From the NCBI GenBank assembly GCA_037481815.1, contig JBBFKX010000001.1:544001-608000 (forward strand): a stretch of DNA of 64,000 bases, in the 5' to 3' direction. A program made the translations under genes and the position numbers. Numbering within the stretch: position 1 is the stretch's first letter; every line of letters starts with the position of its first letter. The DNA is from a candidate division WOR-3 bacterium (GTDB taxonomy: Bacteria > Hydrothermota > 32-111). The notes under the pieces are model-generated. The model searched no databases. It was not told the origin of the DNA and worked only from the letters and a program-made list of their open reading frames with translations. Positions 1-64,000 of this stretch are shown here, piece by piece.

Positions 1-51
1 GAAGAGGATCTTAAGCAGAAAAATATCGGTTTTAACAAAAACAACGGTTGA
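1..51 (+). CDS. possible 3' end of a CDS entering from the left edge (EEDLKQKNIGFNKNNG*)
   Basis: Frame +1 is open from base 1 to TGA at 49-51 and converges on comEC; too short to identify. Confidence 0.3.
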   Translation, partial: EEDLKQKNIGFNKNNG

Positions 52-1381
52 TTTTTAAAATCACATAAAGAAAAATTATTGAAGAAAAAATGAATGAGGA
101 TTTATACTTTTTGTAAAACAATGTGATTAAACTCAACTCCCAGAAAACAAAGATAAAAAGGTCAATCTGAAATTCATACATCAAAAACATTTTCTCAGAA
201 CAAGATACAACCTTTTCAATAAACTTAAAAATATAAATAACGGGGTATTCAAGAAAACCAAATAATGGCAAAAGTGAAATTAAAGATAAAGGTATAAAAA
301 ATGAAAAAGGAAGATAGAGCACTGTTGTGAAAATAGGTGACCCAATAGATATATATTTAAACTGATACATCATATAAGGTGTAGTCAAAATTAAAACCAC
401 AAAAGAAGTTAATAAAATTTTTAAAAGTCCTCCTTTTAGGTTTAAAACTTCGTTTGAAATATAGATACCATAAACAGCAAGGAAGGATAGAGAAAACCCA
501 TTATCTTTAAAATTACTATCGTTGAACACCAGCATAAAAATCAATGTTAAAAAAATTAAACTCTCTTTATCAACCCTTTTCTCCAGTAATTCTCCAAGAA
601 GAAAAATGGTTATAAAAATAACAGATCTCACGACTGGTGGATTATTGTATGTCAAAAAAGAGTAAAAGATAAGAACAAGTATCGATATGATCACTTTTAT
701 TTTTTTCTTGATCGGTAAAAAATAAAGGAGAAAAAAAAGAAAAGAATAAATTATCAAAACATGTTGACCACTTATGGCCAGAAGATGGATAACTCCAGAA
801 TTTATGAAATCTTTTTTCAAATGTGAATCGAGATCCTTTCGATAACCAAAGATAACTGAATTTATAAAACCTGAAATCTTAGTATCAAAATATTTTTCTT
901 TTACTCTGTTAACGAGAATCGTTCTTAATCTTTCAACCGACTTTTCACTTTTAACAGAATCTATCTGTAAAATTGTAGATTTAAAAAAAACATCATAAGT
1001 TTCAAGAAATTTTTCATCATCATTTTTAAAATCTATCTTTTCAATTTTGAATTTTCCATATATATTATCACCTTCAAGAAAATTCAGATCACTATTTAAA
1101 AAAATTTTCATACCTTCACTATCGGTTATATAACCGTATTTGAACCCTCTCTTCACAGAAAGTTCGAGTTCATAAAAACCTTCATTCAAATTAATATTTT
1201 CTTTTAAACCTAAAATATGACCTGATAAAAAAACTATCAACAACGATAATGAAAATAAAAATTTTTTTAGGGATAAAGTATAAAATATTAAAAATAATAC
1301 AGGAATGATCAAAAAATTGTTTGTGTTATAGAAATAACCAAAATATATCGAAAATATGTATAGAAAAAAATAGAAAGTCAT
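32..1381 (-). CDS. comEC: ComEC/Rec2 family competence membrane protein, short form without metallo-beta-lactamase domain
   Basis: Many TM segments; SGVIHLLAISGQH and PPVVRS motifs, GFSLSFLA; ATG at 1381 overlaps upstream TGA (TGATG). Confidence 0.88.
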   Translation of the reverse strand: MTFYFFLYIFSIYFGYFYNTNNFLIIPVLFLIFYTLSLKKFLFSLSLLIVFLSGHILGLKENINLNEGFYELELSVKRGFKYGYITDSEGMKIFLNSDLNFLEGDNIYGKFKIEKIDFKNDDEKFLETYDVFFKSTILQIDSVKSEKSVERLRTILVNRVKEKYFDTKISGFINSVIFGYRKDLDSHLKKDFINSGVIHLLAISGQHVLIIYSFLFFLLYFLPIKKKIKVIISILVLIFYSFLTYNNPPVVRSVIFITIFLLGELLEKRVDKESLIFLTLIFMLVFNDSNFKDNGFSLSFLAVYGIYISNEVLNLKGGLLKILLTSFVVLILTTPYMMYQFKYISIGSPIFTTVLYLPFSFFIPLSLISLLPLFGFLEYPVIYIFKFIEKVVSCSEKMFLMYEFQIDLFIFVFWELSLITLFYKKYKSSFIFSSIIFLYVILKINRCFC

Positions 1382-1746
1382 CAACTATAAAGAACAGGTG
1401 AGAGCTCTCCTGCAAGTCTTTTGATCTCATATCTTGCAAGCCCAACATTCTGTTCTTTTCCAGTTAAAGCGTAATAGATATAGTAATCCTTCCCTATCAT
1501 TCCTGTAACAATCGTCATTTTCCCAGTAATGAGTATTATTTCAGCCATCTCACCAGCACCTATCTCCTTCGAGATTTTTTCTGCTGTGATCGCAAGTGTT
1601 GCGAGCTCTGCATCGGCAAGAGATAGATCCGCCTGAGGATATTTCGTATAGGAAGCAAGCGCTATACCATCAGTCCCAACAAGTGAAACAGCTACACATC
1701 CAGTTATCTTTTCTCCACTATCTTTTAGAATCGAATCAAAATCCAT
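1381..1746 (-). CDS. Roadblock/LC7 (MglB-like) domain protein
   Basis: ~121 aa; AVSLVGTDGIALA and NVGLARYEIKR patterns; GGGAGG SD; TGATG overlap with upstream gene. Confidence 0.8.
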   Translation of the reverse strand: MDFDSILKDSGEKITGCVAVSLVGTDGIALASYTKYPQADLSLADAELATLAITAEKISKEIGAGEMAEIILITGKMTIVTGMIGKDYYIYYALTGKEQNVGLARYEIKRLAGELSPVLYS

Positions 1747-2408
1747 CACTTCCTCCCTAAAATTATATCGAGTAAACTTCTCTTCTTTTTAAAATATTTT
1801 TGTTTTATAAGAAAAGCCCTTTTACTTTTAGGGTTTAAGTTCAAAGCCAATTTAAAAAGTTCTTTCGCCTTTTCATCTTTACCCATTTCAAAATATGCTT
1901 CAACAAGATTTAAAATTATTTCCTGATCGGAAAAATTGGAAGAAGTCAAAGAACTGTCCATAAATTCTATGCCTTTCTTTTTATCGACTCCCGAAAAGAA
2001 TAAAGAATAACCATAAAGAGAAAAGAATTCATCAGATGGTTTCTTGTTTTTGTACTTATAATGCATTTCCAGCTTTTTAAATAGATCGATTGCTTCCTTG
2101 AATTTTTTTTCTTTAATTTTCTTTTTCGCTTTCAGATAATAATTTTCAAACTTTTCATCATTTTTCTTTTCCTCTAAATTTATCCCCTCTTTAAATTTTT
2201 TCAGTTTTTCATCATACTCTTCTCTTTTTTTATCATCAGACAGAACATCGTATGCTTCTGCGATATCTGCAAATATGTTCTCATCTTTGTTTCCCTCCTG
2301 AGCAAGTTTGTCAGGATGATATTTTTTTGCAAGAGCAAAATAAGCCTTCTTTATATCGGCTTTTGAAGCATTCTCAGGAACATTTAAAATTTCATAATAA
2401 TTTTTCAT
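1746..2408 (-). CDS. J-domain protein with C-terminal TPR-like repeats
   Basis: NYYEILNV...IKKAY...KYHPDK...EAYDVLSD J-domain with HPD; TPR-like [26 protein letters not shown]. Confidence 0.85.
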
Positions 2409-2415
2409 AAAAAAT

Positions 2416-2443
2416 ATTATATTGTTAAGAATTTTTAAGTCAA
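2416..2443 (-). promoter_or_regulatory. sigma70-type promoter for the dnaJ-roadblock-comEC operon
   Basis: TTGACT-16 nt-TATAAT on minus strand, then 7 nt to the ATG at 2408; no SD. Confidence 0.65.
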
Positions 2444-2450
2444 CAAAATG

Positions 2451-4517
2451 TTAAAAAATACCTAACTCGGTTTTGACCTTTGTGAGTTTTTCTTTCGGTA
2501 TCTCTTTGAATTGCAAAAACTCCATATTGAAAACACCTCTTCCCTGAGTTAAGGTTCTTAAATCGTTCATGTAACCGAACATTTCGGAAAGAGGAACTTC
2601 ACAATCTATCGTTGTCATTCCATTCCCTTTTGAAATACCTTTTATCGTAGCATATCTTGAATTTATATCGTTGATAACAACTCCGACAAACTCATCCGGA
2701 ACAAATATATCCACCTTCATTATCGGTTCAAGGAGATAGTTTGGAACCTTTTTTAAAGCATCTTTGAATGCCATTGAAGCTGCGAAATTAAACGATTGCT
2801 CGTTTGATGAATTGATATCATATTTTGCTTCAACAAGAATTACCTTTATGTTCACCACAGGAAATCCAGCTATTATTCCGCTTGAACTTGTTGATTTTAC
2901 TCCATCCTCAACAGCTTTGATGAATTCAAGAGGTAAGATGTCTTTAGAAACTCTTGATTCAAATGAGAAATAATCTTTTTCATTTTTCTCAATCAGTAAT
3001 TTAACATAGGCGAAAACTGTTTTCTGCCCTATAACCTTGTTTAACTCGTATTCACCTTCTGTTCTATCCTTTATCGTTTCACGATAGGTGACTATGGGTT
3101 TTCCGACTCTTGGATCCACATTGTATTCTCTTTTCAACCTATCAACAACTATTTCAAGATGTAATTCTCCCATTCCTGAGATCAACAGTTGTCCTGTATC
3201 TTTATTCATAAATACTTTGAATGTTGGATCCATTTCCTGCATATTCTTCAACGCTTCATTCAGTTTTTCTTCTTCATCCTTTCTTCTCGGTTCAACTGAA
3301 ATTGAAACTACAGGTTCAGGAAAGATCGGCTTTTCTAGTGCAATAGGATGTTTTGGATCTGATAGAGTTGATCCAGTGATTGAACTTTTCAATCCAACCA
3401 CACCGCAGATATCGCCAGCTTCACATTTTTCAACTTCTATCCTCTTATTGGAATGTATCATAAAGATCTTTGTGATCCTCACTTTCTCGTTAAAAGTTGT
3501 ATCCAGCACCTGATCTTTCAATTCAAGTTTTCCGGAATATACTCTCATATACCCAAGTTTCCCAAAATGCTTATCTATTTCAATTTTATATATTAAACCA
3601 CAGAATGGGTTTTTTTTGTCAAGATGTCTTAAAATCTCCTCTCCTGTTTTCGGGTTGATCCCTGCGATTGGAGGTCTGTCAAGAGGAGAAGGTAAAAAAT
3701 AACATATCGCATCGAGTAACATATGAACACATTTGTTCTTTTTAGAAGAACCTGCAAAAACCGGAACTATCTTACAACTTATTACTCCTTTTCTGATAGA
3801 ATTGATGATCTCTTGTTCAGTTATGTTTTTACCATCAACAACTTTTTCAAGAATCTCATTATCAAAGTTAGCCAACCTTTCTATCAACAATTCTCTTTCA
3901 TTTTGACTTTTTTCTTTCAAATCGGCAGGTATTTCTGTCACGATATATTTATGTTCATCAAGTGGGTCATTGTATAAATAAGCTTTCATTTCGATCAGAT
4001 CAACAACACCTACAAATTCTTCTTCTTTACCAATCGGGATCTGTAGTGGTAATATTTCTGAAGAAAACTTTTCTTTCATACTTTCAACAACTCTATAAAA
4101 ATCAGCACCACTTCTATCCATTTTGTTTATGTACGAGATCCTTGGAACATTATATCTATCAGCCTGTCTCCAGACAGTTTCAGATTGCGGTTCAACACCT
4201 TCAACACCACTGAAAATAACAAGAGCACCATCGAGAACTCTTAAAGACCTTTCAACTTCTGCAGTAAAATCGATGTGCCCTGGAGTATCTATGATATTTA
4301 TCCTGTAATCTTTCCAGTTAACAGATGTAACTGCGGATGTTATAGTTATTCCTCTCTCTTTTTCCTGTTCCATCCAATCCATCGTTGCAGTTGCATCATC
4401 AACTTCCCCAATCCTATGTATTTTACCTGTATAAAAAAGAATCCTTTCGGTAGTTGTTGTTTTACCTGCATCTATATGGGCTATGATTCCAATGTTTCTT
4501 ATAATGTTCTGTTCCAT
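2451..4517 (-). CDS. fusA: Elongation factor G family GTPase with divergent domain IV
   Basis: [23 protein letters not shown] and GMGELHLE motifs; follows rpsL-rpsG; likely ATG at 4517 (ORF track extends to a TTG at 4553). Confidence 0.93.
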
Positions 4518-4519
4518 AT

Positions 4520-4550
4520 AAAAAAAAAGCCCATTGTTGAATGGGCTTTT
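4520..4550 (-). terminator. intrinsic terminator after rpsG, directly before fusA
   Basis: Minus strand AAAA-GCCCATT-CAAC-AATGGGC-T9. Confidence 0.8.
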
Positions 4551-4565
4551 CAAAAATATAAAAAA

Positions 4566-5039
4566 TTAAAATCTGAAATGAGCGTAGGCCTTGTTCGCTT
4601 CTGCCATTCTATGAGTATCTTCACGTTTCTTCAAAGCTGCACTGTTCTCTTTCTTATAGCATGCTAAAAGTTCATTCGCCAGTTTTTCCGCCATGGAATG
4701 ATCGTTTCTTGCATGAGCAGCTTCAAGAATCCATCTTATCGCAAGAGCAAGTTTTCTTTCCGGTTTAACTTCCATCGGAACCTGATATGTGGCTCCACCG
4801 ATCCTTTTCGGTCTAACTTCGACAACAGGTTTAACGTTGTTTAAAGCTTTTTCAAAAACCTGATAACCATCTTCTCCTGTTTTTTTTGCAAGGATTTCTA
4901 AAGCATCATAAAAAATTTTAAGTGCTACAGATTTTTTTCCTTTTTTCATAATATTGTTGATGAATTTACCCGCAGTTAAACTCTTGTATCTTGGATCAGC
5001 ATACTCTCTCTTTGGCAGAACTCTAATTCTTCTTGGCAT
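4566..5039 (-). CDS. rpsG: 30S ribosomal protein S7
   Basis: MPRR...RIGGATYQVP...MAEANKAYAHFRF. Confidence 0.98.
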   Translation of the reverse strand: MPRRIRVLPKREYADPRYKSLTAGKFINNIMKKGKKSVALKIFYDALEILAKKTGEDGYQVFEKALNNVKPVVEVRPKRIGGATYQVPMEVKPERKLALAIRWILEAAHARNDHSMAEKLANELLACYKKENSAALKKREDTHRMAEANKAYAHFRF

Positions 5040-5054
5040 ATTTTAAAACCCCCT

Positions 5055-5435
5055 TTATGTTGTTTGTTTTGGTTTTTTTGCACCGTAAAGGGACCTTGAT
5101 CTTCTTCTATTTTCAACTCCAGCGGAATCGTAAACACCTCTTATAACATGGTATCTTACTCCAGGAAGATCTTTAACCCTTCCACCTCTTATCAAAACAA
5201 CAGAGTGTTCTTGAAGATTGTGACCTTCACCGGGAATATATGCTGTGACCTCATACCCATTTGATAATCTAACTCTTGCAACCTTTCTTAAAGCTGAGTT
5301 TGGTTTCTTAGGTTTGGTTGTGTAAACTCTTACACATATCCCTCTTTTCTGAGGTGCCGCTTTCAAAGCCGGTGATTTTGTCTTTTTGGTTACCTTTTTC
5401 CTTTTACTTCTTACAAGTTGATTAATTGTTGGCAT
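5055..5435 (-). CDS. rpsL: 30S ribosomal protein S12
   Basis: [31 protein letters not shown]. Confidence 0.99.
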
Positions 5436-5440
5436 ACAAT

Positions 5441-8400
5441 TTACTCCTCCGTTACAGATGTTTGTTGATAAAGTTCATTATCTGTAGAAATTTCTTCTAT
5501 ATCCTCTTCTTCAATTTTTCTAAATTTCCTGAAACCGGTTCCAGCAGGTAACAGGTTTCCAATTATAACATTCTCTTTTAAACCATTTAAATAATCTATG
5601 CTACCATTTATTGCTGCGTCTGTCAATACTCTTGTTGTTTCCTGGAAAGATGCAGCCGATATGAATGACTTCGCGTTCAAGGATGCTTTTGTGATACCCA
5701 TCAACAATCTTGTGTAAAGAGCAGGTCTTTCTCCCCTTTCTCTTACCCTTTCATTCTCAAGATCTACATCTTTCTTTTCAACTATTTCCCCCTGAATAAA
5801 ATCTGTTTCACCGGGATCGGTAATTTTCACATATTTTATCATCTGTCTGATAATAACTGAAATATGTTTGTTATCGATGTTAACTCCCTGTGCTCTGTAA
5901 ACTTCCTGTATCTGGTTCATCAAAAAGTTCGCAACATCACCGATATCTTTGATTCTCATCAGATCATGTGGATCAACAGATCCATCGCAGAGTTTATCAC
6001 CCGCTTTAACCTCTTCACCTTCATAAACGAGAATATGTTTACCTCTTGGAATCCTGTACTCTTTTTTACTTCCATTCGGTGTTATAACATAAACTATCTG
6101 CTCTCCTGTTCCCTTCTTTGTTTCTCCAATTTCAACTACTCCATCAACTTCTGAGATCACCGCTTTCTCTTTTGGTACCCTCGCATCAAACAGTTCTGTC
6201 ACTCTTGGAAGTCCACCGGTTATATCACTCGCTGTTGCCTTTGCTTTAGGAGTTTTCAATATTATAGTCCCGGGCTCAACTTTCATTCCATTTTTGACCA
6301 TTATGTATGAACCGACTTTCACCGAAACGCTTCTCAAAACATTGTTATTTGCTTTATCTATTATTTCAACTCGAGGATTCAAACTTTTATCCTTTGTTCC
6401 AATTACAACAAAGATCTCATCGTTACCAATTATTTCACTTCTAACATTGTACTCTTCTTTAATATCTTTAAATCTTACGATTCCAGAATAGTTCGCAAGT
6501 TCCACCGTTGAATAAGGATCCCTTGTGAAAAGTTCAGTATCCTTTGTTACCATCTGTCCATCTTTGACAAGAATATGTGAGGCAGGTGGAACACTAAGAT
6601 CGTATTTAACCTTGTTGTTTTCATCAAGTATCTGTATCTTTGCATCCTTACCAGCACTTATATCTTCACCTCTTTCATTTTTCAAAATCTTCAGATGAAC
6701 AAATTTTACTTTTCCTTCCTCTTTCGCTTTTATTGAGGTTTCTTCAGCCAATCCTCCAGCAGTTCCACCGATATGGAAGGTTTTCAATGTTAACTGTGTT
6801 CCCGGCTCTCCAATCGATTGTGCAGCCATGACTCCCACCGCTTCGCCGATCTCAACCAATCTTCCTGTTGCAAGATTTCTTCCATAACATTTCTGACAGA
6901 GTCCATGTTTCGCTTCACATGTTAGAACTGATCTTATCTTTATCTTTTCTATTCCTTCTTCGTCCAATCTTAATGCCTTTTCATGAGTGATCTCTTCATT
7001 CTCATGAACGATTATTCCCTTTTCAATATCCTTTCCATAAACATCTTCAAGTGAGAATCTTCCTTCAACAAGTTCGCTCAACTTTTTAACAACACCTTTT
7101 TCTCTTATAGGTGTTACCTCAATACCGAGTATCGTTCCACAGTCCTCTTCTGTGATAATAACATCCTGTGCAACATCGACAAGTTTCCTTGTGAGATAAC
7201 CTGCTTCAGCGGTCTTTAACGCTGTATCGGTTAAACCTTTTCTTGAACCGTGTGTTGAAATAAAGTATTCAACAACCTGTAATCCTTCTTTGAAGTTTGA
7301 TTTCACCGGAGTTTCAATAACCTCTTCACCGGTTAATTTTTTTTGTGGTCTCTGCATCAAACCTCTTATACCGATCAACTGTCTGACCTGTTCTATATTT
7401 CCTCTCGCTCCCGAACCAACGATCATATGTATCGGATTGAAACCATTTTTATCCTCTTTTAACCTTTTTTCAACGATCTTCTGAATGTCATCTGTTGCTT
7501 TTAACCAGGCACTCTTTACCCTTTCATATCTTTCCTTTTCAGTTGTTGTTCCACCTTTACTGTGTTCTTTGTTTATCCTATCAACCTCTCTCTGTGTTCT
7601 TTCGATTATCTCGTCCTTTTCTTTTGGAACGATCATATCATCGATTCCAAAAGTCAAACCTGAGATCGTTGAGAAATAGAATCCTTTTTCCTTTATGTTG
7701 TCAAGAAGTTCTATCATTTCCCTGTTGGAAACATTCCAGAAAGCGTTGTAAAGAAGTTGTTGTAATTTCTTCTTATCGACTGTGTCGTTTATAAATCTTA
7801 ACTTCTCAGGTAAAAAACTGTTAAATATTATTCTACCAACAGTGGTTTCCAATATCTGGTTTTTGTACACAAATTTCACAGGAGTATGAATTTTCAAAAT
7901 TTTATTTTCATAAAGATAGTATGCTTCATCAAAACTATCAAGAATCTTTTCCCCAACTTCTTTTTTCAATTCATCCTTTTTAGCAGTAAGATAGTACATC
8001 CCCACAACCATATCGTGTGTAGGAGTTACAATTGGACCACCATGCGCTGGTGACAAAAGATTGTTTGCAGAAAGCATTAAAAGTTGTGCTTCAATTCTTG
8101 CTTCATACGAAAGTGGAATATGAACAGCCATCTGATCACCATCGAAATCAGCGTTGAACGCGGTACAAACGAGAGGATGCAATCTTATCGCTTTACCTTC
8201 GATCAAGACCGGCTGGAACGCCTGAATGCCCAATCTGTGTAAAGTTGGGGCTCTGTTGAGAAGAACAGGATGATCTTCGATTATCTCTTCGAGAATTTTC
8301 CAGACCTCTTTTGATTCTGCATCTATGATCTTTTTAGCATTTTTTATTCCACTTGCTATTTTCCTTTCCTCAAGTTTTTGTATTATAAATGGCTTGAAAA

Positions 8401-9535
8401 GTTCAAGAGCCATCTCTTTTGGAAGTCCACATTGATAGATTTTCAATTCAGGGCCAACAACGATAACACTTCTTCCGGAATAGTCGACTCTCTTTCCTAA
8501 AAGATTCTGTCTGAATCTACCATTCTTACCTTTTAATGAATCTGTCAGAGATTTTAACGCTCTGTTTCCTCTACCTTTTATCGGTTTTCCTCTCTTTGTG
8601 TTATCTAAAAGTGCATCAACAGCTTCCTGTAACATCCTTTTTTCATTTTTCAAAATTATATCTGGAGCATTCGTCTGGATAAGATTTTTCAATCTATTGT
8701 TTCTTGAGATCACTCTTCTGTAAAGATCGTTAAGATCACTTGTCGCGAACCTTCCACCATCGAGAGCTACAAGGGGTCTCAGATCTGGTGGAATAACAGG
8801 TAATCTGAAAAGGATCATCCATTCTGGTTTATTTCCGGATTTTCTGAACGCTTCAACGAGTCGCAACCTTTTCAAAATCTTTTTCTTTTTATCTGAACTA
8901 TCACTTCCACTCTCGTTCCTTACCTGCATTCTCAACTCTAAAGAAAGTTCATCAAGATTTAAATCTTTCAAAAGTTCGTAAATCGCTTCAGCACCCATCA
9001 ACGCTTTAAAAGTATCTCCATACTCATCCAGAAGTTGCTGATATTTTTCTTCTGTTATCACATCACCTTTTGCAAGTCCAGTTTTTCCGGGATCTATTAT
9101 AGCATAAGCATTATAGTAAAGGATCTTTTCGAGATCCTGAGTTTTCATATTTAAAAGAATACCTATTCTACATGGAGTTGACTTATAAAACCATACATGC
9201 GCTATTGGAACAGCAAGTTCAATATGTCCCATCCTTTCCCTTCTGACTTTAGATAAGGTTACTTCAACTCCGCATCTTTCACAAACGATACCTCTATATC
9301 TTACATGTTTATATTTACCACAGTTACACTCATAGTCCTTTACAGGTCCAAATATCCTCTCACAGAAAAGCCCATCTCTTTCCGGTTTTTGAGTTCTATA
9401 ATTTATGGTTTCAGCTTTTAAAACTTCACCACTTGAAAGTTGTAGAATTTTTTCAGGTGATAAAAGTTTTAACTGTATATAATCAAAATCTATAGGTCTG
9501 AGGATTTTTTTCTGTTTGATTTTATCTTCAGCCAT
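5441..9535 (-). CDS. rpoC: RNA polymerase beta' subunit
   Basis: [11 protein letters not shown] catalytic motif, Zn fingers, SI3-type insertion in the trigger loop. Confidence 0.99.
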
Positions 9536-9548
9536 TTTTTTCTCCTTT

Positions 9549-12500
9549 TTATTCTAAAGGTTCTTTTCTCTCGTTACGTTCGTTTTTCAGATCTTCCTCT
9601 TTTCCTAAAATAACATCAAGACACAATCCGTTCATCTCTTTTACAAGGACATTGAACGCTGCAGGTAGTCCTGGTTCTGGTGGATTTTTTCCTTTTACTA
9701 TGGATTCGTATAGATCGGTTCTTCCTTTGACATCATCTGATTTGACTGTCAACATCTCTTGTAGTGTGTATGCGGCTCCATATGCTTCAAGAGCCCACAC
9801 CTCCATTTCACCGAACCTCTGACCTCCAAACTGTGCTTTTCCTCCAAGGGGTTGCTGGCTGATTAACGAATAAGGACCAGTAGCTCTTGCATGTATTTTA
9901 TCTTCAACCATATGAGAAAGTTTCAACATGTACATGTTTCCAACCGTAACGGGCTCATCAAACGGCTCACCTGTTTTTCCATCATACAAAACCATTTTTC
10001 CAGTTGGATTTCCAACCTCACTTAAAAGTTTTTTTATTTCATCGATTGTTGCACCTTCAAAAACGGGTGAGGAATATTTTTCACCTTTTTTGTATCCTAC
10101 ATAACCGAGTAAAGTTTCAAGCACCTGTCCGATATTCATTCTGCTTGACACTCCAAGTGGATTTAAAACTATATCTATCGGTGTTCCATCAGCCATGTAT
10201 GGCATATCTTCAACAGGCACTATTTTGGCTATCACACCCTTGTTACCATGTCTTCCTGCAAGTTTATCCCCAACCTGTATGTTTCTTTTCTGTGCGATAA
10301 ACACTTTGACAACCTTTAAAACACCGTTTGGTAACTCATCCCCATGTAATTGATCTATCGAGTCCTCTCCGATCCTATTTTTTATTTTGTTTATTGCATT
10401 ACTTGCATCCCTAATTATTTTGTTAACTTTTTTATAATCATCAGGTAGAACTTCCTTATCGAATATTATCTTTGAGAAATCAAGTTTTTTGATCATCTCA
10501 GGAGTTATTCTGGTACCTTTTCTAACAACAACTTTACCATAAATATCTTTTAAAGATTCATTCAATTTTTTATCAACGAGAAGTTCTTTTAAGTACTCAT
10601 TTCTTTTCTTTATAATTCTTTTAATCTTTTCTTCAACTTCTTTTATCAGTTGTTTTTCAACCATCTCTTTCTTTTTGCTTTCTCTTGAAAGAACTCTAAC
10701 ATCAACGACAACTCCACTGATTCCTGGTGGAACTTTGAGTGAAGTGTCTCTAACATCACTCGCCTTTTCTCCAAATATCGCTCTTAAAAGTTTTTCTTCG
10801 GGAGTGAGTTCAATTTCTCCTTTTGGAGTAACTTTACCGACAAGGATATCTCCAGGTTGTACTTTTGAACCTATCATTATTATTCCATTGGCATCAAGGT
10901 TTGCAACAGCATCTTCGCTTACACTTGGAAGTTCTCTTGTGAACTCTTCTGGTCCAAGTTTTGTTTCCCTTAAAACGATTTCAAGTTCTTTTATGTGTAT
11001 CGAAGTGAAAGCATCTTCGGTTAACAACCTTTCAGAAACAACAATGGCATCCTCAAAATTGTAACCATACCATGGCAAAAACGCTACAAGAACATTCTGT
11101 CCCAAAGCGAGTTCGCCTTTCTCACATGAATGTCCATCAGCGAGTATATCTCCCGCCTTTACTTTCTGACCAACATTTACAAGTGGTCTTTGAATTATCG
11201 TTGTGTCCTGGTTGGTTCTTTCAAAATTTTTCAACCTGTATATATCATATCCAGCTTCCTCATCGAAAATATTTTCTGTTGTTCTGTTATCAAGTTTAAT
11301 TTTTATATAGTCAGCGGTTACCTCTTCAACAACCCCATCATTTTTTGCTATAACTAAAGCACCGGAATCGATCGCAATCTGTTTTTCAACTCCAGTTCCC
11401 ACTATCGGTGAAGATGGTTTCAACAAAGGAACCGCCTGTCTTTGCATGTTTGATCCCATCAACGCTCTGTTCGCATCATCATGCTCTAAAAATGGTATGA
11501 GCGATGTTGAAGGACTTACTATCTGTTTTGGAGAAACATCTATATAGTCAACCTCTTCAGCCGGTACAAGAGGATACTCACCTTTTTTTCTACAAAGAAC
11601 CATTTTGTTTTTAAATGTCCCGTCTTCATTCAAAGGTGAGTTCGCCTGTGCTATAAAATATTTATCTTCTTGATCAGCTGTTAAATATTCAACGGTGTTC
11701 GTTACTTTACCTTTTACAACCTTTCTATAAGGTGTCTCAATAAATCCATACTCATTGATTCTTGCATAAGTTGAAAGTGAAGTGATAAGTCCTATGTTCT
11801 GCCCTTCAGGTGTTTCGATAGGACAGATTCTACCATAATGTGAATGGTGGACATCACGAACCTCAAATCCAGCAGTTTCTCTTGTTAAACCACCTGGACC
11901 TAACGCTGAGATCCTTCTTTTATGTGTCAGTTCAGCAAGTGGGTTTGTTTGTTCCAAGAATTGTGATAACTGACTTGTTGAGAAGAATGAAAGAATCGTT
12001 GAAGATACAAGTCTTGCATTTATAAGTTCTTTTGGTGTAACCTGTTCCTTCATCATCATTCTTTCCCTGATATTTTTAGCCATCTTTGCAAATGCCTGTT
12101 CGAATTGGTTTTCGAGTAGTTCCCCAACCCTTCTTATCCTTCTACTTCCAAGATGATCTATATCATCAAATTCAAACTGGTTTTTCTGATCAACAGCATA
12201 AAGTAATTTTTTGATCGAATGTATCAGATCCTCTTTTGTAAGAGCAAAATTGTTGGGATCAATTTTATGTTCCAATTTTTCATTCAATTTCAATCTTCCA
12301 ACTTTTCCTAGTTCATACCTTTCAACAGTAAAAAATGCTGCTTCAAAAAATTTCTGTGCGATTTCCGTTGTCGCTGGATTTGTACCTTTTAGATAAAAGA
12401 AGATTTTTTCAAGGGCATCTTCCATTCCCGTTGTTGGATCCTTTTTAAGAGTATTCAAAACAACGTTTAACGCTGTTTCATTTTCAGTTTTTACAACTTT

Positions 12501-13346
12501 TATTTTGGAAATTTCTCTATCAAGTAACGAATTCAGAACTGCTGGAGTGATAACGGTTCCAGCTTCAAAAAGAACTTCACCCGTTTTCTTATCGATTATA
12601 TTTGAAAACAAAATTTTCGAATTGAATTCCTGCCCAAAATTTTTTACATCTTTTTCTGTAAAAGACAATTCTTCTTTTGAAAATAATAGACCAAAAATCT
12701 TTTCAACACTATCATAACCAAACGCTTTTAAAAGAATCGTCGCAGGAAACTTTTTCTTTCGATCAAGGTTTGCATACATTATCTCATTTGTATCAACATT
12801 GAATTCAAGCCAGGACCCTTTGTTTGGTAATATCTGCGCTGTATAATAATATTTCCCACCCTCCATCTCATCCATGGTAAAAAATATTCCAGGTGATCTA
12901 TGAATCTGACTCACAACGACCCTTTCAATACCGTTTATCAAAAAAGTGCCGTTTTCTCCCATCAATGGAATACTACACAAAAATACATCCTGTTCGATAA
13001 CATCCTTAATGGTTCCGGTTGGTTCACCGGTTTTTTCGTTGAAGTTTTTATATATCATTTTCAATGTAACTTTCAAAGGTGCAGCATATGTTAACCCTTT
13101 ATATTTGCATTCTTCAAAAGAATATATCGGTTCTTCGAGTTCATATTTTACAAAATCCAAACTGAACCTTGAATTCGTATCATCTATTGGGAACGCATCT
13201 TTAAGGACCTTTTGTAATCCCTGATACTTTCTCTTATCAGCAGGAACATCTGCCTGTAAAAATTGTTCAAAAGATTCCTTTTGTATCGTCAACAGATATG
13301 GTAATTTCACATTTGAATTAAACTTTGCAAAAGATATTCTTTTCAT
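9549..13346 (-). CDS. rpoB: RNA polymerase beta subunit
   Basis: [31 protein letters not shown]. Confidence 0.99.
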
Positions 13347-13351
13347 TTAAC

Positions 13352-13398
13352 CACAACTCCTTTTTTGTTGTGAAGGAGGGGTTAAAAACCCCCTCCTT
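13352..13398 (-). promoter_or_regulatory. tandem hairpins in the rplL-rpoB spacer (attenuator or processing-like)
   Basis: AAGGAGGGG/CCCCTCCTT 9-bp stem at 13373-13398; CACAAC/GTTGTG stem at 13352-13372 enclosing the rpoB SD. Confidence 0.5.
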
Positions 13399-13407
13399 TA
13401 AAAAGTT

Positions 13408-13788
13408 TTACTTCAACTCTACAACTGCTCCTGCCTGTTCAAGTTGTTCTTTTATCTTTTCAGCTTCCTCCATTGGAACATTTTTCTTTATCTCTTTTGG
13501 TGCAGCATCAACTATTTCTTTTGCCTCTTTGAGTTCTATGTTGAGAATCGCTTTAACAACCTTTATCACCTGGAGTTTCGATTGTCCTGCTGAATGTAAA
13601 ACTACTGTTGCTGTTGTTTTTTCAGCTTCTGCTGCCTGCTGTCCACCACCCTGTGCTACCTGAGCAACTGCAACTGGAGCTGCTGCTGTAACCCCAAATT
13701 TTTCCTTTAATGCTTCAACTAGTTCTGCAAGTTCAAGAACCGTCATCTTCTCGATCATCTCTATGATTTTTTCTTTATTTTCAGACAT
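13408..13788 (-). CDS. rplL: 50S ribosomal protein L7/L12
   Basis: [23 protein letters not shown] hinge, [10 protein letters not shown]. Confidence 0.98.
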
Positions 13789-13797
13789 TTTTCCTCC

Positions 13798-14337
13798 TTA
13801 CTGATTATTCTCTTTTTTTTGTTTGATAGCTTCAACCGTATAAACGAACTCACTGATGATGCCGTTTAGAGTCCAGACAAAATTGTAGATGGGTGCCTGG
13901 ATTGAACCGACAAGATTGGAAAGCAATTCCTCTTTTGATGGAATCTCCGCAAGTTTGTCAACCGCTTTTTGATCGAAAAATTTCCCATCAACAATTGCCA
14001 TCTTCGCTTTCGGATTTTTATATTTTTTGAAAAACTCTTTTATCGTCTTAGCAGGTGTGACTGGATCTCCATATGAGAAAGCAACAGATGTGTTTCCTTT
14101 TAGAGCAATATCGATGTTTTCCTGTGGGAAGACCTCTTTGAAAGCAAAATAGAGTGTACTGTTTTTTATCACTTTGTACTCTATTTTGTCTTTATCAAAA
14201 GTTCTTCTCAACTCGTTTACCTGTTCAACAGTCATACCTTTAAAATCCGAAAGATAGACCCCTTTTGCATCTTTCAGTTTTTGAGCAATCGTTTTTACGG
14301 TTTCCTTTTTGAGTTCTAATTTTTTAGGATTGCCCAT
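13798..14337 (-). CDS. rplJ: 50S ribosomal protein L10
   Basis: DFKGMTVEQVNELRR, LAEIPSKEELL; position between rplA and rplL. Confidence 0.96.
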   Translation of the reverse strand: MGNPKKLELKKETVKTIAQKLKDAKGVYLSDFKGMTVEQVNELRRTFDKDKIEYKVIKNSTLYFAFKEVFPQENIDIALKGNTSVAFSYGDPVTPAKTIKEFFKKYKNPKAKMAIVDGKFFDQKAVDKLAEIPSKEELLSNLVGSIQAPIYNFVWTLNGIISEFVYTVEAIKQKKENNQ

Positions 14338-14346
14338 TTTTACTCC

Positions 14347-15045
14347 TTACTTGATTGAATTTATTTCCCCTGTATCGAGAGGAACTCCTACACCCATGGT
14401 TGTCGACAATGTGACACTTTTGAAATAAGTGCCTTTGGCTGACTGAGGTTTTGCGCGTTTTATCTCAGTCAGGAGATGGATTATATTTTCTTTTAACTGT
14501 TCCTTACTGAAAGAAATTTTTCCAACGATCGTATGAAGGTTTGCATTTTTATCGATCTTATATTGAACTCTTCCCTTTTTTGCCTCAGTAACAACCTTTG
14601 AGATATCGTTTGTTACAGTTCCAACCTTTGGATTTGGCATTAAACCTTTTACTCCAAGGATCTTTCCAAGTTTTCCGATCTTTTTCATAAGATCTGGTGT
14701 TGAAATAACAAGATCAAAATCCATAAATCCGTTGGAAATTTTTTCGATGAGATCATCTTCTCCAACATAATCAGCTCCTGCTTCAACCGCTTCTTTTGCT
14801 TTATCTCCGTTAGCAAAAACAAGTACTTTAACTTTTTTGCCTGTTCCATGAGGAAGAGTTGTAGCACCTCTAACCATCTGATCCGATTTCTTTGGATCAA
14901 CCCCAAGAAGTATGGCAAGTTCAACAGTTTCATCAAATTTTGCTTTTTTACTGCTTTTCAAGATATCTATAGCTTCATCTATAGAATACCTTTTCGTTTT
15001 ATCAACAAGTTTTTTGTTTTCAATGACTCTCTTTCCTCTTTTCAT
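14347..15045 (-). CDS. rplA: 50S ribosomal protein L1
   Basis: AKFDETVE, LPHGTGK, GLMPNPKVGTVT. Confidence 0.98.
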   Translation of the reverse strand: MKRGKRVIENKKLVDKTKRYSIDEAIDILKSSKKAKFDETVELAILLGVDPKKSDQMVRGATTLPHGTGKKVKVLVFANGDKAKEAVEAGADYVGEDDLIEKISNGFMDFDLVISTPDLMKKIGKLGKILGVKGLMPNPKVGTVTNDISKVVTEAKKGRVQYKIDKNANLHTIVGKISFSKEQLKENIIHLLTEIKRAKPQSAKGTYFKSVTLSTTMGVGVPLDTGEINSIK

Positions 15046-15470
15046 CATTCCTCCACTGTGATGCCCATACTACGAGCTGTTCCTTTGATCATTTTTATTG
15101 CACCTTCAAGATCTTTCGCATTAAGATCTGGCATTTTCAACTCAGCAATTTTTTTCACATCCTCAAGTTTAACCTTTCCAACCTTCTGTTTGTTTGGAAC
15201 ACCTGAACCTTTTTCAAGTCCAGCCGCTTTCAAAAGAAGAACAGAAGCTGGAGGGGTCTTAGTGATAAATGTGAAAGATTTATCCTGATAAACAGTTACA
15301 ACAACTGGAATTATCAAACCTTTCTGCTTTTCTGTTTTTGCATTGAAATTTTTACAGAACTGCATCAGGTTTATTCCATGTTGTCCAAGTATAGGTCCAA
15401 CCGGTGGTGCTGGAGTTGCGGCTCCTCCGGGAACCTGTAATTTTACGATAGCAACTACTTTTTTTGCCAT
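15045..15470 (-). CDS. rplK: 50S ribosomal protein L11
   Basis: [23 protein letters not shown]. Confidence 0.99.
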
Positions 15471-15487
15471 TTATCTCCCCCTTGCTT

Positions 15488-16021
15488 TTATTTGCCTATC
15501 AATTCGGCCTGTGTGAATGATAGTTCAACAGGTGTTGATCTACCAAAAATTGTTACTGTTACCTTCATCTTTTCTTTATCCTTATCTATTTCTTCAACTA
15601 CACCATTAAAATCCCTAAAAGGACCCGAAATTATCTTCACATTATCACCTATTCTGAAAGGAATTTCGAGAACCTCTCTAACATTATCCTTGTTGTTCAA
15701 AAGTTCATCTATTTTTTTTGCATCCTCTGTTTTCAACTTTACAGGTTTCTTTCTTCCTGATATGAATGTTGTCTGTGCACATATCTGTGTTAAAAACTGG
15801 ATCATCTCTTTTGAATCCTCCATATGGATAAAAACATATCCAGGGAACAGATTTTTTTCAAGAACCACTTTTTTACTTTTTCTGATCCTGACAACATTTT
15901 CAACAGGTATGAAAATCTGATCAACTTTATCCTGAAGATCTTTTATTTTCAACTCTTCTTCAATCAACTTTTTCGCTCTTTTTTCATACCCAGTATAAAC
16001 TTGCAACATAAACCAATCCAT
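15488..16021 (-). CDS. nusG: transcription elongation factor NusG
   Basis: NLFPGYVFI, KOW domain GPFRDFNG, IFGRSTPVEL. Confidence 0.97.
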   Translation of the reverse strand: MDWFMLQVYTGYEKRAKKLIEEELKIKDLQDKVDQIFIPVENVVRIRKSKKVVLEKNLFPGYVFIHMEDSKEMIQFLTQICAQTTFISGRKKPVKLKTEDAKKIDELLNNKDNVREVLEIPFRIGDNVKIISGPFRDFNGVVEEIDKDKEKMKVTVTIFGRSTPVELSFTQAELIGK

Positions 16022-16023
16022 AA

Positions 16024-16215
16024 TTACCTCGTAAATAGACTAAAAATTTTCGAAATAAGAAGATCAAATCCTCCTACAACAAAACCTAAAACGATTGAAA
16101 CAACTATAACAACAAGTGTTGATCCCCAGAGAGATTTTGAATCAGGTAAAACAACCTTTTTCAACTCGATTTTAACTTCTCTGAGATACTCAATAAAATT
16201 TTTCCACCATTTCAT
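16024..16215 (-). CDS. secE: preprotein translocase SecE
   Basis: EVKIELKKVVLP plus one TM helix; directly upstream of nusG. Confidence 0.93.
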   Translation of the reverse strand: MKWWKNFIEYLREVKIELKKVVLPDSKSLWGSTLVVIVVSIVLGFVVGGFDLLISKIFSLFTR

Positions 16216-16231
16216 AAATTCTCCTTTTATT

Positions 16232-16305
16232 CAGGGCAGGAGGGACTCGAACCCCCAACATTCGGTTTTGGAGACCGACGCTCTACCAATTGGAGCTACT
16301 GCCCT
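16232..16305 (-). tRNA. tRNA-Trp (CCA)
   Basis: AGGGCAG acceptor stem, TCGGT-CTCCAAA-ACCGA anticodon arm, GGTTCGAGTCC T arm. Confidence 0.96.
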
Positions 16306-16311
16306 AAACAT

Positions 16312-16461
16312 TTATTTTGCCTCTTTATGAAGCGTATGTTTTCTACAAAATTTACAATACTTTTTTAGTTCAAGTTTATCTGTCTGTTTTTTCTTATTCT
16401 TTGTTGTCATATAGTTTTTTCTTTTACATTCTGAACAAACCATTGTTATTATCTCTCTCAT
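16312..16461 (-). CDS. rpmG: 50S ribosomal protein L33 (zinc-ribbon form); not in the ORF track
   Basis: Translated by hand: [49 protein letters not shown]. Confidence 0.97.
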
Positions 16462-16471
16462 CTTTTCCTCT

Positions 16472-17671
16472 TTATTCTAATATTTCAGTTACAACACCGG
16501 CACCAACAGTTCTTCCACCCTCTCTTATAGCAAACCTTAACTCCTTCTCCATCGCTATCGGTGTTATCAATTCAACTATAAACTCTGTGTTCTCCCCTGG
16601 CTTCACAAACTCCTGTCCAGGTGCCAACTCTATCGACCCTGTAACATCTGTAGTCCTGAAGAAAAATTGCGGCCTGTATCCACTCTTGAACGATGTACTC
16701 CTTCCACCTTCCTCTTTCGTCAACACATACACCTGACATTTAAACTTCTTGTGTGGTGTAACCGTCCCTGGCTTCGCCAACACCATACCCCTCTCTACTT
16801 CATCCTTATCTATACCCCTCAACAAAACTCCCACATTGTCCCCCGCCTCAGCATAATCCAGTATCTTCTTAAACATCTCCAACGATGTAGCCACCGTCTT
16901 CTTGTGTGCACCCAATCCTATTATCTCCACTTCATCTCCTGCCTTTATCTGCCCTCTCTCCACTCTTCCAGTAGCCACAGTACCCCTTCCAGTTATACTG
17001 AATACATCCTCTATACTCATCAAAAATGGCTTATCCTTCTCTCTCACTGGATCTGGAAAATAATTGTCCACCGCATCCATTAATTCCAATATACATTTAT
17101 ACTCAGGTGCATTTATGTCCTGACTAGTACTCTCCAACGCCTTCAACGCACTTCCCCTGATCACAGGTATCTCATCACCCGGAAACTTGTTCGCCTTCAA
17201 TGTGTCCCTTATGTCCATCTCCACTACATCCAATATCTCCGGATCATCCACCATATCAACCTTGTTCATAAACACTACTATACTCGGAACATTAACCTGC
17301 CTCGCCAACAATATATGCTCCCTCGTCTGGGGCATCGTTCCATCATTCGCACTCACCACCAATATAGCCCCATCCATCTGTGCAGCCCCCGTTATCATGT
17401 TCTTTATATAGTCAGCATGCCCAGGACAATCAACATGCGCATAATGCCTCTTATCCGTCTGGTACTCTATGTGTGCAACATTTATCGTTATACCCCTAGC
17501 CTTCTCCTCCGGTGCCTTATCTATCTGATCGTACGCTGTAAACTCAGCATACTTCTTCAAAGATAACACCTTCGTGATCGCAGCTGTCAACGTCGTCTTA
17601 CCATGATCCACATGCCCGATCGTCCCTATGTTCATATGAATCTTCGTCCTTTCAAATTTCTCCTTCGCCAT
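16472..17671 (-). CDS. tuf: Elongation factor Tu (tRNA-cluster copy, tufB-like)
   Basis: [21 protein letters not shown]. Confidence 0.99.
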
Positions 17672-17683
17672 TTAATCCTCCTT
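16472..17683 (-). repeat. ~1.2 kb direct repeat, copy 1 (tuf plus its RBS), matching 39169-40380
   Basis: Identical proteins; one synonymous difference seen by eye (16520 C vs 39217 T). Confidence 0.9.
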
Positions 17684-17688
17684 TTTTA

Positions 17689-17761
17689 AGCCCATGACCA
17701 GGATTGAACTGGTGACCTCATCCTTACCAAGGATGTGCTCTACCAACTGAGCTACATGGGC
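17689..17761 (-). tRNA. tRNA-Thr (GGT)
   Basis: GCCCATG acceptor stem; CATCC-TTGGTAA-GGATG anticodon arm. Confidence 0.96.
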
Positions 17762-17835
17762 ATGTTTTTAGTTTTTTTATCTATATAAAAAAAAACATTC
17801 CTCAAACAGTTCAACCCTTTTGAGGTTTTTAAAAG

Positions 17836-17908
17836 AGCGGGAGACGGGATTCGAACCCGCGACATTCTGCTTGGAAGGCAGAAGCTCTACCAACTGAGCT
17901 ACTCCCGC
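17836..17908 (-). tRNA. tRNA-Gly (TCC)
   Basis: GCGGGAG acceptor stem; TCTGC-CTTCCAA-GCAGA anticodon arm. Confidence 0.96.
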
Positions 17909-17918
17909 GATTTTAGTG

Positions 17919-18001
17919 TGGAGAGAGTAGGATTCGAACCTACGAAGACATCAGCCAGCAGATTTACAGTCTGCCCCCTTTGACCGCTCGGGAATCTCTC
18001 C
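17919..18001 (-). tRNA. tRNA-Tyr (GTA)
   Basis: GGAGAGA acceptor stem; GCAGA-CTGTAAA-TCTGC anticodon arm; long variable arm. Confidence 0.96.
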
Positions 18002-18005
18002 ACAT

Positions 18006-18077
18006 AGCTGGTGGAGGGATTTGAACCCCCGACCAGTGGTTTACAAAACCACTGCTCTACCCCTGAGCTACACCAGC
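18006..18077 (-). tRNA. tRNA-Thr (TGT)
   Basis: GCTGGTG acceptor stem; GTGGT-TTTGTAA-ACCAC anticodon arm. Confidence 0.95.
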
Positions 18078-18096
18078 AAGCTGTCTTGAATTTTTT

Positions 18097-18124
18097 AGTA
18101 TATATTTTTTTTTAAATTTGTCAA
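18097..18124 (-). promoter_or_regulatory. sigma70-type promoter of the tRNA-tuf operon
   Basis: TTGACA-16 nt-TATACT about 20 nt upstream of tRNA-Thr; the -35 overlaps the upstream TGA. Confidence 0.75.
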
Positions 18125-19836
18125 GTATTTATATCATTCTGTTTTATGTATGAGATAAGAGTAAGAGGTTGTGTTTTTTCTTTTAGGTTACCACTCTGGT
18201 AAAGTTTTACACAATCCTCTTTTAAATCACCTTTTAAGATATCTATATTATCGTAAAAATATTTATCAAGAGTTTCCATAAGTATGGGGTTTTTCTTCAT
18301 CCATTTATCCCAAGGATTTTTAGAAGGTCTGTAACCTAAAAGCATCGTCGCTAACTTTTTCTTAGATTTTCTTAAAAAGATCTCAAAACTTGAACCGCTT
18401 ACTTTAGCACCAGCTATATGTTCCCAAGGATAATTTATATTTGGTATCTTTTTCAAAACCCATTTTCTGTATATATAAGCGTTATATTTCAGTGTTGGAT
18501 CTATCTTCATTATGTACTCAAGAGTTGGAGCATACAAAGAAGGTGAAGAAAATTCTGTGAAATGTTCTATATTTCTGAAAGCGTTATACATTCCATTCAC
18601 ACATTTTTCATAGAAAGCGAGTTCTTCCATCGTTTCATATTTTTTAGAAAGTTCTTCCAGTATATGTTCAACTTTCTTGATCAATTTTGAAGAGTAAAAA
18701 ATTCTTTCTATTTTGTCTTTCGATGGTTTTTCATGATAATCATATTTCAAAGAAGTGTAGAGCACTTCATTTCCTGCAACACCTGTGTGAAGTAGACCAT
18801 AATTGGTGAAATTCAACAATGAAAACATTTCATACATGTAAGATGAACCAGAATAGAATATTAGACCATCGTTTGCTTTAACAGGATTTTCAATATCCAT
18901 AAGGTATTTACCATTGTTTAAAGAATAAAACATATAATAATCTAAAAAATCTGAGGCAATTTTTTTAGATATCTTCTCATCAAGATAATCGTTCTCTGAA
19001 AAGCATAAACATAAAACATCTTTATAACCTAAACGATGTGCTGTTAAAAGATTTGTTCTTGAATCAAGCCCACCAGAAAGTGTTGCAACATGCTTGTATC
19101 CATAATCAATATCTTTGTTATATTCTGCCTTTACGGATTCTATAAAGAGATTATCAAGTTCTTCAATGATAACCTTTTCATCTTTTTTCCCAATAGGGTA
19201 AGAAGATATTTTGAAGAAAATGTCTTCTTCAATCATCTCTCCATCAAATTTAAAAATGGTTGCTGGTTTAAGTTTATTTACATTTTTAACAAGGGTTCTC
19301 TCTCCAATCATGTAACCAACAGTTATCAAACAGTATGCTCCATCTTGATCAAGTTCAACCTCATACCCGTTGGATTTCATAACCTCAATCACATATCTTA
19401 AACTGTTTCCAAAAATCAAAAATTTTTCTTTATCATCATAAAAATAGAAAAGTGTTTTTGTTCCATTTTGACATGTAAAAAGATATATTTTGTTTTCCCT
19501 TTTATCATAGATAAAACCTGTATAATTACCGTACACCTTTGACAGAAAAGAATTTTTCGATTCATAAAAAAGTTTTTTCAACAAAGAAAAATTATCATTT
19601 ACAGAATTCTCTTTTCTCAGTTCATTATGATTAAAAAATAAACCCTCAAAACATATAAAAATATCCTCATCTTCAAAAAAAACTTTATCATCTAAAAATT
19701 TGTTCAAACTGTTCTGAAAAATAAATCCTTTTTGAAATTCTTTTCTTCTTTTAACAATGTTAGTTGAAATCAACTCTTCCAATTCAACCTTTTTAAAATT
19801 TTTACCGAATGACCACACTCCCCAAAATCCAGGCAT
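18121..19836 (-). CDS. asparagine synthetase B-like (Ntn + adenylation) protein lacking the catalytic N-terminal Cys
   Basis: N-terminus MPGFWG, GTKTLFY, LSGGLDS PP-loop; next to rfbA. Confidence 0.8.
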   Translation of the reverse strand: MPGFWGVWSFGKNFKKVELEELISTNIVKRRKEFQKGFIFQNSLNKFLDDKVFFEDEDIFICFEGLFFNHNELRKENSVNDNFSLLKKLFYESKNSFLSKVYGNYTGFIYDKRENKIYLFTCQNGTKTLFYFYDDKEKFLIFGNSLRYVIEVMKSNGYEVELDQDGAYCLITVGYMIGERTLVKNVNKLKPATIFKFDGEMIEEDIFFKISSYPIGKKDEKVIIEELDNLFIESVKAEYNKDIDYGYKHVATLSGGLDSRTNLLTAHRLGYKDVLCLCFSENDYLDEKISKKIASDFLDYYMFYSLNNGKYLMDIENPVKANDGLIFYSGSSYMYEMFSLLNFTNYGLLHTGVAGNEVLYTSLKYDYHEKPSKDKIERIFYSSKLIKKVEHILEELSKKYETMEELAFYEKCVNGMYNAFRNIEHFTEFSSPSLYAPTLEYIMKIDPTLKYNAYIYRKWVLKKIPNINYPWEHIAGAKVSGSSFEIFLRKSKKKLATMLLGYRPSKNPWDKWMKKNPILMETLDKYFYDNIDILKGDLKEDCVKLYQSGNLKEKTQPLTLISYIKQNDINT

Positions 19837-19848
19837 TTTGCCTCCTTT

Positions 19849-20721
19849 TTAAATTTCTTCAAAAATTTTTAAAAGGTAATCCTTATATTCAGAGTTGGGA
19901 TATCTGTTAACCAACTTTAAAAATTTTCTTCTACTCAAAAACCCCATTCTCAAACACACCTCTTCTATACAACCAATCTTGAGATTCTGTCTCTGTTCGA
20001 TAGTCCCGATGAAAGAACTCGCCTCAAGCATCGAACGTGGAGTTCCTGTATCAAGCCATGCTATCCCTCTGCCCATAATCTCCAGTTTCAACTCTTTTCT
20101 TTCAAGATAAATTTTGTTAAGATCGGTTATTTCAAGTTCTCCCCTGTTAGACGGTTTTAGTTTTTTTGCATACTTTGAGCAATTTGAATCGTATATGTAA
20201 AGACCACAGACAGCATAGTTACTTTTTGGTTTTTTAGGTTTCTCTTCAATAGATATTATATTTTTGTTATCATCGAATTCTATCACTCCATATCTTTCAG
20301 GATCGGAAACATAGTATCCAAAAATTGTTGCATGTTGATTTTCTATCCGTGCTTTTCTTAAAAAATCCATATCACCATAAAAAATGTTATCGCCGAGTAT
20401 AAGCATAACATCATCTTTACCGATAAAGTTTTCTCCAATGATCAAAGATTCTGCTATCCCTTTCGGTTTCTCCTGAACAGCATAATCTATCTTTAAACCA
20501 AAATCTTTACCATCATGAAAAAGATTTTTGAAAAGTGGAATGCTCTTTGCTTTTGAGATTATTAAGATCTCGTTGATACCAGATAGAATCAAGGTTGATA
20601 ATGGATAGTATATCAGAGGTTTATCATAAATTGTTATGAGTTGTTTTGTGTATATACTTGTAGTTGGAAACAACCTCGTTCCCTCTCCACCTGCAAGAAC
20701 TATTCCCTTAGTTCTTTTCAT
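19849..20721 (-). CDS. rfbA: glucose-1-phosphate thymidylyltransferase
   Basis: GIVLAGGEGTRLFP, LGDNIFYG, EEKP, RGELEITD, WLDTGT. Confidence 0.96.
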   Translation of the reverse strand: MKRTKGIVLAGGEGTRLFPTTSIYTKQLITIYDKPLIYYPLSTLILSGINEILIISKAKSIPLFKNLFHDGKDFGLKIDYAVQEKPKGIAESLIIGENFIGKDDVMLILGDNIFYGDMDFLRKARIENQHATIFGYYVSDPERYGVIEFDDNKNIISIEEKPKKPKSNYAVCGLYIYDSNCSKYAKKLKPSNRGELEITDLNKIYLERKELKLEIMGRGIAWLDTGTPRSMLEASSFIGTIEQRQNLKIGCIEEVCLRMGFLSRRKFLKLVNRYPNSEYKDYLLKIFEEI

Positions 20722-21742
20722 CGAATTTCTCCCTGTAATTTTTCACATAATATTTTTTAAAATCTTCATCAAGACATTTTTCAACCCATTTAAGATTTTT
20801 TTTATACCATTTAACAGTTCTTTCAAGTGATGGATAAAAATCAAAAATGTTTTTGTGTTTCAACTCTTTTTCGATCTTTGAACAATCAAGTGAATATCTC
20901 CTGTCATGTGCTGGTCTATCTTTTACAAATGTTATAAGTTTTTCATCCTTTTTTAAAATTTTCAAAATCATTTTAACAAGTTTTATGTTCTCTATCTCAT
21001 TGTTTCCACCAATGTTATAGATATTCCCGATTTTACCATTTTCAAAAACATTCAAAATCCCTCTAACATTATCTTCAACATATATCCAATCTCTCACATT
21101 TTTTCCATCACCATAAACTGGTATCTTTTCGTTTTTCATTGCCTTCAAAATTGTAAGTGGAATCAACTTTTCAGGGAACTGGAATGGGCCAAAATTGTTC
21201 GATGATCTTGTTATCACAATGTCCAATCCATATGTTTTATTATACGAAAGCGCTATAAGATCAGCTGATGCTTTTGAAGAAGAGTATGGGGAGTTTGGTT
21301 TTAAGATCGAGTTCTCTGTAAACTTTTCTTTTGAATCAAGTTGAAGATCACCATAAACCTCATCGGTTGAAATCTGTAAAAATCTTTTAAAAAATCCCAT
21401 TCTGAAAATTTCTAAAAGGTTAACAACTCCCAAAATATTTGTTTCTATAAAATCTCTTGGAGATATTATACTTCTATCAACATGTGATTGCGCTGCAAAA
21501 TTGATCACACCATAAACATCTCTTTCTTTCTTAAAAAATTGTAACAGAAAATCAAAATCCCTAATATCGCCCTTTACAAACTCATATCTTTTTTCTTTCG
21601 TAAACTCTTTTATATTTTCTTTACTACCCGAAAGAAGTAAAAGATCAATGTTTACAATGGAATAATCCCTGTTTTTCAAAATATATCTTATGAAGTTTGA
21701 TCCAATAAATCCCGCTCCACCAGTTACAACGATTTTTTTCAT
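20708..21742 (-). CDS. rfbB: dTDP-glucose 4,6-dehydratase
   Basis: TGGAGFIGSNF, AAQSHVDRSI, STDEVYG, PYSSSK. Confidence 0.96.
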   Translation of the reverse strand: MKKIVVTGGAGFIGSNFIRYILKNRDYSIVNIDLLLLSGSKENIKEFTKEKRYEFVKGDIRDFDFLLQFFKKERDVYGVINFAAQSHVDRSIISPRDFIETNILGVVNLLEIFRMGFFKRFLQISTDEVYGDLQLDSKEKFTENSILKPNSPYSSSKASADLIALSYNKTYGLDIVITRSSNNFGPFQFPEKLIPLTILKAMKNEKIPVYGDGKNVRDWIYVEDNVRGILNVFENGKIGNIYNIGGNNEIENIKLVKMILKILKKDEKLITFVKDRPAHDRRYSLDCSKIEKELKHKNIFDFYPSLERTVKWYKKNLKWVEKCLDEDFKKYYVKNYREKFDEKN

Positions 21743-21751
21743 AATGTTTTA

Positions 21752-21779
21752 AGTTTAATTAAAAAAATAACTCAGTCAA
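21752..21779 (-). promoter_or_regulatory. possible promoter for rfbB-rfbA-asnB-like
   Basis: TTGACT-16 nt-TAAACT, then 9 nt to the ATG; no SD. Confidence 0.4.
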
Positions 21780-23262
21780 TAATCTTTTTATAAAATCTTA
21801 TAGTTCCATAACCACTGGTGGATAATGAATCATATTGAAAAAAATTTTTTTCTGCGTACCGTTGTGTTTTATTATAAAATGTAACAAAATCGTTTAACGA
21901 CCCTTCTTTTTCCTTTTTATTTGAAACACCGGTAACTCCTTCTGTTAAATAATCACTGATCACAATATAGTCGACTTTATTCGATTTTATCAAAGAATCC
22001 AGAGTTTTAAATTCTGTCAACTTGTAATATGTATAATCATTATAGAATTCGTTATCCTTAAACGGAAAATAAAAAACGATATTCGAAAGAACCACTTTAC
22101 CTTTTTCAACATTTTTTTCGCAATATTTTTCGATCAGAGAATATGAAGTCAGATCCCTGTCCCTGTACATCAGATAAGATATTGCAAGAAAATTGTTAAC
22201 AAGATAAACAGAAGAAAGAAGAATAAAAACAGTTTTAAATTTCCTGTTCTGTAATTTTTTATAGATCATAGTTAACACAAGAATCGAATAAAGTATTATA
22301 GATATAAAACCTCTTGTAACAAACCTTTCCATAAACAAAAAACCAAGAATAAAATAGAAAAATCCTATAAGGGAAACGATTTTTAACATTCTATCTTTTC
22401 TAAAGAATATTAAACCAAAAGGGAAAATCAAAATTTCAAACAAAAATATGTACAACCTTTTTAAACCTAAAGCGTAATCGTTGTAAAGGTTTTTCATTTT
22501 GAAAAATATTTCGCCAAACAAAGAGCCCTTGTATGCTGAAAGCCTTCTTCCGTAAAGAAAATAGAATTCTTCAAAAGAGGATTTTTTTATGAAATATAAA
22601 AAATAAAGATAAAAAAGAGAACACAAGATTACAACAGATAAAAAATAGAACACAGGTCTAAAATTTTTTTGTTTTATCGAATAGATTGTGATTATTATAA
22701 AAAATATTAGTGTAAAAAATATTTCATCAGGATGGGTAAGTACACCACACAAAGAAAAGAATGTTGAAATAATAAAATATTTTTCATCTCCCTTTAAACC
22801 TTTTATGAGAAAAATTAAAGAGAGCAGTGAAAATAGAATTTTTAATGCTTCAGGTCTTACTGTTCTATACACCAGAAATACTGTTGAAGAGAAGAGAAAA
22901 AATGTTAAAAAAATAATTTTCTCCTGTTTCCCAAAGGATAATTCTTCTGCAAGAAAAAAGAAAAAGGTTAAAAATAAAATTCCGAGGAGATATGAAAAGA
23001 TTTTTGAAACTAAAAGATTACATCCGAAAAATTTATAAAAAATTCCCAAAAACAGAGTATATCCAAAAAGATAATCACCACCGTAAAGTCCAATTACATT
23101 TTGATTCGTAAAACCCAGACCTTTTGAAAAATTGTATGCTGTCCCAGCATACCAGACCTCATCGACCCAAACTTTTGGAACCCTATCTATAAGAGGCAAC
23201 TCTAATAATGTGAATATTGTTAAGAAAACAAACAAGATTATAAGGTTTTCAGATCTCTTCAT
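21772..23262 (-). CDS. ArnT/PMT-like GT-C membrane glycosyltransferase
   Basis: WVDEVWY (DE motif) after first TM; RTVRPEAL; many TMs; soluble C-terminal tail. Confidence 0.75.
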   Translation of the reverse strand: MKRSENLIILFVFLTIFTLLELPLIDRVPKVWVDEVWYAGTAYNFSKGLGFTNQNVIGLYGGDYLFGYTLFLGIFYKFFGCNLLVSKIFSYLLGILFLTFFFFLAEELSFGKQEKIIFLTFFLFSSTVFLVYRTVRPEALKILFSLLSLIFLIKGLKGDEKYFIISTFFSLCGVLTHPDEIFFTLIFFIIITIYSIKQKNFRPVFYFLSVVILCSLFYLYFLYFIKKSSFEEFYFLYGRRLSAYKGSLFGEIFFKMKNLYNDYALGLKRLYIFLFEILIFPFGLIFFRKDRMLKIVSLIGFFYFILGFLFMERFVTRGFISIILYSILVLTMIYKKLQNRKFKTVFILLSSVYLVNNFLAISYLMYRDRDLTSYSLIEKYCEKNVEKGKVVLSNIVFYFPFKDNEFYNDYTYYKLTEFKTLDSLIKSNKVDYIVISDYLTEGVTGVSNKKEKEGSLNDFVTFYNKTQRYAEKNFFQYDSLSTSGYGTIRFYKKIID

Positions 23263-23932
23263 AAAAGAACCTACCTAACCTTAACATGTTCGAATTGTTT
23301 TTTAGAGCCAGAATGTAATCGTCACTCATCCCCATTGAGAGTATATTAAAATTTGTAAAAGATTCTTTTAACATCAAAAAAATTTCATTACCTTTTTTAA
23401 AAGATTCCTCAATCATTCTTTTGTCTTGAGTATTTGGCCCAATACACATCATACCCTTTAAATTCAAAAAATCAAATTTTACAAGATTTTCTTTCAAATA
23501 TTTTAACTCTGAAAAATCAAATCCATGTTTCGTTTTTTCATCTGAAATTTTTATTTCAACAAGTACATCTATAACTCTATTTTTCTTTTTATAAAAATCG
23601 TTAACAACACTTGCTTTTTCATAAGAATCTATCGACTGAATCAGGTCAACATTTTCAAAAAGATATTTCAATTTATTACTTTGAATGTTTCCAATAAAAG
23701 ACAATTTTATATCTTCCTTTGAATAGAAAAAATTTTTATCTCGAATTTCCTGAGCAATGTTTTCTGCAAAATGTCTAAAACCTTCTTCATAAAGAATATT
23801 TATCTTTTCCAAACTCTGTTTTTTCGAAACGACAACAATTTCAACAGGTCTGTTAACAGCGTATAGTTCAATTTCTTCATAAAGTTTTTTTATTTTATCT
23901 TTTAACCTATTTAAAGATCGTTTTTCCAACAT
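23249..23932 (-). CDS. yggS: YggS/PLPBP pyridoxal-phosphate homeostasis protein
   Basis: VVVSK, FAEN, FIGNIQSNK, LSMGMSDDY, MLRLGR. Confidence 0.92.
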   Translation of the reverse strand: MLEKRSLNRLKDKIKKLYEEIELYAVNRPVEIVVVSKKQSLEKINILYEEGFRHFAENIAQEIRDKNFFYSKEDIKLSFIGNIQSNKLKYLFENVDLIQSIDSYEKASVVNDFYKKKNRVIDVLVEIKISDEKTKHGFDFSELKYLKENLVKFDFLNLKGMMCIGPNTQDKRMIEESFKKGNEIFLMLKESFTNFNILSMGMSDDYILALKNNSNMLRLGRFFYEEI

Positions 23933-25043
23933 AGGTATAACTCCCTTTCTGATCTAATAAAGATTGGTTTGAAAAGATACAGAAACCTAAAACAGGGTAT
24001 TTGTACAACTCTTTCACATTGTTTACCATGTTATAAATTGTTTGATTGTAAGATGCAACTCCAACAACAATTTTCGAGAGTACAGTTTTTGCCTGAATCT
24101 TGTCGAGTTGTTTTTTTATAACTGAAAGAGAAGGTGAATACGCCATTATGTTCACATAATCGATATAACCTTCATTCAACCATTCCCACCAATTCTGATA
24201 AAAACTCATACCTGCGATATCAACATCTGCAAAGACCGCAGATGATAACTGGATGTTCGGATTATGATTTTTAACAAGAAAATAGATATCTTTTATCAGT
24301 TTGTTGAGTTCCTCTTTTGGGAAATTTTGCCATTCATTCAAAAGCGCGTTGACTCCCTTTTCACCAAAAAGTTTTAAAGATAGATCACTCTTTATCTCAA
24401 AAGGATCCACAAAATATTTTTCGATGAAATTGGATCTTAAAAAAACATCATAAACAAACTCTCTTCCGGGGAACCTTGAATAATCAAGATGTATTCCATC
24501 GATATTGTAATTCAAAAGTATTTCATCTATTAAAAAGAGTATATAATCTTTAACTATGTCTGAAGAAGGTGAAACAAAAAATCCTTCTATGTTTCTTATT
24601 TTCATCTTTTCGATCGAATAATCGAGCAAGGAAATATTTTTATCATCAACAAGCACAGAAGTTGGATATCTTTTTAGAATATGTTTTTCATCATCCACCA
24701 TCTCTCTTCTATCCCACATGTAAAGAAGGTTTATCCATGCATGGACTTTAATGTTCTTTGAGTGTGCTTTCTGGATAAATATTTCAAGTGGATCAAAATC
24801 TTTATATTTTACTGGCGCTATCTTTGAATTAAAAAAAGCATAACCTGATCCATATACCTGAACATAAGCATCACTCACATTAGCGATGGATAAAGAATCG
24901 AGTATACATTCTATTTTTTCTGGAGAATACAAGTCCCACCTTGTGATCCAGACACCTTTTATTTCAAAAGATTTAAGATTCAAAAATGAAAGAATAGATA
25001 ACAAAAAAGCCCATAAAAATGGGCTTTTTTTTAAAAAAAACAT
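23907..25043 (-). CDS. GHL10 / DUF187 family glycoside hydrolase (YddW/DigH-like), secreted
   Basis: KGVWIT, VHAW, DGIHLDYSRFP, YQNWWEWL...GYIDY; hydrophobic N-terminus from the ATG at 25043. Confidence 0.8.
   Translation of the reverse strand: MFFLKKSPFLWAFLLSILSFLNLKSFEIKGVWITRWDLYSPEKIECILDSLSIANVSDAYVQVYGSGYAFFNSKIAPVKYKDFDPLEIFIQKAHSKNIKVHAWINLLYMWDRREMVDDEKHILKRYPTSVLVDDKNISLLDYSIEKMKIRNIEGFFVSPSSDIVKDYILFLIDEILLNYNIDGIHLDYSRFPGREFVYDVFLRSNFIEKYFVDPFEIKSDLSLKLFGEKGVNALLNEWQNFPKEELNKLIKDIYFLVKNHNPNIQLSSAVFADVDIAGMSFYQNWWEWLNEGYIDYVNIMAYSPSLSVIKKQLDKIQAKTVLSKIVVGVASYNQTIYNMVNNVKELYKYPVLGFCIFSNQSLLDQKGSYTYVGKTIFK
25003..25032 (-). terminator. intrinsic terminator after rplQ, inside the GHL10 5' coding region
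   Basis: A8-GCCCAT-TTTT-ATGGGC-T6 on minus strand; bidirectional geometry. Confidence 0.75.
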
Positions 25044-25047
25044 ATTC

Positions 25048-25446
25048 CTATTTCTTTTTCTCTTTTTTCTCTTTTTCTTTCTTTTCGGGTTTTTCAACAA
25101 GTTCAAGAATCGCTGTTGATGCTCCATCTCCCCTTCTGACTCCAAGATTGATGACTCTTGTGTAACCACCTTTTCTCATCTTATATCTTGGGGCTATCTC
25201 TTCAAAAAGTTTTTGAACAATTTTTCTTGATTTCAACCTTTTTGCGACCTCTCTTCTTGAGGATACAGAGTCATCATTTTTTGCAAAAGTTATAAGTTTT
25301 TCTGCAAGTTTTCTTGCTTCTTTTGCCTTTGCCGTTGTAGTTATAACAACGTTCTTTTCAAAAAGTGAGGTTACAAGATTGTTAAGCATAGCATTTCTAT
25401 GCTCAGCGGTTCTTGAAAGTTTCTTTACTTTATCATTATGACGCAT
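25048..25446 (-). CDS. rplQ: 50S ribosomal protein L17
   Basis: MRH...KLSRTAEHR, GGYTRVI..RRGDGA. Confidence 0.98.
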   Translation of the reverse strand: MRHNDKVKKLSRTAEHRNAMLNNLVTSLFEKNVVITTTAKAKEARKLAEKLITFAKNDDSVSSRREVAKRLKSRKIVQKLFEEIAPRYKMRKGGYTRVINLGVRRGDGASTAILELVEKPEKKEKEKKEKKK

Positions 25447-25455
25447 TTTTCCCCC

Positions 25456-26433
25456 TTAACTGTTATCATCCTTAAAATATTTTGAAACATCCATTCCAAA
25501 ATGAAGCCCAAGTTCTTTCAATTTTTCTTCAAGTTCAGTTAACGATTGTTTTCCAAAATTTTTGTATTTCAACATTTCATCTTTTCTTTTTGAAACGAGA
25601 TCCTTTAATGTCTGAATATTGTTTGCCTCAAGACAATTTTTTGCTCTAACTTTAAGTTCAAGGTCTGTCACCTTCTTCATAAGAAGTTCTCTCATCTTCA
25701 AAACATTATCATCTTCAAACTCTTCTGTAATAACAGGCAACTTTTTATCTTCGATTTCAAAAACCTGCAGGTGTCCTTTTAAAATTATCGCCGACTGTTT
25801 CAAAGCATCACGAGGAGATATTGTTCCATCCGTGAAAATCTCAAGAACAAGTTTATCATAGTCAGTTCTCTGCCCAACTCTCATGTTCTCTACGGAGGTA
25901 ACAACTCTTTTTATAGGAGAGAAGAAAGCATCAAGTTGAATAGTTTTTATACTCTTATCTGGAACTATGTATTGGGATTGCAGATAACCTCTCCCCCATT
26001 CAAGGTATATATCTATCTTGACTCCAACATTTTTAGTTATTGTGAAAAGGTAAAGATCTTTATTTACAACTTCAACACCAGGTGGAGTGATTATATCACC
26101 TGATACCACTTCTTTGGGACCTTTTATCTGGAATGTGATCTTCACATCATCAAGATCCTCATCCATTTTAAATCTGATCTTTTTTATATTAAGAACGATA
26201 TCGGCAACATTCTCTTTAACTCCATCTATCGTTGTAAACTCATGGTTTGCATTTTCAAACACAAGTTTTGTGACACCAACTCCATGGATACTCGAAAGGA
26301 GTATTCTTCTAAAAACATTACCCATGGTTATTCCAAAACCTCTTTCAAAAGGACCAATGATGTATTTTGCGTAATTTTCTTTTTCATCCACAACCTCTAT
26401 TTTTTGTGGAATCTGAAAAGGTTTTATCTTCAT
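25456..26433 (-). CDS. rpoA: RNA polymerase alpha subunit
   Basis: PFERGFGITMGNVFRRILLSS, RVGQRTDYDKL, NFGKQSL. Confidence 0.98.
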   Translation of the reverse strand: MKIKPFQIPQKIEVVDEKENYAKYIIGPFERGFGITMGNVFRRILLSSIHGVGVTKLVFENANHEFTTIDGVKENVADIVLNIKKIRFKMDEDLDDVKITFQIKGPKEVVSGDIITPPGVEVVNKDLYLFTITKNVGVKIDIYLEWGRGYLQSQYIVPDKSIKTIQLDAFFSPIKRVVTSVENMRVGQRTDYDKLVLEIFTDGTISPRDALKQSAIILKGHLQVFEIEDKKLPVITEEFEDDNVLKMRELLMKKVTDLELKVRAKNCLEANNIQTLKDLVSKRKDEMLKYKNFGKQSLTELEEKLKELGLHFGMDVSKYFKDDNS

Positions 26434-26456
26434 TTGTTAACCCCTTCCGTTAATTG

Positions 26457-27083
26457 TTATTTTGAATATAGCTCTATTATCAACTGCTCTTTTATATCAG
26501 CATCTATATGGTATCTCTGAGGCAATTGAACAACTTTCGCACTCATTTTTGGAAGATCGAGTGACAACCATTCAGGTGTCTGTGCTTTACTCTTTGTGAT
26601 AGTTTCATTTATCATATCAATGGTTCTCGATTTTTCCCTTACGGAAATCTCATCGTTTTCATTCACAAGATAACTTGGAATGTTAACGCTCTTTCCATTT
26701 ACAAGAATATGTCCATGATTTACAAGTTGTCTTGCTGCTGCTCTCGATGGAGCGAATTTCAATCTGTAAACGACATTATCCAATCTTCTCTCAAGTAACT
26801 GCAAAAGTATCTCACCTGTAACACCTTTCTTTCTTGATGCTATAAGGTAATACCTTTTGAACTGTCTCTCATTAACACCATACATCCTTTTAACTTTCTG
26901 TTTTTCTCTTAACTGAATTGCATAACCTGATAGTTTTTTCCTGATCTTTTTTGCCACTTCTCCAGGTGTATTCTTTTTCCTTTCAAGAGAACATTTATCT
27001 GTCAAACATCTATCACCTTTCAAAAAAAGTTTTACTCTTTCCCTTCTGCAAAGTTTACATTTCGCCTCTATATATCTTGACAT
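26457..27083 (-). CDS. rpsD: 30S ribosomal protein S4
   Basis: CKLCRRE, LERRLDNVVYR, ARQLVNHGH. Confidence 0.98.
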   Translation of the reverse strand: MSRYIEAKCKLCRRERVKLFLKGDRCLTDKCSLERKKNTPGEVAKKIRKKLSGYAIQLREKQKVKRMYGVNERQFKRYYLIASRKKGVTGEILLQLLERRLDNVVYRLKFAPSRAAARQLVNHGHILVNGKSVNIPSYLVNENDEISVREKSRTIDMINETITKSKAQTPEWLSLDLPKMSAKVVQLPQRYHIDADIKEQLIIELYSK

Positions 27084-27094
27084 TTAGCTCCTCC

Positions 27095-27493
27095 TTAAAC
27101 TCTTCTTCTTTTTGGTGGTCTGCATCCATTATGTGGAATAGGTGTTACATCCTTTATCGCTGTTATTTTAAATCCTAAATTGTGTAAAGCTCTTATAGCT
27201 GTTTCTCTTCCTCCACCAGGGCCTTTTATCCAGACCTCAAGTTTTTTTATTCCAAGGTTCAAAGCATTTTTTCCAGCTTTTTCAGCAGCTACCTGTGCTG
27301 CAAATGGAGTGGATTTTTTTGTCCCTTTATATCCTACATTTCCCGCGGAGGACCATGTAACAACATTTCCCTTTGAATCGGTTATCGTAACTATCGTATT
27401 GTTGAATGAAGAGTGAACATGACATATACCTTGAGATTCTACACTTTTAACTTTCTTTTTAACTCTTTTACGAGTTTTCTTTTCCGCAGCCAC
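27095..27493 (-). CDS. rpsK: 30S ribosomal protein S11 (GTG start)
   Basis: [26 protein letters not shown]. Confidence 0.98.
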
Positions 27494-27505
27494 TATATCC
27501 TCCTT

Positions 27506-27889
27506 TTATTTCTTAGGTGCTTTTTTCTTCAAAGCGATACTACCTTTAGATGGGCCCTTTCTCGTTCTTGCATTCGTTCTTGTTCTCTGTCCTCTTACAG
27601 GAAGTCCTTTTATATGTCTTATACCCCTGTAACATTGTATCTCTTTTAACCTCTTTATATTTTCCGCAATTTCAGCTTTGAGCATTCCTTCGACTTTGTA
27701 ATCCTTTTCTATTATCTTCCTTATCTTTTCAACATCTTCATCTTTCAAATCTTTAACTTTGATCGAAGGATCAACGTTAGCTTCTTTTAAAATTTTTAAA
27801 GAGGATGATAGCCCAATACCGTAAATATAAGTCAAAGCTATCTCAATCCTTTTATTTTTAGGCAAATCAACACCTGCTATACGAGCCAA
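27506..27889 (-). CDS. rpsM: 30S ribosomal protein S13 (TTG start)
   Basis: [27 protein letters not shown]. Confidence 0.98.
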
Positions 27890-27900
27890 ATTAACCTCCT

Positions 27901-28014
27901 TTAACCTTGTCTTTGCTTATGTTTTGGATTTTCACAAATAACTTTTACAACACCTTTTCTTTTTATTACCTTACATTTATTACATATTTTCTTAACAGAA
28001 GATCTGACTTTCAT
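27901..28014 (-). CDS. rpmJ: 50S ribosomal protein L36; not in the ORF track
   Basis: Translated by hand: [37 protein letters not shown]. Confidence 0.97.
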
Positions 28015-28024
28015 TTTTCCTCCA

Positions 28025-28240
28025 TCATTTGAATCTATAAATTATTCTTCCTTTTGACAGGTCATAGGGAGAAAGTTCAACTGTCACCCTATCACCTTTT
28101 GCTATCTTAATGTAGTTCATTCTCATCTTTCCAGATATGTGTCCAATGACTATATGGTTGTTGTCGAGTTGAACTTTAAAACAAGCATCAGGTAAAAGAT
28201 CTATAATTGTTCCTTCAACGAGAATACCCTTTTTTGCCAT
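28025..28240 (-). CDS. infA: translation initiation factor IF-1
   Basis: [24 protein letters not shown]. Confidence 0.98.
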
Positions 28241-28242
28241 AT

Positions 28243-28878
28243 TTAAAGAACCACCTCTTTTATTTGTTCAAAAATCTCTTCAGGTTTTCTATTTCCATCT
28301 ATTCTGATGAGTTTTCCTTTTTTTTCATAATAATCAAGAAGTTCTAAGGTTTCCTCTTGATAAACTTTTATCCTGTTTTTTATAACATCGATGTTATCAT
28401 CGGTTCTTTTTATAAGTTTGTTATGACAAATAAAACACTCATCATCATCATAGGTCCCAGGATAAATCTTTTTGCAACCCGAACAGACCAACCTGTTCGA
28501 CAACCTTTCAATTATTGTTTGTTCATCAACATCAATAAGAATCGCACAGTCGATTCCACTTTGATTTTTTGAAAGTTCTTCTTCGAGTTTTTCCGCCTGG
28601 AAATTTCTTCTTGGAAAACCGTCAAAAACCACATTCTTTCTATAAAGATCATTCTTTTTTATATAGTCAAGAATAAAATCTACTATCAAACTGTCCGGCA
28701 CGAGTAAACCTTTATCGATATAATTTTTTATCTCTTTACCAAACTCGGTTTTGTTTGATATTTCATTTCTCAAAAGATCACCCGTTGCAAGATGCACAAA
28801 ATTCTCTTTTAAACTTAAAAGTTCTGCCTGTGTTCCTTTTCCTGAACCGGGAGGCCCAAGCAAAACTATTTTCTTCAT
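28243..28878 (-). CDS. adk: adenylate kinase
   Basis: [16 protein letters not shown], Cys4 lid. Confidence 0.97.
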
Positions 28879-30194
28879 CAAAATCTTCCTTTTATTTTTC
28901 CTTTCTTTAAAAAACCTTCATAACTTCTCATCATCAGATATGATTCTATCTGAGAAACCGTCTCAAGTATAACTCCAACAACTATCAGTATAGATGTTCC
29001 ACCGAAATATACAGGTATTCTCATCCTGTCTATAACTATAATTGGAAGTATAGCGATCAGAGCAAAAAAGATAGCACCAGGTAAAGTTATCCTTGTTACA
29101 ACTCTGTCTATATAATCCCTCGTAGGTTTTCCCGGTCTTATTCCAGGTATGAAACCACCATATTTTTTCATATTCTCAGACATATCCTGTGGATTTATGA
29201 CAACCGAAGTATAAAAGAATCCAAAGAATATTATCAAAAGTCCATACAATGTTAAATAAACTGGATGTGATGGTTTGAATATCTCAAGGATGAAATTTGA
29301 TACCGAACTGTTTTTAAAAAAGTTTGCGAGTGTTGAAGGAAACATTATTATAGATTGTGCAAAGATTATTGGAATAACACCTGCAGCGTTAACATTCAAG
29401 GGAATGTATGTTGCCTGTCCACCGTAAACTTTTCTTCCAACAACTCTTTTTGCATACTGAACCGGGATCCTTCTCTGCGCCTGTGTAACAAGAACAACAG
29501 CAGCGGTTATTCCAACAGCCAGTGCTAAAAATATTATCACAAAAACTATGTTCAAAGTTCCAGCGAACACAAGTCGGGCTACATCCATTATTTCTTGTGG
29601 CATCCTTGCAACGATACCAACAAGGATTATTATTGAAATACCATTACCTATTCCTTTTTCAGTAATTCTTTCTCCAAGCCACATAACAAACATCGTTCCG
29701 GATGTAAGAGTTATGAGAGTGAGCATTCTAAAACCGAATCCAGGATTTGGAACGATTCTATAACCTGAAAGTGCAAGTCCTTCAAGAAAAATAGAGATAC
29801 CATAAGATTCTATCATCGCTATAAAAATTGTTAGATATCTTGTATACTGTGTTATCTTCTTTCTACCTTCTTCACCTTCCTGCTGGAGTTTCTGCAAATA
29901 TGGCCAGATCGCCCCGAGGAGTTGCAGGATGATAGAAGCAGATATATAAGGCATTATTCCAAGAGCAAAAATCGTTGCTCTTTGAAGGTTTCCACCTGCA
30001 AAAACATCATACAATCCAAGTATTCCACCTGCTTGAGAGGTAAACCAGTTGGAAAGTGTTGTAATATCAATCCCTGGCAAAGGAATATGACTACCGATTC
30101 TATAAACTCCAAGTAGAATCAAAGTATAGATGATTTTTTTTCTCAGTTCAGGAATCTTAAAGGTGTTTTGAAATGTGGATATAAGATTTATCAA
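28878..30194 (-). CDS. secY: preprotein translocase SecY (TTG start)
   Basis: IFALGIMPYISASII, GIGNGISI, GVIPIIFA, IPGIRPG. Confidence 0.98.
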   Translation of the reverse strand: MINLISTFQNTFKIPELRKKIIYTLILLGVYRIGSHIPLPGIDITTLSNWFTSQAGGILGLYDVFAGGNLQRATIFALGIMPYISASIILQLLGAIWPYLQKLQQEGEEGRKKITQYTRYLTIFIAMIESYGISIFLEGLALSGYRIVPNPGFGFRMLTLITLTSGTMFVMWLGERITEKGIGNGISIIILVGIVARMPQEIMDVARLVFAGTLNIVFVIIFLALAVGITAAVVLVTQAQRRIPVQYAKRVVGRKVYGGQATYIPLNVNAAGVIPIIFAQSIIMFPSTLANFFKNSSVSNFILEIFKPSHPVYLTLYGLLIIFFGFFYTSVVINPQDMSENMKKYGGFIPGIRPGKPTRDYIDRVVTRITLPGAIFFALIAILPIIVIDRMRIPVYFGGTSILIVVGVILETVSQIESYLMMRSYEGFLKKGKIKGRF

Positions 30195-30661
30195 CCTTCA
30201 CCTCCAAAACTTTTCTTCTTTTCAGAAATATGAACTTTTCCACCTTTTTGTTCTACAACTTCCTTTGCCTTTTGAGAACATTTTTCTACATATATTTCCA
30301 GTTTCTTTTCAAGATTACCATCACCTAAAAGTTTCACCGGTTTTTCAAGAGAAGATATCAAATTGTTCTCTTTTAGATTTTCCTTCCTTATGATATCACC
30401 ATCGTTGAATATGTTCAAATCTTCCACATTAACAACCTGATAAATTTTCTTGTTAAAATTTTTAAAACCTCTTTTTGGTATCCTTCTGATAAGGGGCATC
30501 TGACCACCTTCAAAACCCCATTTCGCAGAATAACCACTTCTTGCTTTTTGACCTTTTTCTCCCCTTCCAGCAGTTTTTCCATTACCACTCCCAGGGCCCT
30601 GTCCCTTTCTTTTTCTATCTTTTACTGCACCTTTTGGTGGATGTAATTCGTTCAACTTCAT
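30191..30661 (-). CDS. rplO: 50S ribosomal protein L15
   Basis: GSGNGKTAGRG, GFEGGQMPL; ATG at 30661. Confidence 0.97.
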   Translation of the reverse strand: MKLNELHPPKGAVKDRKRKGQGPGSGNGKTAGRGEKGQKARSGYSAKWGFEGGQMPLIRRIPKRGFKNFNKKIYQVVNVEDLNIFNDGDIIRKENLKENNLISSLEKPVKLLGDGNLEKKLEIYVEKCSQKAKEVVEQKGGKVHISEKKKSFGGEG

Positions 30662-30662
30662 T

Positions 30663-30854
30663 TTAAACTCCATCTTTAATTTCTTCAACTTTTACAAGAT
30701 GTTTAACCTTTTCTATCATTCCTCTTATCGATGGTGTATCTTCTTTGATCACAGAATGATGAAGTTTTTTAAGACCTAAAGCTTTTATCGTTCTTTTCTG
30801 CGTTATATCGTAATCGATTTCACTTCTTATTTGAGTTATTTTCAATTTAGCCAT
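30663..30854 (-). CDS. rpmD: 50S ribosomal protein L30
   Basis: [19 protein letters not shown]. Confidence 0.96.
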
Positions 30855-31383
30855 TTACAACCTCCTTCTCAACATCTGAAACCTTGCCTTTTTTCATACT
30901 GTAAATCTCCTCAGGTGAGAGCACAGAAGTTATAGCGTTTAAAGTTGCTTTTGCTAAATTGACGGTTGTGTTTGAACCAAGAGATTTTGTCAATATGTTC
31001 CTTATACCTGCAAGTTCGAGAATATTTCTTACTATCTCGGTCGCTATAATTCCAGTTCCTTCAACAGCAGGTTTTAAGAGAATCTTTGATGCACCATGTT
31101 TACCGACAACTTCGTAAGGTATACTTCCATTTTCACTGTTTATATAAACTTTCACAATATTTTTTCTTGCTGCTTCAGTTGCTTTTTTTATAGCATCAGC
31201 TGTTTCTGTTGCTTTCCCGATTCCTATTCCAACATAACCATTTTTGTTACCAACAGCCACAAGTGCTCTGAGTTTAAATCTCCTTCCACCTTTCACAACT
31301 TTCGCAACCCTTTTTATATCCAGAACCGATTCTGTTAAATCTAAAGTTGTTAGATCGATTTTAGTTCTTAAATTCTTTTTCAC
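30847..31383 (-). CDS. rpsE: 30S ribosomal protein S5 (GTG start)
   Basis: [17 protein letters not shown]. Confidence 0.97.
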
Positions 31384-31398
31384 TTTTCCTCCAATTTT

Positions 31399-31761
31399 TT
31401 AAAAATCGAGTCCACTTTTTCTTGCACCATCGGCTAAACTTTTAACCCTTCCATGATATTTGTAACCATTTCTATCAAAAACGATCTGTTTTATACCCTT
31501 TTCAAGAGCTCTCTTTGCAAGTATTTCACCCACTTTAAACGCTTTCGCTTTTTTATCACCTTCAACTTTTGGAAAATCTTTATCAAGTGTTGAAGCGGAA
31601 CACAGAGTTACACCTTTTGAATCATCGATTATCTGAGCGTATATATGTTTCAAACTTCTAAAAACAACCAACCTTGGTCTTTTTGAATAAACAAGAATTT
31701 TCCCTTTTATTCTTCTGTGTCTTTTCTCTTTCTTGATTCTTTTTTCAATGTTCTTATCCAT
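31399..31761 (-). CDS. rplR: 50S ribosomal protein L18
   Basis: [21 protein letters not shown]. Confidence 0.98.
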
Positions 31762-31763
31762 TT

Positions 31764-32300
31764 TTATACTCCAGTCTTTCTCTCTTTCTTTCTAACTTTT
31801 TCGCCTTTATATTTTATACCTTTACTTATATATGGTTCCCATTTTCTTAATTTTTTAATTTTATCCGAAATTAGTCCTACAACCTGTTTATCTATTCCTG
31901 AAACTATTACTCTCTTCTCTTCTGGAACTTCAAATTTTATACCTTCAACCGCCTGAATCGTTATCGGATGAGAAAATCCTAAGGAGAGTTTTAAATTCTT
32001 TCCTTCAAGTTGTGCCTTGTATTCTCTTGCTTCGAGTATGAGTTCTTTTGAAAAACCGTTTGTCACGCCTAAAACCATGTTGTTGATAAGAGATCTCATC
32101 GTTCCCTGATTCATGTTCGATATTTTAGATTTTTCTACATCTTCAACGATTATATTATCATTTTCAACTTTGACTTTAAGCCCGGGTAAAATATCTTTTT
32201 TCAACGTGCCCAGTTTACCTTTTACGATAATCACATTGTCTTTAACCTCTACTGTAACTTCCTGCGGTTTACTTATAGGTAATTTTCCTAATCTTGACAT
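31764..32300 (-). CDS. rplF: 50S ribosomal protein L6
   Basis: [21 protein letters not shown]. Confidence 0.97.
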
Positions 32301-32311
32301 TTTTCCTCCTG

Positions 32312-32716
32312 TTACCAGATCCTGCAAATAACTTCACCACCGACTTTCTTTCTTCTTGCCTCTTTATCAGTTATCAATCCCTGATTCGTTGATACTATCG
32401 AAATCCCCATACCACCCATAACAGGTTTCAACTCTTTATAGGATTTGTATATTCTAATACCAGGTTTTGAAATCTTCTCGATCGAATGGATAACTGGATA
32501 CCCGTTTTTGTCATATTTCAAAAATATTTCCAAAAACTTTCTTTTTCCTTCTGCCTTTTCGATCTCTTTGAAATCCTTTATGTAACCTTCTCTTTTGACG
32601 ATTTCAAGAATCGATTTTTTTATTTTAGAGCTATTAACTATAACCTTATCTAATTTTGCTCTCTGTGCATTTCTTATTACAGTAAGCATATCAGCAATTG
32701 GATCAGTAATCGTCAT
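32312..32716 (-). CDS. rpsH: 30S ribosomal protein S8
   Basis: TDPIADMLT, VGGEVICRIW. Confidence 0.98.
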   Translation of the reverse strand: MTITDPIADMLTVIRNAQRAKLDKVIVNSSKIKKSILEIVKREGYIKDFKEIEKAEGKRKFLEIFLKYDKNGYPVIHSIEKISKPGIRIYKSYKELKPVMGGMGISIVSTNQGLITDKEARRKKVGGEVICRIW

Positions 32717-32727
32717 CTAAATCCTCC

Positions 32728-32913
32728 TTACCAACTTGACTTTTTAACGCCAGGAAGCAAACCTTTATGTGCCATCTCTCTTAAACATATCCTGCACAAA
32801 CCAAAATCCCTGTAATATCCTCTCGGTCTTCCACATACCTGACATCTATTTCTCTTTCTGATTTTAAATTTTCTATCTCTTTCATTTTTGATAATTAAAC
32901 TTTTTTTCGCCAT
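32728..32913 (-). CDS. rpsN: 30S ribosomal protein S14 type Z (short zinc form)
   Basis: [10 protein letters not shown]...LCRICLR...PGVKKSSW. Confidence 0.97.
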
Positions 32914-32925
32914 CAAATTCCTCCA

Positions 32926-33465
32926 TCACTTTTTAAAGGGCATCCCGAGTTTTTTAAGTAAAGCGTAAGAATGTTGATCATTTTTTGATTTTATAACGAA
33001 AGTTATATTCATTCCAAAAGAATATTTTATCTTATCATATTCTATTTCCGGAAAAATCACATGGTCTGTTATGCCGAGGTTAAAATTGCCTCTTCCATCA
33101 AAAGAATCGTTCGATATACCCCTAAAATCTCTTATCCTTGGGATCGCAGCGTTGAAAAATCTTTCCATAAACTCATACATTCTATTTCTTCTTAGAGTAA
33201 CTTTTAAACCGACCTTTGCCCCTTTTCTCAATTTAAAATTGGATATCGATTTCCTTGCTGTTGTGACAAGTGGTTTTTGTCCACATATTGCTGAAAGATC
33301 CTTTATCGCTTCATCAAGCATCGCCTTATCAGCTATCGCTTTTCCAAGTCCCATTGAAATAACGATCTTCTCAATCTTTGGAACTTCATTTATATTTTTC
33401 AATTTCAACTCTTTCATCAACTCTTTTTTGATCTTGCTGTCATAAAGTTTTTTTAATTCCGACAT
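32926..33465 (-). CDS. rplE: 50S ribosomal protein L5
   Basis: PRIRDFRG, SFDGRGN, IFPEI. Confidence 0.98.
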   Translation of the reverse strand: MSELKKLYDSKIKKELMKELKLKNINEVPKIEKIVISMGLGKAIADKAMLDEAIKDLSAICGQKPLVTTARKSISNFKLRKGAKVGLKVTLRRNRMYEFMERFFNAAIPRIRDFRGISNDSFDGRGNFNLGITDHVIFPEIEYDKIKYSFGMNITFVIKSKNDQHSYALLKKLGMPFKK

Positions 33466-33467
33466 AT

Positions 33468-33788
33468 TTACCTCACTATCATCTCTCTGCAATTTTTACA
33501 GTATCTTACACTCTTATTTTCACTTTTTGTATGTCCAACTCTTGTTGGTGTATTACATTTTGGACAAACAAGCATCAAATTAGATAAACTCACCGGTGCT
33601 TCTTTTTCGATTATTCCACTCTTTTCGCCCTGTTTTCTTGCTCTCTGATGTTTTTTTACGATGTTGACTCCTTCAACTATAGCTTTTCTTTTCTCTCTTA
33701 ATACTTTTAAAACTTTTCCTTTTTTTCCTTTATCTTCACCCTTGATCACCATAACAAGATCATCTTTTCTGATATTAAACTTTTCCAT
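33468..33788 (-). CDS. rplX: 50S ribosomal protein L24
   Basis: GEDKGKKGKV, VEGVN, EAP. Confidence 0.97.
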   Translation of the reverse strand: MEKFNIRKDDLVMVIKGEDKGKKGKVLKVLREKRKAIVEGVNIVKKHQRARKQGEKSGIIEKEAPVSLSNLMLVCPKCNTPTRVGHTKSENKSVRYCKNCREMIVR

Positions 33789-34157
33789 TTATACTACCTC
33801 CGGTGCGAGTGAGACGATTTTCATGAACTTTTTTTCTCTCAACTCTCTTGCAACTGGGCCAAATATTCTTGTTCCTTTTGGCTCACCAGCATTATCGATT
33901 ATCACGCATGCGTTATCATCAAATCTTATGTATGATCCATCTTTTCTTCTGTGTTCTTTATGGACTCTTACGATGACAGCTCTGACCTTATCACCTTTTT
34001 TTATCTGTGATTCAGGTATAGCATCAACAACCGAGGCAATTATAACATCACCTAGAAATCCATATTTTTTTCTTGTTCCACCTAAAACTTTTATACATTT
34101 AACCCTTTTGACTCCAGTGTTATCAGCGATATTAAGGCGAGAATATTCCTGTATCAT
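33789..34157 (-). CDS. rplN: 50S ribosomal protein L14
   Basis: MIQ...[24 protein letters not shown]. Confidence 0.99.
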
Positions 34158-34170
34158 TGTTCCTCACTTT

Positions 34171-34434
34171 TTAATCAACTGTTTGGGCCTTTTTTACTAT
34201 TTCTATCAAACGGAATCTTTTCCTTTTAGATAAAGGCCTTGTTTCCTGCACTTTCACTATATCTCCAATCTGAGCTTCATTCTTTTCATCATGTGCCATC
34301 AATTTGTATTTTCTGTTAATATACTTTTTATATAAAGGATGCATTTTTTTTCTGTTCACAAGAACAACTATAGATTTGTTCATCCTGTTGGAAACAACCT
34401 CTCCAGTATAAACTTTTCTTTTTACATTTTCCAT
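34171..34434 (-). CDS. rpsQ: 30S ribosomal protein S17
   Basis: HPLYKK, ETRPLSK. Confidence 0.97.
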
Positions 34435-34435
34435 T

Positions 34436-34630
34436 TTAACTCCTATTTTCTCTCTCTCTTTTAACTGTAAGAATTCTTGCTATATCTTTTCTTAAATTTC
34501 TGAACTGTGCATTATTAGTGATTTCAGTTGTTTTCGCTTTTATTCTCAACAGAAAAAGTTGTTCCTGAAGTTCATGTAATTTTGAATCAAGTTCTTTAAG
34601 GTTCATCTCTCTTATATCTTTAATTTTCAT
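34436..34630 (-). CDS. rpmC: 50S ribosomal protein L29
   Basis: [10 protein letters not shown]; position between rplP and rpsQ. Confidence 0.95.
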
Positions 34631-35046
34631 CACAAAACTCCTTCTCTTTTAACAAATCTTATTCTGACAGGCAGTTTATGGGAACACAACTCTGCTGCCT
34701 TTTTTGCCATCTCTTCAGAAATACCCGCCATTTCAAACATAACCTTCCCAGGTTTAACAACAGCAACCCAGAACTCTGGAGCACCTTTTCCTTTACCCAT
34801 TCTTGTTTCCGCAGGTTTTTTTGTTACAGGTTTATCCGGGAATATTCTTATCCACAATTTTCCATCTTTCTGTAAAACTCTCTGTATCGCAACTCTTGCC
34901 GCTTCTATCTGCCTTGCTGTAACCCATCCACAATCGGTTGCCTGAACACCATAGTCACCAAAAGCAACGGTATAACCACCCTTGGCAGATCCTTTCATCC
35001 TTCCTCTCTGCTGTTTTCTAAACTTGACCCTTTTTGGCATCAACAT
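34630..35046 (-). CDS. rplP: 50S ribosomal protein L16
   Basis: [20 protein letters not shown]. Confidence 0.99.
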
Positions 35047-35062
35047 AAAATATTCTCCTTAT

Positions 35063-35773
35063 TTATTTTTTCTTTTTAATCTTAACATTCACTTCATCGC
35101 TTTGAATTCTATCTGTCGGTATCTCTCCTCTATAGATCCATACTTTCACTCCAATAGCTCCCGCTGTGGTTCTGGATATTTCATAGCCATAATCTATATC
35201 CGATCTTAATGTTTGCAATGGAACTCTTCCCTCTCTGTACCATTCTGTTCTCGCAATTTCTGCTCCATTCAATCTACCACCACAGGAGACCTTTATTCCT
35301 TCAGCACCTGCTTTCAACGCATTCTGAACAGCTTTTTTCATAGCCCTTTTGTAGGCAACTCTTTTTTCTATCTGTCTTGCAATGTTCTCAGCTACGAGTT
35401 GTGCATCGAGTGCAGAATTTTCTATTTCGTTTATGTTAATGTCAACCTCTTCTTTATTAAAATATTTTTTGATTTCCTCTTTTAAAGTATCAACAACCTC
35501 TCCTTTGTTTCCGATTATTAAACCGGGTTTGGAGGTGAATATTATGATTTTAACTTTTTTCGATTTCCTTTCGATAACAATCCTCGAAATACCTGTCGTG
35601 TAGCCCTTTTTCTCAAGTTTTAAAGCTTCCTGTTCAGCTTTTGATCTAACATATTTCCTTATCTCGTTATCCTCTTTTAAAAGTTGAGGATAATCTCTAA
35701 GGTTGAACCATCTTGAATGCCAGTTTTTGTTTATTCCAACTCTAAAACCATAAGGATGAACTTTCTGTCCCAA
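35063..35773 (-). CDS. rpsC: 30S ribosomal protein S3 (TTG start)
   Basis: [29 protein letters not shown]. Confidence 0.98.
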
Positions 35774-35786
35774 AAATAACCTCCGT

Positions 35787-36128
35787 TTATTTGTTTTCCA
35801 CTATTACTGTTATATGACTCGTTCTTTTTCTTATAAGAAAAGCCCTTCCTCTTGCTCTGGGCATATTCCTTTTCATCATCGGTCCACAGTTGACTTTTAT
35901 CTCTTTGATATAAAGATCATCTTCTGTCAGATTTTCTGCACCTTTCTGACTCAAAGCGTTTGCTGCAGCCGAATGGATAAGTTTGTAAAGAATCCTTGCA
36001 CTCTTTTTAGGTGTAAACTGTAATGTATAGAGTGCCTGGGTAACATTCATCCCTCTTACAAGATCAGCAGCAAGAACCGCTTTTTTTGAAGATATTCTAA
36101 TATATTTCGCTTGTGCTATCGCCTGCAT
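35787..36128 (-). CDS. rplV: 50S ribosomal protein L22
   Basis: [15 protein letters not shown]. Confidence 0.98.
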
Positions 36129-36138
36129 TTTTACTCCT

Positions 36139-36426
36139 TTATGAAGCTGTTACCTTTCCTTCTTTTCTATCTCCCGAATGCTGCCTGAATGTTCTTGTTG
36201 GTGCGAACTCACCGAGTCGATGTCCGACCATATTCTCGGTGATAAAAACTGGTATAAACTTTTTCCCGTTATGTATCGCAATTGTGTGTCCAACAAATTC
36301 AGGAGAAATCATAGAAGCCCTTTTATATGTTTTAATAACTTTTTTCTCGTTTTTCTCATTCATCATGATTATTTTTTTTCTTAATCTCTCATCAATATAA
36401 GGACCTTTTTTTAATGAACGTGTCAA
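36139..36426 (-). CDS. rpsS: 30S ribosomal protein S19 (TTG start)
   Basis: [21 protein letters not shown]. Confidence 0.98.
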
Positions 36427-36436
36427 GGTTATCCTC

Positions 36437-37264
36437 CTATTTTTTTCTTCTTGCTATAATATATTTATCAGAATATTTTTTCTTCTTTCTTGTTTTATAA
36501 CCTTTTGCAGGAAGACCATTTTCACTGCAGGGGTGTCTACCACCACTTGTCCTTCCTTCTCCACCACCCATCGGATGATCCACAGGATTCTTCGCAACAG
36601 CTCTCACTCTTGGTCTTATCCCTCTATGTCTTGATGAACCCGCTTTACCTATTACAACGGATGACCATTCCGAATTACCCACCTTTCCAACTGTTGCGAA
36701 ATTGTCCCCCCTTATAAGACGAACCTCTCCAGAAGGGAGTTTCACATGACACCAATCACCTTCTTTTGCAAGGATCTGTGCAGCTGAACCTGCAGAACGA
36801 ACTATCTGTCCCCCTTTTCCTTTGTTCAATTCTATGTTATGTATATCAAGTCCAACTGGAATATTTTTTAACGGAAGAGCATTACCAAGTTTTGCGGGAA
36901 CATTTAACCCAGAAATAATCTCATCGCCAACTTTCAATCCTTCAGGTGCGATTATATATCTTTTTTCACCATCAGGATAAACGATTAGTGCGATGAAGGA
37001 TGTTCTGTTGGGATCGTACTCTATGGATTTCACCTTTCCCGGGATATCGTATTTGTCCCTTTTAAAATCAATCAATCTGTACCTCTGTTTTGAACCACCA
37101 CCGATGAATTTGTTCGTTACCCTTCCAAGGTTGTTTCTTCCACCTGTTTTCTTAAGGTGTACAGTCAAAGATTTTTCAGGTTCTTTTTTGGTTATCTCTT
37201 CATATGAAAGATTCTTTTTAAATCTGAAACCTGGTGTGATCGGTTTATAACTTTTGAGTCCCAT
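36437..37264 (-). CDS. rplB: 50S ribosomal protein L2
   Basis: [19 protein letters not shown]. Confidence 0.98.
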
Positions 37265-37269
37265 AATTA

Positions 37270-37560
37270 TCAAGCTCCTTCAAATATTTCTATTCTTTGA
37301 TTTTCTTTTAAAGTAACATATGCTTTCTTAATATCCTTCTGTTTTCCCAACACCATTCTTGTTCTTTTGATTTTTCCCTTTTCTATGAGAGTGTTTACAT
37401 TTTCGACTTTAACATTAAAAAGTTTTTCCACCGCACTTTTTATCTCTTTTTTGTTTGCCTTTTTATCAACTTCAAAAACGTATGTTCTTTTTTTACCTTC
37501 CACAAACACAGCTTTCTCTGTGATGAGTGGAGAAATAATTATTTTTCTTGGATCTTTCAT
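37270..37560 (-). CDS. rplW: 50S ribosomal protein L23
   Basis: PLITEKA, KKAYVTL. Confidence 0.97.
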
Positions 37561-38186
37561 AATGAAAACACCTCTTCTAATTTTTTTAATCCACTCTCAG
37601 TAAAAATAAGGTAATCTGAGTTCATCACAAAATATGGATTTATCTCGTGTGACATGATAACAAAAGTTCCATCCATATTTCTTACTGAATAGTAGAAGTT
37701 TTTGTTAAATTTTTCGTTAACAAAAAGTTTTTTATCAGTTTTTTCCATTTTCAACTTCTTCGTGAGTTCAGAAAAAGTTTTTGTTTTAGGTTTATCGATA
37801 TCAACATTTTCTATCACAAATATTCTATTCTCTTTAGCCTTTAAGGTTAAAGCTGATTTTAATGCTAATCTTTTGACTTTTTTGTTTGTTTTATAATACC
37901 AATCTTTCGGTTGTGGTCCAAAAGTTGTTCCACCACCTACCCAGAGAGGTGACCTTATACTTCCAGCTCTTGCTCTACCTGTTCCTTTCTGCCTCCAAGG
38001 TTTTTTACCACCACCCGAAACATCACCCCTTGTTTTCGTTTTAACGGTCCCCTGTCTCTGGTTGTTGAGATACTCTCTAATAGCTTCATATAGAGCATGC
38101 TCGTTAACTTCGACATTAAAAATATTTTCTGGAAGTTCTATTTTTCCTTTCTCTTCACCTTTCAATGAATAAACTACTACTTGCAT
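37557..38186 (-). CDS. rplD: 50S ribosomal protein L4
   Basis: KPWRQKGTGRARAGS. Confidence 0.98.
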   Translation of the reverse strand: MQVVVYSLKGEEKGKIELPENIFNVEVNEHALYEAIREYLNNQRQGTVKTKTRGDVSGGGKKPWRQKGTGRARAGSIRSPLWVGGGTTFGPQPKDWYYKTNKKVKRLALKSALTLKAKENRIFVIENVDIDKPKTKTFSELTKKLKMEKTDKKLFVNEKFNKNFYYSVRNMDGTFVIMSHEINPYFVMNSDYLIFTESGLKKLEEVFSL

Positions 38187-38195
38187 CTTATCTCC

Positions 38196-38822
38196 TTATG
38201 CCTGCTTTATTATAACAAGTGAATTCATATGACCAGGTACAGCACCTTTCACCGCGAGTAAATTTTTTTCTTTATCTATTTTTACAATATTTAAATTTAA
38301 AACTGTTACAGTTTCATTTCCAAAATGTCCTGCCATTCTTTTTCCCTTATAAACTCTTCCAGGGAATGTATTTGAACCTATCGAACCAGGATGTCTATGC
38401 ACCTCGTGAGCACCATGTGAATCAGGTGCACCTGAAAAACCATGCCTTTTCATCCATCCAGCAAAACCTCTACCTTTACTTTTACCAGTAACATTTACTT
38501 TTTTTGAGGGATCAAGAATCGTAAGATCTATTTTCTCCCCGACATTTACACTGTCGATTATATTTTTATCAAATTTAATTTCTTTTATTATTCTCAAGGG
38601 ATTAACACCAATTTTTTTGAACTGTCCAAGATCGGGTTTGTTCGTTCTACTTTCTTTCTTTTCCTCGATTCCAAGTTTTAAAGCGTTGTAACCAAATTTA
38701 TCTTCTGTTTTCTTTTCAAGCACAGTGTTAGGTTCTACATAGATCAATGTCACCGGAACAACGTTACCTGAATCATCAAAAACCTGTGTCATTCCCACTT
38801 TTTTTCCAAGCAAACCTTTCAT
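38196..38822 (-). CDS. rplC: 50S ribosomal protein L3
   Basis: GKKVGMTQ, SKGRGFAG, KGAVPG. Confidence 0.98.
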   Translation of the reverse strand: MKGLLGKKVGMTQVFDDSGNVVPVTLIYVEPNTVLEKKTEDKFGYNALKLGIEEKKESRTNKPDLGQFKKIGVNPLRIIKEIKFDKNIIDSVNVGEKIDLTILDPSKKVNVTGKSKGRGFAGWMKRHGFSGAPDSHGAHEVHRHPGSIGSNTFPGRVYKGKRMAGHFGNETVTVLNLNIVKIDKEKNLLAVKGAVPGHMNSLVIIKQA

Positions 38823-38835
38823 CTTATCCTCTCTT

Positions 38836-39159
38836 CTAATTTTCAAATGTAACTATCTCAATATCAACTCCAGCAGGAATATCAAGTCGTGTCAAGGCCT
38901 CCATCGTTTGTGGTGTTGATTTTGAAACGAATATTGCTCTTTTATGAACTCTTATTTCAAACTGTTCTCTCGATTTTTTATCGATATTGCTTGCTCTGTT
39001 AACCGTATAAACAGTTCTTTTTGTTGGTAATGGTATTGGACCAATTATTTCAGCATTAGTTTTTTTGGCTGTTTTCACAATATCTTTTGCTGCCTGATCG
39101 AGAAGTTGATGGTCGTAAGATTTCAGTTTTATTTTGTAATCGATTTTTTTTGCAACCAT
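38836..39159 (-). CDS. rpsJ: 30S ribosomal protein S10
   Basis: [22 protein letters not shown]. Confidence 0.98.
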
Positions 39160-39168
39160 TATTCCACC

Positions 39169-40368
39169 TTATTCTAATATTTCAGTTACAACACCGGCAC
39201 CAACAGTTCTTCCACCTTCTCTTATAGCAAACCTTAACTCCTTCTCCATCGCTATCGGTGTTATCAATTCAACTATAAACTCTGTGTTCTCCCCTGGCTT
39301 CACAAACTCCTGTCCAGGTGCCAACTCTATCGACCCTGTAACATCTGTAGTCCTGAAGAAAAATTGCGGCCTGTATCCACTCTTGAACGATGTACTCCTT
39401 CCACCTTCCTCTTTCGTCAACACATACACCTGACATTTAAACTTCTTGTGTGGTGTAACCGTCCCTGGCTTCGCCAACACCATACCCCTCTCTACTTCAT
39501 CCTTATCTATACCCCTCAACAAAACTCCCACATTGTCCCCCGCCTCAGCATAATCCAGTATCTTCTTAAACATCTCCAACGATGTAGCCACCGTCTTCTT
39601 GTGTGCACCCAATCCTATTATCTCCACTTCATCTCCTGCCTTTATCTGCCCTCTCTCCACTCTTCCAGTAGCCACAGTACCCCTTCCAGTTATACTGAAT
39701 ACATCCTCTATACTCATCAAAAATGGCTTATCCTTCTCTCTCACTGGATCTGGAAAATAATTGTCCACCGCATCCATTAATTCCAATATACATTTATACT
39801 CAGGTGCATTTATGTCCTGACTAGTACTCTCCAACGCCTTCAACGCACTTCCCCTGATCACAGGTATCTCATCACCCGGAAACTTGTTCGCCTTCAATGT
39901 GTCCCTTATGTCCATCTCCACTACATCCAATATCTCCGGATCATCCACCATATCAACCTTGTTCATAAACACTACTATACTCGGAACATTAACCTGCCTC
40001 GCCAACAATATATGCTCCCTCGTCTGGGGCATCGTTCCATCATTCGCACTCACCACCAATATAGCCCCATCCATCTGTGCAGCCCCCGTTATCATGTTCT
40101 TTATATAGTCAGCATGCCCAGGACAATCAACATGCGCATAATGCCTCTTATCCGTCTGGTACTCTATGTGTGCAACATTTATCGTTATACCCCTAGCCTT
40201 CTCCTCCGGTGCCTTATCTATCTGATCGTACGCTGTAAACTCAGCATACTTCTTCAAAGATAACACCTTCGTGATCGCAGCTGTCAACGTCGTCTTACCA
40301 TGATCCACATGCCCGATCGTCCCTATGTTCATATGAATCTTCGTCCTTTCAAATTTCTCCTTCGCCAT
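39169..40368 (-). CDS. tuf: Elongation factor Tu (copy heading the S10 operon)
   Basis: Protein identical to 16472-17671. Confidence 0.99.
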
Positions 40369-40441
40369 TTAATCCTCCTTAAAAGATTAAATAATTTTTT
40401 TACTTGTAGAAACACTTAACCAAAAAATTTTTAGAATTTGA

Positions 40442-40470
40442 AATATATACATTTTTTTTCATTTTGTCAA
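40442..40470 (-). promoter_or_regulatory. sigma70-type promoter of the tuf-S10 operon
   Basis: TTGACA-17 nt-TATATT, ~70 nt upstream of the tuf ATG. Confidence 0.7.
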
Positions 40471-40611
40471 GAGGTAAATTAAAAAAATATGGAGAGTTAT
40501 TTCTAAATAGTGAAAATTCAATATGTTAATCGAGAAATAAAAAAAGGTATCCAGTTTGAAATAAGGAAAACTTTTTATATTACCAGTAAAATTTCAACTT
40601 AAAAAAAAATG

Positions 40612-40640
40612 TTGACAGTTTACTGTCAATAGTTTATAAT
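40612..40640 (+). promoter_or_regulatory. consensus promoter with a palindromic operator over the -35
   Basis: TTGACA-17 nt-TATAAT; perfect inverted repeat TTGACAGT-TT-ACTGTCAA at 40612-40629; ATG 6 nt after the -10. Confidence 0.8.
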
Positions 40641-40646
40641 TGTTAT

Positions 40647-41210
40647 ATGCAGAAAAAAAATATCATCTCACTCACTGAAATGCAAGAGGAAACAAAAACT
40701 TCAAAGGAGTTTTTGCTTAAACTGATTCAAAAAAAAATCATTTTTCCTGCCCAAAAAAATCCTGAACTATTTTTTTTTAATAAAGATATTCAGAAAATCA
40801 AGAAAATAGTTGAACTGAAACAGCTGGGATTCACAGATTACGAAATTACAAAAATAGCAAGAGAAGTAGGTTTTCCTCAGGAAAGAGAGGAGAGTGGTGA
40901 AAAATTGTATTCTATCGGTGAATTCTGTAAAAAATATAATCTTTCATCAAGAAGAATTAAATATTGGGAGGCACTTGGTCTGTTTTTCCCAGCTGTGAGA
41001 TCAAAAGGAGGAGTTCGACTTTACAAGGATTCGTTGATAATTCATATCAAATTTATAAACAACCTTCAAAAGATTGGATTCGAACTTGATGAAATAAAAT
41101 CGATAATTGAAAATTCAGATACTCAAAAAATTGAAAATAGGATTAAAGAACTTTATAATATAATAAATGAAATAAAACCAATAATAAAAAATATAAAAAA
41201 GTTAAAATGA
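40647..41210 (+). CDS. MerR-family transcriptional regulator with two tandem MerR-like HTH modules
   Basis: C-terminal module YSIGEFCKKYNLSSRRIKYWEALGL..P...GVRLY...LQKIGFELDEIK; weaker N-terminal copy ending LKQLGFTDYEI. Confidence 0.82.
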   Translation: MQKKNIISLTEMQEETKTSKEFLLKLIQKKIIFPAQKNPELFFFNKDIQKIKKIVELKQLGFTDYEITKIAREVGFPQEREESGEKLYSIGEFCKKYNLSSRRIKYWEALGLFFPAVRSKGGVRLYKDSLIIHIKFINNLQKIGFELDEIKSIIENSDTQKIENRIKELYNIINEIKPIIKNIKKLK

Positions 41211-42263
41211 AAATATTTCTTTTTTAACTTTTTTTACAACATTTCTAAAAATTTTTTCATCAAAAGATATTTCGTTTAAAAATGAATATCTATCTTTTCT
41301 CAACTCTTTTGCTTTCTTTAAAGATTCAAAAATTTTTTCTTCATCCTGAAAAATATTTTTTAACTCTTCAATTATCCCAAAAGAACTGAAACAGGAAAAT
41401 ATTTTGTTGTATTCTTTCTTATCTCTTAAAAAAGAGATCAGAAGATGTCCGGCTCCAACTTTTTCTCCATGTAAAAAAGTATTATCTGGATACAAAAGGT
41501 CATACGCATGGGAAAAATTGTGTTCAGCACCTGATGCAGGTCTTGAAGATCCTGCGATCTCCATCGCTATTCCTGAAAGAACAAGACCGTTCAAAAGAAT
41601 TTTTATAAACTCCTCTTTATACACATTTTTTTCATCATAGTTCAAAACACTTTCAGCCGCTGAGAATGCAATCGCTTTAGAAAATCCATTATATTTTATT
41701 TCATAACCTTTTCTGTATGCAAGTTCCCAATCGTTTATTGCCGAAATGTTAGAAATCAAATCCATGATTCCAGAGAATATGAACCTTTTGGGAGCATTTT
41801 TGATAACTTCAATATCAACAACTATTCCAATAGGCATCGATGCTCCGACCGACATTCTTTTTCCATCTATAATGATGGATGCAACAGGAGATGCTATTCC
41901 ATCATGTGAAGGTAATGTAGGAATACTCAAAAAATATCCTCCATATCTGAAAGATGCGAATTTCCCTATGTCGAGTGCCTTCCCACCGCCAACACCTATT
42001 ATGAAATCAGATTTTAAACTTCTTGCAAATTTCTCAACTCTTTTAACCTCCTCATAAGTGTTTTCATTAACGAAAACAAATCTCTCTTTTTTGATTTTCA
42101 ACTTTTTTCCCACTATTAAAGCATAATCATAGGATTTCCCGGTATCGGTTACGATAACTGGATTGTTGATAAAAAGGTTTGCTTTTTCAAGAATTCTTTT
42201 TATGTTGTTTAAAGCATCATTCTCTATGGTTATGAATAAAGGAACATCTATACTGTTATACAT
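41202..42263 (-). CDS. glycerol-1-phosphate dehydrogenase-like (EgsA/AraM, DHQ-FeADH superfamily)
   Basis: GVGGGKALDIGK, PTLPSHDGIASP, GSSRPASGAEHNFSHA, HGEKVG. Confidence 0.85.
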   Translation of the reverse strand: MYNSIDVPLFITIENDALNNIKRILEKANLFINNPVIVTDTGKSYDYALIVGKKLKIKKERFVFVNENTYEEVKRVEKFARSLKSDFIIGVGGGKALDIGKFASFRYGGYFLSIPTLPSHDGIASPVASIIIDGKRMSVGASMPIGIVVDIEVIKNAPKRFIFSGIMDLISNISAINDWELAYRKGYEIKYNGFSKAIAFSAAESVLNYDEKNVYKEEFIKILLNGLVLSGIAMEIAGSSRPASGAEHNFSHAYDLLYPDNTFLHGEKVGAGHLLISFLRDKKEYNKIFSCFSSFGIIEELKNIFQDEEKIFESLKKAKELRKDRYSFLNEISFDEKIFRNVVKKVKKEIFSF

Positions 42264-44208
42264 CTTCACCCCTCTGTTCATTTTTCAAAAAGATTTTATT
42301 AACTTTCAGAGTTAAGTTATAATTTTTAGATTCATCTTCTATCTTTTCTAAAAAATCCTCACTCTCATTCAATTCTTTATCCTTTATAAGATATAAAAAT
42401 TTTACAATATCTCTTCTGTCAACTTTAAAAATGTAAGATTTTATCTTTTGATCTTGAATAAACAGTTTCATGTATGATCTTTTTGAAAGTAAGGTTTTTC
42501 TTATATACTCATGATCTACAAGATCAGATTCCTCTCCAAAAAGGAATAACAGGTTGACCTTATATTTTTCAAGAAGTGACTGGATCACAAAAATTTGATC
42601 GAGTGGGCTATAGTTTAGAATATTTAAATATTTGAACCTGATTCCTTCAAATATTTTCCTGTTATCAAGGATCCATATAAGATTGCCATTATCCTCTTTG
42701 GATACGACGAAAACTGTTTTGATCTCATTTCTTTCAAGTAACTTCATAATATTTGAAACAGTGTTCTTTTCACCAGGCCTTATATGTTTTAAAAAGAGAA
42801 CAGCAAAACTTTTTTCTCTTTTGATGGCTTTATATGCTGGTTCCATTATAGCAGCAAAAGGTATAAGAAGCACAAGTTGCAACGCTTCCTGTGCCCAAAC
42901 TGCAGTATAGATTGAAGCGATAAGGTATACAACCGATATTCCCGGCAAAGCGAAGGATATTATTCTCAAAAATTTATCCTCTATATGGATAGCCCTTGAA
43001 AGTGAAAAAGATATGATATAGATGTAGATCAAAAGAAGAATGAAAACACCACCAATTCCTATTTCAAGGATAAACGTTGGAAGGGAGATAGAGGGTTCAA
43101 AAACCATTTCATACTCTTTCATAAAATTCGATGTTCCAAAATTTTTCGAAATTGCAACCGTACCCGGGCCATTCCCAAAAGTGAGTGTTAATATGTCCCT
43201 TGTAAGATACTGGTAAGCGAAAAGAAGATTACTCAACCTTCTAAGTTTACCTTCTGTATATGTACCAACCATATCCTTTTTTATATTTTCCGTCGATGAA
43301 ATCGTTTGCAGCGTTTTTGCTGTATCAGGTTCAAATATTGGAACAATATAGATCAAGGTTACATAAAAGATCAAAAAAATTAGTACTATTCCAACGATCG
43401 TAAAAAAAATTGAGTAAACTGAAGTGTATTTCACATGAAACATATAGATAAGAAACATAAAAATTATAGATATTCCAAAGAAAATGAATCCAGCTCGTGC
43501 GGATGAAAGAACGAGTGGAATCATAAAGAAAGCTGAGTACAAAAGATATTTTAATCTTATCCTGTCAACGATCATCATTCCAAGAATTATCAAAAACATA
43601 GAAGCCATCAAAACAGCATTTATACCACTCCCATACCTTGCAAGAAAACCACCACACCAGTCAGGTCTATTACCATTCAAAAACTGGAAAATTGAAGTTG
43701 GAACCTGCAAAAATGACATAAAGATTATAAATTTAATCAAATTTTTGTAACTTTCAGTTTTTATATTCAATCTCATTAAAGCGATAAAAAGGACAGGATA
43801 TCTTATATACATTATAAGACCTTTCAACTTCAAAGGTAACGATTCTCTTCCAAGAGCAGTTGAAATCAGTAAAAATACAATATAGAACATAAACAGTATT
43901 TCTATCCTGTTTATCTTCTTTTTACCATTTAATAAACTGTATAAAAACAACATATATATTATAAGATCGTACAAAAAAACTATCTTTCCAGGCAAGTGAT
44001 AAACTTCAACAACAAAATTGAAAGTATATCCTGAAAATATAAGTATCATAAGTGCAAGTTCAAGATTTGTAACAACTATAACACTCAAAAGCAAAACACC
44101 AACGAGTGCGATTTTTAAGGTGTCTGCTTTACCTAAAAAGAGTATAAATAAAAGAAGGATTAAAATAAAAACAATTCTCAAAAATTTATTCTCTATCGCA
44201 AAATTCAT
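42256..44208 (-). CDS. Wzy/O-antigen-ligase-like membrane protein with a ~190 aa soluble C-terminal domain
   Basis: ~12 TMs, SSARAG, FGNGPG, EIGIGG; in polysaccharide locus. Confidence 0.65.
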   Translation of the reverse strand: MNFAIENKFLRIVFILILLLFILFLGKADTLKIALVGVLLLSVIVVTNLELALMILIFSGYTFNFVVEVYHLPGKIVFLYDLIIYMLFLYSLLNGKKKINRIEILFMFYIVFLLISTALGRESLPLKLKGLIMYIRYPVLFIALMRLNIKTESYKNLIKFIIFMSFLQVPTSIFQFLNGNRPDWCGGFLARYGSGINAVLMASMFLIILGMMIVDRIRLKYLLYSAFFMIPLVLSSARAGFIFFGISIIFMFLIYMFHVKYTSVYSIFFTIVGIVLIFLIFYVTLIYIVPIFEPDTAKTLQTISSTENIKKDMVGTYTEGKLRRLSNLLFAYQYLTRDILTLTFGNGPGTVAISKNFGTSNFMKEYEMVFEPSISLPTFILEIGIGGVFILLLIYIYIISFSLSRAIHIEDKFLRIISFALPGISVVYLIASIYTAVWAQEALQLVLLIPFAAIMEPAYKAIKREKSFAVLFLKHIRPGEKNTVSNIMKLLERNEIKTVFVVSKEDNGNLIWILDNRKIFEGIRFKYLNILNYSPLDQIFVIQSLLEKYKVNLLFLFGEESDLVDHEYIRKTLLSKRSYMKLFIQDQKIKSYIFKVDRRDIVKFLYLIKDKELNESEDFLEKIEDESKNYNLTLKVNKIFLKNEQRGEDV

Positions 44209-45332
44209 CTTTCCTCACAAAAAAGTTTTTCTCTGTAAAAATTATAAACCTTTTTAGCAATGATGTCATAAGAAAAATTGTTTCTAACATGATCTGATAA
44301 TTTTAATGATTCTTTCTTATAAAATTCTTCGTTTTCAAAAAAATGCTTGAATGCATGATAAAGATTTTCCCATGAGATTGGATCATAGAGAACATACCCA
44401 TTTATATTCTCAGGCAAAACATCGATATGTGGTTTAATTTTTGAAAGCACAATGGGTTTTCCCATCGCCATATACTCCATAACCTTTAAAGAACTCGCTC
44501 CCTTCCACCATATTAGGTCAGGTAAAGGGGAAACACAAACATCCGCGATACTTATGTATCCAGGGACCTCTTCATATTTCACAGGTGGAAGTACAATGTT
44601 ACCTGAACCGATAATCGCATTTTCGATTTCTTTATCACCAGAACCCACAACAAAAAGAATAATGTTTCTATTTTCTTCTTTTAACCTATCAACAGATAAT
44701 ATCAACTCTTCAAGACCTCTCTGTTTTGAAATCGAACCATGATAAAAAATGATCTTTTTGTTTTCAAGGTTATATTTTTTTAAGATTGAAAAACTTTTGT
44801 CTTTACTTTGAAAAATCTCCGTATTTACACCTGAAGGGTAAACAACATAGTTTCTAAATTTTTTCTTAATATAACTTTCACAAATACTTTTTGTTTCCTC
44901 AGTTATAAAAGATAAACCATCAAAGAAAAAATATGCAGCCCAGAGGACATGTTTAAATTTCATCATCTCTCTTTTTGTTGGATCAACTACTGGAATAGAT
45001 CTTACATCTAAAACAAATTTCTGTTGTCCTCCAAGAATTTTTCTAAAGAAATAATTTGGTAAAAAGATTATTAAAGAGTTTGGATCAAAAACCAAGACCA
45101 CTTTTTCTTTTCTAAATTTAAAAAGATAAAATGCAATTTTTAATTTTATGAGTATCGTTATATCTTTGAAAGAATTGAAAAGTTTTACAAATTCTGGTTC
45201 ATCATCCTTTTTACCGAAAGCCACAAGTTCAGAATCGATATTTAATTTGTTAAAAGATCTAACGATTTCCCTTTCACTCGATATATAAAATCTTTTCCGA
45301 AAATCCTGAAACCTTATATAAATAATCTTCAT
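44205..45332 (-). CDS. GT4 glycosyltransferase
   Basis: YHGSISKQRG, SLKVMEYMAMGKPIV. Confidence 0.9.
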   Translation of the reverse strand: MKIIYIRFQDFRKRFYISSEREIVRSFNKLNIDSELVAFGKKDDEPEFVKLFNSFKDITILIKLKIAFYLFKFRKEKVVLVFDPNSLIIFLPNYFFRKILGGQQKFVLDVRSIPVVDPTKREMMKFKHVLWAAYFFFDGLSFITEETKSICESYIKKKFRNYVVYPSGVNTEIFQSKDKSFSILKKYNLENKKIIFYHGSISKQRGLEELILSVDRLKEENRNIILFVVGSGDKEIENAIIGSGNIVLPPVKYEEVPGYISIADVCVSPLPDLIWWKGASSLKVMEYMAMGKPIVLSKIKPHIDVLPENINGYVLYDPISWENLYHAFKHFFENEEFYKKESLKLSDHVRNNFSYDIIAKKVYNFYREKLFCEER

Positions 45333-46453
45333 TTAAAAGAATCCTCCAGTATTGAAATGAAATGATCAAAATTAAATTTTTCAATTATTATTTTTCTTGC
45401 ATTAATACCTTTTACTTTGACCTTATCATAATTTTCAACAATAAAATCGAGTGTTTTGGCAAGTTGATTGGAATCGATCTTTTCCAGTCCAAAGTATGAA
45501 TTCTCGTCAAAATATCTTTCCATAGAACAGGTTTTCTTACAAACAACTATCCTTGCGGAAGAAAACGCTTCAAGTATCGACTGTGCGAACGCTGGTTCAA
45601 AAGGCGAAGGATAAACAAATATATGATGTATTGAAATGACTTCTTTAACATTTTTAGTTGGAGGATTTATTTTAACAGTATCAAAAAGAGCAAGTTTTTC
45701 AACAAGTTTTTCGATTTTCTCTCTATAATCTCCATCTCCAAACAGGGAAACAAAAATCTTTTTCCGATTTTCCTTTTTCATCTTATGAACAGCTTTAATA
45801 AGTATATCAGGTCTTTTAAAACCGTTATACTTACCAAGATAATATACACCCAATCTTTCATCAGATTCAGGTAAAGGTAGATCATAATCTTTCTGTTCAA
45901 TCGGATTGGGTGTTGGAATCAATCTTTTGGGGTTAACTTTAAAAACTTTTACAAACTGTTTCTCTTCCATTCCTTTTGCAATAAATAGATCAGTTAGTTT
46001 TGAAGATATTTTGTTATAAACATAAACAATTTTACTCTCATGTTCTTTCAGATGATATACAGAACTTGTAGGCCAGAGGACAACAGTTTTTATCGAAAAG
46101 ATCTTACCCAGTAAAATAGCTGGGAACATAACCGCTTCAGCATAATGAATATTTATAATATCAACTCTTTCTTTGTATATAATTTTCAAAACAAATAGAA
46201 ATCCCAAAACAATATCAACCAATTCTTTTAGAATCTTTTTTTTCGAAAAAATATCATACATTTTTTCAAACCTTCCAATGTTGTAAAAAAGAGCTTTACT
46301 GTTTAATCTTTCATTGTTTCCCTTAATGCAGAAAAGTACGACAGAGTTCCCTCTATTTATAAGGTAATCTATTATATATCTTGAAGTTTTTTCAGATCCT
46401 GATTCATAAGGATAAAAATATTTTGAAACGATTAAAATTTTTTTCTTTTTCAA
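45329..46453 (-). CDS. GT4 glycosyltransferase
   Basis: [28 protein letters not shown] (EX7E-like). Confidence 0.85.
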
Positions 46454-47061
46454 AAACGCTCCTTTATAATCTTTGCAGGTACACCTGCAACAATAACTTT
46501 TTCAGGCACATCCTTTGTCACAACAGCCCCTGCCGCAACGATCGAACCTTTTCCTATTCTCACGCCATCAAGAATTTTCGCACCACTTCCTATCCAGACA
46601 TCTTCTTCAATGGTGATACCTGTACCATGAACTCCCTGTTCAAAAATTTTTCGTTCAGGATCTTCAAAGATATGATTCCCTGAAATTATAAGTGTTTGAG
46701 GACCTATCCTCACAAAATCTTTTATAACAATATCACCTTTTGAAATGATCATCGAAAAACTGTTAAGTGAACAATTTTTACCAATGACTACTTTCCCACC
46801 CGAAACCCTTATTATCGTATATGGTTGTATATGACAATTTTCTCCGATAATCAAAGAATCTTTTTCTTTTGAAGCACTAAGTGTTACATTATGATATATT
46901 ATAGTTTTAGCACCGATAAAAATATTTTCCGGATGAGAAAGATAAGGGATATCGTAAAAAGTAACAATACCATTTGTTTTTAAAAGGAATTTTGAACATG
47001 CATAGGATAAAACGATCTTTTTCAATTTTCTATAATTTTGAACTATCTTTGTTAGTATCAT
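46450..47061 (-). CDS. hexapeptide-repeat (LbH) sugar acyltransferase
   Basis: [36 protein letters not shown]...GVPAK. Confidence 0.9.
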
Positions 47062-48599
47062 AGTTTTACAAAAAAAAGTTTCATTTTTCTAAACATCTGA
47101 TTAACTATATCTTTCTCATCGGTTTCAAATGGATTGACGATTTTTGAAAGAACATAGAACGATAATATTCCTAAAATAAATGTTAAAATTATAAAAATGT
47201 ATGCCTGTAAAGGTACATTGAAAACAAAAAACTTTTTTATAAAAGAGATAAAAAAGTATATTAATAAAGAAATAAATGTCGTCCTCAACAACGACATAAT
47301 TGGAAACGAAAGTTTTACATACTTTCTCAAAAGAACAACTATTATCAAATTTTTCATCAGAATGGAAGTCCCAAGAATAACAGCAACACCGATGATACCA
47401 AAATATTTAATAATCACAATAGATCCCATTATGTTAAAAACCAACGAGATTTTACTTATAAGATTTATTTCAAGTTTTTCAAGGGAAAGAACAACAAAAG
47501 CGAGTGGGACCTGAAAAGCGTTGAAAAGAGTGAACATAAAGATGATATCCGTTATCCTTTTTGAATCCATATATTTTGGATCAAAAACAAACCTGATAAC
47601 AAGATCTGATACTGAAATAAAATAAAAACAGAGAAATGAGAAAACCCAGAAAAAAAATTTGTAAAGAAAAACATACATCCTGTTCAGATATTCTTTATCA
47701 TCCTGTTTATTCACATATTTCATAAAAAAAATTGGTTTTAAAACATTCGCTATCTGATCGATTGGAAATATCTTCATAAAAAGATCGTTGATTTTGTAAG
47801 CAAAAGAATATTTCCCAAGTTCAACAGGATTCGACATCGATGAGATCACATAATAACTTGTCGATTTGTTTATCATACCAGCACCAACTTCATTAAAAAA
47901 TGATAAAACACCATATCTAAATATCCTTTTTCTTAGATTCTCGATTTTTTCTTTTGACTCATGATATATGTTCTTCTTTATGAATTTGAATATCACCAAA
48001 AAATAGATCTGGAAAGAGTTAAAAAAACTTGTGAATGATTCTATCAGAAAAATTTTTTTAAGATCTATTTCGAAAATAAAAATACCATAAACAAGAACTC
48101 TAACGACAGATGCGATTATATTCATCACTGCTGTCTCTTTTTGAAGAAGAGTGGATGAAGATATCGCTCTAACATAAAGTAAAACAATATATCCAAAAAG
48201 AAAAAGGATTATCTCGGCTCTGTAATGCATTATATCAGGTAAATTGAAAAAAGATGAGAATTGCTTTGAAAAAATGTAAAAGACGATCGAGATTAGAATT
48301 AACGAAACAAAAACTATGACAAAAGAATATTCAAGCAGTTTTTTTAAAATCGAGAACCTTTTTTTTTCAATAAGTTCCGGGATAAATCTGTTGAGTATCG
48401 TTGAAACACTTGAAAGTGAAAAGATTTGAACGAAAGAGAATGACCCAAGGATAAAACTGTACAAGCCAAATTCTTCTATCGTTAATTTTCTTATTATGTA
48501 AATCGATATCAGAAGATTTGATAGAGAGACAAAAAGATTGCCTATATATAAAAACAGGGTGTTTTTAACAGCATAATCGATAGCGATTTCTTTTTTCAT
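47058..48599 (-). CDS. wzx: Wzx-type oligosaccharide flippase
   Basis: ~14 TMs, [20 protein letters not shown]; locus context. Confidence 0.82.
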
Positions 48600-49564
48600 C
48601 AAACATTATTCTTTAAGTTTTCCAGATCACTATCAACCATCATGTTGACAAGTTCTTTGAAGGAAACAGTTGGTTCCCATCCAAGAATCTTTTTCGCTTT
48701 TGAATAATCTCCAACAAGTTGGTCAACCTCTGCGGGTCTAAAAAGATCTTTATCGATAACAACATATTTTTCATAATCAAGTCCAACCCTTTCAAAAGCC
48801 AGTCTAACGAACTCCCTTACACTATGTGTCTCTCCAGTTGCGATAACATAATCTGAAGGATTATCCTGTTGAAGCATCATATACATCGCTTTAACATAAT
48901 CACCTGCAAATCCCCAATCCCTTTTTGCCTCAAGGTTTCCAAGATACAATTTATCCTGTAACCCCAGTTTAATTTTTGCAACACCTTCACTTATCTTTCG
49001 TGTAACAAACTCTCTTCCCCTTCTTGGACTCTCATGGTTAAAAAGTATTCCAGAACATGCAAAGATTCCATAACTTTCTCTGTAGTTGACTGTTATGAAA
49101 TGTCCATAAACTTTTGCAACACCATATGGAGACCTCGGATAAAACGGGGTCGTCTCTTTTTGTGGTATTTCAAGCACTTTGCCAAACATTTCACTCGATG
49201 ATGCCTGATAGAATCTTATCCTTTTATCAACAAGTTTTATTGCTTCCAACAATCTTGTAACACCAAGTGCTGTAAACTCCCCAGTTAAAATCGGCTGCTT
49301 CCATGATGTTGGAACAAAAGATTGTGCAGCGAGATTATAGATTTCATCTGGTCTGATCTCATCAACCATCTCTATCAAAGAAGAGAAATCGAGCAGATCA
49401 GCATGATAAAATTTGATCTTATCTTTTATGTGCTCGATTCTTTCAAAATTTTCAGTTGAAGATCTTCTAACCATTCCATAAACTTCATATCCCAAAGAAA
49501 GCAGAAATTCAGCAAGATATGAACCATCCTGCCCTGTTATTCCTGTTATAATCGCTTTTTTCAT
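48599..49564 (-). CDS. gmd: GDP-mannose 4,6-dehydratase
   Basis: [33 protein letters not shown]. Confidence 0.97.
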
Positions 49565-51732
49565 AATTCACCTACTCCATAATATTTTTTATAGTAAACA
49601 GAATAGTATGATGAAACCTCTGTTTTTGAACTGTTAAGTATAACACCTAGTATCTTTCTTTTTACAGGTACAAGAAGTTTTCGCGCATGCCTTAAATCTT
49701 TTCTTTTTACTTTTCCAGGTGAAACGACCCATAAGAGTTTATCCGCATAGTTGGCAAGAATTATTGGATCAGTAACAACGTTAACAGGTGGAGCATCTAT
49801 GAGAACATAATCGTATTCATTCTTTGCTATTTCAAGCAACTCTTTTGTTTTGTTACTCTCAAGAAGTTCTGAAGGATTTACAGGTCTTGTTCCATATGTT
49901 ATAACCGTAAGATTATCAACTTCAGTTTTTCTTTTTATCTCTTCATATGTAGCTTTTCCATTTATGTAATGTGCAAGACCTGTTCCATTTTTTACATTGA
50001 AAATTTTGTGTATTACAGGTTTTCTCATATCGGCATCAATCAACACCACCTTTTTCCCAAGGTTAGCCATCGTTATTCCAAGGTTTGATATTGTTGTTGA
50101 TTTTCCTTCACCAGGAATCGATGATGTGAAAACATAAACGAGTTTTTCTCCCTCTTTACTTCTATATTTAATCTGTGTCCTAATACTCCTATACGCTTCC
50201 GCTATTGGTGCATGAGGTTCCATATTTATTATCAATTTTTTCCTCATCTTATCTACCATCTCATCCTCTGAAAGTTTTCTATCAACTTTACTCTTTTCCT
50301 TTTTTCCATTACCACCAATATATGTTATTATCCCAAGTATCTGCTCTCCTGTATAATGTTCTACCTCTTCTGTTGTTCTGATCGACTCATCGAGGAAGAA
50401 GAGTATGAAAGCCACAGTTATTCCAAAAAATATTCCCAAGATTATACCAAGCATAAAATTCTTTTCTTTGTTTGGACTTATAGGTATAGTTGATACAACA
50501 GCTGTATCTATTATTGATACATTTCCAACCTCTGCAACCTCCTGAAGTTTTGCTTCCTCATATCTCCTTTTAAGCATAAGATAAATATCTTCGTTGACCT
50601 TTGCATTTCTTTCAAGTCTTACAAGTTGAATCGATTGATCGGGAACATTTTCAAGTTTACTGTTGTAAACATCAATAATTTTTTTCAACGCTTCTGCTTT
50701 TGCCTGTAAAAGTGAAACATTGTTGTTTATCTCAAGTATCTGCTGGGCTATTTCGCCTGAGTATTTAAATGGATCTTTCTGAACAGTTTTTTCTTTAAAC
50801 GATTTTTCGGTTTCCTCTTTTAACTGTGTTTTCAGATTTTCAATCTTTGAATTTATTTGAATGATTTTCGGATGTTCATTAGAATATCCCTGAGATAGAT
50901 AGTACGCTTTATCAGTTTCAAGTTTTGAAATCTCAGCAAAAATGTTTTCCATCACATTTGATTTATAGCTTGAAATATTCTCGATCATGTCTTTTTGTGT
51001 CTGGTCAAGTTCTTTTAATAGATATTCTTTCTGTTTTGTATAACTGTCTATGTTTAAAAGTATTCCTTTATAATCGGTTTCAAATTGTGAAACCTGGTTT
51101 ATCAAAATTCTTGTTTCATCTTCAAGGTTGGAAATCTTATTGCTCTTTTTATAGTCCCTCAAAAGAATTTCTGAGTGGTTGAGTTCACTTTCTATCTTTT
51201 TCAACTGTTCTTCAAGGAATATTCTAACCTGTGAAACGGTCATTCTCATCGCATCAAGGTTCATCCTGTAATATTCTCTTGCTATTTTGTTCGTTATGTA
51301 TGCTGCAAGGAAAGGATCTGTACTTTTATAACTCACTTCAATAATATAGGTATCCTGAATTTTATTTATAGAGAGATTCTGTCTTGATGCAGAAACCTTT
51401 GTATAACCTTTCTGTTTTAAAATCGTATCTTCTTTTAAAGAAAGGTTGACCCTTTCCATTAAAGATCTTGATTTAAGAATCTGGGTTTGATTGTTCAACA
51501 ATGCAACCATTCCAAGAGGATCCGTCACAGGAAAAAATGTTGAACCAGTATTTACCCTTTCAAACATTAGAACAGTTTTTGCAGTATATTTTGGTTTTTC
51601 AAGTAAAGTTAAAACAACGGAAAGAAAAAATATAATCGCTGCTATAACTATTATCAATAACCTGTATTTTGATACTATCGCTAAATAATCGTTAAGCGAT
51701 AGCTTCTCCTGTTCCTGAAGATCTTCTAACAT
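49561..51732 (-). CDS. wzc: polysaccharide co-polymerase / BY-kinase
   Basis: Two TMs around a coiled coil, [24 protein letters not shown]-terminal Tyr cluster [10 protein letters not shown]. Confidence 0.92.
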
Positions 51733-51741
51733 AAAAACCCC

Positions 51742-52188
51742 TTATTTTGTGATATAAGTGTAGAGAATAAAAACTGTGTTCGCAATAACCGCAACGTTGT
51801 AAATATCCCTTAAATATCTTGTGAGATGGTATATAAAATCACCACCTATTCTCACAGTATCTCCTGGTTTTAGAATCGGATTGTGTTTTCTTGATTTTTC
51901 ATTTTTGAATTTTGCAAGATCACATATCTCTCTTGAACCATCAGAATGTATAATAACCACACTATTCAAATTGGCGTTCTCTTTGGGACCTCCAGCATAC
52001 GATATTGCTGTAATCAAATCCGTTCCATCAGGAACAAGAACAGTTGTAGGATTGTTAACATATCCCCAGATGTTAACCCTTATCATCAAAACATTTTCCT
52101 CATTTGGTGAATAATAATAACTCCTAAATTCCTGAGAAAAGATTGCAATCGATAGAACTAAAATAAAAAATATAAAAATCCTTTTCAT
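51742..52188 (-). CDS. short SLBB-domain polysaccharide export (OPX/Wza-like) protein
   Basis: Signal peptide; VNIWGYVNNP, AISYAGG, LKPGDTV; directly upstream of wzc. Confidence 0.78.
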   Translation of the reverse strand: MKRIFIFFILVLSIAIFSQEFRSYYYSPNEENVLMIRVNIWGYVNNPTTVLVPDGTDLITAISYAGGPKENANLNSVVIIHSDGSREICDLAKFKNEKSRKHNPILKPGDTVRIGGDFIYHLTRYLRDIYNVAVIANTVFILYTYITK

Positions 52189-52210
52189 TGATTCTCCTTT
52201 CAAGAATTTT

Positions 52211-52239
52211 ATTATATTATATAATAGCATTAAATTCAA
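52211..52239 (-). promoter_or_regulatory. promoter of the polysaccharide operon
   Basis: TTGAAT-17 nt-TATAAT upstream of an AAAGGAG SD. Confidence 0.6.
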
Positions 52240-52248
52240 TAAAAAAAT

Positions 52249-53613
52249 TTACAAACTTTCAAAAAATGCTCTATAAGCTCTGTATGTTTCATAAAGATCA
52301 ACTTTTGAAACAAGTTCAAATGGAGAATGCATACCCAAAAGCGCTGGGCCACAGTCGATCACATTTGGATTGAAAAATGCCAAAAACGCTGCAATCGTTC
52401 CACCTCCACCTGCATCAACTTTACCGAGTTCAGCGACCTGCCATGAAACATCATTTTTATTAAAAATCTCCTTTATTTTAAAAAGGTATTCAGCGTTAGC
52501 ATCGTTTGCTCCACCTTTTCCACCTGACCCTGTGAACTTTGTAATAACTACACCATAACCGATCTTTGCTCCATTCTGTTGTTCATGAACTTCAGGGAAA
52601 TCAGGATCTATTCCGGCTGAAACATCAGCAGAAATAAAATCAGAATTCTTTAAAACTTCTCTTATATTTTTATAGGTTGGCTCTATTTTTGATCTTTTTA
52701 AAATTTCAATTATCACATCTTCAAGAAACAAAGATTTTGCTCCAGTTGCACCGTTTGATCCAACCTCTTCTTTATCGAAAAGAATTGAACACACCGTGAA
52801 TTTATTTTTTGCATCGAAAAGAGCGGTTGTGGAGGTATAGGAACATATTCTATCATCATGTCCGTAACCACCGATAAAAGATCTGTCAAAACCAACATCG
52901 AATACGCTCCCCTGAGGAACTATCTCAAGTTCAGATGAAATAAAATCTTCTTCAACTATACCATACTTTTCATTTAAAATTTTTAGAACCATCTTTTTCA
53001 CAGGATTTTCTTTTTCACCTTTCAAAGGTATCGAACCAACTATTATATTTAATTTTTCACCCTCGAAAGCGTCTCTCACAGTTTTTTCATATTGGTTTTT
53101 TGAAAGATGCGGTAAAAGATCATTTATTGTAAAAACCGGATCACCATCATTGTCACCTATCGAAATTTCTACGGTTTTACCATCTTTTTTTATTACAACT
53201 CCATATAATGAAAGCGGTCTTGCAAGATAATGGTATTTTTTTATTCCACCATAATAATGTGTCTTAAAATGTGCTATCTCTTCTTTTTCATACAAAGGGT
53301 TTTGTTTTAGATCTATCCTCGGGACATCAGCATGGCTGCCTATTAGTTTTATACCCTTTAATGGTGATATCTTACCCAAACTTACAAAAGCGATTGTTTT
53401 ATTCTTGTTAACTATATAGAATTTTTCTTTTCCATCCTCTGTAAAATTTTTTTTCTCTGCAAGATTTTTCATATACTTTAAAGTCAATCTTTCGGTTTTC
53501 GAATTTTTCAAAAATTCAACATACTTTTTTCCATAATCGAAAATATCTTTTATCCCTTTTTCATCATACTTTTCCCATACATTTTTTCTTGAATACAAAA
53601 TCTCATCCTTCAT
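52249..53613 (-). CDS. M18 family aminopeptidase
   Basis: SHADVPRIDLK, HYYGGIKKY, DDR, DKEEVGS, MHSPFE. Confidence 0.92.
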   Translation of the reverse strand: MKDEILYSRKNVWEKYDEKGIKDIFDYGKKYVEFLKNSKTERLTLKYMKNLAEKKNFTEDGKEKFYIVNKNKTIAFVSLGKISPLKGIKLIGSHADVPRIDLKQNPLYEKEEIAHFKTHYYGGIKKYHYLARPLSLYGVVIKKDGKTVEISIGDNDGDPVFTINDLLPHLSKNQYEKTVRDAFEGEKLNIIVGSIPLKGEKENPVKKMVLKILNEKYGIVEEDFISSELEIVPQGSVFDVGFDRSFIGGYGHDDRICSYTSTTALFDAKNKFTVCSILFDKEEVGSNGATGAKSLFLEDVIIEILKRSKIEPTYKNIREVLKNSDFISADVSAGIDPDFPEVHEQQNGAKIGYGVVITKFTGSGGKGGANDANAEYLFKIKEIFNKNDVSWQVAELGKVDAGGGGTIAAFLAFFNPNVIDCGPALLGMHSPFELVSKVDLYETYRAYRAFFESL

Positions 53614-53625
53614 TTTATCTCCTTT

Positions 53626-54378
53626 TTAAATATTTTCAGTTAAAATTTCGAACCCCTCCTTACAAACAAGCACAGTGTTCTCATAATGTGCTGAAAGTTT
53701 ACCATCCTCTGTTACTGCAGTCCACCCATCATTTAGAATTTTCACCCTATAACTCCCCTGGTTTACCATCGGTTCGATGGCAAGACACATTCCTTTTTTC
53801 AACAGAGGACCTTTCCCTAACTCTCCCACATTCTGAAAAAATGGTTCCTCATGCAATTTTTTTCCAACACCATGACTTACAAAATCTCTTACAAGAGAAA
53901 ATCCCTGACTTTCAACAGTCTTTTGTATCATATATGAAATATCATAAAGATGGTTTCCTTCAACTGCCATTTTTGCACCTTCAAAGAATGATTTTTTTGT
54001 AATCTCAACAAGTTTTTTCGTTTCCTGAGAAACTTCGCCAACAATAAAAGTTCTTGCCGCATCGGTTATGAATCCTTTATATATCACTCCCATATCCACC
54101 GAAACAATATCCCCGTTTTTGATAACATATTCTGATGGTATACCATGCACAACAACCTCATTCACTGAAATACAACTAACAGCGGGATAACCTTTATAAC
54201 CAAGAAAAGGGGATTTTACTTTAAATTTTTTTAAAAGTTTTCTTAACTCCATCTCAATCTCAAAGGTTGTTGTTCCTGCAACTATCCTTTCTTCGATTTC
54301 AAGTAATATTTCTGAAAGTATTCTTCCAGAATCTCTCATCAATAAAATTTCTTTTTCACTTTTTATCGGTATATTCAC
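53626..54378 (-). CDS. map: methionine aminopeptidase type I
   Basis: CISVNEVVVHGIP, HGVG..LHEEP, AIEPM, SAHYENT. Confidence 0.96.
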   Translation of the reverse strand: MNIPIKSEKEILLMRDSGRILSEILLEIEERIVAGTTTFEIEMELRKLLKKFKVKSPFLGYKGYPAVSCISVNEVVVHGIPSEYVIKNGDIVSVDMGVIYKGFITDAARTFIVGEVSQETKKLVEITKKSFFEGAKMAVEGNHLYDISYMIQKTVESQGFSLVRDFVSHGVGKKLHEEPFFQNVGELGKGPLLKKGMCLAIEPMVNQGSYRVKILNDGWTAVTEDGKLSAHYENTVLVCKEGFEILTENI

Positions 54379-55099
54379 TCAAAAACTCCAGAACTATATT
54401 TTTTTTGTCATCCTTTGTTTCTATAACAACAAAGGTATCCCTTGAAATTTTATTCAGAATATCTTTATATATTTCAAAATCCTGTTTTAAAAAGTTATGC
54501 TGGTCTGTGATTCTATCATTTGAATGTAGGTGCAAAACTTTTATATGTTCCTTGAACTCCTCAAAAATTTTTAAAGGTTCTTTAAAGGTTAACAAAGAAT
54601 GACCAAAATCAAAACATAGGTCAAATCCGTTATCAATGAAAAACTTTATTTCCTTTTCGTAACTACACAGATATCCTGATGGTAAATTTTCAACAAGAAT
54701 CTCTACATCGAAAATTTTTCCAGTTTCTTTTATTTCTATCAAAGATTCAAGTGATTTTTTTAAACTTTCTATTCTTGTACTTTCACGATTAAGTTTTGAG
54801 GAAGGATGAACCACAGCATATCTGATGTTCAACCTTTTTGCTATAGGAATCGATTTTTCAACCTCTCTAATCGATTTCACTCTTTCCCATTGATTCATAG
54901 ATGAGATGTCTATATTCTCAAAAGTTGAATGTATCAAAAAATTTAAATTTTCTTTTTTAAACGAATCAAAATTTAAAAGATCGTAATCTTTTATCAATCG
55001 ATCGCTTCTCAACTCTATTCCCTCGAAGTATTTTAAAACAAAATCATAATCAAAATCGTTTCCCTTGAAAAAAATCTGTGAGATAAAAAATTTTATCAT
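54356..55099 (-). CDS. sugar phosphate isomerase/epimerase (AP endonuclease 2 TIM-barrel) family protein
   Basis: VVHP, LVENL, CFDFGH, LHLHSN...DQH, VVIE. Confidence 0.82.
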   Translation of the reverse strand: MIKFFISQIFFKGNDFDYDFVLKYFEGIELRSDRLIKDYDLLNFDSFKKENLNFLIHSTFENIDISSMNQWERVKSIREVEKSIPIAKRLNIRYAVVHPSSKLNRESTRIESLKKSLESLIEIKETGKIFDVEILVENLPSGYLCSYEKEIKFFIDNGFDLCFDFGHSLLTFKEPLKIFEEFKEHIKVLHLHSNDRITDQHNFLKQDFEIYKDILNKISRDTFVVIETKDDKKNIVLEFLSEYTDKK

Positions 55100-55869
55100 C
55101 TTTTTACCTTTTCGATAATCTTTTCGCCTATACGTTTGAAATGTTCCACGAATTGAGAATCTTTAAATTTTTCTATATAAGGGACCCCGAGATCAACCGA
55201 AACAAGAAGGTTTCTATCAAAAGGAATCCTTTCTATTATTTCCACATTGTAAATCGAAAGAAGATTTTCTAAACTCTCCCTTCTGTAAAGTTCAAGTACT
55301 GACTTACAGTTGGGACACACTATATTAATCATATTCTCAACGACACCGATTATTGGAATGTTGTATTGATTAGCAAATATTATTGATCTTTCAGTATCTA
55401 TAAGTGTTATATCCTGACTACTTGTAATTATCAAAGCTCCATCGATCCTTTTGATTTTATCCACAAGAGTTAACCCACCATCGGAAAAACTTGCAGGGAA
55501 ATCAACAAAAATATAATCGAAATCTGACCAATCGGTATCAACAACAAACTGTTCTGTAATCAATCTCTCCTGTACACCTCTTAATATAACAGGAAGTTTC
55601 TTATCGGTAAGGAAGAAACCGTATGATGCAAGATAAAGATTTGAAAGTATTTTTACAGGTAAAAGTTTTTTATTCTGTATACCCATTTTTCTATTTTCAA
55701 CACCAAAAATCGATGGTAGATCTGGATTGTAAAAATCCATATCTATGACTCCAACCTTTTTATTCTCATTTGTTGAAAAAAGGTAAGCGATATTTGCAAG
55801 CATAGTAGATTTTCCTGTTCCACCCTTATTACTCAAAAAGAGTACTATTTTTGTTTTTTCTTCAATCAT
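55096..55869 (-). CDS. Mrp/ApbC/NBP35-family P-loop ATPase (Fe-S carrier), divergent
   Basis: KGGTGKST, GVVENM, CPNC, IPFD. Confidence 0.82.
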   Translation of the reverse strand: MIEEKTKIVLFLSNKGGTGKSTMLANIAYLFSTNENKKVGVIDMDFYNPDLPSIFGVENRKMGIQNKKLLPVKILSNLYLASYGFFLTDKKLPVILRGVQERLITEQFVVDTDWSDFDYIFVDFPASFSDGGLTLVDKIKRIDGALIITSSQDITLIDTERSIIFANQYNIPIIGVVENMINIVCPNCKSVLELYRRESLENLLSIYNVEIIERIPFDRNLLVSVDLGVPYIEKFKDSQFVEHFKRIGEKIIEKVKR

Positions 55870-56714
55870 ATTAACCTCTTAAAAGTTTCATACGCTTCAA
55901 AACTGGATCTAACAAATATTCCAGATACAACTTTTTTTATTCCAAAGTTCTCTGCTTTTTCTTTTAATCTATCGAATTCCTTTTGTGAATAGTATTTTAC
56001 AACCTTATGGTGCTTTGGAGAAGGTGAAATATACTGACCTATCGTGAGTATATCAACTGAGACATCGCTTAGATCTTTAAAAAGTTTTTCAAGTTGTTCT
56101 TCAGTTTCACCCAGTCCAACCATAATTCCACTTTTTGTTGTAACTTTAAATTTTTTCACCTCAAAAAGCATTCTTAAAGAAAAATCGTATGAAGCATTTA
56201 TTCTAACTTCTCTATAAAGTTCTTTGACAGTTTCAAGGTTATGGTTGAAAACATCGATTTTTGAAAAATTTAAACTGCTGAGGTTTTTTAAATCCTGTTT
56301 AAAATCAGGCACAAGGACCTCAATTTTTATATCTGGAAAAGTTTTTTTTATACTCTCAACAACAATGTTGAAATAAAAAGCACCACCATCTTCAAGATCG
56401 TCTCTTGTAACCGATGTTATAACAACATAATCGAGTTTAAGTTCCTCTATAGCTTTTATTATCTCTTCAATTTCATCCTTGTCCAACGGTAAAGGTTTAC
56501 CCTTTTTTATAGCGCAAAAAGAACAATTTCTGGTACATATATCTCCCATCACAAGGAAAGTAGCTGTTCTTTTTGAAAAGCATAATCCTCTGTTCGGGCA
56601 TTTTGCTTCTTCACAAACAGTGTGAATATGTGAAGTGTTTCTTAGGAATTTTTTTACACTGTCTTCCTTCGTTTTAGTATAAAGAAAATCCTTATATTCC
56701 TTTGGTAAACTCAT
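55866..56714 (-). CDS. lipA: lipoyl synthase
   Basis: [12 protein letters not shown] auxiliary cluster, [20 protein letters not shown]. Confidence 0.95.
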
Positions 56715-57060
56715 CTTTTATCTCATTTTTTTGATCAAGTACAATTATTTTCGCTTTATAATCTTTCAGTTCATCGGAATTGAACAAACCGAAAGACATG
56801 ATTATCAATCTATCCCCTTTCTGAACAAGTCGTGCTGCTCCTCCATTAACTCCAATAACTTTCGAGTTTCTTTTGCCTTTAATTACATAAGTTTCAAACC
56901 TTTCCCCATTCTCAACATCGATCACAAGAACTTTTTCGTTTGGCAGAATATCCACTCTTTCCATTATATCAGGATCTATCTCTATACTTCCCTCATAGTT
57001 TACCTCGGCTTTTGTAACGATTGCATTATGAATTTTTGATTTTAACATAATTTTGAACAT
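56692..57060 (-). CDS. panD: aspartate 1-decarboxylase
   Basis: MLKSKIH, YEG/SI cleavage site, [14 protein letters not shown]. Confidence 0.97.
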
Positions 57061-57083
57061 AACACATCCTTTTTAGATTTATT

Positions 57084-57111
57084 ATTATAATTTAAAAAAG
57101 TTTCAAGTCAA
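57084..57111 (-). promoter_or_regulatory. promoter upstream of the panD-lipA-mrp operon
   Basis: TTGACT-16 nt-TATAAT. Confidence 0.55.
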
Positions 57112-57122
57112 TCAATTAAGTG

Positions 57123-57635
57123 TTACTTCTGTTCCTTATTAATTTTAAAAACTTCTTTGAGGAAAAGTAAAAAGGAGACGAAATAGATTGATTTAAAGAA
57201 TATTATAAAGAAATTTCTTTCTAAAAATTTAAAAAAAACATACCCGTTCTCGAAAAAATCCATTTTTGCAACTAAGATAAGAAGAGAGTTCAGAATTATA
57301 ACGGGTAAAAAAATCTGAACCAACTGTTTCAATATCGTTAAAACATTCAATTGCTTCTCATCAAGTTTTTTGTAAATTACAAACAAAAAAAAATTAGAAA
57401 AATTCAACATCAAAAATTCAAAAAAATAGATTACTCTTACGGTATCATAATTCACATTTACCTTCTCATATTTTACATTTATCAAAAGATGAAGAAAAAT
57501 TAAAAACAGAATAAAACTCTGTAAAACTCCGTTAAGGAAAGAAATAAAAGTTAAAAACTTATAAAATCTCTTAATCTTAAAAAAAAGAAAAAAAACCAAA
57601 GCAATATAAATTAAAAATACTGCAAGAAATATCAT
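57123..57635 (-). CDS. hypothetical membrane protein (4-5 TM)
   Basis: Hydrophobic ORF with ATGA overlap to the upstream gene. Confidence 0.55.
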   Translation of the reverse strand: MIFLAVFLIYIALVFFLFFKIKRFYKFLTFISFLNGVLQSFILFLIFLHLLINVKYEKVNVNYDTVRVIYFFEFLMLNFSNFFLFVIYKKLDEKQLNVLTILKQLVQIFLPVIILNSLLILVAKMDFFENGYVFFKFLERNFFIIFFKSIYFVSFLLFLKEVFKINKEQK

Positions 57636-59260
57636 TCTATACCTTTTAAAAATTCTATTCTTGTTTTTATGTATCCATACAGATCCTCAAAATATCCTAC
57701 CTTTATAAATCTAATTGTACCGTTTTTATCGATTATGAAAATAGTTGGAACACCTTCAATCTTTAAACTGTCCATCAATAAACTTCCATTTGGAAAGACA
57801 GTGTAAGAGAATTTTGTTTCATTGATAAACTTGTTCAGAGATTCAGTCTTGTTATCCGAAGCTATTGCTAAAAATTCAAAGTTTTTATTCTTCTTGTATG
57901 TCTCTCTGATTTCGTTTAAAAAGTTTATTTCTTTTTTACAGTATGGACAGGTTGATGAGAAAAAGTTCAAAATGGTAATTTTCCCATTAACGATTTTTGA
58001 TAGTTTTATTTTTTGCCCATCCATGCTTTCAATTTCAAATTCAGGTAATTTTAAAGTATCCATTTTAGATTTAAGATAAGTGTAAACTTTTTTTTCAATA
58101 TCCTTTTTTTTGATTCCCAAATTTTTTTCCACAAGTTTTAAAACTTTTTCATCGTATAAATTTTCACTCAACAGTTTGATACCATAACTTTCAATCTTTT
58201 TTTTATCATTGGTTTCGACCGCAAGATCAAACCCGGTTTTAAAAACATCCATATCCTCAAGGTTGTATTCCTTTTCAACTATTTCAAGATATTTAGCACT
58301 CTGTTCGTAATCTTTTAAGATCAAATAGCCTTTTGCAAGATAAAAGTTAAGCCAATCACCATAATCATAATATATTTCACTTTCAGAAAGATTTAAAAGG
58401 TTGTTTACCGATTTTTCAACAGAATATCTTTTTTCGATAAAAAACGCTGACACGGAAAACCTTAAATCATCCGATATCTGCTGATCTAAAAGTTTTTCCA
58501 TTTTTGACAGTATTTCATCTTTTAAAATACCCTTTTCATAAAAATCAATACACTGATACAAAATATAAATAAAATCTTCATTTTTATAAAAATTTTCAAA
58601 TGTAAAATCGATGAGTTTTTTGAGTGAAGGTAAATCAATTTTTTCATAATCAAATACAAGTTCAACAGCAATATTGAAAGAAATATATGAAGAATCAAGG
58701 ATACCTATAGCTTTTTTTAAAATATTGAAAGCTTTTTCATTCTCGTTTAAATCCTTAAAAACCAAACTATTCTTGTATATCACATTCAGATTGGTACTGT
58801 CGTTCAAATAGTAAAAATCTAACAAACTATCCAAATTTTGGTATTTTTTCTCATAAAGAAAGTCTACAAGTTTTGAATATGAGTCATAATCTTTTTTCAA
58901 TCTATAATTTTTTTCCAGATAAACTAAAAGTGAATCATCCATATCGTAGTTTTGAAATATACCAATCTTATATTCCAATAGACCTTCTTTATCGAGGTTT
59001 TTAGAAAAATAAAAGTTTAGAAGATTTTTTGAATCATCTTCAAATATTATAACAGAATCGTTTTTTTCAGTTTTTACCAAAAATTCCTTATTTTTAGAAG
59101 GTTTCAATGAAACTTTTGAAGAGAAGTCAAAATTTTTTATTACAAAAATCGAGTCCTTTTCACATTTTATTTTTAGATAAGAGCCATTTTTGAAATAGTT
59201 TTCTGTGTTTACAAAAATAAAAGAAATTAGAAAAAAAAATAAAAATAACAATTTTTTCAT
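57632..59260 (-). CDS. secreted helical/TPR-like protein with a C-terminal TlpA/ResA-type thioredoxin domain
   Basis: Signal peptide; LPEFEIESMDG...ILNFFSSTCPYCKKE...IEGVPTIFIIDKNG. Confidence 0.8.
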   Translation of the reverse strand: MKKLLFLFFFLISFIFVNTENYFKNGSYLKIKCEKDSIFVIKNFDFSSKVSLKPSKNKEFLVKTEKNDSVIIFEDDSKNLLNFYFSKNLDKEGLLEYKIGIFQNYDMDDSLLVYLEKNYRLKKDYDSYSKLVDFLYEKKYQNLDSLLDFYYLNDSTNLNVIYKNSLVFKDLNENEKAFNILKKAIGILDSSYISFNIAVELVFDYEKIDLPSLKKLIDFTFENFYKNEDFIYILYQCIDFYEKGILKDEILSKMEKLLDQQISDDLRFSVSAFFIEKRYSVEKSVNNLLNLSESEIYYDYGDWLNFYLAKGYLILKDYEQSAKYLEIVEKEYNLEDMDVFKTGFDLAVETNDKKKIESYGIKLLSENLYDEKVLKLVEKNLGIKKKDIEKKVYTYLKSKMDTLKLPEFEIESMDGQKIKLSKIVNGKITILNFFSSTCPYCKKEINFLNEIRETYKKNKNFEFLAIASDNKTESLNKFINETKFSYTVFPNGSLLMDSLKIEGVPTIFIIDKNGTIRFIKVGYFEDLYGYIKTRIEFLKGIE

Positions 59261-61452
59261 TTTTCACTCCATTTTGATATCTTTAAAATCTTTTTCCCAT
59301 CTATCTCTTCCCCGGCTTTTTTGCCTAAAAGTTTTTGTGCTAGGGGTGACAGGTAAGAGATTATCCCATTATCAGGATCAGCATCGAATGGCCCTAAAAT
59401 AGCATACTTTTTTATTTTCTTTTCAGTAATATCTTCGAACTCAACCACCACACCAATTTCAACTTTGTCCCCACTGATTTTTTTAAAGTTGATTGGAAAG
59501 GTTTTTTCAAGTTCTTTTCTCAATTCTTCAGCTTTTGTTGAGAAAAATGAATACTGCTCCCTGGCAAATTTGTATTCGGAATTTTCACTAAGATCACCAA
59601 GTGCTGCTGCTTCCCCTATCATTTTTGAGAGTTGTGGTAGTTTAACATTTACTATTTCCTCAAATTCTTTCCTTTTCTTTTCTATACCTTCTCTTGTAGA
59701 GTAAACCACATCATCATTTTCAAGTTTTAAAAATGTTGGATAAAGTTCATAGATGTCTCTTTTTAAAAGATCCTTCTGATGATCCGTTAAATAGGAAATC
59801 TTTTCTATCTCATCAAAAATTATTTTTGCAGATTCCTCTTTGAAGTTCTTTAGATAGTATATGATACCTTTATTTTTGGACTGAAAAAACATTCTTTTAA
59901 CAGAGTTAACAAACCATTCGTTATCCTTCTTCGAATAAAGTTCATTGGCGATGCTCAAAGATCTGAATATTATGTAATCAAGATCAAATTTTAACAATTT
60001 TTCATCAAGATGATAGTTCAGATACCAATCAAAAAAGTTCAAGGGTCTTCCCAATCTGATCGATTTCTCTGTAATTTCTATAATTTTGCTTTTAAATCCA
60101 TCATTCAAATTTTTGAAAACATTTTCAATACGATCCTTTTCAAAATCTTTCATAAATTTTTCTGGATCAAAATCTCTTCCTTCTTTAACAGCTTTGATCA
60201 AAAGAGATTCTTTGAAGAAAGGATTTTCAAATCTATCATAGTTTTCAAAATCGTTTAAATTCAAATATTTCTGATCACCCGTTATCACAAAATTTATTTC
60301 ATTTTTGAGTTTATCACATTTTTCATTTACAAGATCTAAAATCTCCGTTAAATTTTCTTCATCTGTTTTTCGCGTTTTCAATATATTAAAAATGTATTGT
60401 CTTACGGATTGTTCATCCTTCAAATTCGTTATAATTCTTGACAGATCGTTGTCCTGCATACTTTTTAGAACATATCTTGTTGGTTCTTCATATATAACTT
60501 CAATCAGTTCACATTTTTCTATATCTTTCTTTTTCTTATTCAGGACAGAACCTGCTTCTTTTCCATAAATAAAAGATAATTCGGTTTTTAACTGCTCTTT
60601 TGTCAGCCCACTATTTTTATACTTTAAAATTGAGACGATCAGTTCACAGATATCGATATTTTTTCCTTTTTCAGGGTCAAAGAATTTTAAAACTCTGAAA
60701 TCGTTTTCATCTATCGGGGATGTTTTAAGCATCAATTCTTTTGCTTCAATCCTCTTTACTCTACCAAGTTTGTCTTTAAGTGTAAAAATCCTTAAAGATT
60801 GATCGAAATTTTCTATCCTGTTGATATCGTTGTTATATATAACAAAAGTATTTTTCTTGAAACTCAAACCTTTCAAAAAATTTGAAAAAGATTCTTCGTC
60901 ATCTTTGTCCTTTAAAAAGATTTCATAGGAAATTTCGGCAGTTGGAAACACATTACTTAACTCTTTCAATTTTGAAGCAAAATCTTTTCCGAGAATCAAC
61001 CTTGAAACAAAACTTATCAAAAGATTTTTATCATCGGTCAGATTCTTTACATAATCGACAACTATACTTTTATTTTTGTTTTTTAAGAGAAACTCAAGCA
61101 GTCCTTCATCCGAAAAGATTGCTCCTTCTCTTTCAAGAAAAATTATCATAAAATCATCATATAGATCTTTTCTATCTTTTGTGATTATCATTTTGAACAT
61201 TTTCTTGCATTCTTCCTGATCAAAATTCCTGTCAAAAAGAAATCTGTTAAACAAAAAATCGATATCATTTTTAATTTCGTTATTTTTTGAAGATACGAGA
61301 TCAAAAACTTTCAGATTTTTTCGGTTGGCTGCTCTAAAAAATAATCTCAACCGATGGATATCCTCTTCATCTTTAAAGTTCTCAACGAAATATTTCACAA
61401 AAAGTTCATATTCTCCTTTTTCATAAACTTTTTCAAGTTCTTCAAAATTCAT
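59257..61452 (-). CDS. greA: GreA/GreB-family transcript cleavage factor with a ~580 aa N-terminal extension
   Basis: C-terminal GDLSENSEY and ISYLSPLAQKLLGK motifs. Confidence 0.82.
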   Translation of the reverse strand: MNFEELEKVYEKGEYELFVKYFVENFKDEEDIHRLRLFFRAANRKNLKVFDLVSSKNNEIKNDIDFLFNRFLFDRNFDQEECKKMFKMIITKDRKDLYDDFMIIFLEREGAIFSDEGLLEFLLKNKNKSIVVDYVKNLTDDKNLLISFVSRLILGKDFASKLKELSNVFPTAEISYEIFLKDKDDEESFSNFLKGLSFKKNTFVIYNNDINRIENFDQSLRIFTLKDKLGRVKRIEAKELMLKTSPIDENDFRVLKFFDPEKGKNIDICELIVSILKYKNSGLTKEQLKTELSFIYGKEAGSVLNKKKKDIEKCELIEVIYEEPTRYVLKSMQDNDLSRIITNLKDEQSVRQYIFNILKTRKTDEENLTEILDLVNEKCDKLKNEINFVITGDQKYLNLNDFENYDRFENPFFKESLLIKAVKEGRDFDPEKFMKDFEKDRIENVFKNLNDGFKSKIIEITEKSIRLGRPLNFFDWYLNYHLDEKLLKFDLDYIIFRSLSIANELYSKKDNEWFVNSVKRMFFQSKNKGIIYYLKNFKEESAKIIFDEIEKISYLTDHQKDLLKRDIYELYPTFLKLENDDVVYSTREGIEKKRKEFEEIVNVKLPQLSKMIGEAAALGDLSENSEYKFAREQYSFFSTKAEELRKELEKTFPINFKKISGDKVEIGVVVEFEDITEKKIKKYAILGPFDADPDNGIISYLSPLAQKLLGKKAGEEIDGKKILKISKWSEK

Positions 61453-61901
61453 TTGTGATACTTCTCCTTATTGAGTATGGTTAAACCTCTATAGATCTGT
61501 TCCATAAGAACAATTCTTGCGATCTTATGTGGAAAAGTCATTTTCGAGAGTGAAAGCACAAGATCAACATTTTTGTAAACATCTTCTGTTACCCCAAAAA
61601 CACCACCGATTATAAAAGCAATCTTTTCTTTTTCAAGAAGTTTTGTAAACGAAAGCGAATCGAACATTTTTCCTTCTTTCGCAAGAAGAATTTTAAAACT
61701 ATCAATACTTTTGAGGTTATCCAGAATAATTCTTGATTCTTTTTCCATCATTTTACTTTTATCCTCTTTCAACTCTCCATAATCTTTAACATATTTTATT
61801 TCAATACTTCTGTATTTTTTAACCCTTTCAACATACTCATAGAAAATATCTGAAAAGACATCATTTTTATTCTTCCCAACAGTTAAAACAGTTATTCCCA
61901 T
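61449..61901 (-). CDS. rlmH: 23S rRNA m3Psi1915 methyltransferase
   Basis: TVGK, FIIGG..G, LSLSKMTFPH, EQIYRG, YHK; likely ATG at 61901. Confidence 0.93.
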   Translation of the reverse strand: MGITVLTVGKNKNDVFSDIFYEYVERVKKYRSIEIKYVKDYGELKEDKSKMMEKESRIILDNLKSIDSFKILLAKEGKMFDSLSFTKLLEKEKIAFIIGGVFGVTEDVYKNVDLVLSLSKMTFPHKIARIVLMEQIYRGLTILNKEKYHK

Positions 61902-62817
61902 AAACCATACCCTGAAATATTTTCTTCTCTTTTGCTCTCCGAAACAGTTTTTCATAAAAGAATCTATCCATTGTCCATAAAGGAGCCACAAGATTAATAG
62001 GGATCATAGAAGATTTGACCCTATGTATGATTTTTTCTTTAGGAATTATCTTTAAAAGTTCCAGAAAAATATCGATGTACTCCATTTCAGACAAAAGTTT
62101 TATTTTCCCACTTTCAAACTGTCTGTAAATCAAAGAATCTCTAACTATATACAGATGATGAAACTTTATACCATCACATCTGGAAAGTAAAAAGAACTTT
62201 ACCGTATTTTCATAATCATAAAAATCTTCATCTGGAAGTCCTATTATTACATGAGCGACCAGATGGCTTTCAGGAATTAATTCTTTTATTCTTTCACAAC
62301 TCTTTAAAAAAGTTTTAGATTCATCTTTTCTATTTATCTTTTCAAGTGTGATATCGTTTGAGCTTTCAAGGCCAAGTTCTATCTGAATAAAAAACCTCGA
62401 ACTTTTTTCTTTAAGGTATTTCAGAATCTCTTCATCAACAGTGTCCGGTCTTGTAGCTATCGATATGCCTATTATCCTCTCATATTTTGAGATGAGTTCG
62501 ATCTGTTCAATAAGCCAATCTTTATTTTTATACATATTTGAAAACGATTGAAAATATGCTATTAACCTGTTTCCTTTTTTTACATTCGAAAGAAAATTTT
62601 CGATCTGTTCTTTAACACTTTTATAAGTTTCTTTACCACTACCGAATGATGAACAGTATATACACCCACCATAACCTTTTGTTCCATCCCTGTTTGGACA
62701 TGTTCCTCCAGTTGCAAGAGAAATTTTATAAATCTCTTCGTTAAACATTTCTTTTAGAAATTTTGAATAGGAGTAGTAAAAATTACTCCTTATCCCGAAA
62801 CCATCTTGATAGATCAT
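61867..62817 (-). CDS. TIGR01212 radical SAM protein (YhcC/YtqA family)
   Basis: TCPNRDGTKGYGGCIYC, AYFQSFSN, TRPD, ELGLES, HVIIGLP; exact start uncertain. Confidence 0.9.
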   Translation of the reverse strand: MIYQDGFGIRSNFYYSYSKFLKEMFNEEIYKISLATGGTCPNRDGTKGYGGCIYCSSFGSGKETYKSVKEQIENFLSNVKKGNRLIAYFQSFSNMYKNKDWLIEQIELISKYERIIGISIATRPDTVDEEILKYLKEKSSRFFIQIELGLESSNDITLEKINRKDESKTFLKSCERIKELIPESHLVAHVIIGLPDEDFYDYENTVKFFLLSRCDGIKFHHLYIVRDSLIYRQFESGKIKLLSEMEYIDIFLELLKIIPKEKIIHRVKSSMIPINLVAPLWTMDRFFYEKLFRRAKEKKIFQGMVYGNNCFNCWEE

Positions 62818-63556
62818 CTAATTCAAACTTCTCCCTTTCGGTTAAAGAGTTATAACCTGATTCGGATATTTTATCCAGAAGTTCGTTCAACCTTTCCCTT
62901 CTTCTATCATTTTCCATCTCTTCAAAATTTTTATATATTCTGTTTCTTTTTAAACCAGACATGTTGCTTAAAATAAATCTTTCAAGTTTAAGATAAACAA
63001 GACCTGTCAGAAGACCTCCAAGATGAGCGAAATGTGCTATACCTGATGATGTTCCACTCAATCCAAACAGAAGTTCCATCACTCCGAAAATTATAACAGC
63101 ATACTTTGCTTTAACAGGGATAAAAAAATTTATATAAAGTATAGATTCAGGAAAAGTCAAACCATAAGCGAGCAAAATCCCATAAATGGCTCCAGAAGCA
63201 CCGATTGAAGGTATAGGGGAACTTGGGTTAATGATATAATGTAAAAGCCCTCCTCCAAGACCAGAAACGATATAATAGGAAATGAATTTTTTACTTCCCC
63301 AGATGGATTCAAGGTTTACACCAAAAATAAACAGAGCGAACATGTTAAAAAACAGATGAAAAAAATTTCCATGTAAAAACATATGTGTAAAAAATTGCCA
63401 GAAGAAAAACTTCTTTGTGACAAAAATTGGAATTAAAGAAAAATAGTATATAAAAAAGTCAGGGAAAATTTGCTGTGCAATAAAAACAAGTAGATTTATA
63501 AAAATTAAAGTCGGGACTATTCTTCTTGACTCATATCGATATGGATCATAATACAT
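62783..63556 (-). CDS. rhomboid intramembrane serine protease with a small C-terminal helical domain
   Basis: HMFLH..FHLFFNM, GASG, AHFAHLGG; tail LNELLDKISESGYNSLT. Confidence 0.92.
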   Translation of the reverse strand: MYYDPYRYESRRIVPTLIFINLLVFIAQQIFPDFFIYYFSLIPIFVTKKFFFWQFFTHMFLHGNFFHLFFNMFALFIFGVNLESIWGSKKFISYYIVSGLGGGLLHYIINPSSPIPSIGASGAIYGILLAYGLTFPESILYINFFIPVKAKYAVIIFGVMELLFGLSGTSSGIAHFAHLGGLLTGLVYLKLERFILSNMSGLKRNRIYKNFEEMENDRRRERLNELLDKISESGYNSLTEREKFELDDLSRWFRDKE

Positions 63557-64000
63557 TTTCAAACTTCTCCTTCAATTTAGATTCGACATACGGTGGGACC
63601 ATATCCTTTATATCAGCTTTCAACTTTGCAAGTTCTTTAACCATACTGCTTGAAAGATACATATATTTTATATCGGTCATAAAAAATATTGTCTCAAAAT
63701 CCTTATTTAACTCTCTGTTTGTCAAAGCCATCTGGAACTCATATTCAAAATCTGAAACCGCTCTCAATCCTCTTATCACTCCATCCACATTATTTTTTTT
63801 GATATAATCCACAAGCAATCCTGAATAAGAGTCGACATCAACGTTTTTGTACTCTTTAACAACCTCTTTTATGATTCCCAACCTTTCTTCTACCGTAAAA
63901 AGAGTTTTTTTCCAGGGATGAAAAGAAACGAGTATGGTTACCCTTCCAAAAAGTTTAATGCCTCTATTCAAAACATCTATATGTCCGTTGGTTATTGGAT
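63546..64000 (-). CDS. coaD: phosphopantetheine adenylyltransferase, 5' end beyond the window edge
   Basis: Frame continues to the edge as DPITNGHIDV; RGLRAVSDFEYE, LSSSMVKE. Confidence 0.95.
   Translation of the reverse strand, partial: PITNGHIDVLNRGIKLFGRVTILVSFHPWKKTLFTVEERLGIIKEVVKEYKNVDVDSYSGLLVDYIKKNNVDGVIRGLRAVSDFEYEFQMALTNRELNKDFETIFFMTDIKYMYLSSSMVKELAKLKADIKDMVPPYVESKLKEKFENVL

Follow-up and report, generated by a model that had tools for sequence, protein, structure and literature searches.

A str-operon EF-G I with a remodelled domain IV tip and its EFG II-type partner in a family of WOR-3 bacteria

What role remains for the elongation factor G (EF-G) of a str operon once the loops at the tip of its domain IV have been replaced, and which protein would then translocate tRNA? 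The question is raised by fusA copy 1 (P0001) of a candidate division WOR-3 bacterium, which lies in the 64,000-nucleotide stretch of DNA analysed here (the window). A sequence-only reading of this locus had proposed that the encoded EF-G lacks both translocation loops, that it serves ribosome recycling, and that a translocase is encoded elsewhere. As a whole, this interpretation is partly supported: the altered tip and a second EF-G are both observed, and the separation of recycling from translocation is what the sequences suggest.

The window carries the gene order rpoC-rpsL-rpsG followed by fusA copy 1 (Table 1), and rpsG lies next to fusA on its upstream side in 14/14 loci of the window's family, the str-operon context of an EF-G I. 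The longest open reading frame spans 2451-4553 on the minus strand; we prefer the ATG at 4517 as the likely start because the upstream extension is out of frame in relatives, in which the rpsG-fusA intergenic region measures 36-55 nt. The protein scores 863.2 bits against the EF-G equivalog model TIGR00484 (cut-off 659.4), which places it within EF-G I, and all five Pfam domains are found. The gene after fusA is not tuf; its usual place is occupied by a DnaJ/TPR gene, a neighbour common to the six loci of the window's genus (the window's own included), and in the sister family f2 tuf comes after fusA.

Table 1. Coordinates of fusA copy 1, its neighbours and its sequence features in the window.
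Feature	Position	Strand	Remarks
fusA copy 1 (P0001), str-operon EF-G I orthologue	2451..4517	(-)	688 aa, remodelled domain IV tip
rpsG (S7)	4566..5039	(-)	adjoins fusA upstream
rpsL (S12)	5055..5435	(-)	rpsL, rpsG and fusA contiguous
DnaJ-domain/TPR protein	1746..2408	(-)	directly downstream of fusA; Pfam DnaJ 78.8 bits, plus TPR
P-loop AHIDAGKTT	4455..4481	(-)	residue alignment
Switch II DTPGH, catalytic His81 kept	4275..4289	(-)	identical in 14/14 family genomes
Domain IV (Pfam EFG_IV, residues 474-590)	2748..3098	(-)	Pfam match
Loop I stretch, residues 489-505	3003..3053	(-)	family motif in 14/14 genomes
Loop II stretch, residues 563-576	2790..2831	(-)	alignment to canonical EF-Gs
Intrinsic-terminator-like hairpin (12 pairs) and T9 run	4520..4551	(-)	ends 3 nt before fusA ATG

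The G domain is canonical, as the sequence-only reading had stated, with the P-loop, RGITI, DTPGH and NKMD all intact and the G1-G5 motifs thus those of an EF-G I; these motifs and the catalytic His are retained in 14/14 family genomes. Domain IV is the most divergent of the five domains, with a consensus identity to canonical EF-G of 0.44 (0.51-0.69 for the others) and an EFG_IV score of 81 bits, against 149.5 bits for the paralogue described below. In E. coli EF-G, contacts with the codon-anticodon duplex are reported for seven residues: Q507, S/T508, G509, G510, Y514, H583 and D586. Copy 1 retains the equivalent of G509 only. In loop I, the GG pair reads G497-Q498, Val495 stands at the position of Gln507, and Phe replaces Y514. 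In loop II, Asp567 takes the place of H583 and Ser570 that of D586, the equivalent of S587 is kept, and that of S588 is Asn or Asp. The GG pair, Gln507 and His583 that mark the domain IV loops of a canonical EF-G I are thus missing from copy 1. Both loops align without gaps to canonical EF-Gs in a MAFFT alignment, so that they have been replaced without insertions or deletions and at their original lengths. The two stretches on which the sequence-only reading had based the loss do lie inside 2720-3090; it was right that the conserved His of loop II is missing, and its loop II register was off by one.

We compared 130 canonical EF-Gs, 28 from WOR-3 and 102 from other phyla: conservation reaches 100% at the second position of the GG pair and 98% at the loop II His. 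The corresponding residues are Gln and Asp in 14/14 family members; the altered tip is fixed in this family, and the change is not chance.

The genome, which is 95% complete, encodes one other EF-G-type protein, P0002 (copy 2, contig C3), 33% identical to copy 1; TypA and LepA were checked as its other translational GTPases. A second EF-G with intact loops, for which the sequence-only reading had called, therefore co-resides with copy 1; had copy 1 been the sole EF-G of its genome, this would have spoken against that reading. P0002 keeps both domain IV loops, and the GG pair and loop II His are kept in all 121 P0002-type homologues examined. It is of the EFG II type (867.5 bits against NF009381), with a GHNGAGKTS P-loop of the GHxxxGKT form, a relaxed G2 (RSITI) and, ahead of the loop I GG pair, a His-Lys-Lys stretch. 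The position of the catalytic His is taken by Phe, and it holds Tyr or Phe in 120/120 homologues of this type in which it could be aligned; that the presumed translocase would lack the catalytic His was not foreseen by the sequence-only reading. P0002 thereby resembles the EFG II proteins of Thermus thermophilus, Mycobacterium smegmatis and Bacteroides thetaiotaomicron (EF-G2), which share the GHxxxGKT P-loop, Tyr or Phe in place of the His and a Lys-rich loop I. Caldithrix abyssi, too, has a copy-2-type protein, there beside a canonical EF-G. EFG II has been described with a Lys-rich loop I and with conserved G4 NKxD and G5 SAx motifs (Margus 2011). The WOR-3 proteins depart from this description, with the Asp of NKxD lost and a new one present in G5: P0002 reads NKMK in G4 and T-D-S in G5, and 38 of the 39 WOR-3 copies of its type likewise lack the G4 Asp and carry one in G5. 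The Asp has apparently been relocated from G4 to G5.

The paralogue occurs in 13 of the 14 family genomes; in the remaining one (G044, 96% complete, 210 contigs) none was found at E values up to 1e-5. Its loop I is identical across five genera save for one Val/Leu position, and across the phylum the paralogue is conserved as much as copy 1, or more.

The two genes also differ in the signals ahead of them. The hairpin before fusA copy 1 is the best minus-strand terminator match in window positions 1-18500, and a hairpin with a T8-9 run precedes fusA in 14/14 family loci; from one genus to another its stem differs by compensatory changes. No Shine-Dalgarno sequence was found before copy 1 in any of the 14 family loci; a motif of this type is present at 29 of 38 window genes checked. 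Among the tip-less genes, the pairing of a conserved terminator with a missing Shine-Dalgarno sequence is confined to this family. The paralogue is preceded by AAGGAGGA, a perfect Shine-Dalgarno sequence, in 13/13 loci and by a promoter-like, near-consensus -35/-10 pair in 12/13. The terminator hairpin is absent in families f2, f6, f7 and f12, where the rpsG-fusA gap is 0-24 nt, and we rejected the idea that it generally goes with tip loss: f7, f12 and nine of the ten other tip-less str-context lineages examined have no clear one, and G052 has a terminator-like hairpin ahead of a fusA with an intact tip. Codon adaptation proved uninformative as a proxy for expression, since on an index built from ribosomal-protein genes even tuf ranks at the 0.5th percentile; copy 1 ranks at the 33rd percentile and copy 2 at the 79th.

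Copy 1 evolves 2-6 times faster than its paralogue in the window's genus. Together with the terminator and the missing Shine-Dalgarno sequence, this rate could be taken to mean that copy 1 is a decaying gene heading for loss, a reading that we consider highly improbable. The frame is open in 14/14 family genomes, the gene has been kept in five genera at identities as low as 59%, the G-domain motifs are invariant, and dN/dS lies between 0.032 and 0.077, indicating purifying selection; on these selection data we rejected a pseudogene. We also rejected a rate reversal peculiar to the family (f1), as distance ratios and dN/dS are comparable in other families. Median copy 1/copy 2 maximum-likelihood distance ratios are 1.31 in f1 versus 1.34, 1.45 and 1.10 in the intact-tip comparison families f5, f31 and f2, giving no family-specific rate shift, and copy 2 is clearly more constrained than copy 1 only within genera g1 and g2.

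Altered tips recur across WOR-3. The GG pair or the loop II His has been lost in 35 of 83 sampled EF-G I-type genes, in a census of one to three genomes per family from which L136 was dropped (its longest open reading frame was in the wrong frame); L093, a 90-nt filler region, was left unused. The replacement sequences differ widely between lineages, and some carry loop II deletions. On a tree computed without the tip columns, eight changes of tip state are needed, of which at least four are forced by branches with SH-aLRT support of at least 95; the EF-G trees were quick LG+G4 searches. The tip losses in WOR-3 thus need at least 4-8 events. The ribosome recycling factor (RRF) is present in 19/19 genomes of the class.

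Divisions of labour between EF-Gs are known from mitochondria, from spirochaetes and their relatives, and from Pseudomonas. Copy 1 shares several features with the paralogues known to act in recycling alone, mtEFG2 (EF-G2mt/RRF2mt) and spdEFG2 (Borrelia burgdorferi EF-G2): the GTPase is retained, loop I is altered, and a separate candidate translocase co-occurs; EF-G2mt likewise carries a substitution at the second Gly of the GG pair. Unlike these proteins, copy 1 resides in the str operon, and both of its loops are replaced where theirs differ at one or a few residues. The premise of the sequence-only reading, that both loops are degenerate in the known recycling paralogues, was overstated, as loop I of EF-G2mt and of Borrelia EF-G2 is reported to differ by a single Gly substitution and changes at neighbouring residues. 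Copy 1 scores 714.7 bits to bacterial EF-G and 443.8 to mitochondrial RRF2/EF-G2 (7l20_w), PDB chains serving in this comparison in place of named spdEFG1/2 and mtEFG sequences, which are absent from the tree; in that tree its position is within WOR-3 EF-G I. On these scores and this placement we rejected membership of those families; copy 1 is by descent an EF-G I, altered in place, and therefore an independent case, in agreement with the suggestion made from the sequence. Its partner also differs from those of the spdEFG1/mtEFG1 pairings: it is of the NF009381 (EFG II) type, its switch I has no three-residue (KDG) insertion, and an EFG I is present beside it, where spdEFG1 and spdEFG2 occur together in genomes devoid of EFG I.

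Copy 1 keeps the GTPase and the five domains, and it has exchanged the loops that grip the codon-anticodon duplex for family-specific, conserved sequences. We propose, with a probability of about one half, that the tip-less EF-G performs GTP-dependent, RRF-assisted recycling and that the EFG II paralogue performs translocation. Copy 1 would then most likely no longer be the cell's translocase and would probably have been retained to split post-termination ribosomes with RRF, and translocation would have been taken over by P0002, with its intact, extra-basic tip and its Phe at the catalytic His. The terminator and the missing Shine-Dalgarno sequence would hold the level of copy 1 low, and copy 1 would then compete less with the translocase for pre-translocation ribosomes. 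We infer these roles from sequence state, conservation, co-occurrence, phylogeny, selection and expression signals. The split is favoured by the six changed contacts, the retained GTPase, the universal RRF, the intact-tip partner, the recurrence, the expression signals and the precedent in Pseudomonas. Single substitutions at the tip contacts of E. coli EF-G are reported to slow translocation, cause -1 frameshifting and be dominant-lethal; RRF-dependent polysome breakdown withstands a loop I deletion and the majority of single loop II substitutions. That tolerance, set beside the unchanged loop lengths and the conserved S587 equivalent of copy 1, favours the recycling reading, and the loss of recycling by E. 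coli loop II deletions and by S588P counts against it.

Other observations weigh against the split. P0002 has neither the catalytic His nor the NKxD Asp, G044 lacks the paralogue, no family-specific rate shift is seen, the terminator is missing from most other tip-less lineages and present at the intact-tip G052, and conserved new loops would also fit a new function. The EFG II members studied are reported to be weak, slow or inactive translocases: T. thermophilus EF-G2 is reported to have low poly(Phe) activity, Bacteroides EF-G2 to translocate slowly (Han et al. 2023, as described in citing papers), and M. smegmatis EF-G2 to be a stress factor that does not recycle ribosomes. The substitution H88Y in M. 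smegmatis EF-G1 reportedly abolishes nearly all of its GTPase activity.

Copy 1 might instead still be the main translocase, acting through a remodelled tip with different tRNA and mRNA contacts, with the EFG II paralogue as an accessory or stress factor; an accessory role is what is reported for the studied EFG II proteins. Copy 1 is a canonical GTPase in the str operon under strong purifying selection, its new loop motifs are kept in 14/14 genomes, one family genome shows no paralogue, and the E. coli variants Q507H and H583R reportedly lose at most twofold in rate in vitro. We nevertheless regard this explanation as unlikely: six of the seven contact residues have changed together, the unrelated tips of the WOR-3 lineages, some with loop II deletions, look like released constraint and not like one new solution, and it is the paralogue that is at least as conserved across the phylum and has the stronger expression signals.

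The family-conserved, non-random replacement loops and the low-expression signals ahead of copy 1 would also suit a new ribosome GTPase that uses its new tip, either to rescue or split stalled or hibernating ribosomes or to remove a ligand from the decoding centre in the manner of Tet(M)/Tet(O), leaving the paralogue to translocate and recycle. The Tet proteins are relatives of EF-G whose domain IV loops are reported as 'differentially conserved'. EF-G itself is the best family model for copy 1, however, and the tet_protect score of 442.7 bits, below the cut-off of 775, led us to reject a Tet(M)/Tet(O) protein. The tips vary widely between the tip-less lineages, and M. smegmatis EF-G2, of the same EFG II type as P0002, is reported not to recycle and to have a domain IV incompatible with RRF, so P0002 is not an obvious candidate for both jobs. 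This explanation, too, appears improbable.

The proposed split between recycling and translocation has a precedent in Pseudomonas aeruginosa, where poly(Phe) synthesis by the str-operon EF-G1A is reported to be 75-fold weaker than that by the non-str EF-G1B; EF-G1A reportedly acts with RRF, and the other copy translocates. The Pseudomonas proteins are both EFG I and 84% identical, with no tip-loop loss reported, whereas the WOR-3 pair is 33% identical and its split is visible in the sequences, one copy having lost the tip and the other the catalytic His. In all organisms studied, moreover, EFG II is accompanied by an EF-G I of full competence; here the EF-G I beside it is tip-less. A division of labour between a tip-less EF-G I and an EFG II seems not to have been described in this manner before: our literature searches found no account of such a pair, and none joining 'WOR-3' and 'elongation factor G'.

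In the splits known so far the translocase is a normal GTPase. In the WOR-3 family, the sole EF-G bearing the tip has no catalytic His and the sole EF-G with a full GTPase has no tip. We tentatively suggest, as a possibility short of an even chance, that an EFG II-type factor without the catalytic His, its guanine-specificity Asp moved from G4 to G5, drives all translocation in this family and in about half of the WOR-3 families sampled. Elongation would then proceed constitutively with little or no GTP hydrolysis by EF-G, or with another catalytic arrangement, and EF-G I would be only a GTP-burning splitter. If true, this would overturn the view of EFG I as indispensable, stable wherever it resides in the str operon and irreplaceable by EFG II. 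For annotation, the label 'elongation factor G' in WOR-3 covers two proteins, which would be functionally different if our reading holds. These bacteria would then offer a natural system for asking whether EF-G must hydrolyse GTP to sustain translocation in vivo, and what role the enigmatic EFG II subfamily plays.

The str-operon EF-G gene of the window (copy 1, product P0001) likely starts with the ATG at position 4517, giving a protein of 688 residues. A TTG-initiated 5' extension of the open reading frame sits within the rpsG-fusA intergenic hairpin; among relatives this gap measures 36-55 nt, and the frame of the extension is not maintained. P0001 comprises the five domains of an EF-G (Pfam GTP_EFTU, EF-G_D2, EFG_III, EFG_IV and EFG_C) and reaches 863 bits with TIGR00484, the EF-G equivalog model (cut-off 659). 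Among PDB chains, it matches bacterial EF-G at 713-715 bits (4m1k_A and 1dar_A, which we take to be Thermus EF-G), mitochondrial EF-G1 at 491, mitochondrial ribosome-releasing factor 2 at 444 and EF-G homologue 1wdt at 366. Its closest database relatives carry candidate division WOR-3 source names, and rpsG adjoins copy 1 upstream in all 14 loci of f1, the WOR-3 family of the window.

Coordinates of str-operon genes and of the tuf pair, in window positions
Feature	Position	Strand	Remark
Gene order up to copy 1		-	tuf, tRNA-Trp, secE/nusG, rplKAJL, rpoB, rpoC, rpsL, rpsG, then copy 1
rpoC	5441-9535	-	upstream in str-operon order
rpsL	5055-5435	-	between rpoC and rpsG
rpsG	4566-5039	-	directly upstream of copy 1
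Copy 1 ORF	2451-4553	-	EF-G gene under study
tuf	16472-17671	-
tuf	39169-40368	-

The site 3' of fusA, where tuf would be expected, is held by genes for a DnaJ-domain/TPR protein, a weakly Roadblock/LC7-like protein of 122 residues and a large membrane protein (1381-2408 and 32-1384, minus strand). The first two are kept there in all six loci of the window's genus, the window included; in f2, the sister family of f1, fusA is followed by tuf. The two tuf genes of the window lie 22.7 kb apart and match at 1199 of 1200 nt; the match reaches just 12 nt further upstream and stops at 0 nt downstream, a pattern suggestive of gene conversion restricted to the coding region.

The sequence-only reading had described a canonical G domain and a domain IV tip (loops I and II) lacking the conserved loop II histidine. 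Alignment agrees: the G domain is canonical, the two diverged stretches are found at residues 489-505 (nt 3003-3053) and 563-576 (nt 2790-2831), and both loops align without gaps to canonical EF-Gs, with D567 in place of E. coli H583. Using E. coli numbering from passages of PMC4666400 and PMC7749637, the tip contact residues listed in part of the latter (Niblett et al. 2021), and our own reading of the alignment for P0001, residues Q507, S508, G509, G510 and Y514 correspond to V495, I496, G497, Q498 and F502, and residues H583, D586, S587, S588 and E589 to D567, S570, S571, N572 and E573. Against 130 canonical EF-Gs (28 from WOR-3, 102 from other phyla), the second glycine of the loop I GG pair (G509-G510), invariant in the canonical set, is Gln in all 14 f1 sequences, and the loop II histidine, 98% conserved, is Asp in all 14. 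Sixteen sites are conserved both in f1 and in the canonical set but as different residues, four of them in domain IV, whose consensus identity of 0.44 is the lowest among the five domains.

A scan of 151 genomes of the phylum returned matches at 59-96% identity in 14 of 14 f1 genomes (five genera, window genome included), each with diverged loops, and best matches of at most 52% in all other families. All 17 protein-database clusters at 59-94% identity (P0003-P0019) likewise have diverged loops, and 28 of 29 further aligned sequences (at most 55% identity to P0001) have canonical ones. The lone exception, P0101 from candidate division KSB1, has Asp at the loop II histidine position and keeps the GG pair; as in this protein, tip erosion may also occur outside WOR-3. 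In a 90-row tree (IQ-TREE quick search, LG+G4), the copy 1 sequences of f1 group together (SH-aLRT 100, stem 0.45) inside the WOR-3 EF-G I group, so copy 1 is an EF-G I whose divergence took place in situ. This placement, with the PDB bit scores above, rejects kinship with spdEFG2/mtEFG2, and the earlier suggestion of an independent origin is borne out. Part of Koripella et al. 2021 (PMC8203779) reports Asp for the second glycine in EF-G2mt, Ala for the first in Borrelia EF-G2, and a clash of bridge B2a with EF-G2mt loop 1.

A second EF-G with intact loops, as that reading predicted, is encoded in the same genome (1.58 Mb, 20 contigs, 95% complete) as its one other full-length EF-G-type gene (copy 2, product P0002, C3:152239-154314). 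The remaining matches whose identity was checked are TypA and LepA; the others are two 399-residue EF-Tu genes and a 911-residue ORF. P0002 has 691 residues, is 33% identical to copy 1, and fits family model NF009381 best (867 bits). Its loops I and II are both intact, with the GG pair and the stretch Y-H-D-V-D-S-S in place. Its relaxed G2 and Lys-rich loop I resemble EFG II as described in the relevant part of Margus et al. 2011 (PMC3150367). The P-loop reads GHNGAGKTS, and the DTPGF motif places Phe at the catalytic histidine position. Among P0002 and 120 homologues, that position is Tyr in 89 and Phe in 31, with one fragment not covering the site; neither the GG pair nor the loop II histidine is missing from any of the 121. 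Passages of a 2026 preprint (10.64898/2026.05.25.727771) report that M. smegmatis EF-G2, with Tyr for the catalytic histidine, has no recycling activity and that H88Y nearly abolishes the GTPase of EF-G1; summarising others, they also describe GTPase and translocation activity for Thermus EF-G2 and slow translocation by Bacteroides EF-G2.

The nucleotide pocket of copy 2 is altered further. Of 39 copy-2 sequences from WOR-3, 38 have Lys, Thr, Arg or another residue where the G4 motif NKxD has its Asp, and an Asp in G5 instead. These states are almost perfectly coupled in the 121-sequence set: 56 of 56 sequences without G4 Asp/Glu have the G5 Asp, and in 50 of 51 that retain the G4 Asp the G5 position is occupied by Ser, Ala or Cys. 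NKLD is kept in Calditrichota and Zixibacteria relatives. Judged by these residues, the pocket looks remodelled rather than decayed, and the coupling suggests a relocated specificity residue, perhaps with altered nucleotide use.

Two or more EF-G matches were obtained in most of the 151 genomes, and copy 2 occurs in 13 of 14 f1 genomes; none was found at E up to 1e-5 in G044 (96% complete, 210 contigs), whose congener G049 has it. Both copies are under strong purifying selection, with dN/dS in nine f1 pairs ranging over 0.032-0.077 in copy 1 and over 0.010-0.040 in copy 2. We had expected a rate reversal specific to f1; this was rejected: the median of the copy 1/copy 2 ML-distance ratio is 1.31 in f1 (tip lost), against 1.34, 1.45 and 1.10 in the intact-tip families f5, f31 and f2. 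In the latter three, dN/dS is similar for both copies, and a copy 1 rate 1.5-6 times that of copy 2 is confined to comparisons inside genera g1 and g2. Across the phylum, the EFG II-type copy is conserved at least as much as EF-G I, opposite to the fast evolution of EFG II stated in part of Margus et al. 2011 (PMC3150367).

The two genes also differ in their expression signals, called here as consensus matches for promoters, terminators and Shine-Dalgarno sequences. The top minus-strand terminator-like site in 18.5 kb lies in the rpsG-fusA gap; it is a 12-pair hairpin whose T9 run stops 3 nt 5' of the copy 1 ATG. No Shine-Dalgarno was seen in the sequence upstream of copy 1; a GGAG-type motif lies within 25 nt upstream in 29 of 38 window genes checked, fusA being among the nine without. 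The hairpin with T8-9 recurs in all 14 f1 loci, with compensatory stem changes between genera. No hairpin was found in f2, f6, f7 and f12, where the gap is just 0-24 nt; in f4 and f32 the gap is long and structured. Of 10 other tip-less lineages in the str context, 9 showed no terminator, so this is a trait of f1 and no rule. Strong hairpins with T-rich runs also separate rpsG and fusA in two unrelated families, f21 (L027 of genome G052, intact tip) and f33 (L171 of genome G129, tip-less). Copy 2 is preceded by a -35/-10-like pair (TTGACA-16-TATTAT, 11 of 12 positions) and has AAGGAGG ahead of a TTG start; the Shine-Dalgarno is identical in 13 of 13 f1 copy-2 loci and the pair present in 12. 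All 13 genes (L040-L052) begin with TTG behind a perfect AAGGAGGA, and starts in other families are TTG, GTG or ATG. The conserved pairing of a weak start codon with a strong Shine-Dalgarno may have a regulatory role.

The most likely mechanism is a division of labour, to which we assign a probability of about one half: copy 1, tip-less yet GTPase-competent, would split ribosomes together with RRF, which is present, and copy 2 would carry out translocation. The odds are held there because the partner's GTPase site looks crippled, because loop II matters for E. coli recycling and because one f1 genome is without the partner. According to sections of Zhang et al. 2015 (PMC4666400), polysome breakdown persists when loop I is deleted and in every loop I point mutant, it is lost with loop II deletions and with S588P, and H583K, S588P and E589A are toxic and without translocation. 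Niblett et al. 2021 (PMC7749637) describe tip mutants as dominant-lethal and provoking frameshifting; the rate loss is only up to twofold in some of them, among these H583R and Q507H. An excerpt of Palmer et al. 2013 (PMC3832671) identifies the recycling-leaning copy in Pseudomonas as the str-operon EF-G1A, and one of Margus et al. 2011 (PMC3150367) calls EFG I 'indispensable' and states that the str copy 'remains stable'.

Tip loss extends beyond f1. Our census covered 83 EF-G I-type sequences of WOR-3, of which f1 contributed 14 and other families 69 (1-3 genomes each, picked non-randomly from the 151-genome listing), with one wrong-frame ORF left out. The GG pair or the loop II histidine is absent in 35, namely the 14 of f1 and 21 others (f7, f8, f9, f10, f12, f18, f20, f22, f23, f25, f26, f29, f30, f33, f34 and f35). 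Substitute tip sequences vary among lineages, several with a one- or two-residue loop II deletion. A 94-row tree with the tip columns taken out requires eight tip-state changes, at least four forced by branches with SH-aLRT of 95 or more, and places f1 as a separate clade whose sister f2 carries a canonical tip. Ten of 17 tip-altered copies with upstream DNA fetched sit behind rpsL-rpsG; among the other seven, the available upstream DNA of one was just 242 nt. In three-copy f22 and f30 genomes, none of three extra canonical copies lies behind rpsG, and they form a separate basal clade.

Extra canonical EF-G I genes outside the str operon were seen in f12, f22, f27, f30 and part of f5 (loci L134, L143, L144, L147, L149, L081 and L082). 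In the tree they fall outside the main clade of WOR-3 EF-G I, and horizontal acquisition may explain them.

That the tip has eroded repeatedly and non-homologously where, across the phylum, an intact-tip paralogue is near-universal is the strongest comparative argument for the paralogue as supplier of the tip-dependent function.
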